From a virus, in IMG/VR virus record IMGVR_UViG_3300046002_005110, positions 1-64,000 of that record: a stretch of DNA of 64,000 bases. One strand, written 5' to 3'. Positions 1 through 64,000 of the stretch are shown here, in pieces. A program made the position numbers and the translations under genes. The first letter of the stretch is position 1; each line of letters begins with the position of its first letter. The notes beneath the pieces were generated by a model. That model made no database searches, was not told where the DNA came from, and saw nothing but the letters and a program-made list of their open reading frames with translations.

Positions 1-3000
1 GTGGCACCAGTGGAACCTATTGGTCCAGTTGACCCGGTTAACCCTGATCCAACTAATACCAAAATCAGTGGCAAATTATCAGCAAAATTACTAGTACCAG
101 TACCACCATGTGTATCAATTGTCACCGAAATTGATACGTAATTTGTGTAAAGAGTTGGATCTGCTGAAACAGTCCAACGTTGAAAATTATTACTATTAGA
201 TTCATCTTGAATTACAATAACATCATTTGATTTTATTAATTCTAAAAATACATCAATATCAACACCAAATGATGTTAAATGATTGATATTAATTTGAGTA
301 CTAGTAATTTGAGTTGAATTATCCCAAAGTAAAAATCCAGAACCTGGATTACCACTATACGCTGTAGTTAAAGAGTTATAGTTATAATAACTAGCTGAAC
401 CACCAGTGGGTCCTTGTATGCCAGTACTTCCTGTTAGACCAGTTGCGCCTAATCCAGTTGCGCCTACTAAGCCACTTGCGCCAGTGGCACCAATCTCTCC
501 TTGAATTCCACTAGCACCTGTGGATCCTGTTGCACCAATTTCTCCTTGAATACCACTAGCACCAGTGGCACCAATCTCTCCTTGAATACCACTAGCACCA
601 GTGGCTCCAATTTCTCCCTGAATTCCACTAGCGCCGGTGGCACCAATTTCTCCTTGAATACCACTAGCACCAGTGGCACCAATCTCGCCTTGAATTCCAC
701 TAGCACCAGTGGCACCGGTGGCACCAATTTCTCCCTGAATTCCACTAGCACCAGTTGCGCCATGCTCGCCTTGAATACCACTTGCACCAGTAGCACCAGT
801 AGCACCAATTTCTCCCTGAATTCCACTAGCACCAGTTGCACCAATATTTCCTTGAACTCCACTAGCGCCAGTAGCACCAATTTCTCCCTGAATTCCGCTT
901 GCACCCGTGGCACCAATCTCGCCTTGAATACCACTTGCACCTGTTGCGCCAATCTCGCCTTGAATACCACTAGCACCAGTGGCACCAATTTCTCCCTGAA
1001 TTCCGCTTGCACCTGTTGCGCCAATCTCGCCTTGAATACCACTTGCACCAGTAGCACCAGTAGCACCAATTTCTCCCTGAATTCCACTAGCACCGGTGGC
1101 ACCAATTTCTCCCTGAATACCACTAGCACCAGTGGCTCCAATTTCTCCCTGAATTCCACTTGCACCCGTGGCACCAATCTCTCCCTGAATACCACTTGCA
1201 CCTGTTGCGCCAATCTCGCCTTGTATTCCACTAGCACCAGTCGCTCCTGTTGCACCAGTAGCACCAATCTCACCTTGAATTCCACTAGCGCCTGTGGCAC
1301 CAATATATCCCTGAACACCAGTAGATCCAGTATAGCCTTGTTGTCCGGATAATAGAACTGACCAACTACTAGATGGATCTGATGATGCTGTGCCTCCATA
1401 TCCTAATATATCTAAATAAACTGCAAAACCAAATCCCCCAGCAACTTGTATTAACGTAATTTTACCATAATAGAAAAAAGTACTAGTGATGGTTGTATCA
1501 ACAAAGTTTACAAAATTACCAACAGAGAATGATCCTATGTCCGGAACATAAAAATTGATATTACTTCCGACTAAAGACCCATCAGTAGTAAAAGAAGATG
1601 TTGTGGTCATTGGAGTGAATCCTAGTCCACTAGCGCCTGTATATCCAGTGGCTCCCTGAATACCGCTAGCACCAGTAGCGCCAATTTCTCCTTGAATACC
1701 ACTAGCACCAGTGGCTCCATCTAGTCCACTAGCACCGGTGGCACCTGTTGATCCGAGTCCACTAGCACCCGTGGCACCAATAGGTCCAGTAGCACCAGTA
1801 GCGCCGTCTAAACCACTAGCACCTGTTGCTCCATCTAAACCACTAGCGCCAGTGGCACCAATCTCGCCTTGTATTCCACTAGCGCCAGTGGCACCAATCT
1901 CGCCTTGAATTCCGCTAGCACCTGTGGCACCAATTTCTCCTTGAATTCCGCTAGCACCTGTGGCACCAATGAATCCGCTAGCACCTGTTGCTCCAATATA
2001 TCCTTGAATTCCGCTGGCACCGGTGGCACCGATTTCTCCTTGAATACCACTAGCACCTGTTGCGCCAATATATCCTGATATTGCAGCACCATTAACATAC
2101 AATCCAGTATTATCAACTTTAATTCTTTCACATGTTCCAGTACCAATCAATACAGTATCAGATAAACCTGGAGATGCAGTTATAGTTCCAATAATCGTAT
2201 TATTAGATCCAGTGGTAATATTATAACCAGCATTTAGTCCAATTGCAATGTTATTATTACCACTTGTTATTGAATTTAGTGACTGAAATCCACTAGCAAT
2301 ATTTGATAATCCTGTACCGGTTGTATTACCAGCACAAAAACCTATATATACATTACATAATGTAGTTGTTGTTAGTCCATATATTAGACCTAGACTAGTT
2401 GGGGTTGCGGGAGGGTTTAATATAGTGCCATTAATATATAATCCACTATTATCAACTTTAAGTCTTTCACAGATACCAGCACCCAATAATAAAGTACAAC
2501 TCATTCCTGGAGTACCATTTAATGAGCCTATGATTGTATTGTTAATTCCCGTAGTTACTAATTTTCCTGCCTCAGCACCTATACCAATGTTTATTCCAAT
2601 TGCATTTGCATTATATAATGAACAACATCCAATAGCAATACTATTACTACCAGTTAAGTTACAATATAAAGCACGATATCCACTAACAAAATTATTATTA
2701 CCTGACGAATTATTATTAAGTGATTGACATCCAATAGCAGTGTTATTTGATCCAGATGTATTAGATGACAATGTTTTAAAACCAATGGCAAAATTATTAT
2801 CACCATTAACATTAAAACATAATGCCGCTAATCCTGATCCAAAGTTGTTTGATCCTGTTGTATTTTTGAATAATGAAGCACATCCGATACCAATATTATT
2901 AGATCCAGATGTATTATTTCTAAGAGCACAATGACCCTGACCAAGATTACTAGACCCAGATATATTTGATGATAAACTATAATAACCCTGAGCATTGTTA

Positions 3001-3518
3001 TAAAGTCCATTAATATTACATTCTAATGTGCGTGCTCCAAAAGCAATATTAAAATTACCAGTTGAATTACTTCTCAATACTCCATAAGATCCAATAGCTA
3101 TATTTGATTTACCAATGGTATTATTCTGTAATGCCAAATAACCAATACCAATGTTACCACATCCAGTTGTATTACAGCTTAGTGCACCGTGTCCAATAGC
3201 TACGTTAGTATTACCAATATTACATCTAAGTGCTTCATATCCAAGAGCAATATTATCTGAACCTGTTGTATTAAATAATAATGATGACCATCCAACGGCA
3301 ATATTATCATGACCAATAGTATTATTACCTAAAGATGCATATCCAATTGATGTGTTATTATATCCAGTTGTAGTAAGCGCAGATGAACCACATCCAACAG
3401 CAAAATTACCACTTCCAGTAGTTACAGATGATAATGCATCTGTTCCTATAGAATAGTTGTTACATACACCACCGTTTATGTTTGGTAATACAATATTACC
3501 ACAGATTTTAATTGCCAT
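1..3518 (-). CDS. Collagen-like fibre protein, 3' end runs off the window (>=1172 aa)
   Basis: Not in the ORF track, consistent with no stop before the window edge. ATG at 3518 follows an AAGGA SD. Translates [22 protein letters not shown], then ~18-aa NTTGxxNxAIGxxAL repeats (trimeric beta-roll/YadA-like), two CER(L/I)KVDNxGLY modules and long [12 protein letters not shown] collagen tracts. Positions 3-50 read [16 protein letters not shown] in the same frame. Confidence 0.85.
470..1320 (-). repeat. Tandem ~36-nt coding repeat ([12 protein letters not shown]) forming a collagen tract
   Basis: About 20 near-identical units of ccttgaat(a/t)ccactagcaccagtggcaccaat(c/t)tc. Confidence 0.9.
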
Positions 3519-3572
3519 TTTCGTTTCCTTTTGGGTACTAGGCCATCATGTTTAAAACATGATTTATCACTG

Positions 3573-3580
3573 TATTTATC
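3573..3580 (-). promoter_or_regulatory. Late promoter GATAAATA (T4 TATAAATA variant)
   Basis: Motif upstream of the 3518 ATG; the same motif precedes most structural genes in the window. Confidence 0.7.
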
Positions 3581-3594
3581 AGTAGACAATAATA

Positions 3595-3620
3595 ATAATA
3601 GCCGAATTCTCGGCTATTAT
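3595..3620 (-). terminator. Probable intrinsic terminator
   Basis: Perfect 11-bp stem ATAATAGCCGA/TCGGCTATTAT with a 4-nt loop, U-rich tail on the minus strand, downstream of 3734..4105. Confidence 0.6.
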
Positions 3621-3733
3621 GTAATCAATTAGTAATATTATCTGTTAACTTGTAATTTCTATTACTGATTATCAGCTCATACTAACTTTGATTAATCAAA
3701 TCAGTTATTGTAATAAAATTATAATGAAATATT

Positions 3734-4105
3734 TTAAGATGTTGACTCTGAAGGTATTGGTGGTGTTGGAGTTGGATTCCATGGTAGCGGAATGTCGGGA
3801 TTTACCTGCTCTTTAACGGCAAGGATTTGTTTGTTAATTTGGGCGTTAATCCATTCCCAATAACTTGGGTCGGTTTCTATCATCGGTTGCACCCAAGACA
3901 AAACAAGGGCTTGCGTAAGTTGGTCGTAAGGAACAAATGTTGCAGGGTCAATGTCACCGACTGTTAAAGGTGTTGCGCCAATAAAGATTCCTTCATTGCC
4001 CTCTGCGTCAGTACCCGTGCAAGTCCATTTAACATTAATAATGACATTAGTTTCCGATGCAATATTTGCACTTGTCATGCCTGTGACTAACCATGTATAT
4101 TCCAT
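3734..4105 (-). CDS. Small fibre-associated (tail fibre assembly-like) protein
   Basis: 123 aa (MEYTWLVTGM...FVPYDQLTQALVLSWV...LPW), a type usually found after S74-chaperone fibres; abuts the stop of the upstream fibre gene. Confidence 0.65.
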   Translation of the reverse strand: MEYTWLVTGMTSANIASETNVIINVKWTCTGTDAEGNEGIFIGATPLTVGDIDPATFVPYDQLTQALVLSWVQPMIETDPSYWEWINAQINKQILAVKEQVNPDIPLPWNPTPTPPIPSESTS

Positions 4106-7100
4106 TTAGATTCCTTTAAGCAAAGCGATTTCTGCCTTTAATTGCTCAATAACTTTTTGATGCTCTTGAAGCATAGCCGAAATGGACGGTATCAACCAAG
4201 AGCTATCTACGCCTTGGGGAAATATTGCACCGTCTGAATGCACTCGGTCTTTTTCGCCGTCTACGCATTCTGGTGCATATTCTTGCAATTCATGTGCAAT
4301 AAATCCAACGCTGTTTTTCTTGCCGCCGCATTCTTCCTTCCAATCAAACACACGGGGACGGATAGACATAATTTTATTAACTGCCGCCAAAACATCTAAA
4401 TCACGGATGTTTTCTTTCATTCGATAATCAGACGAAGTGTTGTAGGCTGTAGACCCTCCGGAAGCAATAACTGATCCAGAAACCGTTGCACCACTACTAA
4501 CGGTAAAATATAACGGGATAGACGAACCAGAAGATGACTGTAAAATAATTCCTCGATCAACAGGAAAACCAGCCGAATTTCCTATAATTACAGGAAAAGT
4601 TCCGCTTGGGGCAGCATATCTTTGTGTTTCTTGCACATAAGATTGATTGCCGCCTGTAGCATATGTTTTTAAAGTTTGTCCATTGCTCGCTTGCACTCTA
4701 AAGCCAGTACCAAAATAAGCTACTAATTCTTCCCAATCATCTCCTGCGTTCCATAAATAATGATTAGTATCGCCGTTTGTTCGCAAATACAATCTTTGAT
4801 CGTTCATGCCGATACTGCCAGTCATCGTGCCGCCAGACAACGGCAAGGCAAAGCTACCGTAATTCGCGCTATTTAAATAATAAACCCATGCGCCAAACGA
4901 TCCGTTTTGTACATTTCGTGTTGCTAATCTATTAGCGTTATCTTCCCAACCCCATGCAACCTGTGTACCCCAAGAACTGCTCCCATTTGAATGGCGTTTG
5001 TTTTCATATATCCACCATGTATTTCCGGGGCTATTTGCTAAATTTGCATCATCACCTTGATAACGTCCAGTCCCTGCGGGGGTGTTGTTAAAATCCGTAT
5101 TTAAATTACCGGATGATCCAGTGCGGGCAATTGAATTTGATGAATTAAGACTTGTTGCGCTACCCGCAATATTCATCGACTGACCGCTAATAAACGTAGC
5201 TACGGCCGCCGCTGTTGCAGAGCGATAATAGTTATCCGTCTGTTTTGCTATTATTGCTGTCACGCCAGATGATATAGAATTATCGGTAGAATTAAAATAA
5301 TTGTTAAAGATATAGCCATTGCCGTCACGCTGTACGATTGTGCTTGCTGCCCCTGCTGTAGTGCTTGCAGTTATCGTGGCAGAGTTAGCTTGACTTGTAA
5401 TGGTTGCAGCATTACCACCAATTGATAAAGAAGTTGCAGTTCCAGTTAAGCCCGTGCCAGCACCGCTAAATGAAGTTCCGCTTACAACGCCAGCAGTAGA
5501 AATAGATAAACCTGCCGCACCAGTTGCAAAAGATAGTTGAATCCCGGGCGTTGCCGTTGCATTACTTGCGCCAAAATAAACATAACCACCAGATGAGCTG
5601 TATCTTGACCCAACCGCAAAAGGCTCACTTACCGCAGTAAATAATGATCTTCCTCCTGAACCAGTAAATGTAACCCCTGTATAACTATTTGCCGTATTAA
5701 GAGCGTTGGCTGTTGTTGCTGTTGTCGCAGTGCCTGATACGCTAATTCCCCAAGTGCCGGAAGCGTTGCCGCCCGTGCGGGTAGGTACATCAAGGTTTGT
5801 TCTAGCGTCTGCGGCTGTCGTGGCGTTTGTACCACCGTTAGCAATGGGTAATGTGCCAGACACTTGCGTAGTCAGGCTTACGCCACTTAGCGTACCCCCA
5901 AGAGTTAGATTTCCAGATGTTGTTACTGTACCTGTAAGTGTGATGCCGTTGACTGTTCCTGTACCACCAACGCTTGTAACTGATCCAACTCCAGTTGCAC
6001 CTGTTAATCCGCTTGATCCAGTAGCACCAATCTCACCTTGATTACCAGTTGATCCAGTGGCACCAATATTTCCTTGAACACCGCTAGATCCAGTAGCACC
6101 AATCTCACCTTGAATACCACTAGCACCAGTTGCGCCAATATTTCCTTGAACACCACTTGATCCAGTAGCACCAATCTCACCTTGACTACCACTAGCACCG
6201 GTGGAACCTATTGGTCCAGTAGATCCTGTTAAACCAACACCAACTAATACTAAAATTAATGGGAAATTATCAGCGAAATTAGTAGTACCAGTACCATCTG
6301 AACTATCCAATGTAACTGGAATTTCTATATATGAATTTATATAAAGCGTTGGATCTGCCGAAACTATCCAACGTTGATAATTAGTGCTATTAATCTCATC
6401 TTGAATTATAATAACATCATTTATTTTAATTAAATCTAAGAATACATCAATATCAACACCAGGAGAGGTTGATGTTAAATGACTAACGTTAATTTGAGTA
6501 CTAGTAATTTGAGTTGAATTATTCCATAGTATTAATCCATCACCAGGATTACCACTGTATGCAGTAGTTAAAGAGTTATAGATATAATAACTAGCTGAAC
6601 CACCAGTTGGTCCTTGTATGCCTGTACTTCCTATTAGTCCCGTTGCACCTAATCCAGTTGCACCTGTTAATCCACTATCACCAGTTGCACCAATGTTTCC
6701 TTGAATACCTGTTGATCCAGTGGCACCTATCTCTCCCTGAATTCCGCTAGCACCAGTGGCACCAATATTTCCTTGAATACCCGTTGATCCAGTGGCACCT
6801 ATCTCTCCCTGAATTCCGCTAGCACCGGTTGCACCAATGTTTCCTTGAATGCCAGTTGCGCCAGTAGCACCAATCTCACCTTGATTACCAGTTGATCCAG
6901 TTGCACCAATATTTCCTTGAACTCCGCTTGATCCTGAAGATCCAATATTTCCTTGAATTCCTGTTGCGCCAGTCGCACCAACATTACCAGTTATGCCAGT
7001 TGATCCAACGATACCTAAACCAGTAGCACCTATCAATCCAGTAGCACCAGATAACCCTATTCCAGTACTTCCGGTTAGTCCACTTGATCCAGTTGCACCA

Positions 7101-7327
7101 CCACCAGTTGCGCCAGTAGCACCAATATTTCCTTGAACTCCAGTAGCACCAGTGGCGCCTAAACCAGTAGCGTCACCACCACTAACAACTTGTCCACCTG
7201 GTAGTGAATTATATACTCTTATTGAATTTGAACCTGGATCATACCAAAGACGTCCACACTGACCAACATAATCAGTACCACTAGGAATTCCATTATTTCT
7301 ACTGGTGAAAAACTCTTGAATCGCCAT
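4106..7327 (-). CDS. Collagen-like tail fibre with C-terminal peptidase S74 intramolecular chaperone
   Basis: Gly-X-Y tracts, [10 protein letters not shown] fibre motif, C-terminal [13 protein letters not shown]...GFIAHELQE...coiled coil. Confidence 0.85.
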
Positions 7328-7333
7328 GATGTT

Positions 7334-7708
7334 TTATCCTGCCGGGAAATTTCTTCCGGGTACAAATATACTAGCTAATTCCTTGATTCGTTCAAGAGTT
7401 GAATCACTATCTGATTCAGTAGAGTTTGGATCTACTCGTTTTTCATCATTCTGAACCGCATCTTGTTTTTCAACTTCAGTCGGTTCCTCAGTTGGATCAT
7501 CAGTAGTAGGGCCCTCAGCATCTTTCATGGTGTCTATTTGTTGTTGTAGAGGAGGACTCCACATAGCGTCACCGTCTGACCCATATTGAACACCCGGATT
7601 AACAATTTTTTCAGATTCTTTGGGTTTACTGTCTCCTCCAACAACAAAAACATTCATATTTTGAATGTTAACTGTTGATGCTGGTCCGGTTATGTCTTTG
7701 ATGTTCAT
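7334..7708 (-). CDS. Hypothetical acidic protein, possibly head-associated
   Basis: 124 aa, directly after a late promoter; C-terminal LERIKELA resembles the scaffold C-terminus IDIKRLAGL. Confidence 0.65.
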   Translation of the reverse strand: MNIKDITGPASTVNIQNMNVFVVGGDSKPKESEKIVNPGVQYGSDGDAMWSPPLQQQIDTMKDAEGPTTDDPTEEPTEVEKQDAVQNDEKRVDPNSTESDSDSTLERIKELASIFVPGRNFPAG

Positions 7709-7712
7709 CTTG

Positions 7713-7720
7713 TATTTATC
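7713..7720 (-). promoter_or_regulatory. Late promoter GATAAATA, 4 nt before ATG
   Basis: GATAAATA-caag-ATG(7708), no SD. Confidence 0.65.
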
Positions 7721-7726
7721 ATTTAA

Positions 7727-10700
7727 TTATTTTGTATTTCTAATTTCATCAATTTGTATCTGTTGTTCCTTAACAGCCTCAATTAAAATAGCTATTAATG
7801 GCAGATATGAAACTGATAATCCATTCTGATTTTTTGATACTAATTCTGGTAAAATTTTAGCCAACTGCTGAGCAATAACTCCATAAGATTTCTTACCCCA
7901 ATCTTTCCAATTAAAAGAAACTCCATTAATTTGATTCAAAATACTTAATGGGCTAACAATACTTTCAATATTTTCTTTCAATGTTTCATCGCTAGTAGAG
8001 TTAACTTCTACGGCATTTAACTGTCCAGTGCTTGGATTGAATGTTAATTTAGTACTACTTACATAAACATTTGTCAACGCACCGCTAGTATAATAAGAAA
8101 ATGCAGGAAAAAATGTATCATCCGTGGTTGTATCATCAGTTATAATACCAGCAGGTCCAGTAGAACCAGTATATCCAGTGGCACCTTGATATCCTTGTGG
8201 TCCTGTCGCACCATCAATACCACTAGCGCCAGTAGCACCACTACCTGTAGCACCATCATATCCTTGTGGACCAGTGGAACCATCGAAACCACTAGCACCA
8301 GTAGCACCATCATATCCACTAGATCCAGTAGCACCATCTAATCCAGTTGACCCTTTTGCCGCAATTAATGTCCAAAAACTAGTATTATAAGGACTGACAT
8401 TTGGTCCATTATAATTTATACATATATATGATCCACCACTATATGTTACAACATCATATGGATCATATAAATCAATATCATTCCATTCACCTTTAAATAT
8501 AAGTCCTTGTCCAGATGCACCTGTGGATCCACTACCAGTTGCACCAATCTCTCCTTGAACACCAGTTGCACCTGTAGCGCCAGTAAATCCAGTTGATCCA
8601 CTACCAGTAGCTCCATCTAATCCAGTTGCACCAATCTCTCCTTGAACACCAGTGGCACCTGTAGGACCATCTAATCCAGTTGCACCATCTAATCCCTGTG
8701 ATCCAGTTGCACCTTGTTCTCCTTGTGGTCCAGTTGATCCTTGTTCTCCCGTTAAACCAGTACTTCCAGTGAGTCCCGTTGATCCAGTAGAACCTTCAAA
8801 TCCTTGAATACCAGTTGCACCAATCTCGCCTTGAACACCACTAGCGCCAGTAGCACCATCATATCCTTGTGGTCCTGTAGCACCATCATATCCTTGTGGT
8901 CCTGTAGCACCATCAATACCACTAGATCCGATTGATCCACTAGCGCCAGTAGCACCATCATATCCACTAGATCCAGTAGCACCATCTAATCCACTAGCGC
9001 CTGTTAAACCGGTTGCACCTTGAGGACCTACTATCTGTCCGACATCATTCCACAATGTGCCAGTATATACCCATAGATTACCTGACAAATCATCGATGAC
9101 ACCGTTACCATCAACCGCAGATGGAAAGGTCACATTTAATATTATCTGAGGGTCATTCGGTGGATCAACATATACATTGGGAATAGAACCTATAATAGTT
9201 ACTGATGTGCCAGCTACTCCAGTAGCACCAATATCTCCTTGTGGTCCAGTTGCGCCCGTAGATCCATTTTGACCATCAATACCACTAGCGCCTGTGGCAC
9301 CACTACCAGTAGCGCCTGTTAATCCGGTAGCACCGTGATCTCCTTGAACGCCAGTGGCTCCTGTAGCGCCTGTCGCTCCAGATCCAGTAGCTCCGCTTGC
9401 CCCTGGGGGACCATCATTGCCGGTTGCACCAGTAAATCCGGTTGCGCCATCATATCCTATTAATCCAGTGGCTCCTTGTAATCCGGTGGCTCCAATTTCT
9501 CCAGTTAATCCAGTTGATCCGGTTGATCCTATCTGTCCAGTTAATCCAGTGGCGCCAATTTCTCCTTGAACACCAGTGGCTCCAATATTTCCGCTAGCAC
9601 CTGTGGCCCCAATCTCTCCTTGAACACCACTAGCCCCAGTTGCACCTGTAGCACCACTACCTGTAGCACCAGATGGACCATCTAATCCAGTAGAACCTTG
9701 AAGTCCAGTAGAACCTTGAAGTCCAGTTGCACCAGTTGATCCAATTTCACCTTGAATTCCACTAGCGCCTGTTGCACCAGTAAATCCAGTTGCTCCTTGA
9801 GGTCCAGTGGCACCTGTAGCACCATCTAATCCAGTTGCACCTATAGGGCCAGCAATTGTCCCTACGTTAGTCCATAATACACCATCATAAACCCATAAAT
9901 CACCAGTGGATTGATCTAATACTCCATCACCAATTTCAGCATCTGGAAAATCTGTATCTAATAATATTTGCGGATTGCCAGGGGGAATTACATTTACATC
10001 TACTACAGATCCAATAATAGTTACAGATTTACCATCTACACCAGTAGCACCAGTTAATCCAGTTGCACCAGTAGCACCATCTGATCCAATAGCATTACCC
10101 CAATATAAATTACCATTACCATCAGTACTTGCTACAAATCCACTAGCACCACCAGTAATAACTACATTTCCAATATCTCCTAAATTAGCACGAGTATATA
10201 CTACCAATTGATCGGCCGTGGCAAAGTTACTAATAGATATATTTGCAGTAACATTACCAACATCAATATTACTAATGTTTAATGTACTGGTATCAACATC
10301 AAAAATAAAATTACTACTACCATCAAGACCATTTGGTATACTAAGATCAGTCCAACTAGATCCAGTTATACTGCTAATAATTATTCCGTCTGTACCAACT
10401 ATATAATATTCACCACTACCATATATACTATTAATTAAATCACTAGTTGTTCCAGTACTATTAGTAGTCCATGATGTTCCACCATCACTACTAGTTAATT
10501 GAGATCCGTTTGATCCGGCTGTTACTAACGTATTAACAATACCATCTGTTCCATATGTAATAGTATTAAGATTTTCAACCGTTCCACTAATTGATGCAGT
10601 CCATGTTATACCATCATAACTTACAATAATTGTACCATTATCACCAGTAGCAATATAGTTGGAACCATCAAATACAACACTACTTAAATTATCAACAACT

Positions 10701-11341
10701 TCACCATCTTGTCCAATCCAATCTATCGCATCTGCACTTAATAATATTGTACCAGCATTACCAACTACAACATATACACCATTAACTTCATCATATGATA
10801 TACCACGTAAATCTTCTGATACTCCACTAACTCTTGAAGTCCAAGTAATAGCGTCTAAACTAGTTAATATTTTTCCATTTTCACCAACTGCAACATATAA
10901 TCCAGTAATCTCAGTATAATATACTCGTAATAAATTTTCAACAGTTCCACTAGTTTGTATTGTCCATGTAGTAGCAATGTCTGAACTAGTAATAATTGTA
11001 CCAGCATCTCCAACTGCAATAAATCCCAATAATGTCGGAACAACTGAATTTAATGGTTGATTGACAGGGCTACTTTGATTACTCCAGTTTATTCCATCTG
11101 TACTGTAAAAATATCGTAATGGTGATCCGAATATTACCCATGTACCACTATTATAGGCAATTGTCGCAAGATTATTAGTGGACGCAAATTGAACTGCTCC
11201 GGGTGGCGGAGCTACAATTCCATTGGATCCCAAACTATATAGTTGAGTGAAGTTCTCGTTGATCTTTTCAAATGCAAGTCTTAGAGGATCGCCATTACCA
11301 TCGTTTGACGCAGCTCCAATGTTAATAATTTGTTGTGCCAT
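7727..11341 (-). CDS. Multidomain fibre: gp9/gp10-like N-terminus, BNR/YCF48-like propeller, collagen, S74 chaperone
   Basis: N-terminal [26 protein letters not shown]; repeated VAVGxxGxIxxSxDxxxW blades; GATG collagen; FKGEW...[11 protein letters not shown] carbohydrate-binding-like module; C-terminal SDETLKENI...GVIAQ. Confidence 0.85.
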
Positions 11342-11361
11342 GCTTTATCCAGTTATAGTAA

Positions 11362-11369
11362 TATTTATC
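11362..11369 (-). promoter_or_regulatory. Late promoter GATAAATA
   Basis: 20 nt upstream of ATG 11341. Confidence 0.65.
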
Positions 11370-11430
11370 GTATTATATTTAAATTAATCTTCAAAACTAG
11401 GGTCCCATGACTTATAACATAAATATTATA

Positions 11431-11748
11431 ATGCTAAAACAACAATCTATCAGACCCATGTGTAAAGAATGTAATAAATTACCATCAAGACCAAATGGTC
11501 GTAGTGTAAGTGGCTATCAGCGATGGCATACTTTATGCAATCATTGTGCAAAATTAAAATATACCAAAAAGAAAAAAGATTCAAAGTGCAGTATATGTAA
11601 CTTTGAAGCAATTGATAGTTGTCAATTGTGTTTGATTAATAAAGAAACTATCTGCCAAAATTGTAACGCCCTCAGATTGAAAAATATCAAAAAGAGGGCG
11701 GAATTAACAGTAGATGCTACTATTAATTGGGAAGATATTAGATTGTAA
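11431..11748 (+). CDS. Cys-rich Zn-binding protein, degenerate HNH-like
   Basis: Four CxxC pairs plus CQLC. Start moved from 11407 to ATG 11431, which lies 5 nt after CATAAATA (11418-11425). Confidence 0.65.
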   Translation: MLKQQSIRPMCKECNKLPSRPNGRSVSGYQRWHTLCNHCAKLKYTKKKKDSKCSICNFEAIDSCQLCLINKETICQNCNALRLKNIKKRAELTVDATINWEDIRL

Positions 11749-12696
11749 TTAGTCTAAATCAACAACCCATCCACCAGTTTTAGAATCAAAATTAGCCATT
11801 AACGTATTACCAGATGCAAATGGAGATGAAACTTTCATAACTGGACGTCCATAATTATCTAATGTAATACTACCAGCTTGAACTGTTTTCATACCTAACT
11901 TCTGACCAGTTCCACTATTGATAAAGTTAACTTCAATATCACCACCACTATCTTCATTCAATGATTCATCAATACCAATATATTTCATGAACTTTTCACG
12001 ACTAAAACGCGGATTTTGTTTTTTGAAAATCTCACAGTGATGATTGGCTAATTCTTTACGCTTGCTTTCATCAGGAATTTCTTTGATAAGTTCGGCTACT
12101 TGACGAAAATCTTTACGACTAGCAGCTTCGTTTAACTCATCATCTACACCATTACAGTTATTCCACCATTCAACGGCTTCTTCTGAACTCATACCATATT
12201 CATCTGCATTTGCCACAAAATCTTCTTTCTCCATAGACATTGCTTGATCTTCAAGATACCGCTTCATAGCGCCTTCATCTAAAGTTTGTGAATTATCATT
12301 TTCACTTTTATTTTTCATTTCTTCTCTAGCATAGTCTCTGAGAATTTCTAAGATAGTTTCACCAGCTTCACCAGTGAAAAACATTCCAGCAAAATCACCA
12401 TGTTCTACACCAAGTGCATCTTGAATACTTAGAGCAGCAGCATCAAGTGCATCATTAGCCAATGTTTCTATATCACTACTAGAACCACTGTCTTCAGATA
12501 CTTCTTTGTCATCACCAGTGACTTTATCACCTAACCATCCACCAATGGCAGCACCTGGTAAACCACCTACCATTGATCCAATTGCTCCGCCGGTTAATGC
12601 TCCGCCAATATCTTCATTTAAATTGATTTTTTTACCTTGATCTACTGCTTCAATTAAATTTAGCATTGATCTCATACGTGTTTGATTGTCTAACAT
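11749..12696 (-). CDS. Modular acidic protein, putative internal head protein with glycine zipper
   Basis: 315 aa; GGALTGGAIGSMVGGLPGAAIGGWLG; recurrent LxE/VxE motifs; late promoter at 12719-12726 and AGGA SD. Confidence 0.7.
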   Translation of the reverse strand: MLDNQTRMRSMLNLIEAVDQGKKINLNEDIGGALTGGAIGSMVGGLPGAAIGGWLGDKVTGDDKEVSEDSGSSSDIETLANDALDAAALSIQDALGVEHGDFAGMFFTGEAGETILEILRDYAREEMKNKSENDNSQTLDEGAMKRYLEDQAMSMEKEDFVANADEYGMSSEEAVEWWNNCNGVDDELNEAASRKDFRQVAELIKEIPDESKRKELANHHCEIFKKQNPRFSREKFMKYIGIDESLNEDSGGDIEVNFINSGTGQKLGMKTVQAGSITLDNYGRPVMKVSSPFASGNTLMANFDSKTGGWVVDLD

Positions 12697-12743
12697 GATA
12701 GTATCCTATATTATACTGTATTTATCATTTTCTACCATATTTG

Positions 12744-12772
12744 TTGACATTTAATGAATGACAGTGTATATT
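12744..12772 (+). promoter_or_regulatory. Sigma70-like promoter upstream of the HNH gene
   Basis: TTGACA-17 nt-TATATT. Confidence 0.55.
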
Positions 12773-12811
12773 GAAAAGTAATATTAGTAACAGCGAAAGA
12801 TAAATATGTTC

Positions 12812-13543
12812 ATGAACCAATTTAACAACACAAAATACACACGATGGTACTATAGTATCATCGAAAAACGAGCCATTTTAGATAAAGACTCTCGTGGTGA
12901 AATACACCATATTATCCCACGGAGTCTAGGAGGAGATGATTCACCAGGTAATCTTGTCAAATTAACTGGACATGATCACGCTTGGTGTCATTGGCTTCTA
13001 ACTAAAATGACCGCTGGAGAAAACAGATCAAAAATGATCTATGCTTTCAATATGATGGGTGTTTATGGAGAACATATGGAACGTCAATCATCATATGCTA
13101 TTGTTCGTGCCTATGAGAAGAATCGGTTAGAATGGAGTAAGAATCATAGCGAAAATATGAAAGGACGAGAACCTTGGAATAAAGGTCTTGATATGAAAGA
13201 TGATCCTCGTTGTAAAGGTGGTGTAAAAAATCGTGGTAAAAAACGTGACCCAAAGGCCAGTGAACAGGCTGCAGCCAAACATAGAGGTAGAAAAAATACC
13301 GAAGAAACAAAAAGTAAAATGAGTATGTCTCAAAAAGGAATACCCAAACCCAAAAGTGATGAATTTAGGTCACAAGTAAGTAAAACATTGACAGGCAAAC
13401 CTAAACGAAAAGGTCACGGTGAATCTGTTGCTGCCGCCAATCGTGGTAGAAAAATCATCAACAAGAACGGAATAGAAAAGAGAGCAATCTCAGATGATCT
13501 TCAATCATATCTTGATGATGGTTGGTCATTAGGTCGGCCATGA
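12812..13543 (+). CDS. Free-standing HNH homing endonuclease with NUMOD3-like repeats
   Basis: EIHHIIPRSLGGDDSPGNLVKLTGHDHAWCHWLL core; basic repeats such as GRKNTEETKSKMS. ATG 12812 lies 5 nt after GATAAATA (12799-12806). Confidence 0.88.
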   Translation: MNQFNNTKYTRWYYSIIEKRAILDKDSRGEIHHIIPRSLGGDDSPGNLVKLTGHDHAWCHWLLTKMTAGENRSKMIYAFNMMGVYGEHMERQSSYAIVRAYEKNRLEWSKNHSENMKGREPWNKGLDMKDDPRCKGGVKNRGKKRDPKASEQAAAKHRGRKNTEETKSKMSMSQKGIPKPKSDEFRSQVSKTLTGKPKRKGHGESVAAANRGRKIINKNGIEKRAISDDLQSYLDDGWSLGRP

Positions 13544-13559
13544 ATGAAGCGATCAGCGT

Positions 13560-13587
13560 AAAAAAGGGACCCGAAGGTCCCTTTTTT
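13560..13587. terminator. Bidirectional intrinsic terminator between the MCP and HNH genes
   Basis: AAAAAA-GGGACC-CGAA-GGTCCC-TTTTTT, with a UUCG loop on the minus strand. Confidence 0.92.
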
Positions 13588-13606
13588 ATTATCAATACCA
13601 ATAAAA

Positions 13607-14803
13607 TTATTGGAAACTGATGTTGGTTACAGCTATCTCACCGACATAATCAGCAGCATTACCAAAGCTGGATGCTGTGTTTGTAAGCTCGACGTAGCCG
13701 TATCTCGTCATAAACGAAACGACTGGTTCGAATGTCTGTGGATCTAGAACAACACCACTGCTCATTAATGGAATGTATGGGCAATAGAATGCAGCTGCGT
13801 CTGTTTCTGAAGAACCCTTATAACCAACTAGAACTGGTGTTCCACTTGGAGCATATGAGTCAACGAAAACGCGCATTGCGTTGTTCAATGTACCGACTAA
13901 TTTTGTATTAGTAGGTGCTTCGAATGTACCTTCTGTGGTACGGGCGAAAGCTGATGTTGTAGCAGACTGAAGAACAGTCAACATTTCTGAAGAAACAACA
14001 CACCAGTTACCAGCTCCACGACGAGTACGTTGGGCGATTAGGTTAGCAACACGGTTAATTAGAACAGCTAAAGCAGCGTGTTCGTCACCAACGTATGTAG
14101 CAGTACCAGAAACGGTAGCTTGGTTGTATGTATATTCAGTAGCAGCTAACTGACGTAATGAAAGAAGAATTTCTTGGTCAATTTCAGCAGTAATTTCTTG
14201 TGCTAAAGCGGCCATGATTTCGGCTTCAACGTCGATACCATGCATTGATTGTGCGTCTTGAGCAGCTTCGAATGTCCAACGAGCTTGTAACTTACGGCTC
14301 TTGGCTTCAACAGCTTGACGTAGAATCTGAACACTAATTGCTTTTCCGCCGTTACCTTCAAGAGTAGCGGTTGGAGCTGCAGTATAGCTGTATGCTGTAT
14401 TAACATCAGACTTTGTACGTGAATACGCTTGAGCGATCAAGAATGGTGATAGAGCTTCGTCACCAGCCACAACCGAAGTTTGAGCTGCTGAGTCGTCTGT
14501 CAAGTTTTGAGCATAGCGAACACGTAGTGTATGAATCTGTCCAACTGGACCAGTCATTGGTTGAACACCAATTAACTCGTTAGCGATAACAGTAGGCATA
14601 ACACGGCGGATAACTGGAAGAATGACACGGTTTAGTGTGGCAATATTACCAGCGGTTGTAGTTCCAGCATTACTTTCAGAAAGTAGTTGCTTTTTGGTGT
14701 TTTCTAAAATAACACCCATTGATGAGCGGCGGACGCCTTTGAGACCTTCAAGGAGGGCTTCTTTGGTTTCATTCCAGCGGCTCTCTAATAGTACTTTTGA
14801 CAT
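13607..14803 (-). CDS. gp23: Major capsid protein (T4 gp23 family)
   Basis: LPVIRRVMP, GVQPMTGPVG, AKSRKL, EITAEID, FYCPYIPL, FMTRYG motifs; AGGAG SD. Confidence 0.97.
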   Translation of the reverse strand: MSKVLLESRWNETKEALLEGLKGVRRSSMGVILENTKKQLLSESNAGTTTAGNIATLNRVILPVIRRVMPTVIANELIGVQPMTGPVGQIHTLRVRYAQNLTDDSAAQTSVVAGDEALSPFLIAQAYSRTKSDVNTAYSYTAAPTATLEGNGGKAISVQILRQAVEAKSRKLQARWTFEAAQDAQSMHGIDVEAEIMAALAQEITAEIDQEILLSLRQLAATEYTYNQATVSGTATYVGDEHAALAVLINRVANLIAQRTRRGAGNWCVVSSEMLTVLQSATTSAFARTTEGTFEAPTNTKLVGTLNNAMRVFVDSYAPSGTPVLVGYKGSSETDAAAFYCPYIPLMSSGVVLDPQTFEPVVSFMTRYGYVELTNTASSFGNAADYVGEIAVTNISFQ

Positions 14804-14832
14804 TTAATTATCTCCTGTTAATAGTATGTCGA

Positions 14833-15936
14833 TTAAAGCCCTGCCAGACGCTTGATATCAATCACGTTATCACGTTCTTGGGTCTCAACTTCTGTTTTCT
14901 TGGCAGATTTATCACCAGTAATTGCTACACTTTCAGAAACCATTTGTTTTTTAGCAACTGGTCTTTGTTCTGTTAATGTATTCAATACTGCTGGTAGATA
15001 CTTGTCGAATGCGCCTTTCAATTTTGGTGTTTGGACGCTTTCTAGTAAGTTCTTCATTACTTGGGCTTTGTCTTCATTTAGTGTTCCGAGTAATTCACTC
15101 ATAGTACGTTCACGAAGGTTACTTTCTTTAATAATGCGAACTTCACGGTTTTTACTTTCTACTAAACGTTGTGATTGTTTAGCATTTTCGATAGATTCAG
15201 CTAATTGTTGATCTTTTTGATCTAAAATTGCAAGAAGTTTACGTGTCTCTGCTTTTTCGTTCAAATGTGTTGAACTAAATTCAGCGGCAAAGGCTTCGAA
15301 CAAACGACGACCGAAAGTGTTTTCATTTGCACTCTTAATGTCTTCTTTCAATTGACTGATTTCGCCTGTTAAATGTGTACTGATTGCTGAACTAACTTTT
15401 TTGGCACTTTCAGCTACAAATTTAGCTTTAAGTGAATCAAGTTGGTGTTTAGCTTCTGCAACTAATTTGACCTTGGCTTCTACTACTGCACGTTTATCAG
15501 TTTCAAATTCTCCAATTTCGCGGGCTAGAGCTGTTACTACGAATTGTTCTAGTTTACCACGAGCTTCCATTTGAACTTTACGATCATTACGTAATTCTTT
15601 GATTTCTTCGGCTAGTTTAGTAACCATAAATTCATTGAATTTTTGTACATTTTCACGTAATTTGACTTGTGCTTTGACACGGTCTTCATTCATTGCTTGT
15701 CTTTCTGTTTGAAATTCTGTAATTTCACCAGTTAGACCTTCAGTAACCATCTTATCAAGGGCTTCTACCATTACGTTCTTGTCATGCTCATATTTCTGTG
15801 CGAATTCCTCACGGAGTTCTGAACGAACTTGTTCGCGAGCTTCGTTTAATTTTACTTCCCATGCCTCATTAATGGCTTGGGCTGTATCTTCAGTAACGAT
15901 TCCGCTTTCAAGTAATGGTTTGATGGCATCAAACAT
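14833..15936 (-). CDS. gp22: Prohead core scaffolding protein (gp22-like)
   Basis: Coiled-coil, Glu-rich, located between protease and MCP genes. Confidence 0.85.
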   Translation of the reverse strand: MFDAIKPLLESGIVTEDTAQAINEAWEVKLNEAREQVRSELREEFAQKYEHDKNVMVEALDKMVTEGLTGEITEFQTERQAMNEDRVKAQVKLRENVQKFNEFMVTKLAEEIKELRNDRKVQMEARGKLEQFVVTALAREIGEFETDKRAVVEAKVKLVAEAKHQLDSLKAKFVAESAKKVSSAISTHLTGEISQLKEDIKSANENTFGRRLFEAFAAEFSSTHLNEKAETRKLLAILDQKDQQLAESIENAKQSQRLVESKNREVRIIKESNLRERTMSELLGTLNEDKAQVMKNLLESVQTPKLKGAFDKYLPAVLNTLTEQRPVAKKQMVSESVAITGDKSAKKTEVETQERDNVIDIKRLAGL

Positions 15937-15947
15937 TGATATCCCCT

Positions 15948-16589
15948 TTAAATTTTTAAGTCCTTGATAAGACGAGTTACCTCTTCTTTCAAGAATTTTT
16001 GGACTTTAGCATCCTTGTCCAAATTTGTACCTTTTAAGTTTTCTAGTACACGATGACCATTTTTCATGTTCATGAGTCCTTCATAGATTGCTTTTGGGTA
16101 TGCATTTGGAGCACTGGGTTGTGCCACGATGTCCACAGTGACTATTTCAAAATCACTGACTTTGCCTGTAGCTTCATCAACGTTACCGCTGCCTCTGCTA
16201 CTAACGCCGAGTTTGACTCCATTCTCTAACATGGTGGCAGCTAACTGTCCCATTGGAGTTGGAATAATTTTTAATTTACCGAAACCATTAGCGCCATCCA
16301 TCCACATTTCTGTGATGATATGACTAACTCTATCTAGATTTATTTTCAAATCATCTGGATGATCGATTTCACCCAATACTGAGTTTCCATTTCGGATTTG
16401 TTCGTTTAAAGTTACAACGGCTTGTTCAATTTCAGGAACGGGGTAAACACGCTCATTTGCGTTCTTCACCCCCCCCTGGATAAAAATTCCTCTCATATAA
16501 AGAGATTTTTTATCACCTTCTTCCTTAACTGATTCGACTATGAGGTTCGCTCTGTCGAATGTTAAGTTCTCTCTAAGATACAAAGCCAT
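15948..16589 (-). CDS. gp21: Prohead maturation protease (gp21)
   Basis: GIFIQ, NANERVYP, LGEIDHP, GVSSRGSG, DIVAQPSAPNA. Confidence 0.95.
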   Translation of the reverse strand: MALYLRENLTFDRANLIVESVKEEGDKKSLYMRGIFIQGGVKNANERVYPVPEIEQAVVTLNEQIRNGNSVLGEIDHPDDLKINLDRVSHIITEMWMDGANGFGKLKIIPTPMGQLAATMLENGVKLGVSSRGSGNVDEATGKVSDFEIVTVDIVAQPSAPNAYPKAIYEGLMNMKNGHRVLENLKGTNLDKDAKVQKFLKEEVTRLIKDLKI

Positions 16590-16603
16590 TTATACCTTAT
16601 CCT

Positions 16604-17425
16604 TTAGATTCTACGCTTGGTAGTGCGACGGCTTTCTGGAACCGCACTGCGCTCATTTGTACCACTAGCCTGTGTTTTAGTTGGCTTAGGAGCACTTTCA
16701 CCCTTACCTGAACCGTTGCTAGCATCGCCACCAACTTTGTTCTTGAATGATCCAGCACCTTTAACTTCTGTTTCGCCTTTAGCGCCATAATTTGTTGGCT
16801 TCTTTGGGCTAGTAGGAACTGATTCTGAACTACCACTAAAGTTAACTGGCTTTGATGCCATTCCTTTTTGACCACTGTTAGCGTCTACTGTGCTTTTCTT
16901 TGATGAACCATCGGCTCCGTCAGTATGTGTTACTGAAACCTTTTTTAATTCAACGGCTTCCATAACGTCACTTTCTTCGTCGCCTTCTTCGCTACCAAAT
17001 TCTTCTTCGCCAGCTTCTTCATCACCACCAAATTCTTGTTCAAATTCGGCCATTAATTGATCAAGTTTGTCTTCAAGATCAACAACCCGATCTTCAAGTT
17101 CTTCTTCTTCGTATTCTTCACCTTCTTCGTCACTGTCTAGTTCAACTTCATCGTCAAACTCAACATCGCCATCTTCACCATCAACATCATAGTCACCTTC
17201 AATTTCTTCGTCATCTAGGAATTCATCATCTTCCATCATTCCATCCATGCCTTCTTCTTCAGAAGTAACTTCGTCAACAAAACCACTGGTCATGTCTTCG
17301 TTAATCAGTGATTCATAAATATCGCGTGATTTTTCAACTACGATTTCGTGAAATAATTGTTCCGCTTTCTCATTGTCTTCATTGATAATAAGATCAATAA
17401 GTTTTTCAAATTTTGCTGTAGACAT
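16604..17425 (-). CDS. Highly acidic prohead core protein (gp67-like by position)
   Basis: D/E-rich centre, basic C-terminus; GCTAAATA promoter at 17460-17467 and AAGGAG SD. Confidence 0.7.
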   Translation of the reverse strand: MSTAKFEKLIDLIINEDNEKAEQLFHEIVVEKSRDIYESLINEDMTSGFVDEVTSEEEGMDGMMEDDEFLDDEEIEGDYDVDGEDGDVEFDDEVELDSDEEGEEYEEEELEDRVVDLEDKLDQLMAEFEQEFGGDEEAGEEEFGSEEGDEESDVMEAVELKKVSVTHTDGADGSSKKSTVDANSGQKGMASKPVNFSGSSESVPTSPKKPTNYGAKGETEVKGAGSFKNKVGGDASNGSGKGESAPKPTKTQASGTNERSAVPESRRTTKRRI

Positions 17426-17532
17426 TTAAAATCTCCTTATGTAAATGGCTTTGTATTAATATTTAGCGAATAGCCAAAAAAATAGCGTAATATGTACGCA
17501 TTTTATGTGTTTTTTAAATATATAATATAGAT

Positions 17533-17757
17533 TTACAAACCGCCACCTTCGGCTGGTGGAGCACCATATTGTTTTCTGATGTTTTTTAAATCAATCGCTC
17601 GTTCATAACTTTGAACTTCGTTCATTTTACGAATCTTGGATATCATACCAAGTGTTAATTTGGTTTTGCGTGACTCGCCCCATTCTGGTTGAGATTTATC
17701 ATCTTCAACATCTTGCCAACCTTGAGGCGCGGGGTTATAAAATTCTGTTAGATACAT
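17533..17757 (-). CDS. Small prohead protein (gp68-like by position)
   Basis: 74 aa, RKTKLTLGMISKIRKM; ATG 5 nt after GATAAATA (17763-17770). Confidence 0.7.
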   Translation of the reverse strand: MYLTEFYNPAPQGWQDVEDDKSQPEWGESRKTKLTLGMISKIRKMNEVQSYERAIDLKNIRKQYGAPPAEGGGL

Positions 17758-17772
17758 AATATTATTTATCTT

Positions 17773-19542
17773 TTATGCCGGTGGGGGAGTTGCCAATGCA
17801 CCCGGACTGGCAGTTTGATCATTGGCACCAACTGGTGCAGGAACTTCTGGAGCCATAGCATCTTCTCCTTCAGCATCACTTTCAATATTGTCGGCAGTTT
17901 CCAAATCACTATCAATATCACCAGTACTAATACCAACACTACGTAAATCAGAACCTTTGGCTTCTTGATCTTCTGGCTCAGATTTCTCTTCTTTCCATAA
18001 TTTCTGATTTTCTTTGATTTCTTCTTGACTTAATCCCAAGAATCTTTCCATGGCAAATCTAATACTCATATATGGTAACGCTGCCATAGTAGTAAATGTT
18101 TGAACTCTAGATGTATCCAATTCTGATTGACGATAACTAGCAAAGTTTTGTGGTGGAGTAAAGTGAATATCAAACAATCCACTATCAATATTAAATCCTC
18201 TCCAACGCATAAACAATTTAAACTCTTCATTGAGTTTTTTGCTCATATAACCTTGTAATCTCTCACAATACTTATTGAATCTAAACTCTTGAATCATAGC
18301 GGTACCAACACGACCATCACTTAATGGTGTTGGATTATCTTCTGGTCCAGTTGGCAAGTAACTACTTGGCACACGTAAACCACGAGCTAATCTGTTGTTG
18401 AAGTAACGTAAGTCATCAATCTCACCCAAGTTTTGTCCACCAGGCATAAGTTCTACACTAGATCCACGTCCATCGGCTGTTACTGGAAAGAAATAATCTT
18501 CATTTGTTGACAATGGATTGTAAGTAGCATCAACAATACTTTGACCACCTTGAATACTTGGAATTCTACGTTGATGAATTTCATCTTTAATACGATTAAC
18601 AAATGCCATAGCCATATTACTTGGCATGTTACCAACGTCAATCTTAAAAATTCTACGTTCTGGTGCTCGTTGAACACGATAGATTAGAACTGCATCTTCT
18701 AACAATTCTTTTTGTTTATAAACTTTAAAAATGTTTTCTAGTACACTTTGACCAAATGGCCAATAACGATCAAGACCTTCTGTCAATGATAGATGTACTA
18801 CATGTTTGGCATCAATTGCCATTTCATTAACACCCAAACTAAAACGTGTACCTGTTGTTCCGTATGGTTCATTTGGTACTGTATATGAATATGGTGCACT
18901 GTATCCTGCAGTTGGTGGTTGTGCTTGAAAGTCTGTACTAGTCTTTTCTGCTACAGTTAAATTTTGTAAATTTGGATTGATATCTTTAACTACATATTGT
19001 TCTGGTAATTTACCTGCACTTTCGTTTACGATAACTTTAACTACTTTAGTTGGATCAACCCAAAACAATTTGAATGTTTCTGGATCACGTAGAAATACTT
19101 GATCACCATATTTTACAGTGTTTCTAAATATTTTGAATGCTCTGACATCCATTTCATTTAATTTACACCATTGTTGTAATTGTTTACCAATCAACTCTAC
19201 TTCAGTTTGTGTTGGTTCCCCATTAAAATGAATATCAAATGGAGTTTTGTTATGTTCATTTAACTGTGTAGAAAATTCACTTAGAATATCTAAACATCCA
19301 TTGATTTCCGGATCACAATCCATCATTTCATATTGATTATATCGTTCAATACGGTTTGGATGTCCGGTATATACTTCTGGTAGACGACTTTGATAGTTTC
19401 TAAAGGCAAAATTATTATCCCAACCACCTGTTGGTTTTTGATTCATACCTGCGCCGCCATTCCAGGAACCTTCGTTACTGTTGGCGCCTGAAATTGGACT
19501 CAGTGATCCGTGTTTATTGGTAAATTTTTTCTTGTATGACAT
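17773..19542 (-). CDS. gp20: Portal vertex protein (gp20)
   Basis: LLEDAVLIYRVQRAPERRIFKIDVGNMP, EDYFFP, GGQNLGEIDD, LRVPSSYL; promoter GATAAATA at 19563-19570. Confidence 0.96.
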   Translation of the reverse strand: MSYKKKFTNKHGSLSPISGANSNEGSWNGGAGMNQKPTGGWDNNFAFRNYQSRLPEVYTGHPNRIERYNQYEMMDCDPEINGCLDILSEFSTQLNEHNKTPFDIHFNGEPTQTEVELIGKQLQQWCKLNEMDVRAFKIFRNTVKYGDQVFLRDPETFKLFWVDPTKVVKVIVNESAGKLPEQYVVKDINPNLQNLTVAEKTSTDFQAQPPTAGYSAPYSYTVPNEPYGTTGTRFSLGVNEMAIDAKHVVHLSLTEGLDRYWPFGQSVLENIFKVYKQKELLEDAVLIYRVQRAPERRIFKIDVGNMPSNMAMAFVNRIKDEIHQRRIPSIQGGQSIVDATYNPLSTNEDYFFPVTADGRGSSVELMPGGQNLGEIDDLRYFNNRLARGLRVPSSYLPTGPEDNPTPLSDGRVGTAMIQEFRFNKYCERLQGYMSKKLNEEFKLFMRWRGFNIDSGLFDIHFTPPQNFASYRQSELDTSRVQTFTTMAALPYMSIRFAMERFLGLSQEEIKENQKLWKEEKSEPEDQEAKGSDLRSVGISTGDIDSDLETADNIESDAEGEDAMAPEVPAPVGANDQTASPGALATPPPA

Positions 19543-19572
19543 ATCTCGTTTTCAATGTCTAGTATTTATCTA

Positions 19573-21981
19573 TTAGTTTAGCTTTGCTTCTAAAAACTTC
19601 TTTTGATTTTCCATACTAGTATCAGATAAATCTATCAACGTATCCATTTTTTCAAATAAATTATTAAACATTTCAGTAATTTTATTAGATGAATTAGTCA
19701 TCATTGATCCACTACCCAATGATGTTTTGCTTACACTTGACCCATCACCAATCTTTGATACAGATTCATCTCCGTGTAATTCTGCCAAATAACCACTTTC
19801 AGGTCCACTGAAAATACCACCTGTTCTTGCAGTTAAAGATCCAAGTTCATATCTTCCAGCACTAAAATGCATTGCATCAGATTTATTTGGCCAATCAAGA
19901 CCCCATCCTAATCCCATTGATTTAGCTGCTTGTCTTGTTCCCTCTGGCATGTCAGTTATTCTTTGAGATCCCATTGGATTTTCAGCAGGATTTATATCGA
20001 TTGCAGCGCCTCTAGAGTGATAACTGGGTGTGTTAGTTCCTGCTATATTTCTATCAGCATACCCACCTAAACTTTTTATCTTATATCCCGAAGCATCAAA
20101 CCAATCAATTAATCCTTGAAAGTTTTTAGCAAATTCAGTTGCAACTGATGTACTTTGTCCGGATTTACTTCTAATAGTCGATAATTTTACTCCTCCCGCT
20201 TCACCTGCTGATTTTGGTTCTTCGCCAGCTCCAGGTAATCTTGCACGAGTGGCATTTTCACCACCGGACACTGATGAAGGTGCAAATACACCAACTCCAG
20301 CATCTTTTTCCGCCTGTATTCTTTTAGCAGTTGCGATTGCTAATTGTTTTTGAGCCTCTTCTAGATTCTTTTTTGCTAGATACACATCACCAGACATAAC
20401 ACCGAGCTTAGTTGTGATAGAATCTACTAATGATCCTCTTATACCTCGATTTTTTCCAGTTTCACCAGATTCAGCATCTTTTAATTTTTTTCTTGCCTCA
20501 GATTCTTTTTCTATTGCCTGTCTTTCAGTCTTTTTTGCCGCCAAATGAGCAGGTAAATCTTCGCCGGCCATTTCATATAATTTTTCAGTTACAACCTCCA
20601 AACCGGTTGCCATGTGTTTCATTATTCCAGTTACAAGTTCACTACTGGTCGACATTTGTTCTATGTCTCTTCCTGCCTGTTCTAAAGCCTGTTTGGTATC
20701 AGCTAATTTTGCATTTTCACTATCTTTATCTGTTATTATCTGAGCTTGTTTTGCATTTTGTTCCTCCAACAATTTTTGAGTATCTTTATTTGCATGCATT
20801 TCAGCATTTGCTTGTTCAATAGAATACTTTCCACGAACAGTTGCATCACCATATCGTCTAGTTTCTTCAAGCGCCGCTTTTCTAGCAATTCCACTCAATC
20901 TATTAATTTCATTACGAGCGACACCAGCTTTCATTTCTCCATTTCTAAATTTTGTTAATATTGACGTTACCGCAGATGCTTGATCTCCAAAACTAGCCAA
21001 CATCTCGGCTGCTTTTGCTCTGCCTGCATCACCAGTAGTCAGATATTCTCTCATTCCTTCTTCTGTTAATTTTCCAGATTGAGCGGCTGTTAAATCAAGA
21101 AAAGTTTCATAAGTGTCTTTAAGTTTACCAGGAACATCAACCATACCTGCTCGCCAAGCCGCATCATTCATTCTGGCTTCTCTTGCGGTTTGTATATCTT
21201 TCTTACTTGCGCCAGTAATCTTACTAATAGTATCCAGTTCTTTTATATAGTTAACTGAACCTTGAATCATTTCATCTATGGTTTTCTTTTGTCCACGACC
21301 AGTACGCATCTGTTGATTAAGATAACTCAGTTGCATCTCAGAAAATTCTTCACTACTAATACCAAGTTTTTGAAAATCTCGTCTTACATCATAACTACTA
21401 ACTGATATTCTTTCAAATTCTTTTCTACCTTTTGTTGCTGATCCTGCAAATAATGCTAAATTTTTACTGTGTTTTGTTAAAATATTTTCGGACTGAGAAT
21501 AATTAAGTTGCATGGCACGTGCAGCATGTTTCATATCAGTAAAAGAAGTTACAACTCCACTATCACTTAATTTTTCGAAAGTTTGATATGATTTGTCAAA
21601 ACTCTCAACCATGAAAGAAGCAACTTCACCAACTCCTTCCGAAAATCCTTTGAGTGCTTTACCAACAAAAGGTAATCCACCCATAACTTTGCCTATGACT
21701 TTGAAACCCAATTTCATGGCATTTGTCAATGGTGCAAAACTTCCTGAGCTATTAGATAAACTTTTAGCAAATCCTGTTAGACCAGAAATAGATCCAGAAA
21801 TAGCCTTGGATAATTGCTTCTCAGATTCATTAAGTTCTTTTTCAATATCAGCACTGGTTTTTAACGAATTATCAAATATGTTATTACTTCTAGTAGTTCT
21901 TGCAATACTAGATTCAAAACTTTTTAGTTGTTTTGTGGTTTGTTCCAATTGATTTCGTAATTCATCTATTTCATTTGACAT
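19573..21981 (-). CDS. Tape-measure-like protein with M15-family peptidoglycan peptidase domain
   Basis: Long helical region; GGYADRNIAG...SYHSRGAAIDINP...WG...DAMHF; C-terminal GGIFSGPESGYLAELHGDE. Confidence 0.78.
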   Translation of the reverse strand: MSNEIDELRNQLEQTTKQLKSFESSIARTTRSNNIFDNSLKTSADIEKELNESEKQLSKAISGSISGLTGFAKSLSNSSGSFAPLTNAMKLGFKVIGKVMGGLPFVGKALKGFSEGVGEVASFMVESFDKSYQTFEKLSDSGVVTSFTDMKHAARAMQLNYSQSENILTKHSKNLALFAGSATKGRKEFERISVSSYDVRRDFQKLGISSEEFSEMQLSYLNQQMRTGRGQKKTIDEMIQGSVNYIKELDTISKITGASKKDIQTAREARMNDAAWRAGMVDVPGKLKDTYETFLDLTAAQSGKLTEEGMREYLTTGDAGRAKAAEMLASFGDQASAVTSILTKFRNGEMKAGVARNEINRLSGIARKAALEETRRYGDATVRGKYSIEQANAEMHANKDTQKLLEEQNAKQAQIITDKDSENAKLADTKQALEQAGRDIEQMSTSSELVTGIMKHMATGLEVVTEKLYEMAGEDLPAHLAAKKTERQAIEKESEARKKLKDAESGETGKNRGIRGSLVDSITTKLGVMSGDVYLAKKNLEEAQKQLAIATAKRIQAEKDAGVGVFAPSSVSGGENATRARLPGAGEEPKSAGEAGGVKLSTIRSKSGQSTSVATEFAKNFQGLIDWFDASGYKIKSLGGYADRNIAGTNTPSYHSRGAAIDINPAENPMGSQRITDMPEGTRQAAKSMGLGWGLDWPNKSDAMHFSAGRYELGSLTARTGGIFSGPESGYLAELHGDESVSKIGDGSSVSKTSLGSGSMMTNSSNKITEMFNNLFEKMDTLIDLSDTSMENQKKFLEAKLN

Positions 21982-21996
21982 GTTAATTATTCACTT

Positions 21997-24783
21997 TTAT
22001 GTTATTCCAATCATTGCAATTGTACGTTGATCGGAAATTTCACTTCTAGTCACACTAATCATTTTATCCACTTTTTTAGTCATCATAATTAAAAATTGAT
22101 TAATTATTTCATTAGAGAACGATTGATTATTAGTACCGTTAAATTGTAACTCGGCCGATCCAGAATTTACTGGAGTGACTATTTCATCACCATGTAATAT
22201 AGCCATGTATCCTGTACTTGGTCCACTGAGAATACCTCCAGTTCTTGTTTTTGGAAATGTGTTACCTGCAGAAACAGACTCTTGTACTGGTTGATTTTTT
22301 ATAAAAGATAAATCGGCAGTTTTATCAGATCCCCATTGTCCACTTTGCAAATTTCTCATGTAAGCGTCTTTTTTTCTGTCTTCAGTAATACTATTTGGAT
22401 TTCCAATACTACGAGCAACCTGAGTATATGTGTCAGCGTTTCCATATACTCTTTTATTGGCTGCCATTCCATCTTTCATCATCATAACGGCAATTTTAGC
22501 TGCAATTTTTGGATCATTAGCCAGATCAGGATTACCGACAAGATCAATTCCTAATAGTTTTCCATATTTTGCATAATTATCTTTAAAAGTTATTCCTATG
22601 AATCCACGACCACGATATTTATATCCATCTCCTGGACTAGTATTTCCATATCTACCGCCGTATATAAAATCAAAGAATTGCGCTGGATCTTTTTTTAATT
22701 TAGTAAGTTGATCATAAGACATTTTAGCAAACGCTGATCCTTGACCAAATGATTTTATAATATTTTCATTTGATGTATTTTCATAGGAAATTTCAGATTG
22801 TAATCTAAATCCAGATTCTCCTTCAGCGGTTGCGGCCATAGCGGCGCGAGTATTTGTGTCAGTTACTCCTAAATCATTCATTGCCTGTAATAGTAATTGT
22901 TGATTTTGACTTACACTAGTTGATTGAGATCCAGACGGCATTCCGCTGGTCGGAGTGCTTGATGTTCCTGCAGCATTAGGTGTTCCAGATGATGTTCCAG
23001 CAGTATTAGCAGATCCAGATGATGGGGGTGCACCAACTGTTTTTCCAAATCCTGCTTTTTGATCTTCTTCCTCTCTTATTTTTGATGCATTTTTTATTAG
23101 TTCTTCTTGTATCTTTATGTTTTCTCTATCAATCTGTATCTGTTCTTTAATATTTTTTAAGGCCCTTTCTTTATCAGAAATTAATTTTCTATTTTGTGGT
23201 GAATTAGGGTTTTTCTTAAGTTCTTCTAGTTCTTTTTCAAACTTGGCCTGTTTTGTTAAATCATTAGTAAGGTCTGCTTGAAACTTTAAGTTTTTATTAA
23301 TTGCAATACGTTCTTCTTTTCTTGCTGTCAAAAAAGCTGGAATTCCTTTATCACCAACTAAACCATATAATTTCTCAACTAAATATTCTATTCCACCAGC
23401 AACTTTATTCATTACTGTTGTCATCGTTTTACTACCAGTAGATAATTGATCAATATTTCTAGATGTTGCGTACAGTGATCTTCTAGTTCGTGCTAAATTT
23501 GCATCAGTGGTACCAGTTTCTGCTAAATCTTTTTTTCTTTTTTCATTTAGTTCTTCTTGATCTTTTAAAAGTTCAGCCTCTGATTTAAACACAGAATTTT
23601 GTGCCGCAATATATGATGCCCCAACAATATTACCATCGCCTATATATTTAACTGTATCTCTCGTAGATGATTCATAACGCTTAAGTGATTCTGTAACTTT
23701 TGCATAAAACGCATTTATGTCTCCTCCAGCTCTTAATTTTGATATTTCGGTCTCTACATCCATTCCGCCAGCTCTAAGAGCATATAATGAAGCCTGTTCT
23801 TTTTCACTAACTCCTGTTGCTTCACTGGCAATGGCATCTTGAATACCTTCTCCAAAAGCCGGAGAAAGAGCTTTAAGTCTAGGCAACAACATATCTATGT
23901 TGCCTCTTATTTTTACATCCAATGGAGCAATACCAGCCATGTATCTGGCATCTCTGGTTTGATCCATCATTTGTTCTTGAAGTTCTTTTCTAGTAACACC
24001 TGTTATCTTACTTAAGGTATCAAGTTTTTCTATATATTGTAAAGACCCAGTAGTAAGTTCTTTATCTGTTATTCTTGTTCCTAATGATAATTTTTCCTGT
24101 CTGGTGATATAATTTATTTGCATTTCAGCAAAATCTGCAGCACTAATTCCTATTTGTTGAAATGATTCTGCTACCGTTTTAGTTTCAAATGCTATATCCT
24201 GAAGACGCTTTCTTCCCTCACCTGCCGAACCTCCAAAAACTGCCAATTCTTTACTATATTTTGATAATACTTTATCAGTATCAGAAAATGTTAAGCCTAA
24301 AGTGTTAGCTGATACTTTTAAATCTTCAAACGTTGATATTACACCAGTATCAGCCAACTTTTCAAAATTACCATACGCTTTTGAAAATTGACCAATCATA
24401 AACTTAGTTATTTCGGATGCACCCTCAACTACGCCTCCAATAATATCACCTACATAAGGTATTGGAATTAGTTGAGCTGCACTACTAATTAGTTTTGCCG
24501 AAAGCATGATGGCTTGATTGATACTATCAAAACCCTCTTTACTACCACTAGCAGATGTTAGACCGACTGTTAAACGATACATATCCTTAATCGTCGATTC
24601 GGCCAATTCAATTGCTTCTTTTTTTATCGCCTGTTGTTTTTTTAATGACTCGATTGACTTTTTGTTGGCCAAATCGGCAATAGTCAGATTTTTTTCATCT
24701 AAAGATAATTGAGACGCAAAACTTCCGAAACCTGTATTAAGGTCATTAATTTCATCCGAAGTTCCTAAATTATTATCAGCCAT
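21997..24783 (-). CDS. Tape-measure-like protein with GH19 chitinase/lysozyme-like domain
   Basis: Helical region paralogous to 19573..21981; GESGF...E, YGGRYGN...GDGYKYRGRGFIGITFKDNY; C-terminal GGILSGPSTGYMAILHGDE. Confidence 0.8.
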   Translation of the reverse strand: MADNNLGTSDEINDLNTGFGSFASQLSLDEKNLTIADLANKKSIESLKKQQAIKKEAIELAESTIKDMYRLTVGLTSASGSKEGFDSINQAIMLSAKLISSAAQLIPIPYVGDIIGGVVEGASEITKFMIGQFSKAYGNFEKLADTGVISTFEDLKVSANTLGLTFSDTDKVLSKYSKELAVFGGSAGEGRKRLQDIAFETKTVAESFQQIGISAADFAEMQINYITRQEKLSLGTRITDKELTTGSLQYIEKLDTLSKITGVTRKELQEQMMDQTRDARYMAGIAPLDVKIRGNIDMLLPRLKALSPAFGEGIQDAIASEATGVSEKEQASLYALRAGGMDVETEISKLRAGGDINAFYAKVTESLKRYESSTRDTVKYIGDGNIVGASYIAAQNSVFKSEAELLKDQEELNEKRKKDLAETGTTDANLARTRRSLYATSRNIDQLSTGSKTMTTVMNKVAGGIEYLVEKLYGLVGDKGIPAFLTARKEERIAINKNLKFQADLTNDLTKQAKFEKELEELKKNPNSPQNRKLISDKERALKNIKEQIQIDRENIKIQEELIKNASKIREEEDQKAGFGKTVGAPPSSGSANTAGTSSGTPNAAGTSSTPTSGMPSGSQSTSVSQNQQLLLQAMNDLGVTDTNTRAAMAATAEGESGFRLQSEISYENTSNENIIKSFGQGSAFAKMSYDQLTKLKKDPAQFFDFIYGGRYGNTSPGDGYKYRGRGFIGITFKDNYAKYGKLLGIDLVGNPDLANDPKIAAKIAVMMMKDGMAANKRVYGNADTYTQVARSIGNPNSITEDRKKDAYMRNLQSGQWGSDKTADLSFIKNQPVQESVSAGNTFPKTRTGGILSGPSTGYMAILHGDEIVTPVNSGSAELQFNGTNNQSFSNEIINQFLIMMTKKVDKMISVTRSEISDQRTIAMIGIT

Positions 24784-24791
24784 TTTTTCTC

Positions 24792-24829
24792 ACTAAATAG
24801 TGAAGACAGTCCACTTACTATTATTTAGC
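24792..24829. promoter_or_regulatory. Pair of face-to-face late promoters
   Basis: ACTAAATA on + (24792-24799) and GCTAAATA on - (24822-24829). Confidence 0.6.
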
Positions 24830-24862
24830 CTATTATTTTTAGCACTTACAAGGAAATCAATT

Positions 24863-25690
24863 ATGTCAGATCAAAACCCATTAAAACAGTATTTTCGTAG
24901 ACCAAGTATCTATTTCAAACTTCCTAGTATGGGAAAATTTTATTCATCTGGAATTGTCAATATTCCAGAAAACGGTGAATTGCCAGTTTATCCAATGACT
25001 GCCGTAGATGAAATGACCGTTAGAACTCCAGACGGATTATTCAACGGTGCAGCAGTTGTTGATTTGATCAAAAGTTGCGTACCAAATATTATTGATCCAT
25101 GGAAATTAAATAATATTGATTTGGATGCTACTATTATTGCTATTAAAGCCGCGGCCGGAGATGGAACACTGGCAATTTCATCACAATGTCCGTCATGTAG
25201 TGAAGAAACAGAATACAATATTAACTTAATGCCAATATTAGCTAATATGAAAAATGTTGATTATGATTCTGTTATGAAAGTTAGAGATTTAGTAATAAAA
25301 TTCAGACCACTAACATATATAGAAACAAATCAAAATGGATTAGATCAGTTTAATATTCAAAAAACATTGGCCACTCTTGAAGATTATCAAGATGATGAAC
25401 AAAAAAGTCAAGTTATGACTAATACTTTAAAACGATTAGGTGATTTAGTTGTTAGTATTATTGCATCAACTATTGAATCAATATCTACACCAGAATCAGT
25501 AGTAACAGATAAAAATTACATTATTGAGTTTTTAAATAATTGTGATAAAAATACAAATAATGCCATTAAAGATCGTAGTATACAATTACGTGAACAAAAT
25601 GAATTGGATCCTATTGATATTAAATGTCCTAGCTGTGCACATGAATACAAACAAAAAATTGTATTGAACGTCACTGATTTTTTCGAATAA
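24863..25690 (+). CDS. gp26: Baseplate hub assembly protein (gp26-like) / tail assembly chaperone
   Basis: NPLKQYFRRP, YPMTAVDE, two CPSC motifs, ends DFFE. Start moved to ATG 24863 after an AAGGA SD. Confidence 0.8.
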   Translation: MSDQNPLKQYFRRPSIYFKLPSMGKFYSSGIVNIPENGELPVYPMTAVDEMTVRTPDGLFNGAAVVDLIKSCVPNIIDPWKLNNIDLDATIIAIKAAAGDGTLAISSQCPSCSEETEYNINLMPILANMKNVDYDSVMKVRDLVIKFRPLTYIETNQNGLDQFNIQKTLATLEDYQDDEQKSQVMTNTLKRLGDLVVSIIASTIESISTPESVVTDKNYIIEFLNNCDKNTNNAIKDRSIQLREQNELDPIDIKCPSCAHEYKQKIVLNVTDFFE

Positions 25691-25726
25691 GGCTTCTTCA
25701 TCTCAATCCGGATGAGATCAAGAAGC
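25678..25726 (+). promoter_or_regulatory. Candidate -1 programmed ribosomal frameshift signal
   Basis: T TTT TTC heptamer (25678-25684), 7-nt spacer, hairpin GCTTCTT-c-ATCTCA/TGAGAT-c-AAGAAGC (25692-25726). Confidence 0.72.
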
Positions 25727-25737
25727 TGACAGATGAC

Positions 25738-25914
25738 ATGGAAAAAGAAAGAATGAATATTCCGTTTAATGCTCAAAAACTAGCTTGGTTTATGAGAGGA
25801 GGAATTGATTTCAATGACATAATGAACATGAGTCATGCAGAAATTGACAATATTAATAAAATCATTGATGAACATATGGAGACTACTAAGAAAACCAAAT
25901 TACCTTTCTTCTAA
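25738..25914 (+). CDS. gp51-like small ORF, probably the -1 frameshift extension of the gp26-like gene
   Basis: 58 aa, below the ORF track cutoff: MEKERMNIPFNAQKLAWFMRGGIDFNDIMNMSHAEIDNINKIIDEHMETTKKTKLPFF. Frame is open back to the slippery site at 25678. Confidence 0.75.
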   Translation: MEKERMNIPFNAQKLAWFMRGGIDFNDIMNMSHAEIDNINKIIDEHMETTKKTKLPFF

Positions 25915-25920
25915 TATTAA

Positions 25921-26410
25921 TAGATGAACTACGTTCATCTGCCAGTGACCTATCGGTACACTGGCATTTTTATATCTTGAGATTATATATGTGAAAAGAT
26001 GTTTTGTGTCACTAAAAGCGAGTGATAACGAGCGATGTGACACAATACGGGTTGTTGAGCGTAGCGATACAACCCATTACTTAGATATGCATATAAGTAA
26101 AAACGTTTAAACTCACTGAATAAAGTACAATCACCCCCCTCTTTTTCTTCTATTAAACCAGATATTTTCTCTGGGGGAAGAACGTTCGCCGAAGCACCGA
26201 TAAAACCCATAACTATTTGTCATTGATCTGTTGACGCAGTAAAATTCCTTCCGAGAGGATGGTTACGTTTAGAGACTAGTTGCGCTTAGTATTGTCCGCG
26301 CTTTGGTCTTACTCCACAGACAGTGGTCGGATTGTCTGTAACGTTTCTAGTTAGATTAGACAGGTAATTGTTTGACCTGTGGGCTACATGATGTTTCATG
26401 TGCCTTGCTC
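25921..26410. other. Hairpin-dense non-coding block (candidate origin or structured ncRNA)
   Basis: At least nine inverted repeats in ~490 nt between convergent operons; no credible ORF. Confidence 0.55.
25940..25972 (+). terminator. Probable intrinsic terminator after the gp26/gp51-like genes
   Basis: TGCCAGTG-ACC-tatc-GGT-a-CACTGGCA followed by TTTTT. Confidence 0.55.
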
Positions 26411-26423
26411 TGTTTAGTGTAGT

Positions 26424-27020
26424 TTAGATTGTGTTTAAAGTGTTGTTAGACTTGGTGTCAGTTGAGTATTTTGTAGATTGTTGATTAGATGAGAGTAGTT
26501 TGACCAATGATCCATATCTCTGAAAAAATGGTTCAAACGAGTATATATTCCAAGCACCATGTACTCTAGTTGAATAAGTTACATGATTGAGATCCATCCA
26601 CAAACCAGTTTGTTGTTGCTGATGATGTAGAATAGATGTCTTGACTTGTACTGCTACATAGCGACCTTTACGATTAAACTTCATTAATAAGATATTGAAG
26701 TCACCAGGATCACTAGCGGTCATCAATTGATCTATCCACGTTTCCAATTGCTTAGATTCGTCAAATAGTTGATGAAATTGAAAATCAGCATAAAACTTAC
26801 ATTCACAATTAAACAATGGAAAACTTTGACCAGGAATAATATCCCCTTTAAAGTTTCTAATTTGTCCCTCATGTAATATTTGTTTACGATGACTATTAGT
26901 ACCACCAGTATAAGCACCAGAACCAGGTGCTCTCATGAAATTTTCTCCATATAACTCTGATAGAAATTTGGAAACTTCACGTTCAAACCCACTTCCTTTG
27001 TTTTTACTTTTACTTGGCAT
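26424..27020 (-). CDS. PD-(D/E)XK Holliday junction resolvase-like (Hjc-like) nuclease
   Basis: SKNKGSGFERE, GDII, ECK motifs; ATG 5 nt after GATAAGTA (27026-27033). Confidence 0.78.
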   Translation of the reverse strand: MPSKSKNKGSGFEREVSKFLSELYGENFMRAPGSGAYTGGTNSHRKQILHEGQIRNFKGDIIPGQSFPLFNCECKFYADFQFHQLFDESKQLETWIDQLMTASDPGDFNILLMKFNRKGRYVAVQVKTSILHHQQQQTGLWMDLNHVTYSTRVHGAWNIYSFEPFFQRYGSLVKLLSSNQQSTKYSTDTKSNNTLNTI

Positions 27021-27057
27021 GGTAATACTTATCTCTTGATTGTTAAATTTAAAAATT

Positions 27058-27297
27058 TTATGTCCAGTCAGTTATAAACTGATCTTTGACTTCTACATTG
27101 GGAAATAACCAACGTGATACAAAATCAGTTTGGTGTTCTGCCGTACAATTATGATCAGTCAACCATGATTCAATATCTTTCCAATTTGGTCCAACATGAA
27201 CAATGTTGACGATTAATTCATTATCAGTATTAAAATTTATAACATATAAATTTCGTGATAACTTACTTATTTTAATTTTTTCATAATTTATTTTCAT
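27058..27297 (-). CDS. Hypothetical protein
   Basis: 79 aa, ATGA overlap with the gp46 stop. Confidence 0.6.
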   Translation of the reverse strand: MKINYEKIKISKLSRNLYVINFNTDNELIVNIVHVGPNWKDIESWLTDHNCTAEHQTDFVSRWLFPNVEVKDQFITDWT

Positions 27298-29381
27298 ACC
27301 TGAGTCTCCATGGTAGTTTCATATGATGTGAATCCGCCCTCTTTAATAACTTTTAGAACACTGGATACACGATTTGTTAGTTCATCTCTGTGTGAGACAA
27401 GCCATACTGATTTGTTACGTCTACGTGACATATCTTTTAGTAGAGCAATACTATTTTCAACTCCAATAGTATCTAAACCATTATCAATCAACTCATCAAC
27501 AAATAATACATTGATAGGACTATATAGTGATTCATATACATCTCTAAATGAAAAAGATAGCCCAAGGATCAGTCTATTACGCTCACCACGACTTAGATTA
27601 TCAAAGTCTAGCTCACGACCTAGCTCAGTGATTTCAACTGTTAAATCATTCTGAAATACAACTGTGTGTGGTAACCCCATGGCATCCAAATAGAAAGACA
27701 GACGACTGTTCAAATAAGTTAAATTTTGTTCAATAATCTTTTTACGAACGAAAGATTTTTTGTTTGTCAACAAATCTAACAAGTATTCTTGATGTTGCAT
27801 GACTCTTGTTAGTTGATTGATATGATCAAATGATACAGTTTGAATGGCTTCACGTTCCATTTCGGCGATTTGATCTATATATGGATCAGTTTCATCATGT
27901 TTATTGGCAATTTGATCCAATAATGAACTAACTCTAGATGAATGTTTAATTGCCTGATCTTCTGTATCATAATGAGTTACAGGTAACTCACCACATACAA
28001 TCTCGTCAGCACTAATATCAATTATCTGTAGATCGTATGGGTCTTGTTCCTGACGTTTGTTCTCAATTTCTATTTGTAAATTCAATACAGTATAACCATG
28101 TTTAATGGCATCACTTTCATTCTTATAATGTGTTACTGGCGTAATATTTATAACAATCACCGAATCATTAAGTAATTCAAGTTGACTGTTAAGATCAAAT
28201 ATTCTGACTAACGATAAATCCAATGATTCATTCTTTAATTTTAAGACTGATTCATGATTATGATCATGAAAATCTTGTCCACATGCATAACATTTGTTTT
28301 CTTTTAGAGTTTTTATTTCATTTTCTATCTTCTCAGAGTTTTTGGTTTCTTTATCTAGTTCAAGTTTAACTCTAACAATATCTTTTTTTATAGTATTCTG
28401 ATCAACAACTTGTTGATTGTATACGGCTAAGTCTTTATGAGCCTGCAATTCAGCATCAATATTAATTGAATTGAGTTTCTCAAGTTTTTCACTCAATGAT
28501 TTGATATCATTGGATCGTGATTGTTTCCAACTTGTTTGTCTAGCGACTAAACTATCATAACGATTTTTCTTTTCTAGACAATCATTATAAATGGATAGGT
28601 CTTTGTGTGACTTGAGTTCTAGATTAATGTCAATCTTACTCAACTCATCATATTCGTTAACTAGTTTAGTTAAATCTTCATCATGTTTTGTTTTCCATAA
28701 ACGTTGACGACGTTTGAGATTCTCAATCTGTTCACCAATACGTTTATTGGCTTCTTCAAGCGCACGTATACGATACTCTTCCTGTTGAATATCATCTTTG
28801 GTCTGTTTGTTCAGTATCTTAATGGCATCAGCTTTTTCAGATAAGATAGTAACACCCAATAACTGTTCAATGATAACACGTTGATCATTGGCTTTAAGTG
28901 ATAGAAATGGTTCGTTGTAAGTATTCAGACCAACAATGTGTCTGAACATATCACTACTCATGTGTAAGACCTTTTCAATAGCGTCCTGAGTTTCACGACT
29001 GTCACCTTGACTGTCATTGGTCTCTTCACTAGCCATTTCTTGATCATTTACATAAAATTTCAAAAATGTAGGTTTACGTCCACGTTCAATTCGGTATTCA
29101 ATATCATCTACTGAGAATGATAGTGTTACAACCATGGCTTTACCATTGGTTCTATTTATAAGATTGTCTTTTTTGATGTTGTTGATACCACCACCAAAAA
29201 GAGCATAAGATAATCCTTGCAAAATACTAGTTTTACCGGTACCATTTTTAGCCCCATCACCACCTAAATCTAGATTTTCACCTAGAATTAACGTTAGGTC
29301 TTGATTGTTGAAATCGACTGTTTGACTAACAGCGCCAATAGATAGAAAGTTCTTAAGAGTTAAAATACCAAGTGTAATCAT
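27294..29381 (-). CDS. gp46: Recombination endonuclease ATPase subunit (gp46, Rad50/SbcC-like)
   Basis: KNFLS, Walker A NGTGKT, CYAC zinc hook, LSRGE signature, FVDE Walker B, VSH. Confidence 0.95.
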   Translation of the reverse strand: MITLGILTLKNFLSIGAVSQTVDFNNQDLTLILGENLDLGGDGAKNGTGKTSILQGLSYALFGGGINNIKKDNLINRTNGKAMVVTLSFSVDDIEYRIERGRKPTFLKFYVNDQEMASEETNDSQGDSRETQDAIEKVLHMSSDMFRHIVGLNTYNEPFLSLKANDQRVIIEQLLGVTILSEKADAIKILNKQTKDDIQQEEYRIRALEEANKRIGEQIENLKRRQRLWKTKHDEDLTKLVNEYDELSKIDINLELKSHKDLSIYNDCLEKKNRYDSLVARQTSWKQSRSNDIKSLSEKLEKLNSINIDAELQAHKDLAVYNQQVVDQNTIKKDIVRVKLELDKETKNSEKIENEIKTLKENKCYACGQDFHDHNHESVLKLKNESLDLSLVRIFDLNSQLELLNDSVIVINITPVTHYKNESDAIKHGYTVLNLQIEIENKRQEQDPYDLQIIDISADEIVCGELPVTHYDTEDQAIKHSSRVSSLLDQIANKHDETDPYIDQIAEMEREAIQTVSFDHINQLTRVMQHQEYLLDLLTNKKSFVRKKIIEQNLTYLNSRLSFYLDAMGLPHTVVFQNDLTVEITELGRELDFDNLSRGERNRLILGLSFSFRDVYESLYSPINVLFVDELIDNGLDTIGVENSIALLKDMSRRRNKSVWLVSHRDELTNRVSSVLKVIKEGGFTSYETTMETQV

Positions 29382-30394
29382 ATGTTCCTATAAATATCCA
29401 ACAATAACTTCTTGTCAAATGTTCCTTGTTCCAAACTTTCAATTTGTGTTTGAATAATTGTATCCACGCTTTCAAATTGAGTATCTGAATTATCTGGATT
29501 ATTGTCTGTGAAATCTCGTTTGATAGGAATCAATGTAAGTTCTCTAAGATGATGTTCTGGCATGAGTTTTTCACGAATGAAACTTGCCTCTTCAAACGAG
29601 ATATCAATATCTAGATTGATTCTAACATAACTATCAGACAATAACAAGCCACTTGGATCATCCAATACATCACTTAAATTATATACACGATACTTAGGGG
29701 CATTAGGCCAACCAAAATACATGGGTTCTTTGTCCCATTCTAATACCATCATGCCACGTTTATCATCACCAGCATCGGCATAGTTATGAGGGAAGGCATT
29801 TCCAATATAGGTAATGTTATTTTTCTTTTGACGTTTGTGAAAATGACCACTAAATACGGCTTCATATCCATTTAAATGTTCACTTTGAATTTCTTTATAA
29901 TCTGGCATTTGAATCATGGCATTCATAAAGAAATTTGGAAGTTCTAGATGAGAGAATACATATTTCCCTTTCATCTTTTTAAGACGTTTCCATTCATCTC
30001 CAACGATCCACGGAATGATAGTTACATCTCCCTGTGTGAACCATTCATCTATTATAATGACATTTGGAAGATGTTTTGCCCATTCTACTGAATGAGTATC
30101 TCTTTTATCTCTATAAAACATATCGTGATTACCCACGATAAAGTATATTTTATCAAATGCCGCACTTAACTTTTCAAGACCTCTAAGACTAAACTGTAGA
30201 GTTTGAATATTAATAGCGGCACGATTATGATGCCAATCTCCTAGAAAGAAACAAGTTTCACAGTTTTGTTTTTTAGCAGTTTCAATAAACCAATCAACGA
30301 AATTTGTACAATCCGTATTATGTTGTATTGAATTGTTTTTCAAACCCCAATGAATATCAGTGAATGTTGCTGCTTTTTTGAATAAATTTGTCAT
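29378..30394 (-). CDS. gp47: Recombination endonuclease nuclease subunit (gp47, Mre11/SbcD-like)
   Basis: DIHWG, LGDWHH, GNHD, SGHFH metallophosphoesterase motifs. Confidence 0.95.
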   Translation of the reverse strand: MTNLFKKAATFTDIHWGLKNNSIQHNTDCTNFVDWFIETAKKQNCETCFFLGDWHHNRAAINIQTLQFSLRGLEKLSAAFDKIYFIVGNHDMFYRDKRDTHSVEWAKHLPNVIIIDEWFTQGDVTIIPWIVGDEWKRLKKMKGKYVFSHLELPNFFMNAMIQMPDYKEIQSEHLNGYEAVFSGHFHKRQKKNNITYIGNAFPHNYADAGDDKRGMMVLEWDKEPMYFGWPNAPKYRVYNLSDVLDDPSGLLLSDSYVRINLDIDISFEEASFIREKLMPEHHLRELTLIPIKRDFTDNNPDNSDTQFESVDTIIQTQIESLEQGTFDKKLLLDIYRNI

Positions 30395-30400
30395 CTAGTG

Positions 30401-30429
30401 ATTATACAGTATGAAAATTGATTAATCAA
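30401..30429 (-). promoter_or_regulatory. Sigma70-like promoter of gp47, leaderless geometry
   Basis: TTGATT-17 nt-TATAAT-cactag-ATG. Confidence 0.65.
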
Positions 30430-30443
30430 TATTTTCGGAGTGA

Positions 30444-31385
30444 TTAACCAATATTACGTCTTTTTTCTCTTTCGCTATCTAAACTATGTTGACGAGTGAA
30501 ACTGGGATTTAACCCATTAGATTCCAAAATATCATCTCTAATGTTTTGAACACGTTTTTCTGTATTAAGAACACGACAGAAACTATTGGTAATAGCGGCT
30601 GTATAGTAGGCAAATGGATTTTGTGATTTAGCTTCATTGAAACGTAAACCAACGTATGTCAATTGTAAAATGGCTGCACCTCTCATCTCATCCACGTAAG
30701 TATAACCACGCCAATTGAATCTTAATGAATACTTTTCACATAGTTTCAAGTACATGTTAGCCAACTTATTTGTAATTTGACCATGATCTTTTGAAAAATC
30801 TCCAGTTTTCAAATCACCAACCCAATGACTTTTACCAACACAAACTAGTGAATTTTTATCATTAATTTTGAAATGTTGAAATGGAGGGAAGTTTAAACGA
30901 ACGTGAACCATATTATCTAGACCCATTTCTTTTGCTAATCCTTTGTCTTCCAAATCTTCAAATAGAATATCTTCTGTTGGTTCAAAGTCAAAGATTTCTT
31001 TTGCTGATTTTGGTTTGGAATTCTTTCTTGGTTGTTTTGGAGCAACTGGTATATGATCCCAAGTCATGACTCTAAAAACCAAATCTGTATTTTTAATGGT
31101 TTCTGGGTCAATTTTTTCTGTTTTGATTTTTACACCATCTGGACCAACTACTTGACTCAATCTAGCCGCTCGATTTTCTTTAGCTTTTTGAATAGTTTCT
31201 GGTTTACTGGTATATTCCAAACTACGTTCTAGATTATTATTATCTTCATAATCTACAATAAAGTCATATTGATGATCATCTAGAGTTTCAAATTTACAAT
31301 ATGAATTTTTACTTGCATGTATTTCTTTTAAAATATCTTTATTGTTTAGATAGTTCTTTTTTGCTGGAATTTTTGTTGTGATCAT
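30444..31385 (-). CDS. gp55: Late-transcription sigma factor (gp55-like)
   Basis: NYLNNKDILKEI, NWRGYTYVDEM, FNEAKSQNPFAYYTAAI; adjacent to gp47/gp46 as in T4-like phages. Confidence 0.82.
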   Translation of the reverse strand: MITTKIPAKKNYLNNKDILKEIHASKNSYCKFETLDDHQYDFIVDYEDNNNLERSLEYTSKPETIQKAKENRAARLSQVVGPDGVKIKTEKIDPETIKNTDLVFRVMTWDHIPVAPKQPRKNSKPKSAKEIFDFEPTEDILFEDLEDKGLAKEMGLDNMVHVRLNFPPFQHFKINDKNSLVCVGKSHWVGDLKTGDFSKDHGQITNKLANMYLKLCEKYSLRFNWRGYTYVDEMRGAAILQLTYVGLRFNEAKSQNPFAYYTAAITNSFCRVLNTEKRVQNIRDDILESNGLNPSFTRQHSLDSEREKRRNIG

Positions 31386-31410
31386 ATGCTCTTTAGGTTA
31401 ATATGTTGCA

Positions 31411-31439
31411 ATTATACAACACAAGGTTGTGTAAGTCAA
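31411..31439 (-). promoter_or_regulatory. Sigma70-like promoter of the gp55-like gene
   Basis: TTGACT-17 nt-TATAAT. Confidence 0.75.
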
Positions 31440-31481
31440 GTGAATTGGAAGATTGGTGAAAAAATACGACTATTATTTTGC

Positions 31482-31489
31482 GCTAAATA
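31482..31489 (+). promoter_or_regulatory. Late promoter GCTAAATA heading the baseplate operon
   Basis: Upstream of a GGAG SD and ATG 31533. Confidence 0.65.
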
Positions 31490-31532
31490 GTAGTAGAGGT
31501 ATTCTATTTAGGGTAATACCGGAGACAACTAT

Positions 31533-33392
31533 ATGGGCAATCTTACACAAAAAACTGCGAGCGAAATAGCTGCTTTAAAAACCAATCAAGGTGAGGCTAT
31601 TAATGCGGCAAATACCATTATAAACAGTCCCAAGTATACTCAGACCGCAGAATTACTTGATCGTGCAAATAAAACGGCAGAAACTGCAGCAGCAGTGTAT
31701 GCAGAAACATTAGCTAATAGAAGTACTACTCCTGAACAAATAGCGTCTGCTAAAGCGGCATATAATGCTGCTAGTGATGTTCGAACATCTCTAACTCAAT
31801 CACTTACAGAAATGACTGCTCAGGCCAATAATTTATTGGCGGACGCCGCATCATATCAATCTTCTGTTGATAGAACCGCGGCAACTCAAACTACTTCTCC
31901 AGCGCCAACACTTGCTCAAGATCAGGCAGCTGCCACTGAGGCAGGTAAGATTGCGGCCTCTCAGGCGTCCCCAAATCCTCCGCCTGTTCTTGAACCTGTT
32001 CAGAATTTAGCGGATTTTGACCCTAATATTCCTACTCCTATAACTCAAGAAATTCGTTCAGAATCAACAACTAATAACTCTTCTCCATCTAACCAAGTTA
32101 CCGGAATAGTTGATATAGGGGCGTTTGATCCAAATGTAACTACATCACGAGAGGATATCAAGACCGTATCAAATGACGAAGTACGTAATTTATTACGTAA
32201 AGATGCTGAAAATATAATACAAGAAAATCAACGTGATGTCACGACAGATGGAGAAATTGGCAATTTTCAAGCGGCTGATGCTCAAGCATCACAAGATCAA
32301 CTAGTAGTTAATGTTACTACAGAAGGTATTAAGACTGTTGATCTGATATCTGGAACAACATATGATGCAGAAACAATTAATCCTGGATCTGACCCAAACA
32401 TTCGTCCTGGTACTATCATATATGATGATGGTAGTAGTTTGTATTATGATCCCAATACAGGTGAAACAATTACTACTGATACTGATGGTAATACATCTAG
32501 TTCAATTTTAATACCAACAACTGATAGTACAGAAAATAATAGTCTTCTCTCTGCAACATCTACATTACCTAATAGAAATCAACAATCTGGTATAGGATCA
32601 CCTAAAGATTGGCGTTTTAGAATGAGTTTGGCACCTAGTGCAAATTATCTATACAAAGCCGCAACTCCTGGAATTTTAAAACCATTACTGGCAACTAATG
32701 GAGTTATTTTCCCGTATAGTCCACAAATAAATGTATCTTATAATGCAAGTTATAGTTCTTCTGATCTAGTACATACTAATTACAAAATATATAACTATAA
32801 AAACAGTAGTATTGAGTCTATCGGTATTACTGGAGAGTTTACATGTCAAGATAGTGCTGAAGCCAATTATGTATTGGCGGTTATACATTTCTTTAAAAGT
32901 GTAACTAAAATGTTTTATGGACAAGATCAAAATCCTCCAAGAGGTACTCCTCCTCCATTAGTGTATTTAAGTGGGTTTGGGCAATATCAATTTGATATGC
33001 ATCCAGTTGTTGTTACAAGTTTTACACATACATTTCCGGCTGATGTGGATTATGTCAATGCTTATCCTACTAATAATAGTGTCTCAATAGGTGGACAAAA
33101 CATGGCTCCATATATGCCTCAAATTGCAACCTTCTTTAGTCCATTGGATAGACTAAGAACATTGGCTAGCAACATTGTACCTGGAGGTAGAGCACCACCA
33201 CCAACATTTATTAATAGTAAGAATATTAATGAAGTAACTAGGGTGCCTGCAAAAATTACCATTCAGTTGACATGTTTGCCAATAATAACAAGACAAGCCA
33301 TGTCCAATGCATTTAGTTTGCAAAAATATGCTAGTGGGGAATTGATGAGAGGAAGTGTAAATTTCGGAAAAACAGGCGGAGGTATTTGGTAA
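31533..33392 (+). CDS. Baseplate/tail-tube initiator-like protein (gp48/gp54-like C-terminal domain)
   Basis: C-terminal GVIFPYSPQI...ITGEFTCQ...PPPLVYLSGFG; long Ala/Thr-rich N-terminal extension; precedes gp53/hub/spike-like genes. Confidence 0.6.
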   Translation: MGNLTQKTASEIAALKTNQGEAINAANTIINSPKYTQTAELLDRANKTAETAAAVYAETLANRSTTPEQIASAKAAYNAASDVRTSLTQSLTEMTAQANNLLADAASYQSSVDRTAATQTTSPAPTLAQDQAAATEAGKIAASQASPNPPPVLEPVQNLADFDPNIPTPITQEIRSESTTNNSSPSNQVTGIVDIGAFDPNVTTSREDIKTVSNDEVRNLLRKDAENIIQENQRDVTTDGEIGNFQAADAQASQDQLVVNVTTEGIKTVDLISGTTYDAETINPGSDPNIRPGTIIYDDGSSLYYDPNTGETITTDTDGNTSSSILIPTTDSTENNSLLSATSTLPNRNQQSGIGSPKDWRFRMSLAPSANYLYKAATPGILKPLLATNGVIFPYSPQINVSYNASYSSSDLVHTNYKIYNYKNSSIESIGITGEFTCQDSAEANYVLAVIHFFKSVTKMFYGQDQNPPRGTPPPLVYLSGFGQYQFDMHPVVVTSFTHTFPADVDYVNAYPTNNSVSIGGQNMAPYMPQIATFFSPLDRLRTLASNIVPGGRAPPPTFINSKNINEVTRVPAKITIQLTCLPIITRQAMSNAFSLQKYASGELMRGSVNFGKTGGGIW

Positions 33393-33691
33393 TGAGTTAC
33401 CCAACAAGCAGTCCTTATTATTTGACACCCGTTGTCAATAACGTTTATTTAGATATTATGACAAATAGACCAATTTTTAGTGATCCAACTGATGTGTATT
33501 GGGAAATAACGGCAACATATAATCTTAGACCAGATTTGTTAGCTAGTGACTTATATAATGACAGTAGATTATGGTGGGTATTTGCTCAACGAAATCCAAA
33601 CAAATTAAAAGATCCATTGTTTGATTTTGTAAATGGTGTTAATATTTATATACCAACATTAGATGCTTTGAAAGCATCATTGGGAATATAA
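33392..33691 (+). CDS. Baseplate wedge protein (gp53-like, LysM-like)
   Basis: RPDLLASDLYNDSRLWWVFAQRNP; TAATG coupling gives the start at 33392. Confidence 0.8.
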   Translation: MSYPTSSPYYLTPVVNNVYLDIMTNRPIFSDPTDVYWEITATYNLRPDLLASDLYNDSRLWWVFAQRNPNKLKDPLFDFVNGVNIYIPTLDALKASLGI

Positions 33692-33692
33692 T

Positions 33693-36224
33693 ATGGCATT
33701 TGATCCAAATCAAACGTCTAACGCTTATTTGCCGGGTGAAGCAGAATGGGCTAGAAAGTCTGCGGCCGCGGCCAATTTGGCTGAAGCTGAAAGATTAAAG
33801 AATCTTAACTTGGATGATAATGTAAATTCTGGTACTCCTAATGCTAGTGCTAAAAGTCCATCAACAGTAAACATTTCTACACCTATTAATTCTGGACAAA
33901 AAACAGGAAAAAGTTTAGTTGATCAAAATTTTCCCGGCAAAAGAAAAGATAATCCATTAAGTTATTATAGTAGTTATACATATTCATTAACATTGTATAT
34001 GGTTACACCTGAATTTGCTAATGAGTTCACCAATGGACCTGCATCTGGTGCATTGTTGGCAAAACGTGGAGGCACTAATCAAGTATTTGTAGTGGCTCAA
34101 AGTGGGGGTGTAAATACTAATGTAGATGATAGAGCAATAACTTTAAGTAAAACGTTGGGTAAAAACCAACAAGGACTTGATTATTTTATTGATGATCTTA
34201 CATTTACAGCCGCGATGCCAGGAGGCCCTCAAGGACAAACTACTGCTAGTGAAATATACTTTAAAATTGTTGAACCAAATGGATTTACTTTTTTACAAGA
34301 TTTAACTATTGCGTCAAATAATTTAAATAAAATAAGTCAAATATCAAAATCTTCAACCACTAAACCAACAGCTGCAGCACAACATTATATTATATCAATA
34401 AGATATTATGGATATGATTCTTCCGGCAGTTTAATGCAATCAACCACCGATAAAACTAATTTTTCTGATTCATCGGCTGCAGCAGAAAGACATATTCCCA
34501 TTACCATTCGTAATATTAAGTTTAAACTTGACGATAAGGCAACTACATATTCATGTGAAGCATTGAACTCCGGAGAACAGGCGGGTTTTGCAAAATCTAC
34601 TGGTATTGTAGAACAACAAACCAGCGTTTCTGGTAGTACAGTACAAGATGTTTTATTAGGTGGTACTGGTGGGGCTGTTGGATTACTTCAAGTTATCAAC
34701 AATGTAAATAAAGATAAAAAAGATAAAAATAAAATAGTTGAAATACCTAATGAATATACAATAGAATTTATTGGAAAAAACAATCCAATTGCCAAATCAA
34801 ATTTACTTGATGATAAAAGTTTTGATTCAAGAACATCTAAGATGAGTTCTGTATCAAGAACAGATGCATCAAACATTAGTGCTAGTTTCAAAGCAGTTAC
34901 CGTAAATACAACGGCCAGAAGTTTAAGTATTGCGGCTGGAACTCCAATTGTACAAGCAATCGATAATATTATTATTAAAAGTGATTTTATAACTGGAGCT
35001 CTTACTAAAGTAAACACTAGTGCACCCGAATCAAAAACAGTCACTTCACCACCTACTAGACCACTACAATGGTATAGTATTAATCCAGTTGTTACTGTCA
35101 AAGGAATGGATTCAAAAACGAATAAATGGGCATATAAAATTACATATCAAATTGGTACGTATGATGTACCATATGCAAGAAGTCCTTATGTTGGGTCAAG
35201 AGTCAAATATCCAGGGCCATTTAAATATTATGGATATTATCTTACTGGAGAAAATACAGAAATATTAGAATATGAACAGACATATAATAATTTGTATGCC
35301 ATAACTGCTGGTAAAACTACAAATGATGCGGAAATATCTCCTACTAATGTTAAAAACACAAATGTACCTTTACTATCTCAGCCATCTACCAGTAGTCCTG
35401 TTGGTGGTAAATTATTTCAAGGTAGTGAAATAAATGAAAGTGTTCGTGCGTCATTGTTTAGTCCTGGAGACAGAGCACAGGCAAAAATTAAAATATTAGG
35501 CGATCCTGATTATATAATGAGTATCATTGGTTGTAATCAAACTGCTCAAGCAATAGGAAAAACATCTGCCGAATCAGCAATTAAATTAATGCATTATGGA
35601 GCAGATAATAGTATTAATCCTTTTACTGGTCAAGTGTTTATACAAATTATGTTTAATCTTACTACTGATTATCAGAATAATGGCGTCATGGATATTAGCG
35701 ATAAAATTCAATTTTATGATACCTCTGCAGTTGCAGATTCTGGAATTAAAGGTATAGTGTACAAAGTAAATAGAGTTGAGAGTAATTTTAGTAAAGGGTC
35801 TTTTACTCAAGTTCTTGATTTGTCAATCGTAGAAGCCAGTCAATTATTACAAGATGAAGATAAAAAAACAGTAGAAAGAACTACTGATACTACGGGCGCC
35901 GGCAGTGGAACTGCTAGAGAAGGTAATTTAACAGCCGCGGATCAAGAAGATGCAGACTTAGGCGCCGCCATAACAAATCAAGAAACCATTTCTCAAGTAC
36001 AAAATTTTGAAAAAGAATTACCAGGCGCGGATGATGATAAGATAACAGTGGCAAATAAACAAATACAAACTGGAGGAATAGTTGAAGATACTGCTAGAGA
36101 AGTTTTTGGTAACGAATCAGTAAACGCGTTTGGTACAAATGCGGGAGGAGCAGCATTTTCTTTTAGTAGAAAAGTAGTAAGAAATAGACAAACATTGGCA
36201 CCTGGACAACAGGCAGAGGAATAA
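33693..36224 (+). CDS. Baseplate hub protein (gp27/VgrG N-terminal-like)
   Basis: IKILGDPDY and YKVNRVESNFSKGSFTQVL motifs; lies between gp53-like and gp5-like genes. Confidence 0.6.
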   Translation: MAFDPNQTSNAYLPGEAEWARKSAAAANLAEAERLKNLNLDDNVNSGTPNASAKSPSTVNISTPINSGQKTGKSLVDQNFPGKRKDNPLSYYSSYTYSLTLYMVTPEFANEFTNGPASGALLAKRGGTNQVFVVAQSGGVNTNVDDRAITLSKTLGKNQQGLDYFIDDLTFTAAMPGGPQGQTTASEIYFKIVEPNGFTFLQDLTIASNNLNKISQISKSSTTKPTAAAQHYIISIRYYGYDSSGSLMQSTTDKTNFSDSSAAAERHIPITIRNIKFKLDDKATTYSCEALNSGEQAGFAKSTGIVEQQTSVSGSTVQDVLLGGTGGAVGLLQVINNVNKDKKDKNKIVEIPNEYTIEFIGKNNPIAKSNLLDDKSFDSRTSKMSSVSRTDASNISASFKAVTVNTTARSLSIAAGTPIVQAIDNIIIKSDFITGALTKVNTSAPESKTVTSPPTRPLQWYSINPVVTVKGMDSKTNKWAYKITYQIGTYDVPYARSPYVGSRVKYPGPFKYYGYYLTGENTEILEYEQTYNNLYAITAGKTTNDAEISPTNVKNTNVPLLSQPSTSSPVGGKLFQGSEINESVRASLFSPGDRAQAKIKILGDPDYIMSIIGCNQTAQAIGKTSAESAIKLMHYGADNSINPFTGQVFIQIMFNLTTDYQNNGVMDISDKIQFYDTSAVADSGIKGIVYKVNRVESNFSKGSFTQVLDLSIVEASQLLQDEDKKTVERTTDTTGAGSGTAREGNLTAADQEDADLGAAITNQETISQVQNFEKELPGADDDKITVANKQIQTGGIVEDTAREVFGNESVNAFGTNAGGAAFSFSRKVVRNRQTLAPGQQAEE

Positions 36225-36225
36225 C

Positions 36226-39200
36226 ATGGCACAAGATACCCAACAACGAACAGGGTCCCCTAATAATTATCAAAGTGATCGTGGCGGCGCCACACTTATT
36301 TCCGAGGCAGTTATTGGAATAGTTAAAAATAACGTTGACCCATCACATAGCGGAAGAGTTCAAGTATATATTGCAAAATTTGGTGGTAGTGATCCTAATG
36401 ACAATAAAAGTTGGATTACAGTTAGTTATTTGAGTCCATTTTATGGAGTATCGGGACCAGGAAATAATCCAGCAGAAGGCGGGTCAGCAGAAGGTTACGG
36501 AAAGTTTGTTGGTAATCCTCAAAGTTTTGGATTTTGGTCAGGTGCACCAGAAATTGGCACTCAAGTTCTTTGTATATTTGTTGATGGTGATACTCAAAAC
36601 GGATTTTATTTGGGTTGTGTTCCTCAGGCCGGTTTACTTAGTATGACACCAGCACTTGGTAGTAGTAAAGTAATTGTCCCTAATGACGGAGAAGCTAAAA
36701 CATATGGTGGGGCGGATAGATTACCGGCCGGAGAAGTAAACACAACTAATCCTAATATTAAGAATAGTGGTACTATAGTAACTGATCCAAAACCAGTGCA
36801 TAGTTATCAAGCAGCAATATTATTTCAACAGGGTCTAATTAGAGACAATGCGCGTGGAGTTATCAGTAGTAGTGCTCAACGAGAAACACCTAGTAAAGTA
36901 TTTGGCATCAGTACTCCCGGCGGGCCAATATATGAAGGTGGATATAATAACAGTACTATCAAAACTGCAGCCACCGAGTCATCTAATCCAACAAAATTAG
37001 ATGTGATTGGTAGAACCGGCGGTCATAGTTTTGTTATGGACGATGGTGATTTACAGGGACAAGATCAATTAACAAGAATTAGAACCGCCAGTGGTCATAT
37101 GATAATGATGAATGATAGTTCTCAATCATTGTTTATCATTCACGCTAATGGTCAAAGTTGGGTAGAATTGGGTAAAGAAGGTACGGTTGATATGTATGCC
37201 TCTAACTCAGTTAACATTAGAACTCAAGGTGATCTTAACTTACATGCAGATCGTGATTTGAATTTACATGCCAATAGAAACTTTACATTATATGGTAAAA
37301 ATCTAAACATGGAATCTGATAATGATATGAATATCAGAAGCGGTGCCAATTTTAGTCAATATGCTAGTTCAAATTATACAGTTAAAAGTGGTAGTGATCT
37401 GGCATTGTTTGGTGGCGGTTCTACTAGTTTAGCTGGTAGTGGATCTACGTATGTAAATGGAAAAAAGATATATTTAAACAGCGGAAATGGTGGTACAACA
37501 CCAGCTGAAGTTCCAGTAATACCAAAAGTTAATCACCCAGATACAACGTATAGTACAGAAAAAGGATGGATGTATCCAAGTCCAAATGCTTTACTATCGG
37601 TTACCAGTAGAGCACCAACTCATATGCCTTGGATTGCAAGTGGAAAAGGTGTTGATGTTAGTGTTTCTAGCAGTACTAATAGTAGTACTTCGACAACCAC
37701 TCCAGCGGTTGCTCAAGTAAATAATAACACTCCTAGTGTGCCAAAAAGTCCTACAAATGCTGCTATTACTAGTACGGTACCACCACAAAAGGGAAGCATC
37801 ATACCTGATCTTAATGGATCGGCAGTTACTGCTCTTACTGGACAAAATGCTGCCTCTAACAGTACATTACCTAGTGGTGCACCTCCGGCAAAAGCAATTA
37901 AAGGAACCGGAACATCAGCAGTTGTCTCTCCAGTTACATTAATGCCATTAATGTTTGTATTAAATGAAACAATAACTGAAAATGGCCAGTCAGTTTCTCC
38001 TTTTGAACCTTCATCAAATTCTAAACGAGCAAATGGAGTTCTTGATGGACCAGGGGGTTTAACGTTAGAACAAGCATGTGGTCCTGGTATGGCAATAAAA
38101 CCTGGTTCGCAAGAATTACTTCAAACTAGACTTGCTCAAGGTATGCCAATGGATAAAGCAATACAAGGTTTAGTAACTGGTAATCTTGGTGCCACTGACG
38201 CTTATAAATTATTAACTAATGTTAAAGTTCAAACTCAAATTATTGCTGGTAGTATCAATAATTCTGCTACAAGTTTAGTAAATTCTGGAATATTAACTGG
38301 TACAGAAAGTGCTGGTCAGGCTGGAGGATTAGTATTAGCCTCTTCTAATTTTGGTGTTAACGCTGTTACCGGAATAGTTAATGGTACTGTAGGAACAGTT
38401 ACTGGAATTGCACAGGGAGTTACCAATGTTATAACTGGAACAATTGGGACAGTAACCGCTATTGCTGGTGGAATTTCAACGGCCTCCAGTAAAATATCAG
38501 ATATGATGGCTGGAGGTAAATTTGCCGGACAATTAAGTGATAGTATTAGTAATGGAGTTACTGGATTAGCTAATAGTGTCTCTGGAGCCATTTCAACTAG
38601 TGTTGATAATTTAGGAAAAAGTTTATCTGGTTTAGTAACTGGACTAGAAAGTACATTAAGAGGTGCCTTCAAAACGGTAGAAGCATCATTTAAGAATCTT
38701 ACTGCTAATACTCCAAATATATTAGGCGGAAAAGGTAATGCTAGTAGTGTTACTGATTTGACAACTCCCGGCGCGAAATATGAATCCTCACAGGCTGCAT
38801 TGGATTTAGCACAATCTAAATATGATGATGCTAGAGCTGCATATAGAAATAATCCAGATGATATAAACTCAATTGTATTAAGTTCTGCTGAATCAGAATT
38901 ATCTGACGCTAGAAAGAAAGCGGCTAGTGCATCATTAGGAATTATAACTGGTGGAGTAGATTCTGTTATATCTGGAGTTAGTAATGCAGTTAAATCTGCC
39001 ACATCTACTATTTCAAATATATTTACGGGTCCTGCAACAACACTTAATAGCGGAATAAACTCATTACCTGGGGGTTCTGGATCAATCGTTAATACTGTCA
39101 GTGAAGGTAATACAAATGTTGTCAACAATGTTAAGAATAGTATTACTTCTTCCGCTAGTACAGTAACTGGTTCTACAACAGCATCAAATTCATTATCTAA

Positions 39201-39999
39201 TCCAACTGGGTTAGTTGGAAACTTAGTTAATAATACTACTAATGTCGTTACTGGTGTTGTAGGCGGAGTTGTTAATACAGCCACTGGACTTGTTACTGGA
39301 GTTATAAATACAGCAACAAATTTAGTAACGGGAACAGTGAACGCCGCGGTAGGTTTAGTAAATGGAGTTCTTGCTCTACCAGGCGCAATTGTCAAGTCAA
39401 TCACTGCAACAGCAAATGGAATATTAAGTAGTATTCAAACTGCTATAGCAAGTTTTGGTAACATGGGCGGGCAAATCAAGTCGGCAATTCAGGCTGTTGA
39501 AACTTTTAGTAAAACTGATATGACATCAAAAATTGGGGTTAATATGGGAGATCCAAGAATACCAATCCCACTAACACTTACTAAATCTTCATCTCCGGAA
39601 GTGAGAGATCAAGGAACAACTGCAAATGATTCAGCATTAGATCAACAGGCTAAATTATTACAAAAAATAAACGATATTAAATCACAAATAAGTCAGACTC
39701 GCGCCAAGATTCGTCAAGAAAATAGAGAAGATGCTGGTTTTCTTACTAAACTATCTACTTTAAATAAAATAGAAAGTTTAGAAAGAGATTTAGAAAAAGC
39801 CAATAAAGAATATCAAGCGTTAGTATCTAATCAGAATCAAGCGCCACCAGCGGACCCACCTCCAGTGACTGCTACATCAGAAGTTACACCAAATGGATGG
39901 AATGTTAGTTCTTCTAAAACGTCAATATTTGCAGATGGTAAAGGGGCAGTAGTAAATCTTACGCCAGAACAATTTAATGCTAGATATGGTAACAAATAA
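36226..39999 (+). CDS. Baseplate central spike (gp5/VgrG-like) with long C-terminal extension
   Basis: OB-fold GIVKNNVDPSHSGRVQVYI...PEIGTQV, GHSFVMDDG, beta-helix repeats ending GKKIYLNSG. Confidence 0.8.
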   Translation: MAQDTQQRTGSPNNYQSDRGGATLISEAVIGIVKNNVDPSHSGRVQVYIAKFGGSDPNDNKSWITVSYLSPFYGVSGPGNNPAEGGSAEGYGKFVGNPQSFGFWSGAPEIGTQVLCIFVDGDTQNGFYLGCVPQAGLLSMTPALGSSKVIVPNDGEAKTYGGADRLPAGEVNTTNPNIKNSGTIVTDPKPVHSYQAAILFQQGLIRDNARGVISSSAQRETPSKVFGISTPGGPIYEGGYNNSTIKTAATESSNPTKLDVIGRTGGHSFVMDDGDLQGQDQLTRIRTASGHMIMMNDSSQSLFIIHANGQSWVELGKEGTVDMYASNSVNIRTQGDLNLHADRDLNLHANRNFTLYGKNLNMESDNDMNIRSGANFSQYASSNYTVKSGSDLALFGGGSTSLAGSGSTYVNGKKIYLNSGNGGTTPAEVPVIPKVNHPDTTYSTEKGWMYPSPNALLSVTSRAPTHMPWIASGKGVDVSVSSSTNSSTSTTTPAVAQVNNNTPSVPKSPTNAAITSTVPPQKGSIIPDLNGSAVTALTGQNAASNSTLPSGAPPAKAIKGTGTSAVVSPVTLMPLMFVLNETITENGQSVSPFEPSSNSKRANGVLDGPGGLTLEQACGPGMAIKPGSQELLQTRLAQGMPMDKAIQGLVTGNLGATDAYKLLTNVKVQTQIIAGSINNSATSLVNSGILTGTESAGQAGGLVLASSNFGVNAVTGIVNGTVGTVTGIAQGVTNVITGTIGTVTAIAGGISTASSKISDMMAGGKFAGQLSDSISNGVTGLANSVSGAISTSVDNLGKSLSGLVTGLESTLRGAFKTVEASFKNLTANTPNILGGKGNASSVTDLTTPGAKYESSQAALDLAQSKYDDARAAYRNNPDDINSIVLSSAESELSDARKKAASASLGIITGGVDSVISGVSNAVKSATSTISNIFTGPATTLNSGINSLPGGSGSIVNTVSEGNTNVVNNVKNSITSSASTVTGSTTASNSLSNPTGLVGNLVNNTTNVVTGVVGGVVNTATGLVTGVINTATNLVTGTVNAAVGLVNGVLALPGAIVKSITATANGILSSIQTAIASFGNMGGQIKSAIQAVETFSKTDMTSKIGVNMGDPRIPIPLTLTKSSSPEVRDQGTTANDSALDQQAKLLQKINDIKSQISQTRAKIRQENREDAGFLTKLSTLNKIESLERDLEKANKEYQALVSNQNQAPPADPPPVTATSEVTPNGWNVSSSKTSIFADGKGAVVNLTPEQFNARYGNK

Positions 40000-40013
40000 A
40001 ATAAGGAAATAAA

Positions 40014-40466
40014 ATGCCAACATATAAGGGATTTTCAACACAAAACGTTAATCAACCATTATCATTAGTTAGAGCTGGTGTATATGGCGGAGTGGGATCC
40101 ATAACTGTTCAACCGAGAATAGGTAAAAAGTTTGCGCTTTCAGATCAAAATTTAGTAATTAGAGATTTACTTAATGCTCTAAGTATTAAACAAGGGGATA
40201 AAGTAGGACAACCAACTTATGGTACAACATTATGGTCTTATTTGTTTGAATCAAGTACACAAGACACTCAACAGGCAATTGAAGATGAAGTTCGTAGAGT
40301 TATAAATTTAGATCCTAGAATCATCTTGAACAGTGTTGGTGTATATGTTCAAGAGAATGGTGTATTATTACAAATTGAAATGGCGTTTAATCCATTTAAT
40401 GTGGCAACTCAAGTTGATTTTTTCTTAAATCGATATGATGGGTCTATTCAGCAACTGGCTCAATAA
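40014..40466 (+). CDS. gp25: Baseplate wedge/sheath initiator (gp25-like)
   Basis: YKGFST, DLLNAL..KQGDKVGQPTYGT.LW.YLFE, DPRI. Confidence 0.88.
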   Translation: MPTYKGFSTQNVNQPLSLVRAGVYGGVGSITVQPRIGKKFALSDQNLVIRDLLNALSIKQGDKVGQPTYGTTLWSYLFESSTQDTQQAIEDEVRRVINLDPRIILNSVGVYVQENGVLLQIEMAFNPFNVATQVDFFLNRYDGSIQQLAQ

Positions 40467-40484
40467 CTGATGATATTTTTTTGT

Positions 40485-40492
40485 GATAAATA
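40485..40492 (+). promoter_or_regulatory. Late promoter GATAAATA
   Basis: Intergenic, upstream of the GIY-YIG remnant and the gp6-like gene. Confidence 0.6.
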
Positions 40493-40503
40493 TATGATAT
40501 TCC

Positions 40504-40635
40504 ATGGACATTAATATAATGTGTGTTTACACGATCTATAAAGCAACTAATATTGTAAATAATAAAGTTTATATAGGATTTACTTCATTGACTTTAGATG
40601 AACGTTCATGGAAAATTTTAAGGACGGAAGAATAA
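40504..40635 (+). pseudogene. Truncated GIY-YIG homing endonuclease remnant
   Basis: 43-aa ORF MDINIMCVYTIYKATNIVNNKVYIGFTSLTLDERSWKILRTEE; only the N-terminal IY...YIG motif remains. Confidence 0.75.
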
Positions 40636-40636
40636 C

Positions 40637-43600
40637 ATGGCAACATCATCTCGCCAAAGCGCGCTTTTTGGATTGGCTGATTGGAAAAGATTCTATCAGA
40701 CTTATAGACAGGCTGACTTTTCATCATATGATTATGAAACATTACGAAAAAGCTTCATTGATTATCTGACTATATATTATCCAGAAACGTTTAACGATTA
40801 CATTGAATCCAGTGAATTTGTTGCACTATTGGATGTTATGGCCTTTATGGGTCAAGGATTAGCGTTTCGTGACGATTTAAACACTCGTGAAAACTTTATT
40901 GATACGGCAGAACGTAGAGATTCTGTTATAAAATTAGCAAACTTAGTTAGTTATAACCCAAAACGTAATACAGAAGCCAATGGTTTAGTGAAACTAACTG
41001 CCGTTAGTACTACAGAAAGTATATTTGATATCAATGGAGTTAGTTTAGGAAATAATACTGTATTGTGGAATGACTCGGCAAATTCCAACTGGCAAGAACA
41101 ATTTAATACTATTTTAAATGCTACATATGTTAATAGTCAACGTGTTGGTCGTCCAGGAAATAGTCAAGATATTCTTGGAATTCAAACAGAAGAATATACT
41201 GTAAATATTATACCAAATCAAAATCCAGTGGTTCCATATATAACTCAAGTAAACGGAGTATTAACTAATTTTGAATTAGTTAGTGTCACTAGCATCAATA
41301 AAGATTATCTATATGAATTATCACCAGCCCCAAATGGTCAATTTAATATGGTATATCGTAATGATAAGTTAGGATATGGTAGTCCAAATACTGGATTTTT
41401 CTTCTATTTTAAACAAGGTACATTACAAAGTTATGATTTTTATTTTGCTGAAAAAATTCAAAATAATTTTCAAAACGTAGATATACCTGGTATTAATAAT
41501 ACTGATACCTGGTTATATAAAGTAAACAATGATGGTACCAACGGTGATCAATGGAATTTAGTTGATAATATTTTTACAACTAATTACAATAGTCAAGTAA
41601 ATAGTTTAAATTCAATATTCAGTGTAGTATCAAGAACCAATGATCAAGTAAGTTATGTATTTGGAGATGGTGTATTTGGAGAAATTCCAGTTGGCAATTA
41701 TAGAGCTTATGTAAGAGCTGGAAATTCATTAACCTATAGTATTGATCCAAGTGAAATGAATGGAATTGTAGTTAATATTCCATATGTAAGTCGTCAAAAT
41801 ACAAATGAAATATTAACAATAACATTTAGTTTACAAACAGTTAATAGTACGGCTCAAGCTCGTGAAAGTATACTTAATATTAAAGAACGTGCACCAGCAC
41901 GTTATTATACTCAAAATCGTATGGTTAATGGAGAAGATTATAGTAATTTCCCATTTACTTTATACAATAGTATTATCAAAAGTTCGGCTCTTAATCGTAG
42001 TAGTATTGGTGTAAGTAGAAATATTGATCTATTAGATCCAACTGGAAAATATAGTAGTACTAACGTATTTGCTGATGATGGTGCATTATATACTGATCAA
42101 TTAGATAAAAATGTGACATTCTCAACTCAAAATATTAATTTTGCAATTGAATTTCTATCAATAACTTTACCATCATTTTTAAGCAGTTCACCAACTATTC
42201 AATATTATCAAGAATATTATCCAAGATATACTGGATATTATCCAGGACCAGAATCAGATGATCATAGATGTTATTGGAATGAAACTACACTTGATGGATC
42301 AAATGTAACTGGATATTTTTACGTAAAATTATCATCTGGTGTTAATATACCAATATCTTTGGGAACTTACAGTACATATTCAATGAGATATATTACTCAG
42401 GGTGCACAACTTAAATTTGTAAGTCCACCAGGATTTTATTTTGATGTTAATAACAGATTACAACAAGGTATTCCAAATTACAACAACGGTGATCATACCA
42501 GTATATGGGTTGGTGTAAATGGAGTTATAGGAGATGGTTATAATTTTGGAGATGGTAATTTGTCTACGGGCATTGGACCAGTTACATTAAATTCATATAT
42601 ACCAACGGGAGCATATTTAGATCCGGATCAATCAATACCAACTGGAATAATTCCTCAATTTGATAATACTTTCAACACTGTTTTGACTACACAAATTCTT
42701 GATTTGATAAATCTCAAACAAGATTTTGCACTTAACTATGATAATAGTATTTTAATTAATCAAGAACGTTGGTCTATTGTACAACCAATACCTACTAATC
42801 CAACTTCAACTGATTACTTTGTTAAATTTGTTAGTGATAGTATTAATAATTCATATCTTGTCACTATTAAAAATGTTAACTATTATTTTGCATCTGTAGA
42901 TCAAGTTAGATTTACATTCGATGGAACACAACGAGTATATGATCAACGTAGTGGTCAAGTATTTTCTGATTTTGTAAATATATTTAAAACAAATTCCAAT
43001 TCTACTAATACCAGTACACTAGGTGAAGATTACATTTTAAATGTCACTGGACAACCAGCACAAAGTGATGGAATGCCAGATGATTATCAAATTACAGTAA
43101 GTAGTATTAATTTAATTAGTGGTTACACATATGATCCTGATTTTTTTAATACTATAGTTGGTTCAAGTTCAACTGCTTATGTATTTTTTAAAATATTTTC
43201 CGATATTAATGATTTATATAGAACTCAAGTTTTACCAGTTGGTTCAGTGATATATGCCTATTCAACTCAAAATCAAGTTTTAAATGTAATATATGAATAT
43301 CCTACTGAAACATTATTCTATTGCATCAATGGAAGCATTACTAATCCAGTTCCAACTTTCTATCAATCTGTTGTTGTTCCTGGAACACAACCTCCAGTTC
43401 TCATTTTAAATGATGTTAGTTCATCATATACGGTTACTAGAGGACGTGGTGGAATTAACTTTCAATATCGTCATAATAGTGACAATACTACAAGAATTGA
43501 TCCGGCCACTACAAACATCATTGATTTGTATTTGGTTACACAATCATATTATACTCAGTTTCAAAATTGGCTTAATGATAGTACTGGAACTGTTCCTTTA

Positions 43601-44071
43601 CCACCTAAACCAACTATTCAAGAACTTCAACAGGCTTATGGAGAATTAGATAGTTATAAAATGATCAGTGATAGTGTGATTTTAAATAGTGTAAACTTCA
43701 AACCATTATTTGGAACAAAAGCTGCTCCTGCATTACGAGGAACAATTAAAGTTATTAAAAATCCTACAACAACTGTTAGTGATAGTCAAATTCGTAGTAG
43801 TGTTTTGGCTGCGCTTAATAGTTATTTTACAATTAATAATTGGGATTTTGGTGATACTTTCTACTTCAGTGAACTTACGGCCTATCTACATGTTCAATTG
43901 GGATCATTAATTAGTTCAGTAGTATTAGTACCTGCTAATCCTAATCAATCATTTGGTGATTTATATGAGATTTTAAGCGGCCCAAGCGAAATTTTCTGTA
44001 ACGGTGCCACGGCTAATGATATTATTGTAATTAGTGCATTGACTCCATCGGCTTTACAAAGAACAATGTAA
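40637..44071 (+). CDS. gp6: Baseplate wedge subunit (gp6-like)
   Basis: FNDYIESSEF, ENFIDTAERRDSV, FGDGVFG, RYYTQNRMVNGEDY, WDFGDTFY. Confidence 0.88.
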   Translation: MATSSRQSALFGLADWKRFYQTYRQADFSSYDYETLRKSFIDYLTIYYPETFNDYIESSEFVALLDVMAFMGQGLAFRDDLNTRENFIDTAERRDSVIKLANLVSYNPKRNTEANGLVKLTAVSTTESIFDINGVSLGNNTVLWNDSANSNWQEQFNTILNATYVNSQRVGRPGNSQDILGIQTEEYTVNIIPNQNPVVPYITQVNGVLTNFELVSVTSINKDYLYELSPAPNGQFNMVYRNDKLGYGSPNTGFFFYFKQGTLQSYDFYFAEKIQNNFQNVDIPGINNTDTWLYKVNNDGTNGDQWNLVDNIFTTNYNSQVNSLNSIFSVVSRTNDQVSYVFGDGVFGEIPVGNYRAYVRAGNSLTYSIDPSEMNGIVVNIPYVSRQNTNEILTITFSLQTVNSTAQARESILNIKERAPARYYTQNRMVNGEDYSNFPFTLYNSIIKSSALNRSSIGVSRNIDLLDPTGKYSSTNVFADDGALYTDQLDKNVTFSTQNINFAIEFLSITLPSFLSSSPTIQYYQEYYPRYTGYYPGPESDDHRCYWNETTLDGSNVTGYFYVKLSSGVNIPISLGTYSTYSMRYITQGAQLKFVSPPGFYFDVNNRLQQGIPNYNNGDHTSIWVGVNGVIGDGYNFGDGNLSTGIGPVTLNSYIPTGAYLDPDQSIPTGIIPQFDNTFNTVLTTQILDLINLKQDFALNYDNSILINQERWSIVQPIPTNPTSTDYFVKFVSDSINNSYLVTIKNVNYYFASVDQVRFTFDGTQRVYDQRSGQVFSDFVNIFKTNSNSTNTSTLGEDYILNVTGQPAQSDGMPDDYQITVSSINLISGYTYDPDFFNTIVGSSSTAYVFFKIFSDINDLYRTQVLPVGSVIYAYSTQNQVLNVIYEYPTETLFYCINGSITNPVPTFYQSVVVPGTQPPVLILNDVSSSYTVTRGRGGINFQYRHNSDNTTRIDPATTNIIDLYLVTQSYYTQFQNWLNDSTGTVPLPPKPTIQELQQAYGELDSYKMISDSVILNSVNFKPLFGTKAAPALRGTIKVIKNPTTTVSDSQIRSSVLAALNSYFTINNWDFGDTFYFSELTAYLHVQLGSLISSVVLVPANPNQSFGDLYEILSGPSEIFCNGATANDIIVISALTPSALQRTM

Positions 44072-44118
44072 TTTAAATTTTTCTGACTGATATAGATAAA
44101 TTAGTCGTTTTTTGTAGT

Positions 44119-44126
44119 GATAAATA
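44119..44126 (+). promoter_or_regulatory. Late promoter GATAAATA
   Basis: 28 nt upstream of ATG 44155. Confidence 0.65.
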
Positions 44127-44154
44127 GTAGATACAGTAATGGATAATATAAAAA

Positions 44155-47100
44155 ATGGCAACAAAAATTCGGTCACTTGATTTTCTTCCTGAAGTTTTTA
44201 GAACTGACAGTAATGCTCAGTTTCTTGCCGCAACATTAGATCAGTTGGTACAACAACCTGATCTACGTAGAGTTGAAGGATTTATTGGTCAAAAATATGG
44301 CTATTCTATTAACCCAACTGATCGTTATGTAGTTGAACCATCAAAAATCCGCTATGATTATCAATTGAATCCAAGTGTTGTATTCTTAAAAACTGATACT
44401 CAAACTGCAAAAGATTTTATTAATTATCCTGGTATGTTAAATGCTTTACAAAATAATGGGGCAATTACCGATAATAATAATAGATTATTTGAAAGTGAAT
44501 ATTATAGTTGGGATAGTTTTGCTGATCTAGATAAGATTGTTAACTATAGTCAATATTATTGGTTACCATATGGTCCAGATGCCGTAACTGTATCAACCAA
44601 CACAATTTATCTATCAGACAATTATATTGTATCCTACAGTGATACTGGATATACAATTAATGATTCAGTACAAAAAAATCCATCTATAACATTGTTACGT
44701 GGTGGTACATATACATTTGAAGTAAATCAATCATCACAATTCTGGATTCAAGGTGTTCCAGGAACTTCTGGATATGGTGCAAGTTCTAATACTAGTACTA
44801 GAGATGTATTAGGAGTATTAAATAATGGAGATTCCATTGGCACTGTTACGTTTGAAGTTCCATTAAAAGATGCTCAATCACAATATGATTTGCCCGGAAA
44901 CAATACAGTTGATATTGTTTCTACACTAACATATGCAGAAATTAACGGTCAAACATCGACATCAATTGGAAATATTGATGGTGTAACTCAGTTAAATGGT
45001 AGAACATTAATGTTCTATGATAATGGTGAATCAAGTTCACAAATTAATTTTTATTCAATATCAGTAAATTCAATAACTGATATCGTTACATTAACATTAA
45101 GTACTGGAATTCCAGATTCTCAAAAAATTACAGTAACTAGCGGTACTACATATGTTGGTAGAACATTCTATCGTGATGGTACCGGTACAATTCAATTGAT
45201 ACCATATCTTTCGGCAGTATTAGATACATTATATTATCAAGATGGGTCAAATCCACTTAATGTTGGTGTTATTAATTTAATAGAAAATAATACTACTAAT
45301 AGTATTAACATTGATCAAATTTTAGGTAAGACAAATTATACAAGTCCAAATGGTGTTACATTTATCAATGGTCTTAAAGTTATATTTGAAGGATCTACAG
45401 TCCCATCAACATATCAAAATAATGAATATTATGTTGAAGGTGTAGGTACTGCAATCAATCTATTATTAGTTAATGATTTTCGTAGTGTAGAAAGCGATGA
45501 TCCAGGATCATATTATCCTTGGGATTATTATAATTGGGACGATAAAGAATGGGATCAATCAAATGAGGTACCATTATATCCGGATTATATAACAATCAAT
45601 AGAAATAGTCGTGATTTAAATGCCTGGTCTAGAAGTAATCGTTGGTTTAATATTCAAGTTATTAATGCCACTATCGCTTATAATGGTACATTAACATTAA
45701 TATCTGGAAATACTAGTACTCGTGCTCAACGTCCTATTATTGAATTTTATGGGAATCTTGGTCTTTATAATAGTGGAACAAAATCTTTAGGTTTCGTTTC
45801 ATTATTTGATAATACAACAACTGATGCCTTTACTCAAATAGTTGGACAATCATCATATACTATTGATGGTCAACCATTAGTTTCTGGTCAAACAATTATT
45901 TTTAATCATGATACTAATAATTTAGTTCGTCAAAACATATATGAAGTTTCTTTTGCACCAGTTGGTACAGGAAATTCAAATGTAATTGCACTTAATATTG
46001 TAGAAACTGCACAAGATAAAAATCAAGTTACTATCATATCTGGTACATTATGGAAATCAACAAGTTGGAGATTTAATTCTGTAGATTCTAGATGGATTCA
46101 ATGTCAACAAAAATCAACAGTTAATCAGGCCCCATTATTTAACATATATGATATAAATGACATATCACTTAGTGATCAATTATACTATAATGGTTCAACA
46201 TTTGCGGGAACAAAATTATTTTCGTACACTGTTGGTACAGGACCAAATGATCCAATATTAGGTTTTCCAATTAGTTATTCAAGCTCGGTTAGTATTGGTG
46301 ACATTAATTTCACTGTCAATCTAAATGAAGATACATTTAGCTATCAACAAAACGATAATATTATTGAATCAAACATTAATATTGGTTATGTATATGACTA
46401 TATCACTGCTGATATACCAACTAAAAAAACTGGATGGGTAACCGCATATACTGAAAGTTCTCAATATCAAGTATTTCAATTTACAGTTACTCAACCAACA
46501 CAAAGTTCCTTTCAATGTGATGTGTTAGTAAAAACTGATTCAATTGTTGATCCACATCATGTATATGTCAATGATGTTGAACTGAGTGATGATTCTGAAT
46601 ATACTTTTACTACTAATAGTTTTAATAATACAACAACCGTTACATTGACAACTGCGGCAGTCAGTGGTGATAAAATTACCATTACATTGCTTAGTGATCA
46701 AGTTAGTAAAACTGGGTATTATGAAATTCCAAGTAATTTACAAAATAATCCATTCAATTCAAATATTACCACAGTTAACGTTGGTGATATTAAAAATCAA
46801 TATGATTCAATAGTTCAAAATACGTTTGGCGTAATTGGACCAGTATTTGGTCCTAATAATGTTTATAACCTAGGAAACTTAAACAGATACGGTACGGCAA
46901 TTATTCAAAATAGTGCCAGTTTGATATTACCTGGTGTATTTTTACGTAAACCTGGATATAATATATTTGAAGCATTACAATTCAACAGTGATCAATATAC
47001 AAATTTTAAAACATTGTTGATTAATTTAACTGATCAAAACGATTTTACAGTATATACCACTCCATCTACAATGTTGGATACAATTCTTTATCAAATTTCA

Positions 47101-50100
47101 AGTACCAGAAACAGTACAAATGCATTCTTCTGGAGTGACATGTTATATACTGGTAGTCCATATAGAACTAATAGTTATCCATTTAATGTTACATTATCTA
47201 CTATTACTTTACCAACGTATAGAACATATGATTTTACATCAGCCAACTATTATGGGTTGGGTGTTTATATTACTACAACAGTTAATGGTCAGACAGTAAC
47301 TAATCAATTAATACGTGGTGTGGATTATATTGTTAGTGATATTAGTCCAAATTTAACAATAACATATGATATTGTTGTTGGTGATACTATTACAATTAAT
47401 GAATATAATCAAACATATGGAACATATTGTCCCAATACACCAACTAAATTAGGATTATACCCAAGTTTTATTCCGAGTGTTATTTTAGACAATACTTATA
47501 CTACACCAACCTATTTTATTTTAGGACACGATGGTAGTTATACAAAACTTTATGGTGATTATATTGATGAAGAATTATCTGATTTTCGTGATAAAGTTTT
47601 ATTAGAATTTGAAACTAGAATTTATAATAACTTAAAAGTTGTTGGTGATATACCATTACCAGCTGATGAAGTTATTCCAGGACAATTTAGAACCACTGAA
47701 TATTCACAGAGTGAAATTTTAGATATATATAGAACCAATTTCTTAAAATGGGTTGGTTTAAATCGTATTGATTATAAAACACAACAATATAATAGATCAA
47801 ATCAGTTTTCATATAACTACAATCAAAGTACAAACATACTTAACAGTGAAATATTAAAACAAGGTTATTGGAGAGGTGTATATAATTGGTTCTATGATAC
47901 TAGTAATCCAGCAGATGCCCCATGGGAAATGTTAGGATTGACCAGTGAACCAAGTTGGTGGACTGATAGATATGGTGCCGCCCCATATACTAGTGATAAT
48001 ACATATATGTGGCAAGAAATTAGTGAAGGTTATGTATGGAACAATGGTGATAGTTATATTAATCCATTGAAAGTTAGACCAGAATTATTAAGAGTATTGC
48101 CAGTAAATTCGGCCGGAACATTACAATCACCATTACCAACTGTAGTTGGTAACTATGATTCATTTACATTTGATCGTAATTGGATTGTTGGCGATCAAGG
48201 ACCGGCTGAAACTTCATATCTACGTAGTAGTTCATATCCATTTGATTTAATGCGTATATTGGCATTAACTAAACCAGCAAAATTCTTTAACTTAAATGTT
48301 GATCGTGACTTGTACAAATATAATACTGAATTCAATCAATATTTGTATAATGATCGTTATCATTTAAATCCACAAGATATTATAGTATATGGCAATGGTG
48401 TAAGTAAAGCTAGTTATATCAATTGGGTAGTTGATTACATTAATCAACGTGGTGTTGATGGTACAACTGAAGTTACTACTACATTAAAAAATCTAGATGT
48501 CAGATTAACATATAATCTAGCTGGATTTAGTAGTAAAAATTACTTGAAATTTTTGATTGAAAAATCAACACCAAATACTCAAAATACAACATTATTAATT
48601 CCTGACAATAGTTATAGCGTCTTGTTGTACGACAATGTATCAGAAGATAAAATTGTATATAGTTCAGTTATTGTACAACGTACTAGTGATGGTTATACAG
48701 TTTGGGGTAATAGTCAAAGTGATCCATTTTTTAATATGGCTGTGCCCAAGGCCGGATTTACACAAACATTAACGGTGAATAATCTTTCAGTTACAGTTAA
48801 TAATGAATTTTATACAGACAAAATCACTACAATTCCATATGGTAATTTATATTATACTGTTCAGGGAGTTAGTGAATTTCTTAAAGCATATGGTCAATAT
48901 CTAGTAGATCAAGGTATGATTTTTGGTTATGTAATTGATACTATTACATATAATTGGGATCAAATGATTCGTGAGTTTTTGCATTGGGCAGAACAAAGTT
49001 GGGAAGTTGGTAGTACTATTAATTTAAATCCATCTGCTAAAATTGCTACTGTTAATAGACCTGGATTAGTGGTTCAGCCATTGACAATTCAACAAGATAA
49101 TTTTATTTTAAATCAAAATCTAATACCATTACAAAGTCAAAATGCTAGTATTGTAAGAGAAAATGAAAGTTTTACTGTTGGTGTATTAACTGATGGGGAT
49201 AGTATTGCTCTTACAAATCTTAATTTATCTAGTATGGAACATGCAGTGGTGTTTGATAATTATACCGTATTCAATGATACAATTTATGATTTAGTTACTG
49301 GATTACGTCAACAAAGATTATTATTACAGGGTTACAAATCTGGTGAATGGAATGGTTATGTTAATGCCAGCGGATTTATTATTAATGAAGATAATATTCA
49401 AGAATGGTTACCAAACATTAAGTATGCCAGTGGAAAAATTGTAACTTATAAAAATAAATATTGGGTTGCTAATCAATTGATTCAACCACAATCAGAATTC
49501 TTTGATGAACAATGGACTCAAACAACATACGATAAAATTAAAACTGGATTATTACCTAATCCTAGCACTAATGCATATGAAAGTTTGTATTATTATGACA
49601 GTACTAGAGCAAACTTTGAACTAGATGCCGATCTATTATCATTTAGTCTAATCGGTTATAGACCAAGACAATATCTCGCTGATGCAGAATTAAGCGATAT
49701 TACTCAAATTGGTGTTTATAAAAACATCATTAAAGAAAAAGGAACCAACTTAATAGCAAATGCTTTTAAGAGTGCAAATTTGGCTCAAGGTAAAATTGAT
49801 TATAATGTAAAAGAAAATTGGGCAGTTAAAACTAGTGTATTTGGTAGTGTATCTAACAGTAATTTTGTTGAATGTTTATTGATTCAGAATGAATTAACTG
49901 GTAATCCAACACTATTGGGATTCTCAGATAATGGGTCTGTAAGCGGTGTTCAACAAACAGTAATGATGAATGAAATCATTAACTGGAATATGCCACCAAT
50001 TTCTGCAAATTTCTTACCGCCATTTAATGATGTTTATTCATATGAGCGTGGTTTACCCAGCGCCGGATATGTCAATCTAAATGATGTAAAATTTAAAGCC

Positions 50101-53100
50101 TTTGAACTTACTGATTTAAACAATACATTTGACACAACTAACATAGATACATTGTATCGTAATGATAATATTTGGATTGCCAAATATCGTGGAAGTTGGA
50201 ATGTATTTACTCCACAAACAGTCAATACACAAGTAATAAGTATTATTAATAATTTAAATAATACAATTACTGTTAACTTTGGAAAAAATCCAAATTTGGC
50301 AAAATATGATCCAATCGCTATTGTTAATTTTGACTCCAGAATAAATGGTTATTACGAAGTTTTAGCAGTGAATTCATTAACCAGTGTAATTATTGCAAAA
50401 GTATTAGATACTGCCGTATTACAATTACAAGGTAATGGTTTAGCTTTTAAATTAGTATCTAGAAGATTTACTCAAGCAAGTGATCAAGTATACAGTACAG
50501 TATTTAATAGTGAATACTATAATAAAAAATCTTGGATTGATAGAGATGTAGACAATCAATGGGCTGTATGGTCATGTGGTCCAAACTTTACTGAGATTAA
50601 TATTGATTCTTCTGAATTAAATTTACAAGATTTTGGTAGTAGTGTCGCTTACAGTACAGAAATAGGATATGTCGGTGCTAGTGCAATTGATGGAACAATC
50701 TATCGTTATTATACTGACAGTACTACTAGTCAATCAATAACTCAAACTATATCTCAGACCAATTCAACATTTGGTACAGCAATGGTTGCAGTAGGTGATT
50801 ATTTGTATGTTAGTGATGAACTTAATAATCTTGTTTATGTATATCTAGTAATTTATCCAAGTAAATATATTACTTTATATACGACTATTAGTCAAGAAAC
50901 TACTGGACAAATAACAGTTAGTGAAGATAGACAGTGGTTATATATTTCAAACGTTACTAATAAAACAATAGCGGTTTGGGCATTGATGTCCAATGGTAAT
51001 TATGATTATGTTAGTACTATTACTGGTCCAAGTACGGCAATCGGATTTGGAACCTCAATCGCTACTAGTATAGATGGAGTTAAATTAATTGTAGGTGCCC
51101 CATTAGAAAGTTTAGTAACTAGTGAATCAACTCAATTGACTGCATCTGGCGCTGTTTATATATATACTAGAAGTGTACAAAGATTCATGGCTAATGGAAT
51201 CAGTGATACCTATACAGTTAATGAAACTATTCCTAATTCTATAGCTGATGTATTAATTGATGATGTATTAACTAGTGATGTAATTGTCTATTCCGATGGC
51301 AGAATTATATTTAATATAATACCAGTCTATGGTAGTATTATTGAAGTAAGTTATGGTGAAATGAATCTCGTTACTAAATTATTGAGTAGTAATCCAATAG
51401 TTGGTGGTAATTTTGGTACTAGTGTATCTACTAACAAATATGGTGCTCAACTAGTAATTGGATGTCCAAGTGAATTACAGACTGTAAACAATGTATCAAA
51501 CGTACAGGGCGCAGTCTATCGTTTTACTAATGGCGGACAACAATATGGATCTATAGTTGGATCAGTTAGTGGGTTAGTTAGTGGATATTTTTTCATTGAT
51601 GGATTTAAAGTAAGTTATTCTGGAACTGCTAGTGAAATAGCTCAATCGATTAATACTCAAACTCCAACCAATATTATAGCTGCCGCTAGTGGTAATATAC
51701 TTCAAATTGGGGTTATAAACAATACAGTAGAAACTATTAATAATATTATTGATATTACTGGACCAGAATCTAATCTTGCTGATTTGGGATTAACATTGTA
51801 TGTTAATACACAAGTAATGGTTAATCCAAATTTACCAACAATTGGAAGTTTTGGAACTGTAGTATCTATGGGAACTCGCGACAGTTTGGTAGTCAGTGAC
51901 CCAACTGCTACAGTATATGCTGAAACAACATTTGATTATAATACAGTTGACCCAACAGTCTGTAATCCTATTATATCAATTAATAATTTTACTATTTTTG
52001 ATCATGGAGCTACAGCATTTATTGACACATTTGCAAACACTGGTGTAGTATATGAATTTGATTATCTACCGGCGGCTGATGAAAGTATTATAAATCCTGG
52101 AAAATATGTATTTGGTCAATATATTCAAAGTATAGATAGAACTGGAATAGCAAACACTCCAAAATTTGGAACCAGTGTAGTTGATAATGATGGTGTAATA
52201 GTTGTGGGTGCTCCAAATTGGTACAGTACTGGTACTGGAAGAATTTTTGGATATGTTAATTATTGTCAAACTAGTAGTTGGTATATAGATAAGAAACCAT
52301 TACCAATGGTCTCTGTTGAACGATTAAATAATATTTCTATCTATGATACTATTAGTAATAATACATTAGATTATCTAGATTATATTGATCCAATACAAGG
52401 AAAATTATTAGGTGCAGTTGAAACAAACTTAGATTATATAAGTTCAACTGATCCAGCCACATATTCTGATGGAATCGTGTGGAGTTTTGAACATATTGGT
52501 TCTACGTGGCTTGATACAACAAGTATTCGAATGTTGAATTATAATCAACCAAGTGCTACATATAACGCTAGTAATTGGGGTAAGGCATTTCCAGGAAGTA
52601 CGGCCGACATATACACTTGGGTAGGTAGTTCATTTCCTCCAATTCAATATAATGGTAGTGGATATGTAGTTGATTTTAATAGTTATACTACGATTCAAAG
52701 TTTAGATCGCTCAACCAATGCAATTGTTGTTGATTATTTCTTCTGGGTTAAGAATTATAATATTATACCTCCAGGAAAAACATTAAGTCCGTTGACTTTA
52801 AGTCAATATATACTTAACCCACTTAATAGTGGAATTAGTTTCTTGGCAGCAATTACTACTAACATTGTTGGATTATTTAATTGTGAAAGTAGTATCAATT
52901 CTTCATCTAGTGCTTTACATATTGGTTATCGTATTGGTAACACATTAGATCAAAAACATGAAAGTTGGACATTGATTCAAGAAAATAATGCAACTGATTT
53001 CTTAACTGGATTTCCAACAGAAAGTCAACAAGATCCAATTGGATTATATGCAAAATATCTAGATAGTTTTGCTGGACAAAATCGTCTTGGACTATATATA

Positions 53101-56100
53101 CCAAATTCAAAGTTGCCAATTTTGACTCGTTATGGTATTGATTATTCACAAAGTATGTTTATAGATCGCCCATTGGCTTTACAAAATTATGTTAACTATG
53201 CCAATCAAGTTCTAATTAAATTCCCTATTGCCGAAACTCGTAGTTTATATTTCTTAAACAAAGTTGGAGTTGGATATGATACAAGAGATTATTGGACATA
53301 TACTGATTGGTGGGCCACTGGATATAGTAGTAGTACAAAAATTGTATTAGAAGTAAACACAGTTACTGATCTACAAACACTTCAGCCAAATCAAATACTT
53401 CCAGGAACAGAACAAATTGTTATTGGATTAAAAGATGGAATTATTGTCAAAGTAAAAGCCAATTCACAGGGTAATAGCGAAGTGTGGACCTGGTATGAGG
53501 CTACTGGATGGGATAGAATTGGTTTACAAAACGGAACAATTCAATTATCAGATTCATTGTATAATACTCCAGTTAATTGGGATATTGGTGGATTTGATAT
53601 TGGATTATATGATGATACAGTATATGAAGAAACTTATTGGATCATTCGTTGGTTGAATGAAGAGGCTTATATAGAAGATTTGTTGATTGAACGTAATAAT
53701 AGTTTGATATTAATGTTTAATTATATTCAAAGTGAATCACTAGAACAACAAAATTATCTAACATGGCTTAATAAAACAAGTTTGATTGATGTTACTCATA
53801 CTGTTCGTGAATTGTTACCATACAAGAAATTTCAAAGAGATAATCAAGAATTCTTAAGCGGATATTTGAATGAGATCAAGCCATTTCATGTTAAGATTAA
53901 AGATTTCTTATTTGTATATCCTGGACAAGATACATTCTTAGGAGATGTAACTGACTTTGATTTACCTGCAAAATATGTACCAAGTATAGGACAATTTGAA
54001 ACTCCACAATTAGTATATACTACACCAAATTTATATTCCCCAGAATATTTACCTACTAGTACAGTATGGCAAGATCCAGAATATACACAGTGGTTTGAAA
54101 ATTATGGTTTGAATATTACTAATGAACGCGGACTTTATAATCTAACATCATTATCGGCCTATATTACTTCAAGTTCCACAATTATTCCGGTTAAAAATAC
54201 ATATGGAATGCCTGATGCTGGATTTATATATATTGGTGATGAGAAAATTTCTTATAGTAATGTCGATAAGTTACAAAATATATTGACAGATATTCAACGT
54301 GGTATTGACTCAACTCCAACTGATCATATGCCAAATGCAACAGTTAGTGCCATATTGCCAGCTGTAATTGTATTAGATAAAGCTCGCGGATATTCAGAAC
54401 CACCAGTAATTACTGTAATCAATAATAGTAATTATCCAAATCCAAGAACTGTTGCTCAGTTAGTTCCGATTATGATAAATGAATCATTGTTGGGAGTTCA
54501 GGTAATTAATTCAGGTTCAGGTTATGCTACTCAACCAATAATTGAAATTGAAAGTAGTTCAATATTCTCTACATTTGTCAGTACTGACGTTAATACGGTA
54601 TTTAATACTATCACTATAATAAATCATAGTTTTATTACTGGTGATTCAATTAAGTATACAATTGGATTGAATACAGTATCTCCAACAGGTTTGATCAATA
54701 ACAATTACTATTATGTTAGAGTAATTGATGTTAATACTATTGCTCTTTATTATTCAGTTAAGGGTGCTTATAACATTGACAAAACTAGTTTGATGGATTA
54801 TGAACGAGTTTCATTAGAAACACAAGGTTCTGGATCTGAAAATACATTAGCGGTTACTGCCAGAGCAGCAATATTAACCTCAAGTCAGCCAGTTAGAGAA
54901 TTAATGACTACTATTAAATTTGATAGAACAAGTTATGGTAGTTTAATCACTGAATGGAATAGTGGGCAAATTTATGCAGGAGAATTTACTGATATTGGTA
55001 AACTTGCAAGTTCAACATTGTTAACATCATCAAGTAGTCCATGGGAATATTTGTCATGGACTGGAACAAATTGGGACGCTGATTTATTAGCATCAGCTCA
55101 AGGTGCATCATTTCCGATAGTACAAGTGAGAAACTCATATGCATATGATGGTGCAGTACTTGTAGAATTAAATTATGGGTATACACCCGTAACTCCTGGA
55201 CAATTGAATGGGCAGAAGATTATTGCTTATGAAGTGAGTTCTACTGAATGGACTAATCCGATTAGTTACTATGTCAAAGTTATGACTACGACATTAGTAG
55301 AAATATATTATGATCCATTATTTAACTTTCCAGTGAAAATTGCCAACTTTAATTATACCTCAAATGATGTATTATTTTTAGAAGAGCCATTTACATTTAG
55401 TAAAAGTTTAGTAACATATGCTGGAAAATTATATCAATGTATAGTTAGTAATAATGATACAATATTTGATTATGATAAGTGGGAACAAATTTACAGTAAT
55501 AATTCAATATTGAACGCGGCCGATAGAATTGCTGCCTTTTATGAGCCAACTGCCAACATGACTGGACGTGATCTTAGACAGTTAATGAGTGGTGTGGTTT
55601 ATCCAAATGCTACTACAATTGGCGCCCCATTTAATTATAATGACGGTCAGTTGTATGATTCTGTTAATTTTGAATATTCATCATATGATGTTAATTCAAC
55701 GGCCGAACTTGATACAAATCTTCAATCTCCTGATTTTAACTATAATCAATTGACTAACCCAACTACATATGATGTTCAGGGTGGATCATTCAATGAAGGA
55801 TATGGACCAGAAGAATTGATTCCTGGTCTGGTAACTGATTTCTTACAATTTAATGTTACTACAAATCCAGATACATTAGGCCCAGGAAATTATTTGAATT
55901 TTAGAATTCAAGTTGATCAATTTGGTCAGAATTCAGTTTATAATCCCAATACATATCCATATGTAACATATGAATATGTCACTTCAGTTTATAATACCAA
56001 TCCATATACTCAAACATATTTGACACAAGATTTTGTCAGTACTAATAGTATAAGCGATGTATTACATGTTAACGATGCTAGTAAATTAGTAAGTACGTTA

Positions 56101-56568
56101 CAAGAAATAGTAACTACTGATAGTGATGGTGTGGCATATATATTAAACGTTGCTCGATATATGACTTCCTATCCAATATTAAGTATACCAAATACGTTTA
56201 CGCTTGAATATGTTAATTATAATGACATTAAGATAACTATTAATGGTATTACTAGTCCAACACTAGTAGAGATTACAATCAGTGAAGGTAATATGTTGTT
56301 GATCAACAGTGAATATATTCAATTTACTAATATTGATTTGACAACTAATACTGTTTCTGGTCTATTACGTGGTAGAAATGGTTCAATTACCAATCAATTA
56401 ATTGAATCTGGTACAGTAATTCAAAGTGTATTAAATAGAGATCAATTGCCTGAAGAATATTACTATCAATGGTGGTATGAATATGACATTAGTGGACCGG
56501 TAAGTCAAACTTTAAGTCAAAGTAATACAGTCCCGGCACTTTTCTTACGTAGAGTAACGGCGCCATGA
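44155..56568 (+). CDS. Giant (4137 aa) baseplate wedge/structural protein, gp7-like position
   Basis: Follows the gp6-like gene; LPEVFRT N-terminus, YLNEIKPFHVKI motif, FG-GAP-like repeats, beta-rich composition. Confidence 0.8.
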   Translation: MATKIRSLDFLPEVFRTDSNAQFLAATLDQLVQQPDLRRVEGFIGQKYGYSINPTDRYVVEPSKIRYDYQLNPSVVFLKTDTQTAKDFINYPGMLNALQNNGAITDNNNRLFESEYYSWDSFADLDKIVNYSQYYWLPYGPDAVTVSTNTIYLSDNYIVSYSDTGYTINDSVQKNPSITLLRGGTYTFEVNQSSQFWIQGVPGTSGYGASSNTSTRDVLGVLNNGDSIGTVTFEVPLKDAQSQYDLPGNNTVDIVSTLTYAEINGQTSTSIGNIDGVTQLNGRTLMFYDNGESSSQINFYSISVNSITDIVTLTLSTGIPDSQKITVTSGTTYVGRTFYRDGTGTIQLIPYLSAVLDTLYYQDGSNPLNVGVINLIENNTTNSINIDQILGKTNYTSPNGVTFINGLKVIFEGSTVPSTYQNNEYYVEGVGTAINLLLVNDFRSVESDDPGSYYPWDYYNWDDKEWDQSNEVPLYPDYITINRNSRDLNAWSRSNRWFNIQVINATIAYNGTLTLISGNTSTRAQRPIIEFYGNLGLYNSGTKSLGFVSLFDNTTTDAFTQIVGQSSYTIDGQPLVSGQTIIFNHDTNNLVRQNIYEVSFAPVGTGNSNVIALNIVETAQDKNQVTIISGTLWKSTSWRFNSVDSRWIQCQQKSTVNQAPLFNIYDINDISLSDQLYYNGSTFAGTKLFSYTVGTGPNDPILGFPISYSSSVSIGDINFTVNLNEDTFSYQQNDNIIESNINIGYVYDYITADIPTKKTGWVTAYTESSQYQVFQFTVTQPTQSSFQCDVLVKTDSIVDPHHVYVNDVELSDDSEYTFTTNSFNNTTTVTLTTAAVSGDKITITLLSDQVSKTGYYEIPSNLQNNPFNSNITTVNVGDIKNQYDSIVQNTFGVIGPVFGPNNVYNLGNLNRYGTAIIQNSASLILPGVFLRKPGYNIFEALQFNSDQYTNFKTLLINLTDQNDFTVYTTPSTMLDTILYQISSTRNSTNAFFWSDMLYTGSPYRTNSYPFNVTLSTITLPTYRTYDFTSANYYGLGVYITTTVNGQTVTNQLIRGVDYIVSDISPNLTITYDIVVGDTITINEYNQTYGTYCPNTPTKLGLYPSFIPSVILDNTYTTPTYFILGHDGSYTKLYGDYIDEELSDFRDKVLLEFETRIYNNLKVVGDIPLPADEVIPGQFRTTEYSQSEILDIYRTNFLKWVGLNRIDYKTQQYNRSNQFSYNYNQSTNILNSEILKQGYWRGVYNWFYDTSNPADAPWEMLGLTSEPSWWTDRYGAAPYTSDNTYMWQEISEGYVWNNGDSYINPLKVRPELLRVLPVNSAGTLQSPLPTVVGNYDSFTFDRNWIVGDQGPAETSYLRSSSYPFDLMRILALTKPAKFFNLNVDRDLYKYNTEFNQYLYNDRYHLNPQDIIVYGNGVSKASYINWVVDYINQRGVDGTTEVTTTLKNLDVRLTYNLAGFSSKNYLKFLIEKSTPNTQNTTLLIPDNSYSVLLYDNVSEDKIVYSSVIVQRTSDGYTVWGNSQSDPFFNMAVPKAGFTQTLTVNNLSVTVNNEFYTDKITTIPYGNLYYTVQGVSEFLKAYGQYLVDQGMIFGYVIDTITYNWDQMIREFLHWAEQSWEVGSTINLNPSAKIATVNRPGLVVQPLTIQQDNFILNQNLIPLQSQNASIVRENESFTVGVLTDGDSIALTNLNLSSMEHAVVFDNYTVFNDTIYDLVTGLRQQRLLLQGYKSGEWNGYVNASGFIINEDNIQEWLPNIKYASGKIVTYKNKYWVANQLIQPQSEFFDEQWTQTTYDKIKTGLLPNPSTNAYESLYYYDSTRANFELDADLLSFSLIGYRPRQYLADAELSDITQIGVYKNIIKEKGTNLIANAFKSANLAQGKIDYNVKENWAVKTSVFGSVSNSNFVECLLIQNELTGNPTLLGFSDNGSVSGVQQTVMMNEIINWNMPPISANFLPPFNDVYSYERGLPSAGYVNLNDVKFKAFELTDLNNTFDTTNIDTLYRNDNIWIAKYRGSWNVFTPQTVNTQVISIINNLNNTITVNFGKNPNLAKYDPIAIVNFDSRINGYYEVLAVNSLTSVIIAKVLDTAVLQLQGNGLAFKLVSRRFTQASDQVYSTVFNSEYYNKKSWIDRDVDNQWAVWSCGPNFTEINIDSSELNLQDFGSSVAYSTEIGYVGASAIDGTIYRYYTDSTTSQSITQTISQTNSTFGTAMVAVGDYLYVSDELNNLVYVYLVIYPSKYITLYTTISQETTGQITVSEDRQWLYISNVTNKTIAVWALMSNGNYDYVSTITGPSTAIGFGTSIATSIDGVKLIVGAPLESLVTSESTQLTASGAVYIYTRSVQRFMANGISDTYTVNETIPNSIADVLIDDVLTSDVIVYSDGRIIFNIIPVYGSIIEVSYGEMNLVTKLLSSNPIVGGNFGTSVSTNKYGAQLVIGCPSELQTVNNVSNVQGAVYRFTNGGQQYGSIVGSVSGLVSGYFFIDGFKVSYSGTASEIAQSINTQTPTNIIAAASGNILQIGVINNTVETINNIIDITGPESNLADLGLTLYVNTQVMVNPNLPTIGSFGTVVSMGTRDSLVVSDPTATVYAETTFDYNTVDPTVCNPIISINNFTIFDHGATAFIDTFANTGVVYEFDYLPAADESIINPGKYVFGQYIQSIDRTGIANTPKFGTSVVDNDGVIVVGAPNWYSTGTGRIFGYVNYCQTSSWYIDKKPLPMVSVERLNNISIYDTISNNTLDYLDYIDPIQGKLLGAVETNLDYISSTDPATYSDGIVWSFEHIGSTWLDTTSIRMLNYNQPSATYNASNWGKAFPGSTADIYTWVGSSFPPIQYNGSGYVVDFNSYTTIQSLDRSTNAIVVDYFFWVKNYNIIPPGKTLSPLTLSQYILNPLNSGISFLAAITTNIVGLFNCESSINSSSSALHIGYRIGNTLDQKHESWTLIQENNATDFLTGFPTESQQDPIGLYAKYLDSFAGQNRLGLYIPNSKLPILTRYGIDYSQSMFIDRPLALQNYVNYANQVLIKFPIAETRSLYFLNKVGVGYDTRDYWTYTDWWATGYSSSTKIVLEVNTVTDLQTLQPNQILPGTEQIVIGLKDGIIVKVKANSQGNSEVWTWYEATGWDRIGLQNGTIQLSDSLYNTPVNWDIGGFDIGLYDDTVYEETYWIIRWLNEEAYIEDLLIERNNSLILMFNYIQSESLEQQNYLTWLNKTSLIDVTHTVRELLPYKKFQRDNQEFLSGYLNEIKPFHVKIKDFLFVYPGQDTFLGDVTDFDLPAKYVPSIGQFETPQLVYTTPNLYSPEYLPTSTVWQDPEYTQWFENYGLNITNERGLYNLTSLSAYITSSSTIIPVKNTYGMPDAGFIYIGDEKISYSNVDKLQNILTDIQRGIDSTPTDHMPNATVSAILPAVIVLDKARGYSEPPVITVINNSNYPNPRTVAQLVPIMINESLLGVQVINSGSGYATQPIIEIESSSIFSTFVSTDVNTVFNTITIINHSFITGDSIKYTIGLNTVSPTGLINNNYYYVRVIDVNTIALYYSVKGAYNIDKTSLMDYERVSLETQGSGSENTLAVTARAAILTSSQPVRELMTTIKFDRTSYGSLITEWNSGQIYAGEFTDIGKLASSTLLTSSSSPWEYLSWTGTNWDADLLASAQGASFPIVQVRNSYAYDGAVLVELNYGYTPVTPGQLNGQKIIAYEVSSTEWTNPISYYVKVMTTTLVEIYYDPLFNFPVKIANFNYTSNDVLFLEEPFTFSKSLVTYAGKLYQCIVSNNDTIFDYDKWEQIYSNNSILNAADRIAAFYEPTANMTGRDLRQLMSGVVYPNATTIGAPFNYNDGQLYDSVNFEYSSYDVNSTAELDTNLQSPDFNYNQLTNPTTYDVQGGSFNEGYGPEELIPGLVTDFLQFNVTTNPDTLGPGNYLNFRIQVDQFGQNSVYNPNTYPYVTYEYVTSVYNTNPYTQTYLTQDFVSTNSISDVLHVNDASKLVSTLQEIVTTDSDGVAYILNVARYMTSYPILSIPNTFTLEYVNYNDIKITINGITSPTLVEITISEGNMLLINSEYIQFTNIDLTTNTVSGLLRGRNGSITNQLIESGTVIQSVLNRDQLPEEYYYQWWYEYDISGPVSQTLSQSNTVPALFLRRVTAP

Positions 56569-56579
56569 CTAAATATAAC

Positions 56580-56747
56580 ATGAACACAAATAATGCATCT
56601 AAAATAAGTGACGAACATAGTTCGAATAAGAGACAAAGTTCACCAACTAAGAAACCAAACGAACAAGTAGGGTTTCACTTTAGTAGTTCAATGAAGATTA
56701 CTGATCCTAATACTGGAAAAGTAATACTTCATATGAGATGCGATTAA
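56580..56747 (+). CDS. Small hypothetical virion-module protein
   Basis: MKITDPNTGKVI motif. Start 56580 lies 4 nt after ACTAAATA; alternative start at 56565. Confidence 0.6.
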   Translation: MNTNNASKISDEHSSNKRQSSPTKKPNEQVGFHFSSSMKITDPNTGKVILHMRCD

Positions 56748-56758
56748 CGGATATCACT

Positions 56759-57376
56759 ATGAAAACAAATATTACATTCGAAATTGAAGGTTTTCTTAAA
56801 ATACATGATCCCAAATCTGGAGAAGTATTTTTTGACGATCACAATGCAATAAATTACGAAACAATGTCAGAAGCCATGGCGTATACGTTGGCTGATCGTG
56901 GCAGAGGTACAATTTATCAAATGGCATTTGGTAACGGAGCTGCTAGTATTGACTCAACTGGATTGATTACATATCTACCGCCCAATACTACTGGTCAAAA
57001 TGCTGCGTTATATAATCAAACATACGCTAAAATTGTTGATGATACATTAATTTCAAACAATGATCCAACCAGAAACAATATGACTGTAAATCACATAGTA
57101 GGTGAACTTTATACTGATATTTTAGTACAATGTTTATTAGATTATGGTGAGCCAAGTGGTCAGGCTGCATTTGATAATGGTACAGATACGGATAGTACAT
57201 ATACATTTGACGAATTGGGTTTGTTAGCTAATTATGGTTTAGATGGTGATGGCAATGTTATTACTAGATTATTGACACATGTTGTCTTTGCCCCAATACA
57301 AAAATCATTAAATCGTCAAATTCAAATCGATTACACGGTCAGAATTCAAACGCTGACTAATTTGGTTACAATTTAA
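56759..57376 (+). CDS. Baseplate/tail-collar-like structural protein
   Basis: MAFGNG, FDELGL, LLTHVVFAPIQKSLNR..IDYTVRI; start moved to ATG 56759. Confidence 0.7.
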   Translation: MKTNITFEIEGFLKIHDPKSGEVFFDDHNAINYETMSEAMAYTLADRGRGTIYQMAFGNGAASIDSTGLITYLPPNTTGQNAALYNQTYAKIVDDTLISNNDPTRNNMTVNHIVGELYTDILVQCLLDYGEPSGQAAFDNGTDTDSTYTFDELGLLANYGLDGDGNVITRLLTHVVFAPIQKSLNRQIQIDYTVRIQTLTNLVTI

Positions 57377-57384
57377 GATAAATA
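57377..57384 (+). promoter_or_regulatory. Late promoter GATAAATA
   Basis: Upstream of an AAGGA SD and ATG 57417. Confidence 0.65.
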
Positions 57385-57416
57385 AAGATATCAGAACTCA
57401 AAGGATTAATTAAATC

Positions 57417-58541
57417 ATGGCATATACTCTAACATATTCAATTGGCACAATAACTGTCATTGACACTACACTTAACACTCAGACAAGTCTTTCCTTGCCT
57501 GGTAGAAACTATGCAGGGTATGGCCAACCAGTAGATCAGAATCAAGTATCTCTATTAGAAAATTTTGCTAGCTATCCAGTAACAGGACCGGCTAATCCTA
57601 TTCCTGGTCAAACATGGTTTGATTCTGATTCTGTTACATTTAACGTTAATATCAGTTCAACATCCACTCCTAATTGGGAAACTTTAGTAACTACCGGATC
57701 AGCCAACGTATCTTTTGGTAATTTGATCATAACCGGAGAGTTAACGGTTACTGATATAACTACTGGTGGTGCATCTATTCCTGGAAATATCACCGGATTA
57801 TGGTCGTTAACAACTGGTAGTACTATGAATTTTTCAAATGGAACATTCATCACTGATAATATTACTACTGGATCAAATATAACGGCTGGAGCTTTGACAG
57901 GTGGCTGGTCGTTAACAAATGGTAGTAGTATGAATTTTTCAGATGGAACATTAACTACTGATAATATTACCACTGGGTCAAATGTAACAGTCGGAATTAT
58001 GGCTGGAGCCTGGTCGATAACAAATGGTAGTAGTATGAATTTTTCAAATGGAACATTCACTACTGATAATATTACCACTGGATCAAATATAACGGGTGGC
58101 AACATTACTGGTAATTGGACACTAACAGCTGGTAGTCAGTTAAATGCCACATATGCTGACTTAGGCGAACGTTTTGAGGCAGATGCCGAATACGATGCCG
58201 GAACTGTAATGGAATTGGGCGGAGACGCTGAAATTACAGCCGTTCGTGATGAATTAAGTGATATTATATTTGGAGTTGTTAGTGAATCGGCTGGTATGAT
58301 CATGAACGGATCAGCGGGTCCATCGTCAACTCATCCAATTATTGCAATGACAGGAAGAGTTCCAGTAAAAGTTCGTGGTATAATTAAAAAGGGTGATAGA
58401 TTAGTTAGTGCCGGTCAAGGATTTGCAAGAGCAGCAAAGAAAAATGAAGCCACACCATTTAATACAGTAGGTCGTAGTTTAGAAAATAAAACAACTAACA
58501 GCGAAGGAACAGTTCTGGCCGCAGTAAGTGCTAAACTTTAA
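57417..58541 (+). CDS. Short tail fibre-like protein with C-terminal autoproteolytic chaperone-like domain
   Basis: LPGRNYAGYG...LLENFA...GQTWFD N-terminus; YADLGERF...GVVS...GRVPVKV...GD.LVS C-terminus. Confidence 0.7.
   Translation: MAYTLTYSIGTITVIDTTLNTQTSLSLPGRNYAGYGQPVDQNQVSLLENFASYPVTGPANPIPGQTWFDSDSVTFNVNISSTSTPNWETLVTTGSANVSFGNLIITGELTVTDITTGGASIPGNITGLWSLTTGSTMNFSNGTFITDNITTGSNITAGALTGGWSLTNGSSMNFSDGTLTTDNITTGSNVTVGIMAGAWSITNGSSMNFSNGTFTTDNITTGSNITGGNITGNWTLTAGSQLNATYADLGERFEADAEYDAGTVMELGGDAEITAVRDELSDIIFGVVSESAGMIMNGSAGPSSTHPIIAMTGRVPVKVRGIIKKGDRLVSAGQGFARAAKKNEATPFNTVGRSLENKTTNSEGTVLAAVSAKL
57801..58115 (+). repeat. Three tandem 105-nt (35-aa) coding repeats
   Basis: tggtcg(t/a)taacaa..ggtagta.tatgaatttttca.atggaacatt at 57801, 57906 and 58011. 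Confidence 0.9.
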
Positions 58542-58565
58542 TATAAAAATACTCGGAGCAGATAA

Positions 58566-59486
58566 ATGACTTACGAACAGGGAGGAAGAATTCAGGCAAC
58601 AGACTTTAACGGGTTTGTTAGTACTGGGTCTCCAAATTTAAATAGTTTCTGGTCTACTGGTTCAGAAAGTTTGGGATATGGTCAGACCGCAGTATCCACG
58701 GTCGCTCAAAATTCATTGGTATATGCGCTAAGTTGGGCAAATCTAATAAACGCTATTAATAATTCAGCATTACATCAAGGAACATCAATTACTGCCATAG
58801 ACGTTCCAACTTCAATGGCCGAAATTTCATACGAAAGTACGTTATCATCAAGTTTAACAAGTGTTTATAATAATTCATTAAATGCAGCGGCTGTAGGAAC
58901 TGATATTACTAATAGCGGTACAAGAACCGCCGATTGGGGAACAAATGCATCTATACCTACAGTAAGTAGTGTAATAACTGTAACTTTTGGATCATATGAT
59001 CAGGCTAGATATTTCTTTAATTTGGGCGGTACTATTATTGTTAGTTGTAGTAGAACTGGCGGAGATGGTACTGCAGTGGATCTAACATGGACTCAAATGT
59101 GTACCGATATAGGAACTTTGGGATTACCGGCAGTAAGTACTAGTCAATCGATTGCCGCGGCATCATATACAGGATTAACACAATTTAACGGTACTGGAGA
59201 AACTCCAGATATTTACATACGAAGTGGTTTTTATGATCTCACATCTACCCCACAAATATTATTCAGACAATTTGCGGGAAGTTACTATACTAGTGATAAT
59301 ATTGATATAGAATATAGTTTAAGCGGAAGTGTGGTGACAATTACAGTGACATTCAATGACGGCACACTCAATGCTACAAATATAACGGGTAATTTAACTG
59401 TTACTGCTGTGGCAAGACCTCCATCAACTACTTATATCACTAATAGTTGGGGAACTCCGGTTGTAGCAGTATCGGCTGCAGCCTAA
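58566..59486 (+). CDS. Virion structural protein, paralog A
   Basis: Ser/Thr-rich, ARYFFNLGG; paralogous to 59507..60436. Confidence 0.75.
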   Translation: MTYEQGGRIQATDFNGFVSTGSPNLNSFWSTGSESLGYGQTAVSTVAQNSLVYALSWANLINAINNSALHQGTSITAIDVPTSMAEISYESTLSSSLTSVYNNSLNAAAVGTDITNSGTRTADWGTNASIPTVSSVITVTFGSYDQARYFFNLGGTIIVSCSRTGGDGTAVDLTWTQMCTDIGTLGLPAVSTSQSIAAASYTGLTQFNGTGETPDIYIRSGFYDLTSTPQILFRQFAGSYYTSDNIDIEYSLSGSVVTITVTFNDGTLNATNITGNLTVTAVARPPSTTYITNSWGTPVVAVSAAA

Positions 59487-59506
59487 TAAGGAACAACATT
59501 AGATAA

Positions 59507-60436
59507 ATGACTTATTCAGCAGCCGGATTAATACAATCAACAGACTTAAACGGATTTGTTAGCACTGGATCTCCAAATTTTAATAATATTTGGAGTATTG
59601 GATCTGGAAATTCCGGCTGGGGCCAGACGGCTGTAAGCACAGTCACTGCTGGAACCGTAGTATCATTCAATCCATGGAACACCTTGATAACAAACATGGC
59701 AAGCGCCGCGGCTCATCAAGGTACTAGTATAACTGCTATAACCGCCCCAGTAGCCGGAAATACAATTGCTTATTTGTCAGCGTTAAGTACAAATTTGACC
59801 AGCATTAATAACGGTAGATTAAATGCCGCGGCAGTTGGAACAGATATAACGACCAGTGCAACCAGAACTGCCAACTGGGGAACTGCGGTTTCAATACCGG
59901 TGGTAACTAGTACCATTACTATTACATTTTCTACTACCGACACCGCTAGATATTTCTTTAATGCGGGCGGCACATTACGAATCAGTTGTAGTAGATCCGC
60001 CGGAACAGGTAACCCACAAGATTTAGCATGGACTCAGTTATGTACTGACATTGGCACATTGGCATTACCTGCAGTTAGCACTGCTCAGACAATCGCGGGT
60101 ACAAGTTACACTGGATTTACAAAAATCGGAGGTGGTGGAACAGCCCCATCAATTTATGTAAGAAATGGATATTATAATTTAACCGGTACTCCTACTACAT
60201 ATTTTCGACAATTTTCCAATACTGGAGTATATACTGGTGATAATCTATCGATGAATCTCAGTGTAAGTTCAAACATTGTTACTATCAGCGTAATATTTAC
60301 AGACGTATCTAGCGGAACAGCAGCCGACACTGTGACGGGTAATTTAACTGTTACTGCTGTGGCAAGACCTCCATCAACTGTTAATATTACTAATAGTTGG
60401 GGAACTCCAACCGTAGCAGTAACAGCACCAGCTTAA
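59507..60436 (+). CDS. Virion structural protein, paralog B
   Basis: ARYFFNAGG; collinear with 58566..59486. Confidence 0.75.
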   Translation: MTYSAAGLIQSTDLNGFVSTGSPNFNNIWSIGSGNSGWGQTAVSTVTAGTVVSFNPWNTLITNMASAAAHQGTSITAITAPVAGNTIAYLSALSTNLTSINNGRLNAAAVGTDITTSATRTANWGTAVSIPVVTSTITITFSTTDTARYFFNAGGTLRISCSRSAGTGNPQDLAWTQLCTDIGTLALPAVSTAQTIAGTSYTGFTKIGGGGTAPSIYVRNGYYNLTGTPTTYFRQFSNTGVYTGDNLSMNLSVSSNIVTISVIFTDVSSGTAADTVTGNLTVTAVARPPSTVNITNSWGTPTVAVTAPA

Positions 60437-60472
60437 ATTTTCTAATCTTATGCAAATAGAATAAGTATTTGC

Positions 60473-60781
60473 ATGAATACAGAACTTATCAAACAGACTA
60501 GTAAAACTAAGTACTTACACAGTCTAGCCAAAATATCAAATAAAGAAAATCATGAGTCACAACTATTAGTGACTATTTCTGGTGGGACATTTCGCTCAAG
60601 TCCAGAATTAATATCTTTTTTATCAATAACACAAATGGGAGACAATGTCATATTATTGGACATATATGAAAATCCAGTAAGTGTTAATCGTTTAATATTA
60701 TTAGACATGTGTATTGAATCCTACAAAACCACTATGTCAAGTTGGCTCGAATGTTCAGAAAAAATCAATGGACAACGATAA
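60473..60781 (+). CDS. Hypothetical protein (possible fibre chaperone)
   Basis: 102 aa, GGTFRSSPELISFL, LLDIYENPV; ATG 5 nt after AATAAGTA. Confidence 0.7.
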   Translation: MNTELIKQTSKTKYLHSLAKISNKENHESQLLVTISGGTFRSSPELISFLSITQMGDNVILLDIYENPVSVNRLILLDMCIESYKTTMSSWLECSEKINGQR

Positions 60782-61587
60782 TGACCAGAGGAATATTATT
60801 ATTTGCAATTGATACTGAAACAAAATCATATACCACAATGGCAAAATATTGTGCACAAAAAATAAAAGAACATTTAAATTTGCCAGTTGCATTAGTAACC
60901 GATAAAGATATCAAAGACTCAATCTTTGATCATGTGATTAATATCAAGTCAGAAACTCCTCAATCTCGTGTTCAACAATCTACGGGTATAAAAGAACAAT
61001 GGAATAATTTTGAAAGATATCAGGCATATAACTTAAGTCCGTTTGATCAAACCATTTTAATTGATACTGATTACATATGTCATAGTAACAAACTACTAAA
61101 ATTGTTTGATATTAATCAATCATTTTTGTGTCATAAACGAAGAATATATCTAGGTAGTCAAATCTATTCTGAGATAGAATATTTTGGAAAAGAATTAGAA
61201 ATGTTCTGGGCAACGGTTATATATTTTGATAAAAGTAATGAGTCAAAATGTGTATTTGATATGATGAAAATGATTCAGAAAAATTATGATCATTACAGTA
61301 AGTTATATCGTTTTAGATCAAATCCATTTCGTAATGATTTCGCATTAAGTATTGCGTTAAATACTGTATATGGGCATGCTATTCCAATCACTGTAGAAAT
61401 TCCGTGGAGTTTAATAAATGTAGAATTCAATACACAAGTATTACTGAAAAGTTCACATAGTTGGGAATTAAAATTTAATAAACGAGTAAACAATAAAGTT
61501 GCTGACTACAGAATCACTACATATAATCAAGACTTGCATATTTTAAATAAAGATTCTTTGTTTTCTGTTATTGAGAATGATAAATGA
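60781..61587 (+). CDS. GT-A fold (GT8-like) glycosyltransferase-like protein
   Basis: YNLSPFDQTILIDTDY DxD motif; TAATG coupling gives the start at 60781. Confidence 0.72.
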   Translation: MTRGILLFAIDTETKSYTTMAKYCAQKIKEHLNLPVALVTDKDIKDSIFDHVINIKSETPQSRVQQSTGIKEQWNNFERYQAYNLSPFDQTILIDTDYICHSNKLLKLFDINQSFLCHKRRIYLGSQIYSEIEYFGKELEMFWATVIYFDKSNESKCVFDMMKMIQKNYDHYSKLYRFRSNPFRNDFALSIALNTVYGHAIPITVEIPWSLINVEFNTQVLLKSSHSWELKFNKRVNNKVADYRITTYNQDLHILNKDSLFSVIENDK

Positions 61588-62351
61588 CACAGGGATATAT
61601 CATTCAAGCAATTAATACCGACACTGTAGACTATCAAACATGTGCTCAAGTATTGGTTAAATCATTAAGGGCGGTGGGTGATATAAGACCTGTTACGATA
61701 TTGACTGATATATCTAATGATAAAGTTAGTAGTGCAACATATGGACCATATGCAGATGATTGGCAAGTATATGAACAATCTCCATATGATGAAACGTTCA
61801 AATTAGAAGCAGATATGATAGTTACCAGATCATTGGATAGTTGGTGGAATTCAATGAAAAATCGTGATTTGCATATTGCAACTGGATGTAGAGATTACAA
61901 ACAACATGTATCTAAATCTAGGTATTATCGTCAAGTATTTGATAAAAATAATTTACCAGATGTATATAATGGAATAACTTATTTTAAAAAATCATTATTG
62001 TCAAAACAATTCTTTGACATTGTAAAACTAATATTTGAAAATTGGCAAGAAATAAATAATAATTTATCATATTCAAGTGAGTTGACCTATGGAGATACTG
62101 ATACAGTATATGCAATAGCGGCTAATATTATTGGTATAGAACAATGTACAATACCTAACAGTTCAATTCAATTTGTTCATATGAAACAGAGAATACACAA
62201 TGGGTTAATGGATGATTGGACTAAAGAAATGATTTGGGAATTAATTGACTCGGACTTTAGAATAAACACTATTAGTCAATTATACCCAGTACATTATCAT
62301 ATTAAATCATTAGCATCAGATTTGGAATTGGCATATGACATCAAAATATAA
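61584..62351 (+). CDS. GT-A fold glycosyltransferase-like protein, paralog
   Basis: YEQSPYDETFKLEADM (ExD), YNGITYFKK, FVHMK. Confidence 0.7.
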   Translation: MTQGYIIQAINTDTVDYQTCAQVLVKSLRAVGDIRPVTILTDISNDKVSSATYGPYADDWQVYEQSPYDETFKLEADMIVTRSLDSWWNSMKNRDLHIATGCRDYKQHVSKSRYYRQVFDKNNLPDVYNGITYFKKSLLSKQFFDIVKLIFENWQEINNNLSYSSELTYGDTDTVYAIAANIIGIEQCTIPNSSIQFVHMKQRIHNGLMDDWTKEMIWELIDSDFRINTISQLYPVHYHIKSLASDLELAYDIKI

Positions 62352-62631
62352 ATTATATTATAATAAACAAGATGGAACACCAAAATACTACAGTATGGAA
62401 GATTTGGATGAAGATTACATTGATGTAGATCAAAAAACTTTCGAGGCTAGTAGATATGACATCAAAGTAGTAGATGGTAAAATAAAGTCTTTATATGAGA
62501 ATAGTATTTCCAAATATCAATTGATAACTGAGTCAACTGATACCTGTATAATGTGTGATTATGATGATATATCCATAATAGTGAATAATAGTTTATCATA
62601 CAAATTATGGGACTACAAATTCACTAACTAA
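62335..62631 (+). CDS. Hypothetical protein
   Basis: 98 aa, inside the glycosyltransferase operon. Confidence 0.65.
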   Translation: MTSKYKLYYNKQDGTPKYYSMEDLDEDYIDVDQKTFEASRYDIKVVDGKIKSLYENSISKYQLITESTDTCIMCDYDDISIIVNNSLSYKLWDYKFTN

Positions 62632-62640
62632 ATATTCAGT

Positions 62641-63585
62641 ATGAATACTGAAAAAATTATAGAATATGTAGATGTTGCTGACTTAGATTGTATATATCTA
62701 AGTTATGATGAGCCGCAGAAAGAGCAATTTTGGGTAAAAATAAAGAACATGATACCATGGGCAAAACGAGTAGATGGCGTTTATGGTAGTGATGCTGCAC
62801 ATAAGGCTGCAGCCGAATTATCAGATACCGAGAGATTCATTCTAATAGATGGCGATAATATGCCAGATTCTAAATTTTTTGATTTAACATTAGAGATTAC
62901 AGAACAAAACAAAAACGCTCAATTTCGTTGGAGAGCCAAGAATCATGTAAATGGATTGTACTACGGTAATGGTGGTATGAGTAGTTGGACAAGAACATTT
63001 GTTAATAGCATGAAAACTCACGAGAATACTGATGGTACAGATCAGACTAATATTGAGTTTTGTTTTGATCCACTTTATTGGCCAATGCATGATTGCTACA
63101 GTACTACTTATATCAATCATACTGCAAAACAGGCATGGAGAGCGGGATTCAGAGAAGGTGTTAAGATGTGTACTAGACAGGGAGTAATACCATCTAGTAA
63201 ACAAGAATTTTTAAAATGGGTATGGCCTAGTAACTTACGAAATTTAAGCATATGGCATACCATTGGACGTGATGTAGATAATGGTTTTTGGGCAATACAT
63301 GGGGCCAGATGTGGCACACATTATCTTATGTTACAAGATTCATGGGATCATACTGACGTAAGAGATTTTAATAAGTTAGATGAGCTATGGGAAATACATA
63401 AAAATGATGGACCAGCGGAGTGTGTTGAAATTGGTAAGCAATTAAACACACATTTGGGAACTAACATTGTAGAGTTTGATGAACAACAAAGTTTATTTTT
63501 CAAAGAATATATCAGTAAAAATTGGCACAATATTGGTCCAATGATTACTGAAATGTCAGTAATTAGATCACAAGAAGGATGGTAA
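62641..63585 (+). CDS. Putative glycosyltransferase (GT-A-like)
   Basis: YLSYDEP, AHKAAA, FILIDGDN (DxD), YGNGG, QAWRAGFREGVKM. Confidence 0.65.
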   Translation: MNTEKIIEYVDVADLDCIYLSYDEPQKEQFWVKIKNMIPWAKRVDGVYGSDAAHKAAAELSDTERFILIDGDNMPDSKFFDLTLEITEQNKNAQFRWRAKNHVNGLYYGNGGMSSWTRTFVNSMKTHENTDGTDQTNIEFCFDPLYWPMHDCYSTTYINHTAKQAWRAGFREGVKMCTRQGVIPSSKQEFLKWVWPSNLRNLSIWHTIGRDVDNGFWAIHGARCGTHYLMLQDSWDHTDVRDFNKLDELWEIHKNDGPAECVEIGKQLNTHLGTNIVEFDEQQSLFFKEYISKNWHNIGPMITEMSVIRSQEGW

Positions 63586-64000
63586 TGACTGATAAACAAC
63601 CTATTAAATATGATAGAACCATTATAGAAATTAAAAATAAAAGAGATATTATCAATCAAGTAAGTCCTACTTTTTGTTCGGCAAAATGGGTTCAAAGTAC
63701 GATATTATTATATAATGGAGAAACACACAGTTGTCATCATCCAAGTCGTCATAAAATACAACTCAGTGACATTAAAGATAATCCAACTGGTATTCATAAT
63801 ACTCAAGTTAAACTTAAAGCTAGACAAGAAATGTTAGATGGTATACAGACCAAAGAATGTGATTACTGTTGGAACATTGAAAATTTAGATAATAATTATA
63901 TTAGTGATAGAATTTATAAATCAAGTTATTCTTGGGCCTGGCCTCATTTAGAAGAAATAAAGAAAAGCGGAATTGGAAAAAATATTGATCCTACATATAT
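63585..64000 (+). CDS. Radical SAM protein with N-terminal twitch/SPASM-like domain (partial)
   Basis: Runs off the window. MTDKQP...PTFCSAKW...GETHSCHHP...RQEMLDG...ECDYCWNIE; the CxxxCxxC motif would lie beyond the edge. Confidence 0.72.
   Translation, partial: MTDKQPIKYDRTIIEIKNKRDIINQVSPTFCSAKWVQSTILLYNGETHSCHHPSRHKIQLSDIKDNPTGIHNTQVKLKARQEMLDGIQTKECDYCWNIENLDNNYISDRIYKSSYSWAWPHLEEIKKSGIGKNIDPTY

Follow-up and report, generated by a model that had tools for sequence, protein, structure and literature searches.

The question raised by this locus is whether a gene for a T4 gp26-like baseplate hub assembly protein ends at its stop codon or is also read, by a part of the ribosomes, into an overlapping frame encoding a gp51-like sequence. 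The locus was analyzed in the 64,000-nt window (the whole stretch of DNA studied here), which belongs to an uncultured, giant, T4-related lake phage. The phage genome is represented by an 81-kb fragment (23% complete), and a second PF12322 gene elsewhere in the phage is possible. From comparison with related phages, it is highly probable that a programmed -1 frameshift yields two proteins, of 275 and 350 residues, from this one tail-assembly gene. A literature search found no published report of a frameshift in a gp26-like gene.

The gp26-like gene and its neighbors

The gene and the features flanking it were as follows:
24863..25690, plus strand: gp26-like baseplate hub assembly gene, 0-frame, short form of 275 aa (PF12322, phrog_150)
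21997..24783, minus strand: neighboring gene for a 928-aa tape-measure-like virion protein with a GH19 domain (PF00182, 7.3e-07)
19573..21981, minus strand: second large gene of the same divergent operon, 802 aa (weak endolysin-type PHROG match)
25922..25965, plus strand: pair of hairpins immediately past the stop codon of the -1 ORF, with a T-run after the second (read from the sequence)

The gp26-like protein matched the Pfam family PF12322 (T4_baseplate) with an E-value of 2.8e-14 (53.8 bits, cut-off 24.5) and the PHROG family phrog_150 (baseplate hub), and the gene scored 52.8 bits for PF12322 in the genome-wide profile search. The start codon (ATG 24863) was preceded by an AAGGA Shine-Dalgarno sequence. 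The short form was modeled by AlphaFold with a pLDDT of 89, and the protein carries two CxxC pairs, as seen in zinc ribbons. The T4 late-promoter motif TATAAATA was not enriched, and none was found ahead of the gp26-like gene. The two hairpins at 25922..25965, where a minus-strand terminator-like site (25940-25922) was also located, probably mark the end of the transcription unit.

The initial annotation had the gene pair transcribed divergently from two tape-measure-like genes. The divergence from the 928-aa and 802-aa minus-strand genes was borne out, and the tape-measure identity of these genes is putative. The RaK2 counterpart of the 928-aa protein is annotated as similar to tape measure protein, and that in CBB (CBB_251) was detected in the virion with 29 peptides. 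The 928-aa protein gave no BLASTP match to T4 gp29, and neither large neighbor had a match in NCBIfam. The divergent arrangement of gp26-like and tape-measure-like genes was also present in RaK2, CBB, 121Q, and PA5oct.

The slippery heptamer

The 0-frame of the gp26-like gene ends with ...ACT GAT TTT TTC GAA TAA, in which an in-frame X_XXY_YYZ heptamer, as initially noticed, is followed by the stop codon:
25678..25684, plus strand: slippery heptamer T_TTT_TTC, phase X_XXY_YYZ (read from the sequence)
25685..25690, plus strand: 6-nt spacer GAATAA including the 0-frame stop TAA at 25688-25690 (read from the sequence)

A single heptamer is weak evidence on its own, because Phe-Phe is kept at this place for protein reasons (in T4 as well) and the phages are AT-rich; from codon usage alone, the heptamer is expected at approximately 0.55 per lineage. 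In single-gene phages, T_TTT_TTY was found at the same Phe-Phe in 190/190 loci, corresponding to 172 unique genes and 18 clusters at 50% identity. These loci covered jumbo phages, cyanophages, and other T4-like families, including 11 cultured jumbo phages of different genera, 85 cyanophage-type loci, and P-SSM2, Melnitz, OLIVR5, PhiW-14, AsFcp_4, and LPCS28.

Among 77 unique close relatives, TTTTTTCG was present without variation, the three 0-frame wobble positions included. The wobble entropy was zero at these three sites vs approximately 1.5 bits at adjacent wobble sites. In the close set, the 0-frame stop was placed 3 nt past the heptamer in 88/91 loci. Base 7 of the heptamer stays C even though only 26% of Phe codons are TTC; this C is also the first base of a conserved Arg codon (CGN) in the -1 frame, the third base of which is free to vary. 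In E. coli, U_UU.Y ranks second among shift-prone tetramers (PMC4066793).

The -1 frame extension

Two overlapping reading frames were considered downstream of the heptamer:
25678..25914, plus strand: -1 frame ORF, 78 codons and a stop codon at 25912-25914; joined to residues 1-272, it gives the predicted 350-aa long form
25738..25914, plus strand: 58-aa ORF from an internal ATG, annotated as 'gp51' in cyanophage records (ORF list)

From position 25678, the -1 frame reads FFRIRLLHLNPDEIKKLTDDMEKE... and is in frame with ATG 25738. It was open from the heptamer into the 58-aa ORF, as had been claimed, and open in all 190 related loci. The peptide FFR[ILMV][RKT]LL...WYMRGG...TKK..LPFF was conserved from the slip site on, and the periodicity of sequence variation changed to the -1 frame at the heptamer. 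The 20 codons ahead of ATG 25738 were conserved as protein with -1-phase variation, and the ATG at this position was missing in 34/80 relatives. The peptide ahead of the usual ATG was conserved even where any start codon is lacking, as in E. coli phage A4 and RaK2; PA5oct likewise has no start codon. Judged by these patterns of variation, the -1 frame is constrained as coding sequence, beginning at the slip site.

The 58-aa ORF alone had no match in Pfam or PHROG. In agreement with the initial annotation, its ATG lacks a clear Shine-Dalgarno sequence: no GGAGG-type sequence was found 5-12 nt upstream of 25738. The sequence ahead of this ATG makes up the 3' arm of the hairpin described below. 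The AlphaFold model of the extension was a helical hairpin (pLDDT 85). No downstream ORF is annotated in the records of RaK2, PA5oct, RsoM2USA, AsFcp_4, and LPCS28, and none of the records examined for relatives carried a ribosomal slippage annotation.

The downstream hairpin

Directly after the spacer, the sequence folds into a stem-loop:
25691..25727, plus strand: putative stimulatory stem-loop; 25691-25698 paired with 25720-25727, 25700-25705 paired with 25713-25718, C.C mismatch 25699/25719, loop 25706-25712

The stem-loop consists of 8 bp, the C.C mismatch, 6 bp, and a 7-nt loop (14 bp in total). A hairpin past the heptamer had been proposed and is present, with its details corrected: the spacer is 6 nt instead of seven, the stem has 14 bp instead of 13, and the structure extends over 25691-25727 instead of 25692-25726.

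Stability was assessed by folding each sequence separately and comparing it with recoded controls. The 91-nt fold alone was unremarkable (z -1.78 vs dinucleotide shuffles). The hairpin was, nevertheless, the most stable 44-nt window of the gp26-like gene, with 0/148 other windows folding equally well, and 0/100 synonymous recodings were equally stable (z -6.8). The equivalent window was the most stable of the gene for 35/78 loci and within the top 5% for 66/78. The mean dG at the hairpin position was -13.7 vs -4.8 kcal/mol elsewhere in the genes. Against synonymous recodings of the same peptide, the mean z was -4.3 (control region, -0.6), and 72/78 loci were more stable than at least 95 of 100 recodings.

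In the lower stem, compensatory GC-to-AU, UA-to-CG, and CG-to-UA changes were seen among relatives. RNAalifold gave no consensus structure with a fixed ungapped alignment of the relatives, and the fixed-register structure of the window was only 72% paired across them, because the upper stem shifts register between relatives. In the relatives farthest from the window phage (Phosso, A4, Xoo-sp13, L007, and L010), the hairpin was not found at the equivalent position. Taken together with the recoding controls, these changes show that the stem is under RNA-level selection.

Proposed mechanism

The comparative evidence for a programmed -1 frameshift, drawn from the sequences of relatives, is very strong, and we infer that slipping occurs in the gp26-like gene at some rate. 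Most ribosomes would read GAT TTT TTC GAA and stop at TAA, giving the 275-aa short form. A fraction of the ribosomes would be paused by the stem-loop 6 nt downstream of the heptamer, and the two tRNA-Phe on UUU-UUC would slip back one base to UUU-UUU. After the slip, Arg (CGA) would be read and 76 more codons translated in the -1 frame, resulting in the 350-aa long form. The first 274 residues would be common to both forms, and both are suggested to act as non-virion chaperones in the assembly of the central hub/tape-measure complex.

The candidate signal resembles that of E. coli dnaX (tau/gamma) in having a homopolymeric heptamer and a downstream stem-loop, i.e., a bacterial-type -1 signal. 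It differs in that the shift shortens the dnaX product and would lengthen the product in the window, and in that dnaX has an upstream Shine-Dalgarno-like stimulator, whereas the window has none. GGAGG-like runs were observed 11-17 nt upstream of the heptamer in cyanophage-type relatives.

Relation to T4 gp26 and gp51

T4 gp51 matched PF12322 with an E-value of 3.9e-52 and is thus a paralog of gp26. T4 has two PF12322 genes, and Atu_ph07, 121Q, P-SSM2, and AsFcp_4 have one each. T4 gp26 (208 aa), T4 gp51 (249 aa), and the window protein share a homologous domain, all matching PF12322. The short form in the window ends, like T4 gp26, at the conserved Phe-Phe, which in T4 is coded TTC TTT. The long form would continue collinearly with T4 gp51 (LL.NPDEI ... 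P.ER...L[IV]E), although the extension is longer (76 vs approximately 48 residues) and contains the WYMRGG motif. Instead of one recoded gene, T4 has two diverged paralogous genes on opposite strands with no slippery site: gene 26 is followed by gene 25, not by gene 51, and gene 51 is divergent. A locus search with T4 gp26 as the query returned only seven near-identical loci.

When the fused product was used to build an HMM, T4 gp51 was aligned across the junction and T4 gp26 stopped at FF. In a search of 487 sequences with an HMM built from the -1 extensions only, five gp51 tails took the top five places (E 2e-7 to 5e-3; decoys at least 0.42). The broader HMM was needed: when the extension profile of the close clade alone was compared with T4 gp51 by hhalign, the sole match was spurious (probability 1.7%). 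In a FastTree phylogeny, gp26 and gp51 formed sister clades (support 0.94) nested within the frameshifting genes, and the heptamer was absent from each of the six phages that carry gene 51 separately (6/6).

The small downstream ORF is also named gp51 ('gp51 baseplate hub assembly catalyst') in the records of cyanophages and related phages (P-SSM2, Melnitz, and OLIVR5). The position, heptamer, and -1 frame are the same there and the peptide is homologous, but the ORF is annotated as an independent 46-57-aa gene. On the HMM match and these records, the initial label 'gp51-like' for the extension is right. Under the best explanation, the short form would be the counterpart of T4 gp26 and the long form that of T4 gp51, the two T4 genes being paralogs produced by duplication. 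Both T4 proteins are tabulated as chaperones of baseplate hub assembly, and the particle does not contain gp51 (Leiman et al. 2010, PMC3004832). Some T4 genetics put gp26 in the hub, and its presence in the virion is disputed (PMC3004832).

Comparison with lambda gpG/gpGT

The pair had been described as a lambda G/GT-type chaperone, and this description holds as a functional analogy. In lambda, a -1 slip shortly before the 3' end of a small assembly gene yields a minor, C-terminally extended product sharing its N-terminal domain with the main one; the same is predicted for the window from the signal and its conservation. The window gene adjoins a tape-measure-like gene, and its T4 homologs are needed for tail assembly, with at least gp51 not being found in the virion. 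The two systems differ in gene order (the lambda gene lies between the tube and tape-measure genes, whereas the window gene is divergent from the tape-measure-like genes), in the heptamer (G_GGA_AAG in lambda vs U_UUU_UUC), and in the protein, which is larger in the window and has CxxC pairs that are not typical of gpG.

No sequence or fold relationship to gpG-type chaperones was found. Tail assembly chaperone families were absent from the Pfam, PHROG, and NCBIfam matches, and a Foldseek search against the PDB returned nothing at E 0.001 or better; with neither AlphaFold model did Foldseek retrieve a tail assembly chaperone or another convincing relative. A wide VIA-align search with the gp26-like model gave generic helical hairpins only and no tail assembly chaperone, and the structural matches in BFVD were gp26-type hub proteins only. 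The lambda G/GT reading is therefore supported as an analogy only: it is a good one for function, and membership of the lambda family is unproven.

Xu, Hendrix and Duda reportedly described in 2004 that the tail assembly chaperone -1 frameshift is conserved in long-tailed phages, T4 excepted. This conserved frameshift of tail assembly chaperone genes has been reviewed (PMC5009743).

Alternative explanations

It is very unlikely that no recoding takes place, i.e., that the -1 ORF is a separate small gene translated from its own start at ATG 25738 or through reinitiation by ribosomes terminating at the gp26 stop, with TTTTTTC being merely Phe-Phe codons in an AT-rich genome. ATG 25738 is present, an ATG overlaps the 0-frame stop (ATGA) in Atu_ph07, Phosso, and 12/80 close loci, cyanophages have an ATG 4 codons past the heptamer and a separate 'gp51' in their records, and the codon-usage null for the heptamer is high. 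In the ATGA lineages and cyanophages, own or coupled initiation could add to or replace slipping. Against a separate gene stand the occurrence of the heptamer in 172/172 unique genes from no fewer than 18 deep clusters, without any variation at its wobble sites, and the protein-level conservation of the 20 codons before an ATG that has no Shine-Dalgarno sequence and has its upstream bases in the 3' arm of the hairpin. Within the first 37 codons of the -1 frame, 11/80 loci have no ATG and 7/80 have no ATG, GTG or TTG, and in A4, RaK2, and PA5oct the conserved N-terminal part has no start codon. Loss of the heptamer coincides exactly with the presence of a separate gene for the long form, and T4 gp51 is a natural in-frame fusion. 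Even less probable is transcriptional slippage, in which RNA polymerase would stutter on the T-run, leaving some mRNAs with one U fewer or two more and so fusing the frames. The same two proteins would result from either mechanism, and a homopolymer run is found in every locus, with nine consecutive T in RsoM2USA. Bacterial and phage polymerases, however, need approximately 8-9 or more T for slippage, and in ~97% of the genes the run has just six T before a C. Nor would slipping of the polymerase need phase-exact conservation of X_XXY_YYZ, and an RNA-level conserved hairpin 6-7 nt downstream is a hallmark of ribosomal -1 frameshifting.

With the ribosomal frameshift taken as real, the role of its products may still be unlike that of lambda G/GT. 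The short or the long form could be part of the hub structure or an assembly factor that depends on zinc, with no role at the tape measure or in recruiting the tube, which is less likely than not. In favor of this reading, sequence and fold comparisons found no similarity to tail assembly chaperones already known; also in its favor are the two CxxC pairs, the position of the gene, divergent from the tape-measure-like gene and not directly upstream of it, and the T4 genetics that put gp26 in the hub (PMC3004832). Such a role fits less well with T4 gp51 acting without entering the particle and gp26 being tabulated as a chaperone (PMC3004832). The CBB virion proteome, in addition, lists CBB_251 but neither CBB_250 nor CBB_249, and in the GenBank record of phage Stupor the name 'tape measure protein assembly chaperone' is given to gp26 as well as gp51. 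Tentatively, and with slightly less than even confidence, gp26/gp51 may be the long-missing tail assembly chaperone of T4-type phages. An ancestral G/GT-style frameshift would then have persisted in jumbo phages, cyanophages, and most of the other T4 relatives; the tape-measure/hub protein would be coated by the short form, the next tail component would be brought in by the long form, and the T4 lineage alone would have swapped the frameshift for a duplication into genes 26 and 51.

Implications

Of the essential tail genes of T4, the best-studied phage, genes 26 and 51 are two of those least understood. A real frameshift would mean that they represent the two forms, short and long, of a single recoded ancestor, and a testable model for the role of gp26/gp51 would be the setting of a ratio between two chaperone forms. 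Hundreds of phage records would need re-annotation, as the extension is now either given as a tiny separate 'gp51' gene or missed. Evolution would be seen to have resolved a frameshift into two genes, and the rule of a tail-chaperone frameshift would reach the T4 superfamily, whose members range from cyanophages of the ocean to jumbo phages of 300-500 kb. The missing-chaperone reading, if true, would explain why T4 seemed to be an exception to the conserved tail-chaperone frameshift.

The gp26-like gene and its probable slip site

The window comes from an 81-kb IMG/VR fragment (23% complete) with T4-like genes for portal, protease, and major capsid, and with T4-like genes of the gp46/47 type. 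The 275-aa product of the gp26-like gene was assigned to the T4 gp26 family. Its closest cultured relatives were jumbo myophages with 24–35% identity (Atu_ph07, Phosso, the RaK2/121Q/CBB group, PA5oct, XacN1, and SCTP-2), and hundreds of closer uncultured relatives were found in IMG/VR. ORF calling placed the start at GTG 24800; homologue alignments began at ATG 24863, which is preceded by an AAGGA ribosome-binding site.

Features of the gp26-like locus
24863-25690, + strand: gp26-like gene, 275 aa; PF12322, 53.8 bits (cut-off 24.5); phrog_150, 'baseplate hub'
25678-25684, + strand: slippery heptamer T_TTT_TTC (X_XXY_YYZ), in phase with the gp26-like frame
25691-25727, + strand: stem-loop (RNAfold: 8 bp, C.C mismatch, 6 bp, 7-nt loop), 6 nt after the heptamer
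25922-25965: two hairpins directly 3' of the −1 ORF stop, AGATGAAC/GTTCATCT, then GCCAGTG/CACTGGC and a T-run

The gene ends ...ACT GAT TTT TTC GAA TAA, and the heptamer reported there by the initial annotation was present in the correct phase; the reported coordinates were 1–2 bases off, and the rest of the observation was correct. From 25678, the −1 frame reads FF-RIRLLHLNPDEIKKLTDD-MEKE... and meets no stop for 78 codons, until 25912-25914, so that a long form of 350 aa (272 residues plus 78 codons) is predicted. The transcription unit seems to end only past this extension, not at the 0-frame stop. The gap between the divergent starts of the gp26-like gene and the 928-aa tape-measure-like gene (24784-24862) is only 79 bp; the T4 late-promoter motif TATAAATA was absent from it, and the late promoters of this phage therefore probably differ from those of T4.

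Conservation of the heptamer

Among 91 complete close loci, the heptamer was TTTTTTC in 90 and TTTTTTT in one, always in phase at a conserved Phe-Phe, and the −1 ORF was 78 aa long in 87 of the 91 complete loci of this first set. The same signal was found in eleven cultured jumbo phages of different genera (−1 ORF of 72–84 aa in each), in members of further T4-like families (the Kyanoviridae phage P-SSM2, Melnitz, OLIVR5 (Pootjesviridae), PhiW-14, and the Straboviridae AsFcp_4 and LPCS28), and in 85 more cyanophage-type loci. The homologue comparison suggested by the initial annotation thus found the heptamer kept in 190 loci (172 unique genes); single linkage grouped them into 18 clusters at 50% identity and 36 at 60%.

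Because Phe-Phe is conserved in the protein and the genomes are AT-rich, the heptamer is expected by chance in about 0.75 × 0.74 = 0.55 of lineages; its chance occurrence in all of them has a probability of about 2e-5, with only 18 independent lineages assumed. Stronger evidence than this figure comes from TTTTTTCG, which had zero entropy in 77 unique close sequences, three 0-frame wobble positions included, against about 1.5 bits of variation at the adjoining wobble positions.

Coding in the −1 frame

Base 7 of the heptamer was C in ~97% of genes, though TTC is the less used Phe codon (26%); this C is also the first base of a conserved −1-frame Arg CGN, the third base of which takes all four values. 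From base 7 on, the three-base periodicity of variation tracked the −1 frame, revealing coding constraint from the slip site onward. The peptide FFR[ILMV][RKT]LL..[NDS]PE[ED]I was conserved as far as E. coli phage A4 and RaK2 (main-domain identity 27–30%), where no start codon precedes it. GenBank records of RaK2, PA5oct, RsoM2USA, AsFcp_4, and LPCS28 (loci L097, L098, L100, L109, and L205) have no annotated downstream gene, and the unannotated −1 ORF spans 59–84 codons in them; other public records label it as a 46–69-aa hypothetical protein or 'gp51'.

Independent or coupled initiation of the downstream frame may contribute in some lineages, in which an ATGA overlap or a nearby ATG is found, but it cannot account for the family-wide pattern. 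The ATG of the 58-aa ORF in the window was found in only 46 of 80 close loci, and the first 37 −1 codons contained no ATG in 11 of the 80 and no ATG, GTG, or TTG in seven.

Hairpin and proposed slippage mechanism

Each sequence was folded separately, and the 44 nt after the heptamer were compared with all other windows of the same genes. Mean stability was −13.7 kcal/mol vs −4.8 for the other windows; the post-heptamer segment ranked first for stability within its gene at 35 of the 78 loci and within the top 5% at 66. When the 15 codons were synonymously recoded 100 times per locus, the native hairpins had a mean z of −4.3 (at most five recodings folded as well in 72/78 loci). The hairpin of the window reached z −6.8, with none of 100 recodings as stable, and a control region 90 nt downstream gave z −0.6. 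The hairpin is therefore under selection at the RNA level.

RNAalifold found no consensus structure, since the upper stem shifts register, and the fixed-column structure was only partly conserved among relatives. Stem covariation, another check put forward at the outset, was nevertheless seen in the lower stem GGCUUCU/AGAAGCU, which was retained with compensatory changes: GC to AU in 6 sequences, UA to CG in 3, and CG to UA in 3. The most distant relatives (Phosso, A4, Xoo-sp13, and loci L007 and L010) showed no hairpin comparable to it at this site; Atu_ph07 has a strong hairpin, but further downstream.

Cyanophage-type and Straboviridae relatives carry a GGAGG, GAGGG, or GAGGA run ~11–17 nt before the heptamer, within conserved L-x-G-L codons. 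By analogy with dnaX, it could be a Shine-Dalgarno-like stimulator. The clade of the window has no such run.

GGAGG-like runs in loci of relatives
L105:2150-2185
L106:2135-2165
L109:2170-2200

Only one A-site tetramer of E. coli is more shift-prone than U_UU.Y (PMC4066793), and after a −1 slip both tRNA-Phe can re-pair perfectly or by wobble. Transcriptional slippage on the T-run is unlikely: the run has only six T, and no selection for a phase-exact heptamer and a spaced hairpin would be expected from it. In Ralstonia phage RsoM2USA (L100:1960-1985), the slip site is a nine-T run followed by a strong 11-bp hairpin; this phage is a possible exception, in which transcriptional slippage may add to the ribosomal kind. 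A programmed −1 frameshift of the gp26-like gene is predicted from sequence comparison. A full-text literature search found no published report of a frameshift in the gp26/gp51 family, the available part of the large recoding review PMC5009743 does not mention 'baseplate' or 'T4-like', and none of ~30 GenBank records examined had a slippage annotation.

Function and the lambda G/GT comparison

A published table lists T4 gp26 and gp51 among the hub assembly chaperones; gp51 is needed but does not occur in the particle, and the presence of gp26 there is disputed (PMC3004832). The virion proteome of phage CBB lists the divergent neighbour CBB_251 (29 peptides), and neither the gp26-like CBB_250 nor the downstream CBB_249; the RaK2 counterpart of the neighbour is annotated as tape-measure-like. 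In the GenBank record of Acinetobacter phage Stupor, gp26 and gp51 alike carry the name 'tape measure protein assembly chaperone', so the chaperone idea is already known, and the frameshift itself appears to be new.

In lambda, according to PMC5009743, G and GT occur at a 30:1 ratio, G binds the tape measure, T binds the tube protein, and neither is in virions. This logic is the closest working model for the gp26/gp51 pair. The initial annotation had gone further and called the pair a lambda G/GT-type chaperone; the recoding logic holds as a model, and family membership could not be shown. The gp26-like protein matched no tail assembly chaperone family in Pfam, PHROGs, or NCBIfam. Gene order differs as well: G/GT lies upstream of the tape-measure gene, whereas the gp26-like gene is, as originally described, transcribed divergently from the tape-measure-like genes.

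For the confident shared-domain model (pLDDT 89), Foldseek and VIA-align returned nothing related in the PDB other than generic helical hairpins; in BFVD the model matched only gp26-type hub proteins, from many myophages. The extension was modelled as a helical hairpin (pLDDT 85) with no informative structural match. Among jumbo phages, phiKZ-like ones included, BFVD also showed the gp26-type fold in 400–670-aa proteins (Erwinia Special G, Ralstonia phiRSL1, Klebsiella Eowyn), and an Ackermannviridae 'cysteine-rich protein' shares it. Two CPSC motifs of the gp26-like protein (residues 109–112 and 255–258, 145 residues apart) vary hardly at all across the family, lie adjacent in the predicted model, and probably form a zinc site; T4 gp51 has lost the second pair (CC only).

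T4 gp26 and gp51 as separate genes

Whole-genome searches found two PF12322 genes in T4 and one each in Atu_ph07, 121Q, P-SSM2, and AsFcp_4. In T4, gene 25 follows gene 26, and gene 51 is divergent. Residues 1–201 of T4 gp51 matched the profile of the gp26 family (3.9e-52), and gp26 matched gp51 by BLASTP at 2e-06. With an HMM of computed fusion products, T4 gp26 aligned to the FF junction and gp51 across it into the extension. An HMM built from 134 unique −1 extensions was searched against 487 sequences; its top five hits were the C-terminal tails of five T4-type gp51 proteins (E 2e-7 to 5e-3; decoys 0.42 or worse), which bears out the earlier 'gp51-like' label of the downstream ORF. By eye, gp51 ...F-KLLVNPDEI... 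resembles FF-RIRLLHLNPDEI... of the window, and ...MIPAER..VLKLIEKD resembles ...NMSHAEIDNINKIIDEH.

Where gene 51 stands as a gene of its own (T4, Stupor, Skers, avDM4, PspYZU05, and a PM2-like contig), gene 26 had no in-phase heptamer in any of the six. In these phages the Phe-Phe codons have drifted, even to the point of residue changes (FV, FL); T4 gp26, with codons TTC TTT, ends ...EFFELL. In an approximate FastTree of the shared domain (30 sequences, SH-like supports, midpoint root), gp26 and gp51 of these phages formed sister clades (0.94). Next to them stood the frameshifting AsFcp_4 and LPCS28 genes (0.84), and all other frameshifting lineages lay outside.

3' ends of T4-type gene 26
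L012:4803-4830, T4 gene 26
L202, L203, and L206, loci of relatives

After Phe-Phe, these C-termini follow F-F/V/L-x-x-L (FFELL, FVEVL, FLKIL, FFKLM). They are similar to the opening residues of the long form (F-KLL in gp51), a likeness that suggests an origin of gene 26 as a shortened copy of a gene encoding the long form in frame. The simplest history is a frameshift in the ancestor that gave way to gene duplication within Straboviridae.

What the first reader, a model, noticed from the sequence alone, without database searches (positions are those of the whole stretch)
25921..26410. Hairpin-dense 0.5 kb non-coding block between convergent operons
Seen stems: AGATGAAC/GTTCATCT (25922-25940), TGCCAGTG/CACTGGCA (25940-25966), TTGTGTCAC/GTGACACAA (26004-26045), GGGTTGT/ACAACCC (26049-26075), TTACTTA/TAAGTAA (26077-26100), nested TTCTTC..CCAGA/TCTGG..GAAGAA (26145-26182), ACAGACAGT/ATTGTCTGT (26316-26339), ACAGGT/ACCTGT (26360-26380), GGC.ACATGA/TCATGTGCC (26382-26404). 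This is the largest gap in a tightly packed window and is visibly richer in CG than its flanks. Inference: either a large structured ncRNA or a replication/packaging signal next to the resolvase-gp46-gp47 genes.
Basis: partly seen in the sequence, partly recalled or inferred. Interest (0 to 1): 0.7.

Follow-up and report, generated by a model that had tools for sequence, protein, structure and literature searches.

The report
Phage structured RNA plus convergent terminators
The 0.5-kb gene-free block of this uncultured freshwater jumbo T4-like phage holds two back-to-back sets of terminator hairpins and a conserved folded RNA of about 250-290 bases of unknown function that matches no catalogued RNA family, in a slot where related phages carry other large RNAs.

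Summary
All nine stems lie at the stated coordinates, the block is the largest gap in the window, it is GC-richer than its flanks, and it folds better than shuffled sequence.

The block is composite. The left third (25915-26100) is a convergent termination zone:
- hp1 and hp2+T5 end the hub/p58 operon, and their stems covary in about 20 lineages.
- hp3 and hp4 carry GCGNAGC-type caps. On the opposite strand they are followed by a U-rich tract.

The right part (core 26131-26380, possibly to 26423) is a structured RNA on the resolvase (minus) strand.
- Diverged homologues occur in at least 7 other lineages in the same slot.
- A 25-pair structure is 97% paired and has 6 doubly-changed pairs; 0 of 500 shuffles reach its covariation score.
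- All 24 wobble cells are G-U on the minus strand only.

It is not a detectable member of Polynucleobacter-1 (RF01718), of the twin-box core next to that motif in relatives, of the 'C/D-type' RNA that fills 49 of 56 related gaps, or of a marine RNA.

A strand-blind hint of expression comes from contigs in two RNA libraries. GC skew gives no support for an origin.

Function is unknown. Earlier notes of this scan flagged the same block in sister genomes.

The parts
25922..25940 (+). hp1: 8-bp hairpin with a UAC triloop, 8 nt after the p58 stop codon. It is the first element of the hub/p58 3' module.
   Evidence: The same element follows p58 in about 20 lineages with different stems (AGAUGAAC, GUUGUAC, AGACUUGC, AGAUUAGC, GAUGUGC and others). 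The 19 nt are identical in L025, L032 and L111.
25940..25972 (+). hp2 (GCCAGUG/CACUGGC) followed by a T5 run: intrinsic terminator of the hub/p58 operon. On the minus strand its tip reads CC-GAUA-GG.
   Evidence: L007 and L223 keep the stem through compensatory changes (GCCUGA/UCAGGC, GCCAGA/UCUGGC), and the T-run is retained. Equivalent hairpin + U-tract elements occur in lineages C to G.
25989..26045 (-). hp3 (9-bp stem, 24-nt loop containing GCGAG..CGAGCG) plus a downstream U-rich tract on the minus strand (AAAACAUCUUUUC): candidate terminator of the resolvase-strand transcript.
   Evidence: The stem covaries in L007, L223, L316 and L266. Minus-strand U-runs follow it in L223 (UUCUUUUUAU), L316 (AUCUUUUUAC) and L007 (AGUUUUCUC), but not in L266 or L319.
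26049..26075 (.). hp4: 7-bp stem capped by GAGCGUAGCGA, a GCGNAGC mini-hairpin motif read on the + strand.
   Evidence: the motif occurs only at this locus; the outermost pair changes G-C to C-G in L223, and the stem is GGUUAU/AUAACC in L007. The motif class is described in PMC13037366.
26077..26100 (.). hp5: 7-bp AT-rich hairpin; lineage-specific spacer element.
   Evidence: It is present in the window and in L002 but not in L223.
26131..26380 (-). Conserved core of the 'A-type' structured RNA, read 5'->3' on the minus strand.
- P0: 26360-26380.
- Pa: 26312-26343.
- GGAG(U/A)AAG.
- Pb: 26306-26309 with 26273-26276.
- Pc: 26298-26301 with 26282-26285; loop GGACAAUACUAA.
- UAAAC.
- Pd': 26264-26267 with 26235-26238.
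- Pd: 26257-26260 with 26245-26248; loop CUCGGAA.
- Pe: 26232-26235 with 26219-26222; loop ACAGAUCAA.
- Invariant UAUCGGUGC-UUCG-GCGAACGUUCU: 26175-26200.
- Pg: C-rich arm 26173-26179 with G-rich arm 26133-26139, enclosing CCAGA/UCUGG (26158-26174).
   Evidence: Homologues: L223, L266/L303, L274/L307, L313, L328, L316 and L319, all lying between hub-p58 and the resolvase gene. Covariation and strand. Nucleotide identity to L002 is 95-99% here, against 92-96% in the resolvase gene and 71-80% in hub/p58.
26382..26404 (-). Hairpin directly after the resolvase stop codon. It is lineage-specific and not part of the conserved core.
   Evidence: It is present, with a fully different stem, in L223. 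There is no obvious counterpart in L316, L313 or L266 (by eye).
26424..27020 (-). PDDEXK_15 ('resolvase') gene, whose stop abuts the RNA. It is the last gene of the sigma-late/gp47/gp46 block on the minus strand.
   Evidence: Pfam PF24608, E 4e-29; PHROG 244.
24800..25914 (+). Baseplate-hub gene (PF12322) and the 58-aa ORF in its -1 frame. This is the convergent operon that ends at hp1/hp2.

Best explanation
The block is the meeting point of two converging transcription units, and it carries an RNA gene.

(1) SHOWN. The hub/p58 operon (+ strand) ends at a conserved two-hairpin module: hp1, then hp2 followed by a T5 run.

(2) SHOWN. The rest of the block, from the resolvase stop leftwards, contains a conserved multi-helix RNA structure that is consistent only with the minus (resolvase) strand. 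The core is about 250 nt (26380->26131), or about 290 nt counted from the stop codon.

(3) INFERRED.
- The RNA is made as the 3' extension of the gp47-gp46-resolvase transcript. No terminator or conserved promoter lies between the stop codon and the RNA in this lineage.
- The transcript ends at hp4/hp3 and the U-rich tract at about 25990-26003, roughly 20 nt short of the opposing terminator.
- The product is a stable folded RNA. Its invariant loops and junctions (AUCCGACCAC, GGACAAUACUAA, CUCGGAA, ACAGAUCAA, UAUCGGUGC-UUCG-GCGAACGUUCU) form a tertiary fold or bind a phage or host partner in trans. It is not merely an mRNA 3' cap.

(4) SHOWN. The slot between the recombination-nuclease genes and the hub operon is an RNA-gene slot in hundreds of related aquatic jumbo phages, filled by at least four mutually undetectable RNA types. 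The window carries the rarer 'A-type'. Its biochemical function is unknown.
For: Terminator module. hp2+T5 and hp1 recur with covarying stems in about 20 lineages.

Homologues of the RNA. nhmmer and BLAST find L223 (70% identity over 491 nt), L266, L274, L313, L328, L316 and L319. All lie in the same slot, although their resolvase is only 44-53% and their hub 43-66% identical to the window's.

Structure. On the MAFFT alignment A15 (7 sequences), a 25-pair structure gives:
- 97.1% of cells paired;
- 6 pairs and 17 cells changed on both sides;
- covariation score 0.320, against 0.169 in shuffles (0 of 500 reach it);
- slid controls at most 50% paired.
RNAalifold independently recovers Pa, Pc and Pd, with 6 compensatory pairs.

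Strand.
- 24 cells are G-U on the minus strand, and none of the unpaired cells is A-C.
- A hand-curated set of 8 helices in 4 lineages gives 98 Watson-Crick, 17 G-U and 5 mismatches on the minus strand, against 98, 0 and 22 on the plus strand.
- The C-rich arm of Pg changes C->U three times in L223 and twice in L266, always opposite G.
- A cUUCGg tetraloop reads on the minus strand.

Conservation. The block is 95-99% identical to L002, higher than the adjacent coding sequence.

Expression hint. Contigs of two metatranscriptome studies cover 26175-26450 and 26142-26402.

Slot concept.
- Polynucleobacter-1 (118.5 bits) sits at the same place in L027, and a motif screen (not cmscan) finds it in 17 further IMG/VR contigs.
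- The C/D-type RNA fills 49 of 56 gaps and shows 13 compensatory pairs from two sequences.
- A marine RNA of about 450 nt shows 17 compensatory pairs.
Against: - No strand-specific or end-mapped RNA data exist. Logan contigs cannot show strand or ends, and DNA carry-over in the RNA libraries is possible.
- The + strand folds slightly better thermodynamically.
- A few wobble pairs favour the + strand: the apical G-U of the 26316-26339 stem and one U-G in L223's stop-proximal hairpin.
- I picked the curated helices while reading the minus strand, which biases. One search uses an unfitted MAFFT alignment, but the structure was still mine.
- The 3' end at hp3 is weak. The U-tract is interrupted, and it is absent in L266 and L319.
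- In L266, L313 and L274 there are 100-500 nt (repeats, perhaps a gene) between the resolvase gene and the RNA, so co-transcription is not universal.
- The trans-acting role is pure inference.
Confidence: 0.72

Rival explanations
1. Structured 3' UTR only. The folded region exists solely in cis, to block 3' exonucleases or to terminate or insulate the converging transcripts. It has no function as a separate RNA.
For: The RNA starts at the resolvase stop codon with no promoter between them. It ends in stable capped hairpins. Phage T4 intergenic regions are known for very stable C(UUCG)G hairpins (own knowledge, Tuerk et al. 1988, not checked here).
Against: Long invariant single-stranded motifs and 7-8 covarying helices kept across lineages whose flanking proteins are only about 45-55% identical are far more than end protection needs. 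Ordinary terminators elsewhere in this genome are single hairpins, for example 13559-13588. In L274 the RNA is separated from the resolvase gene by about 500 nt.
Confidence: 0.2
2. DNA-level element. hp3 and hp4 (with hp2 on the other strand) act as folded single-stranded DNA, as a priming or primosome-loading site or as the origin of an RNA-primed (R-loop) replication start. The adjacent RNA would be the primer transcript.
For: GCGNAGC and GCGNNAGC mini-hairpins occur at ssDNA-phage complementary-strand origins, at RSF1010 ssiA and at N4 hairpin promoters (PMC13037366). The motif is unique to this locus in the window and in all loci examined. Caps face opposite strands: hp2 reads CC-GAUA-GG on the minus strand, hp4 reads GC-GUA-GC on the plus strand. 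The stems are perfect Watson-Crick duplexes on both strands. The replication/recombination genes gp46 and gp47 lie next door.
Against: There is no skew inflection at the block; skew follows gene orientation and its minimum is at about 32-33 kb. No AT-rich unwinding element was seen. The genome is a 23%-complete fragment, so a whole-genome skew test is impossible. The hairpins sit exactly where convergent terminators are expected and carry U-tracts. The right-hand RNA shows RNA-type (G-U) constraints.
Confidence: 0.12
3. An independent small RNA on the + strand. It would be driven by the sigma70-like promoter TTGTCA-17-TAAAAT (26217-26245) and end at hairpin 26382-26404 with its U-rich tail, giving an RNA of about 160 nt convergent with the resolvase gene.
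For: The promoter matches 10 of 12 positions. The + strand has the better z-score. The hairpin is followed by UUGCUCUGUUU.
Against: The -10 hexamer loses its invariant last T in L223 (TAAAAC) and in L266 (TAAAGC), and the -35 hexamer also drifts, while the overlapping sequence CGCAGUAAA stays conserved. Promoter-like sites of this quality are common here: 22 in 3 kb against 14.6 in shuffles. All wobble evidence points to the minus strand. RNA-library contigs run across the putative start site.
Confidence: 0.04
4. Guide or partner RNA of the adjacent nuclease, analogous to the omega RNA of TnpB/IscB, which lies at the 3' end of its nuclease gene.
For: The RNA lies immediately 3' of a small nuclease gene on the same strand. 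In the G-type relatives checked (3 of 4 upstream ORFs scanned), a GIY-YIG SegE-like gene occupies that position in front of Polynucleobacter-1.
Against: RNA type and nuclease type do not co-vary. The twin-box RNA follows either SegE (G lineage) or PDDEXK_15 (L014, L008). PDDEXK_15 is followed by A-type, C/D-type or twin-box RNAs. In the marine clade the RNA lies upstream of the nuclease gene. One Poly-1 locus has a non-GIY-YIG ORF upstream. No variable 'guide' end is visible.
Confidence: 0.04

Closest known systems
Polynucleobacter-1 RNA motif (Rfam RF01718; Weinberg et al. 2010, PMC2864571)
   Same: It occupies the same genomic slot, and the same strand relative to the nuclease gene, in related freshwater phages (L027 at 118.5 bits; 17 further IMG/VR contigs by a motif screen). 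It has no known function. It also starts directly after the stop codon of a small nuclease gene.
   Different: No similarity is detectable. cmscan gives nothing at E<=10 on the 1.1-kb region. An nhmmer profile of 15 phage Poly-1 sequences gives nothing. The helix order and the conserved motifs differ.
Uncatalogued 'twin-box' RNA core that follows Polynucleobacter-1 in G/E/F-type relatives
   Same: Same slot and same strand. It is multi-helix, with invariant single-stranded boxes, and it is followed by the same hp2/hp1 module with G-N(N)-A caps.
   Different: R2 scores 34 and 19.9 bits on L014 and L008, but 0.2 bits (E 2.5) on the window with filters off. The window has no co-varying twin boxes and no GGUACCGGACAACCGCC pseudoknot element.
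'C/D-type' RNA of the closest relatives (model R3 built here; not in Rfam)
   Same: Same slot and strand, and similar size (about 340 nt). It shares short words (GGAGUAAG followed by a hairpin; UAAAC..UUAC) and the general layout of a 5' strand-hairpin-GGAG element.
   Different: R3 (21 sequences, 220 positions) gives 175-192 bits on L034 and L032 but 1.8 bits (E 0.59) on the window. It gives nothing on L223, L266 or L274. The nhmmer profile is also negative.
Large structured phage/prophage RNAs of unknown function
   Same: Phage-borne, highly structured, conserved better than neighbouring genes, and without a known function.
   Different: The window's RNA is much smaller (about 250-290 nt against about 580-800 nt). 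There is no Rfam hit to those families, and the genomic context differs.
GCGNAGC / GCGNNAGC mini-hairpin DNA motifs at G4, St-1 and alpha3 origins, RSF1010 ssiA and N4 promoters (PMC13037366)
   Same: hp4 carries GCGTAGC at its tip. Relatives carry GCGAAGC or GCGCAGC. On the other strand, hp2 tips read CCGAUAGG, CCGUUAGG or GCGUUAGC.
   Different: Here the motif caps long stems inside a dsDNA phage's convergent terminator zone. No ssDNA stage or primase link is shown.

Membership tests
Polynucleobacter-1 (RF01718) | Covariance-model score at or above Rfam's gathering score of 37 bits | tested here: not met
   No hit at the gathering score in the 64-kb window. No hit at E<=10 in 25600-26700 with permissive filters. 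The positive control L027 scores 118.5 bits.
Polynucleobacter-1 (RF01718) | Position directly 3' of the small nuclease gene, facing the hub/p58 operon (the context seen in phage copies) | tested here: met
   The slot and the relative strand are the same. This is a positional analogy only.
   The best score is 0.2 bits, E 2.5, with filters off. E/F-lineage controls score 34 and 19.9 bits. The nhmmer profile is negative.
   The best score is 1.8 bits, E 0.59. Controls score 175-192 bits.
   The only window hit lies elsewhere (6898-6994, 9.1 bits, E 9.7).
A-type slot RNA (defined here) | Sequence-profile match plus helices Pa, Pc, Pd and Pg with covariation, on the resolvase strand | tested here: met
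   nhmmer E-values from 1e-50 to 1e-80 for L223, L266, L274, L313, L316, L319 and L328.
Intrinsic (rho-independent) terminator | GC-containing stem followed at once by a U-run on the transcribed strand | tested here: met
   hp2 has an 8-bp stem followed by TTTTT at 25967-25971 on the + strand, conserved in relatives. For hp3 on the minus strand the result is only inconclusive, because the U-tract is interrupted.
T4-type replication origin (promoter plus unwinding element, R-loop) | Conserved promoter, AT-rich DNA-unwinding element, skew inflection | tested here: not met
   The promoter hexamers are not conserved. The block is GC-richer than its flanks. The skew minimum is at about 32-33 kb and follows gene orientation. 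A whole-genome test is impossible on a 23%-complete contig.
ssDNA initiation signal with a GCGNAGC mini-hairpin | Mini-hairpin motif present; recognised by primase on ssDNA | tested here: inconclusive
   The motif is present (PMC13037366). Primase recognition cannot be tested with these tools.
tRNA / tmRNA | ARAGORN detection | tested here: not met
   No genes are found in the window.

The most novel reading that the evidence does not exclude
The slot between the gp46/gp47-nuclease genes and the baseplate-hub operon would be a conserved 'RNA-gene socket' of a very large clade of aquatic jumbo T4-like phages. Unrelated-looking large RNAs (A-type, C/D-type, Polynucleobacter-1/twin-box, marine type) would be exchanged in it and perform one shared function, so far unknown. 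One candidate is an RNA-primed start of DNA replication that uses the GNA-capped DNA hairpins at its end. Another is an RNA that binds and neutralises a host factor. On that reading the window's A-type RNA is a previously undescribed solution to the same task.
Probability: 0.2. Interest if true: 0.85.

Novelty: new variant of a known kind. Interest (0 to 1): 0.6.

Why it matters
Large structured RNAs of unknown function are rare. Historically they have pointed to new biochemistry.

This work gives:
- a testable secondary structure, a strand and boundaries for an RNA family absent from Rfam 15;
- evidence that the orphan Polynucleobacter-1 motif (catalogued in 2010, function unknown) belongs to a positional series of phage RNAs in one genomic slot;
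- the observation that at least four mutually undetectable RNA types occupy that slot in hundreds of uncultured jumbo phages.

This turns 'what does Polynucleobacter-1 do?' into a comparative question: what do four different folds in one slot have in common? It also names concrete targets for structure probing, cryo-EM and genetics. The practical caveat is that no cultivated host-phage pair is known for this clade.

Tried and rejected
- Rfam at the gathering score on the window, and at E<=10 on the block: nothing relevant. Rfam on five other A-type loci: nothing.
- ARAGORN: no tRNA or tmRNA.
- blastn (distant mode) against 50,697 GenBank phage records: no match.
- BLAST of the right block against five whole related virus records: only the near-identical L004.
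- Coding hypotheses. The 75-aa ORF is not conserved. tblastx against about 200 loci is empty.
- Covariance models R1 (marine core), R2 (twin-box core) and R3 (C/D type): no match to the block.
- nhmmer profiles of Poly-1, the twin-box region and the C/D RNA: no match.
- My first idea that the words GAGCAAG and GGAGUAAG shared with L034 prove homology: rejected, because 7-8-mers shared by two 350-nt sequences are expected by chance.
- My first reading that the twin-box region of G-type relatives lies on the hub strand: revised after C-A/G-U checks, after earlier scan notes and after R2 hit E/F on the resolvase strand.
- A long-range closing helix 26108-26127/26405-26424 predicted by MFE: not supported, because changes in L002 and X22 break it without compensation.
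- A kissing interaction between the hp2 and hp4 loops: no covariation in L007 or L223.
- A 14-nt exact scan of IMG/VR for a Poly-1 word returned mostly chance hits. Only 17 of the returned loci passed a second-motif check.
- Depth and coverage gaps in the Logan contigs (for example no RNA contig over 25757-26141, and DNA run X21 lacking 26010-26326) are not evidence.
- MAFFT could not align L266 and L274 through their insertions. They were therefore left out of A15 and scored helix by helix in a script.
Full report
**Context**

The window is part of an 80.9-kb IMG/VR contig, estimated 23% complete. Relatives reach 340-370 kb. The gene content is T4-like. On the minus strand lie a late sigma factor, gp47 (SbcD-like), gp46 (SbcC-like), a 79-aa ORF and a PDDEXK_15 'resolvase' (26424-27020). 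On the plus strand lie a baseplate-hub gene (24800-25690, PF12322) and a 58-aa ORF (25738-25914). The finding is the 509-nt gap between the two converging stop codons.

**Observation**

The gap is the largest in the window. Its GC is 0.397, against about 0.31-0.33 beside it. It folds far better than dinucleotide shuffles on both strands.

It is not coding. The one 75-aa ORF loses its start and its frame in 94%-identical relatives. No protein family matches. tblastx against about 200 related loci is empty.

**Left third (25915-26100): convergent terminators**

hp1 (25922-25940) and hp2 (25940-25966, followed by T5) come directly after p58.

The same two-hairpin module follows p58 in about 20 lineages whose hub proteins are only 30-65% identical. 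The stems are completely different but always complementary, and a U-tract lies on the hub strand. This is the hub/p58 terminator.

hp3 and hp4 are kept in L007, L223, L251, L266, L274, L316 and L319 with compensatory stem changes. Their loops carry GAGCG-N-AGCGA or GCGAG...CGAGCG. This motif is found nowhere else in the window or in any fetched locus.

The motif contains GCGNAGC, the very stable 'mini-hairpin' described for ssDNA-phage origins, RSF1010 ssiA and N4 promoters (PMC13037366).

On the minus strand, hp3 is followed by a U-rich tract in the window, L002, L223, L316 and L007. I read hp4/hp3 as the end of the resolvase-strand transcript. That is an inference. The tract is weak, and it is absent in L266 and L319.

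**Right part: a structured RNA on the minus strand**

At first only relatives at 94% identity or more were available, and they offer almost no variation. Even so, the block was the best-conserved stretch of the neighbourhood: 95-99% identity, against 92-96% in the resolvase gene and 71-80% in hub/p58.

A profile search with an alignment of hub proteins brought 80 more loci. Among them L223 aligns to the whole block at 70% identity, and L266 and L274 align to most of it.

A 16-nt invariant word then found L313, L316, L319 and L328. All lie between hub-p58 and the resolvase gene.

Read on the minus strand, these sequences share this order:
- hairpin P0;
- AGAAACGUU;
- Pa, with loop AUCCGAC(C)AC;
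- GGAG(U/A)AAG;
- Pb, enclosing Pc with its invariant loop GG(A/U)CAAUACUAA;
- UAAAC;
- Pd', enclosing Pd with loop CUCGGAA;
- ACUGCG;
- Pe, with loop ACAGAU(C/U)AA;
- an invariant 24-nt stretch with a cUUCGg hairpin;
- Pg, a C-rich/G-rich helix that encloses a small hairpin.

Stems change while staying complementary:
- Pc is GCGC/GCGC, GCGU/GCGC, GUGG/CCAC, GAGU/GCUC or GAUC/GAUC.
- Pd is UCCU/AGGA, UCCUU/AGGGA, UCCC/GGGA, UCUCC/GGGGA, UUGC/GCAA or GAUG/CAUC.
- The inner Pg hairpin is CCAGA/UCUGG, CCAGU/ACUGG or GGUUG/CAACC.

On the unfitted MAFFT alignment A15 (7 sequences), RNAalifold recovers Pa, Pc and Pd with six compensatory pairs. My 25-pair structure gives the following:
- 97.1% of cells paired;
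- 17 doubly-changed cells;
- covariation score 0.320, against 0.169 in shuffles (0 of 500 reach it);
- slid controls at most 50% paired.

**Strand**

In one search, 24 cells are G-U or U-G on the minus strand, and none of the five unpaired cells is A-C. On the plus strand only about 83% of cells would pair.

A helix-by-helix script on four lineages gives 98 Watson-Crick, 17 G-U and 5 mismatches on the minus strand, against 98, 0 and 22 on the plus strand.

The clearest case is Pg. Its G-run is fixed, while the opposite arm reads CUUCCCCC, CUUUCUCU or CUACCUU.

Two substitutions seen in relatives and in run contigs (26298 G>A, 26339 T>C) keep pairing only on the minus strand.

Against this, the plus strand has the lower MFE, and two isolated wobbles favour it. 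Because I chose the helices while reading the minus strand, one search is biased and less so.

The sigma70-like promoter on the plus strand (26217-26245) is not conserved in L223 or L266. This argues against a plus-strand sRNA.

**Expression**

Logan contigs of two metatranscriptome studies cover 26175-26450 (X22) and 26142-26402 (X24), at 95-96% identity. They also cover parts of the resolvase and gp46 genes. Contigs show neither strand nor ends, and DNA carry-over is possible, so this is only a hint.

**What it is not**

There is no Rfam family at any threshold, for the window or for five other members. The three covariance models built here gave these results:

| Model | Built from | Score on controls | Best score on the block |
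|---|---|---|---|
| R1 | marine RNA core | 78-132 bits | no hit in the block |
| R2 | twin-box core of Poly-1-type relatives | 34 and 19.9 bits (L014, L008) | 0.2 bits |
| R3 | C/D-type RNA | 175-192 bits (L034, L032) | 1.8 bits |

The corresponding nhmmer profiles are also negative.

**The slot**

The same interval carries other structured RNAs in relatives:
- Polynucleobacter-1 (RF01718) lies directly after a SegE-like GIY-YIG gene in L027. A motif screen finds it in 17 further IMG/VR contigs. SegE was confirmed for 3 of the 4 upstream ORFs scanned.
- It is followed by a conserved region of about 145 nt with two boxes that change in step and an H-type pseudoknot.
- A C/D-type RNA of about 340 nt fills 49 of 56 distinct gaps among the closest hub relatives.
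- An RNA of about 450 nt in marine relatives lies between p58 and a co-directional resolvase gene.

RNA type does not track the type of the neighbouring nuclease. A nuclease-guide relationship is therefore unlikely.

**Origin hypothesis**

Cumulative GC skew follows gene orientation. Its minimum is at about 32-33 kb, with only a local bump over the two plus-strand genes at 25-27 kb. The contig is a fragment, so a genome-wide test is not possible. The GNA-capped hairpins keep a DNA-level role for hp2-hp4 open, at roughly 0.1.

**Earlier notes of this scan**
- The same block of about 290 nt was flagged on the minus strand in three sister genomes.
- Follow-ups on other genomes described Polynucleobacter-1 as the first third of a larger 'twin-box' RNA. 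I used that as a lead and checked it in part.
- The -1 frameshift note for hub/p58 was confirmed in passing.

**Verdict**

The feature is real and composite. It consists of two convergent terminator modules and a new, well-supported structured RNA family on the resolvase strand. The RNA is the positional counterpart of Polynucleobacter-1 and of two uncatalogued RNAs. Its function is unknown.

Noticed in passing
window 25678-25727 and 25738-25914; loci L223-L302: The hub gene ends with the slippery heptamer T_TTT_TTC, 9 nt before its stop. A 7-nt spacer and a 13-14-bp hairpin follow. The 58-aa ORF is open in the -1 frame across the stop. In 59 of 59 distinct relatives the heptamer is identical and in the same place, p58 is always in the -1 frame, and the hairpin stems covary. 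This looks like a conserved -1 programmed frameshift that fuses hub to p58. Another first-reader note (e1-6082043) already covers it.
   Followed up: partly
L032:1518-1900, L034:3060-3425 and 49 further gaps (e.g. L294:3809-4027): A structured RNA of about 340 nt ('C/D-type') lies on the resolvase strand in 49 of 56 related gaps. It shows 13 compensatory pairs from two sequences and a clean 21-sequence alignment (A13). It has no Rfam hit.
   Followed up: partly
L027:2938-3291 and loci L104-L217: In phage contigs Polynucleobacter-1 lies directly after a gene of about 142 aa. That gene is SegE-like GIY-YIG in the 3 of 4 upstream ORFs that were scanned. On the same strand Poly-1 is followed by a conserved core of about 145 nt. 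The core has two boxes that change in step (ACUCGGAUGA / AUCUGGAUGA against ACUCAGAUAA / AUCUAGAUAA) and a GUUGU/ACAAC pseudoknot that covaries.
   Followed up: partly
L010:3390-3880, L016, L018, L021, L041, L036: Marine relatives carry a structured RNA of about 450 nt between p58 and a co-directional resolvase gene. It shows 17 compensatory pairs and GAAA tetraloops on the gene strand. Just upstream of it lies a cluster of CTAATA repeats.
   Followed up: partly
window 27040-27300: The 79-aa ORF (27058-27297) between gp46 and the resolvase gene is absent from the otherwise 92-96%-identical L002 lineage. This is an indel of a small gene. DNA run X21 also has a contig that skips 26795-27321.
   Followed up: no
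window 21500-31500 against L002: Identity to the sister lineage is mosaic: about 50-60% left of 24800, 71-80% in hub/p58, 95-99% from about 26000 to 26500, and a 56-72% island inside gp46 (27900-28600). One breakpoint falls at hp1/hp2, which suggests recombination at the terminator zone.
   Followed up: no
L266:2975-3075 and L274:4455-4560: Two direct repeats of about 35 nt (TAGATCGACCNCTTTATCTCG..GTTCGAAC) lie between the A-type RNA and the resolvase gene in the L266, L274, L313 and L319 lineages. Their role is unknown.
   Followed up: no
window, upstream of many minus- and plus-strand structural genes (e.g. 3560-3585, 7715-7725, 12700-12715, 19550-19560, 44120-44135): A recurrent motif GATAAATA(C/G), 10-30 nt before start codons, is probably the late promoter of this phage (compare T4 TATAAATA). 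Sigma70-like TTGAC(A/T)-17-TATAAT sites stand before 31385 and 12806. Neither motif occurs in the block.
   Followed up: no
window 3483-3620: A second hairpin-rich intergenic stretch: two 8-bp hairpins with 3-nt loops (3483-3501, 3545-3563) and an 11-bp hairpin (3595-3620). It lies upstream of the large fibre gene, among late-promoter-like motifs.
   Followed up: no
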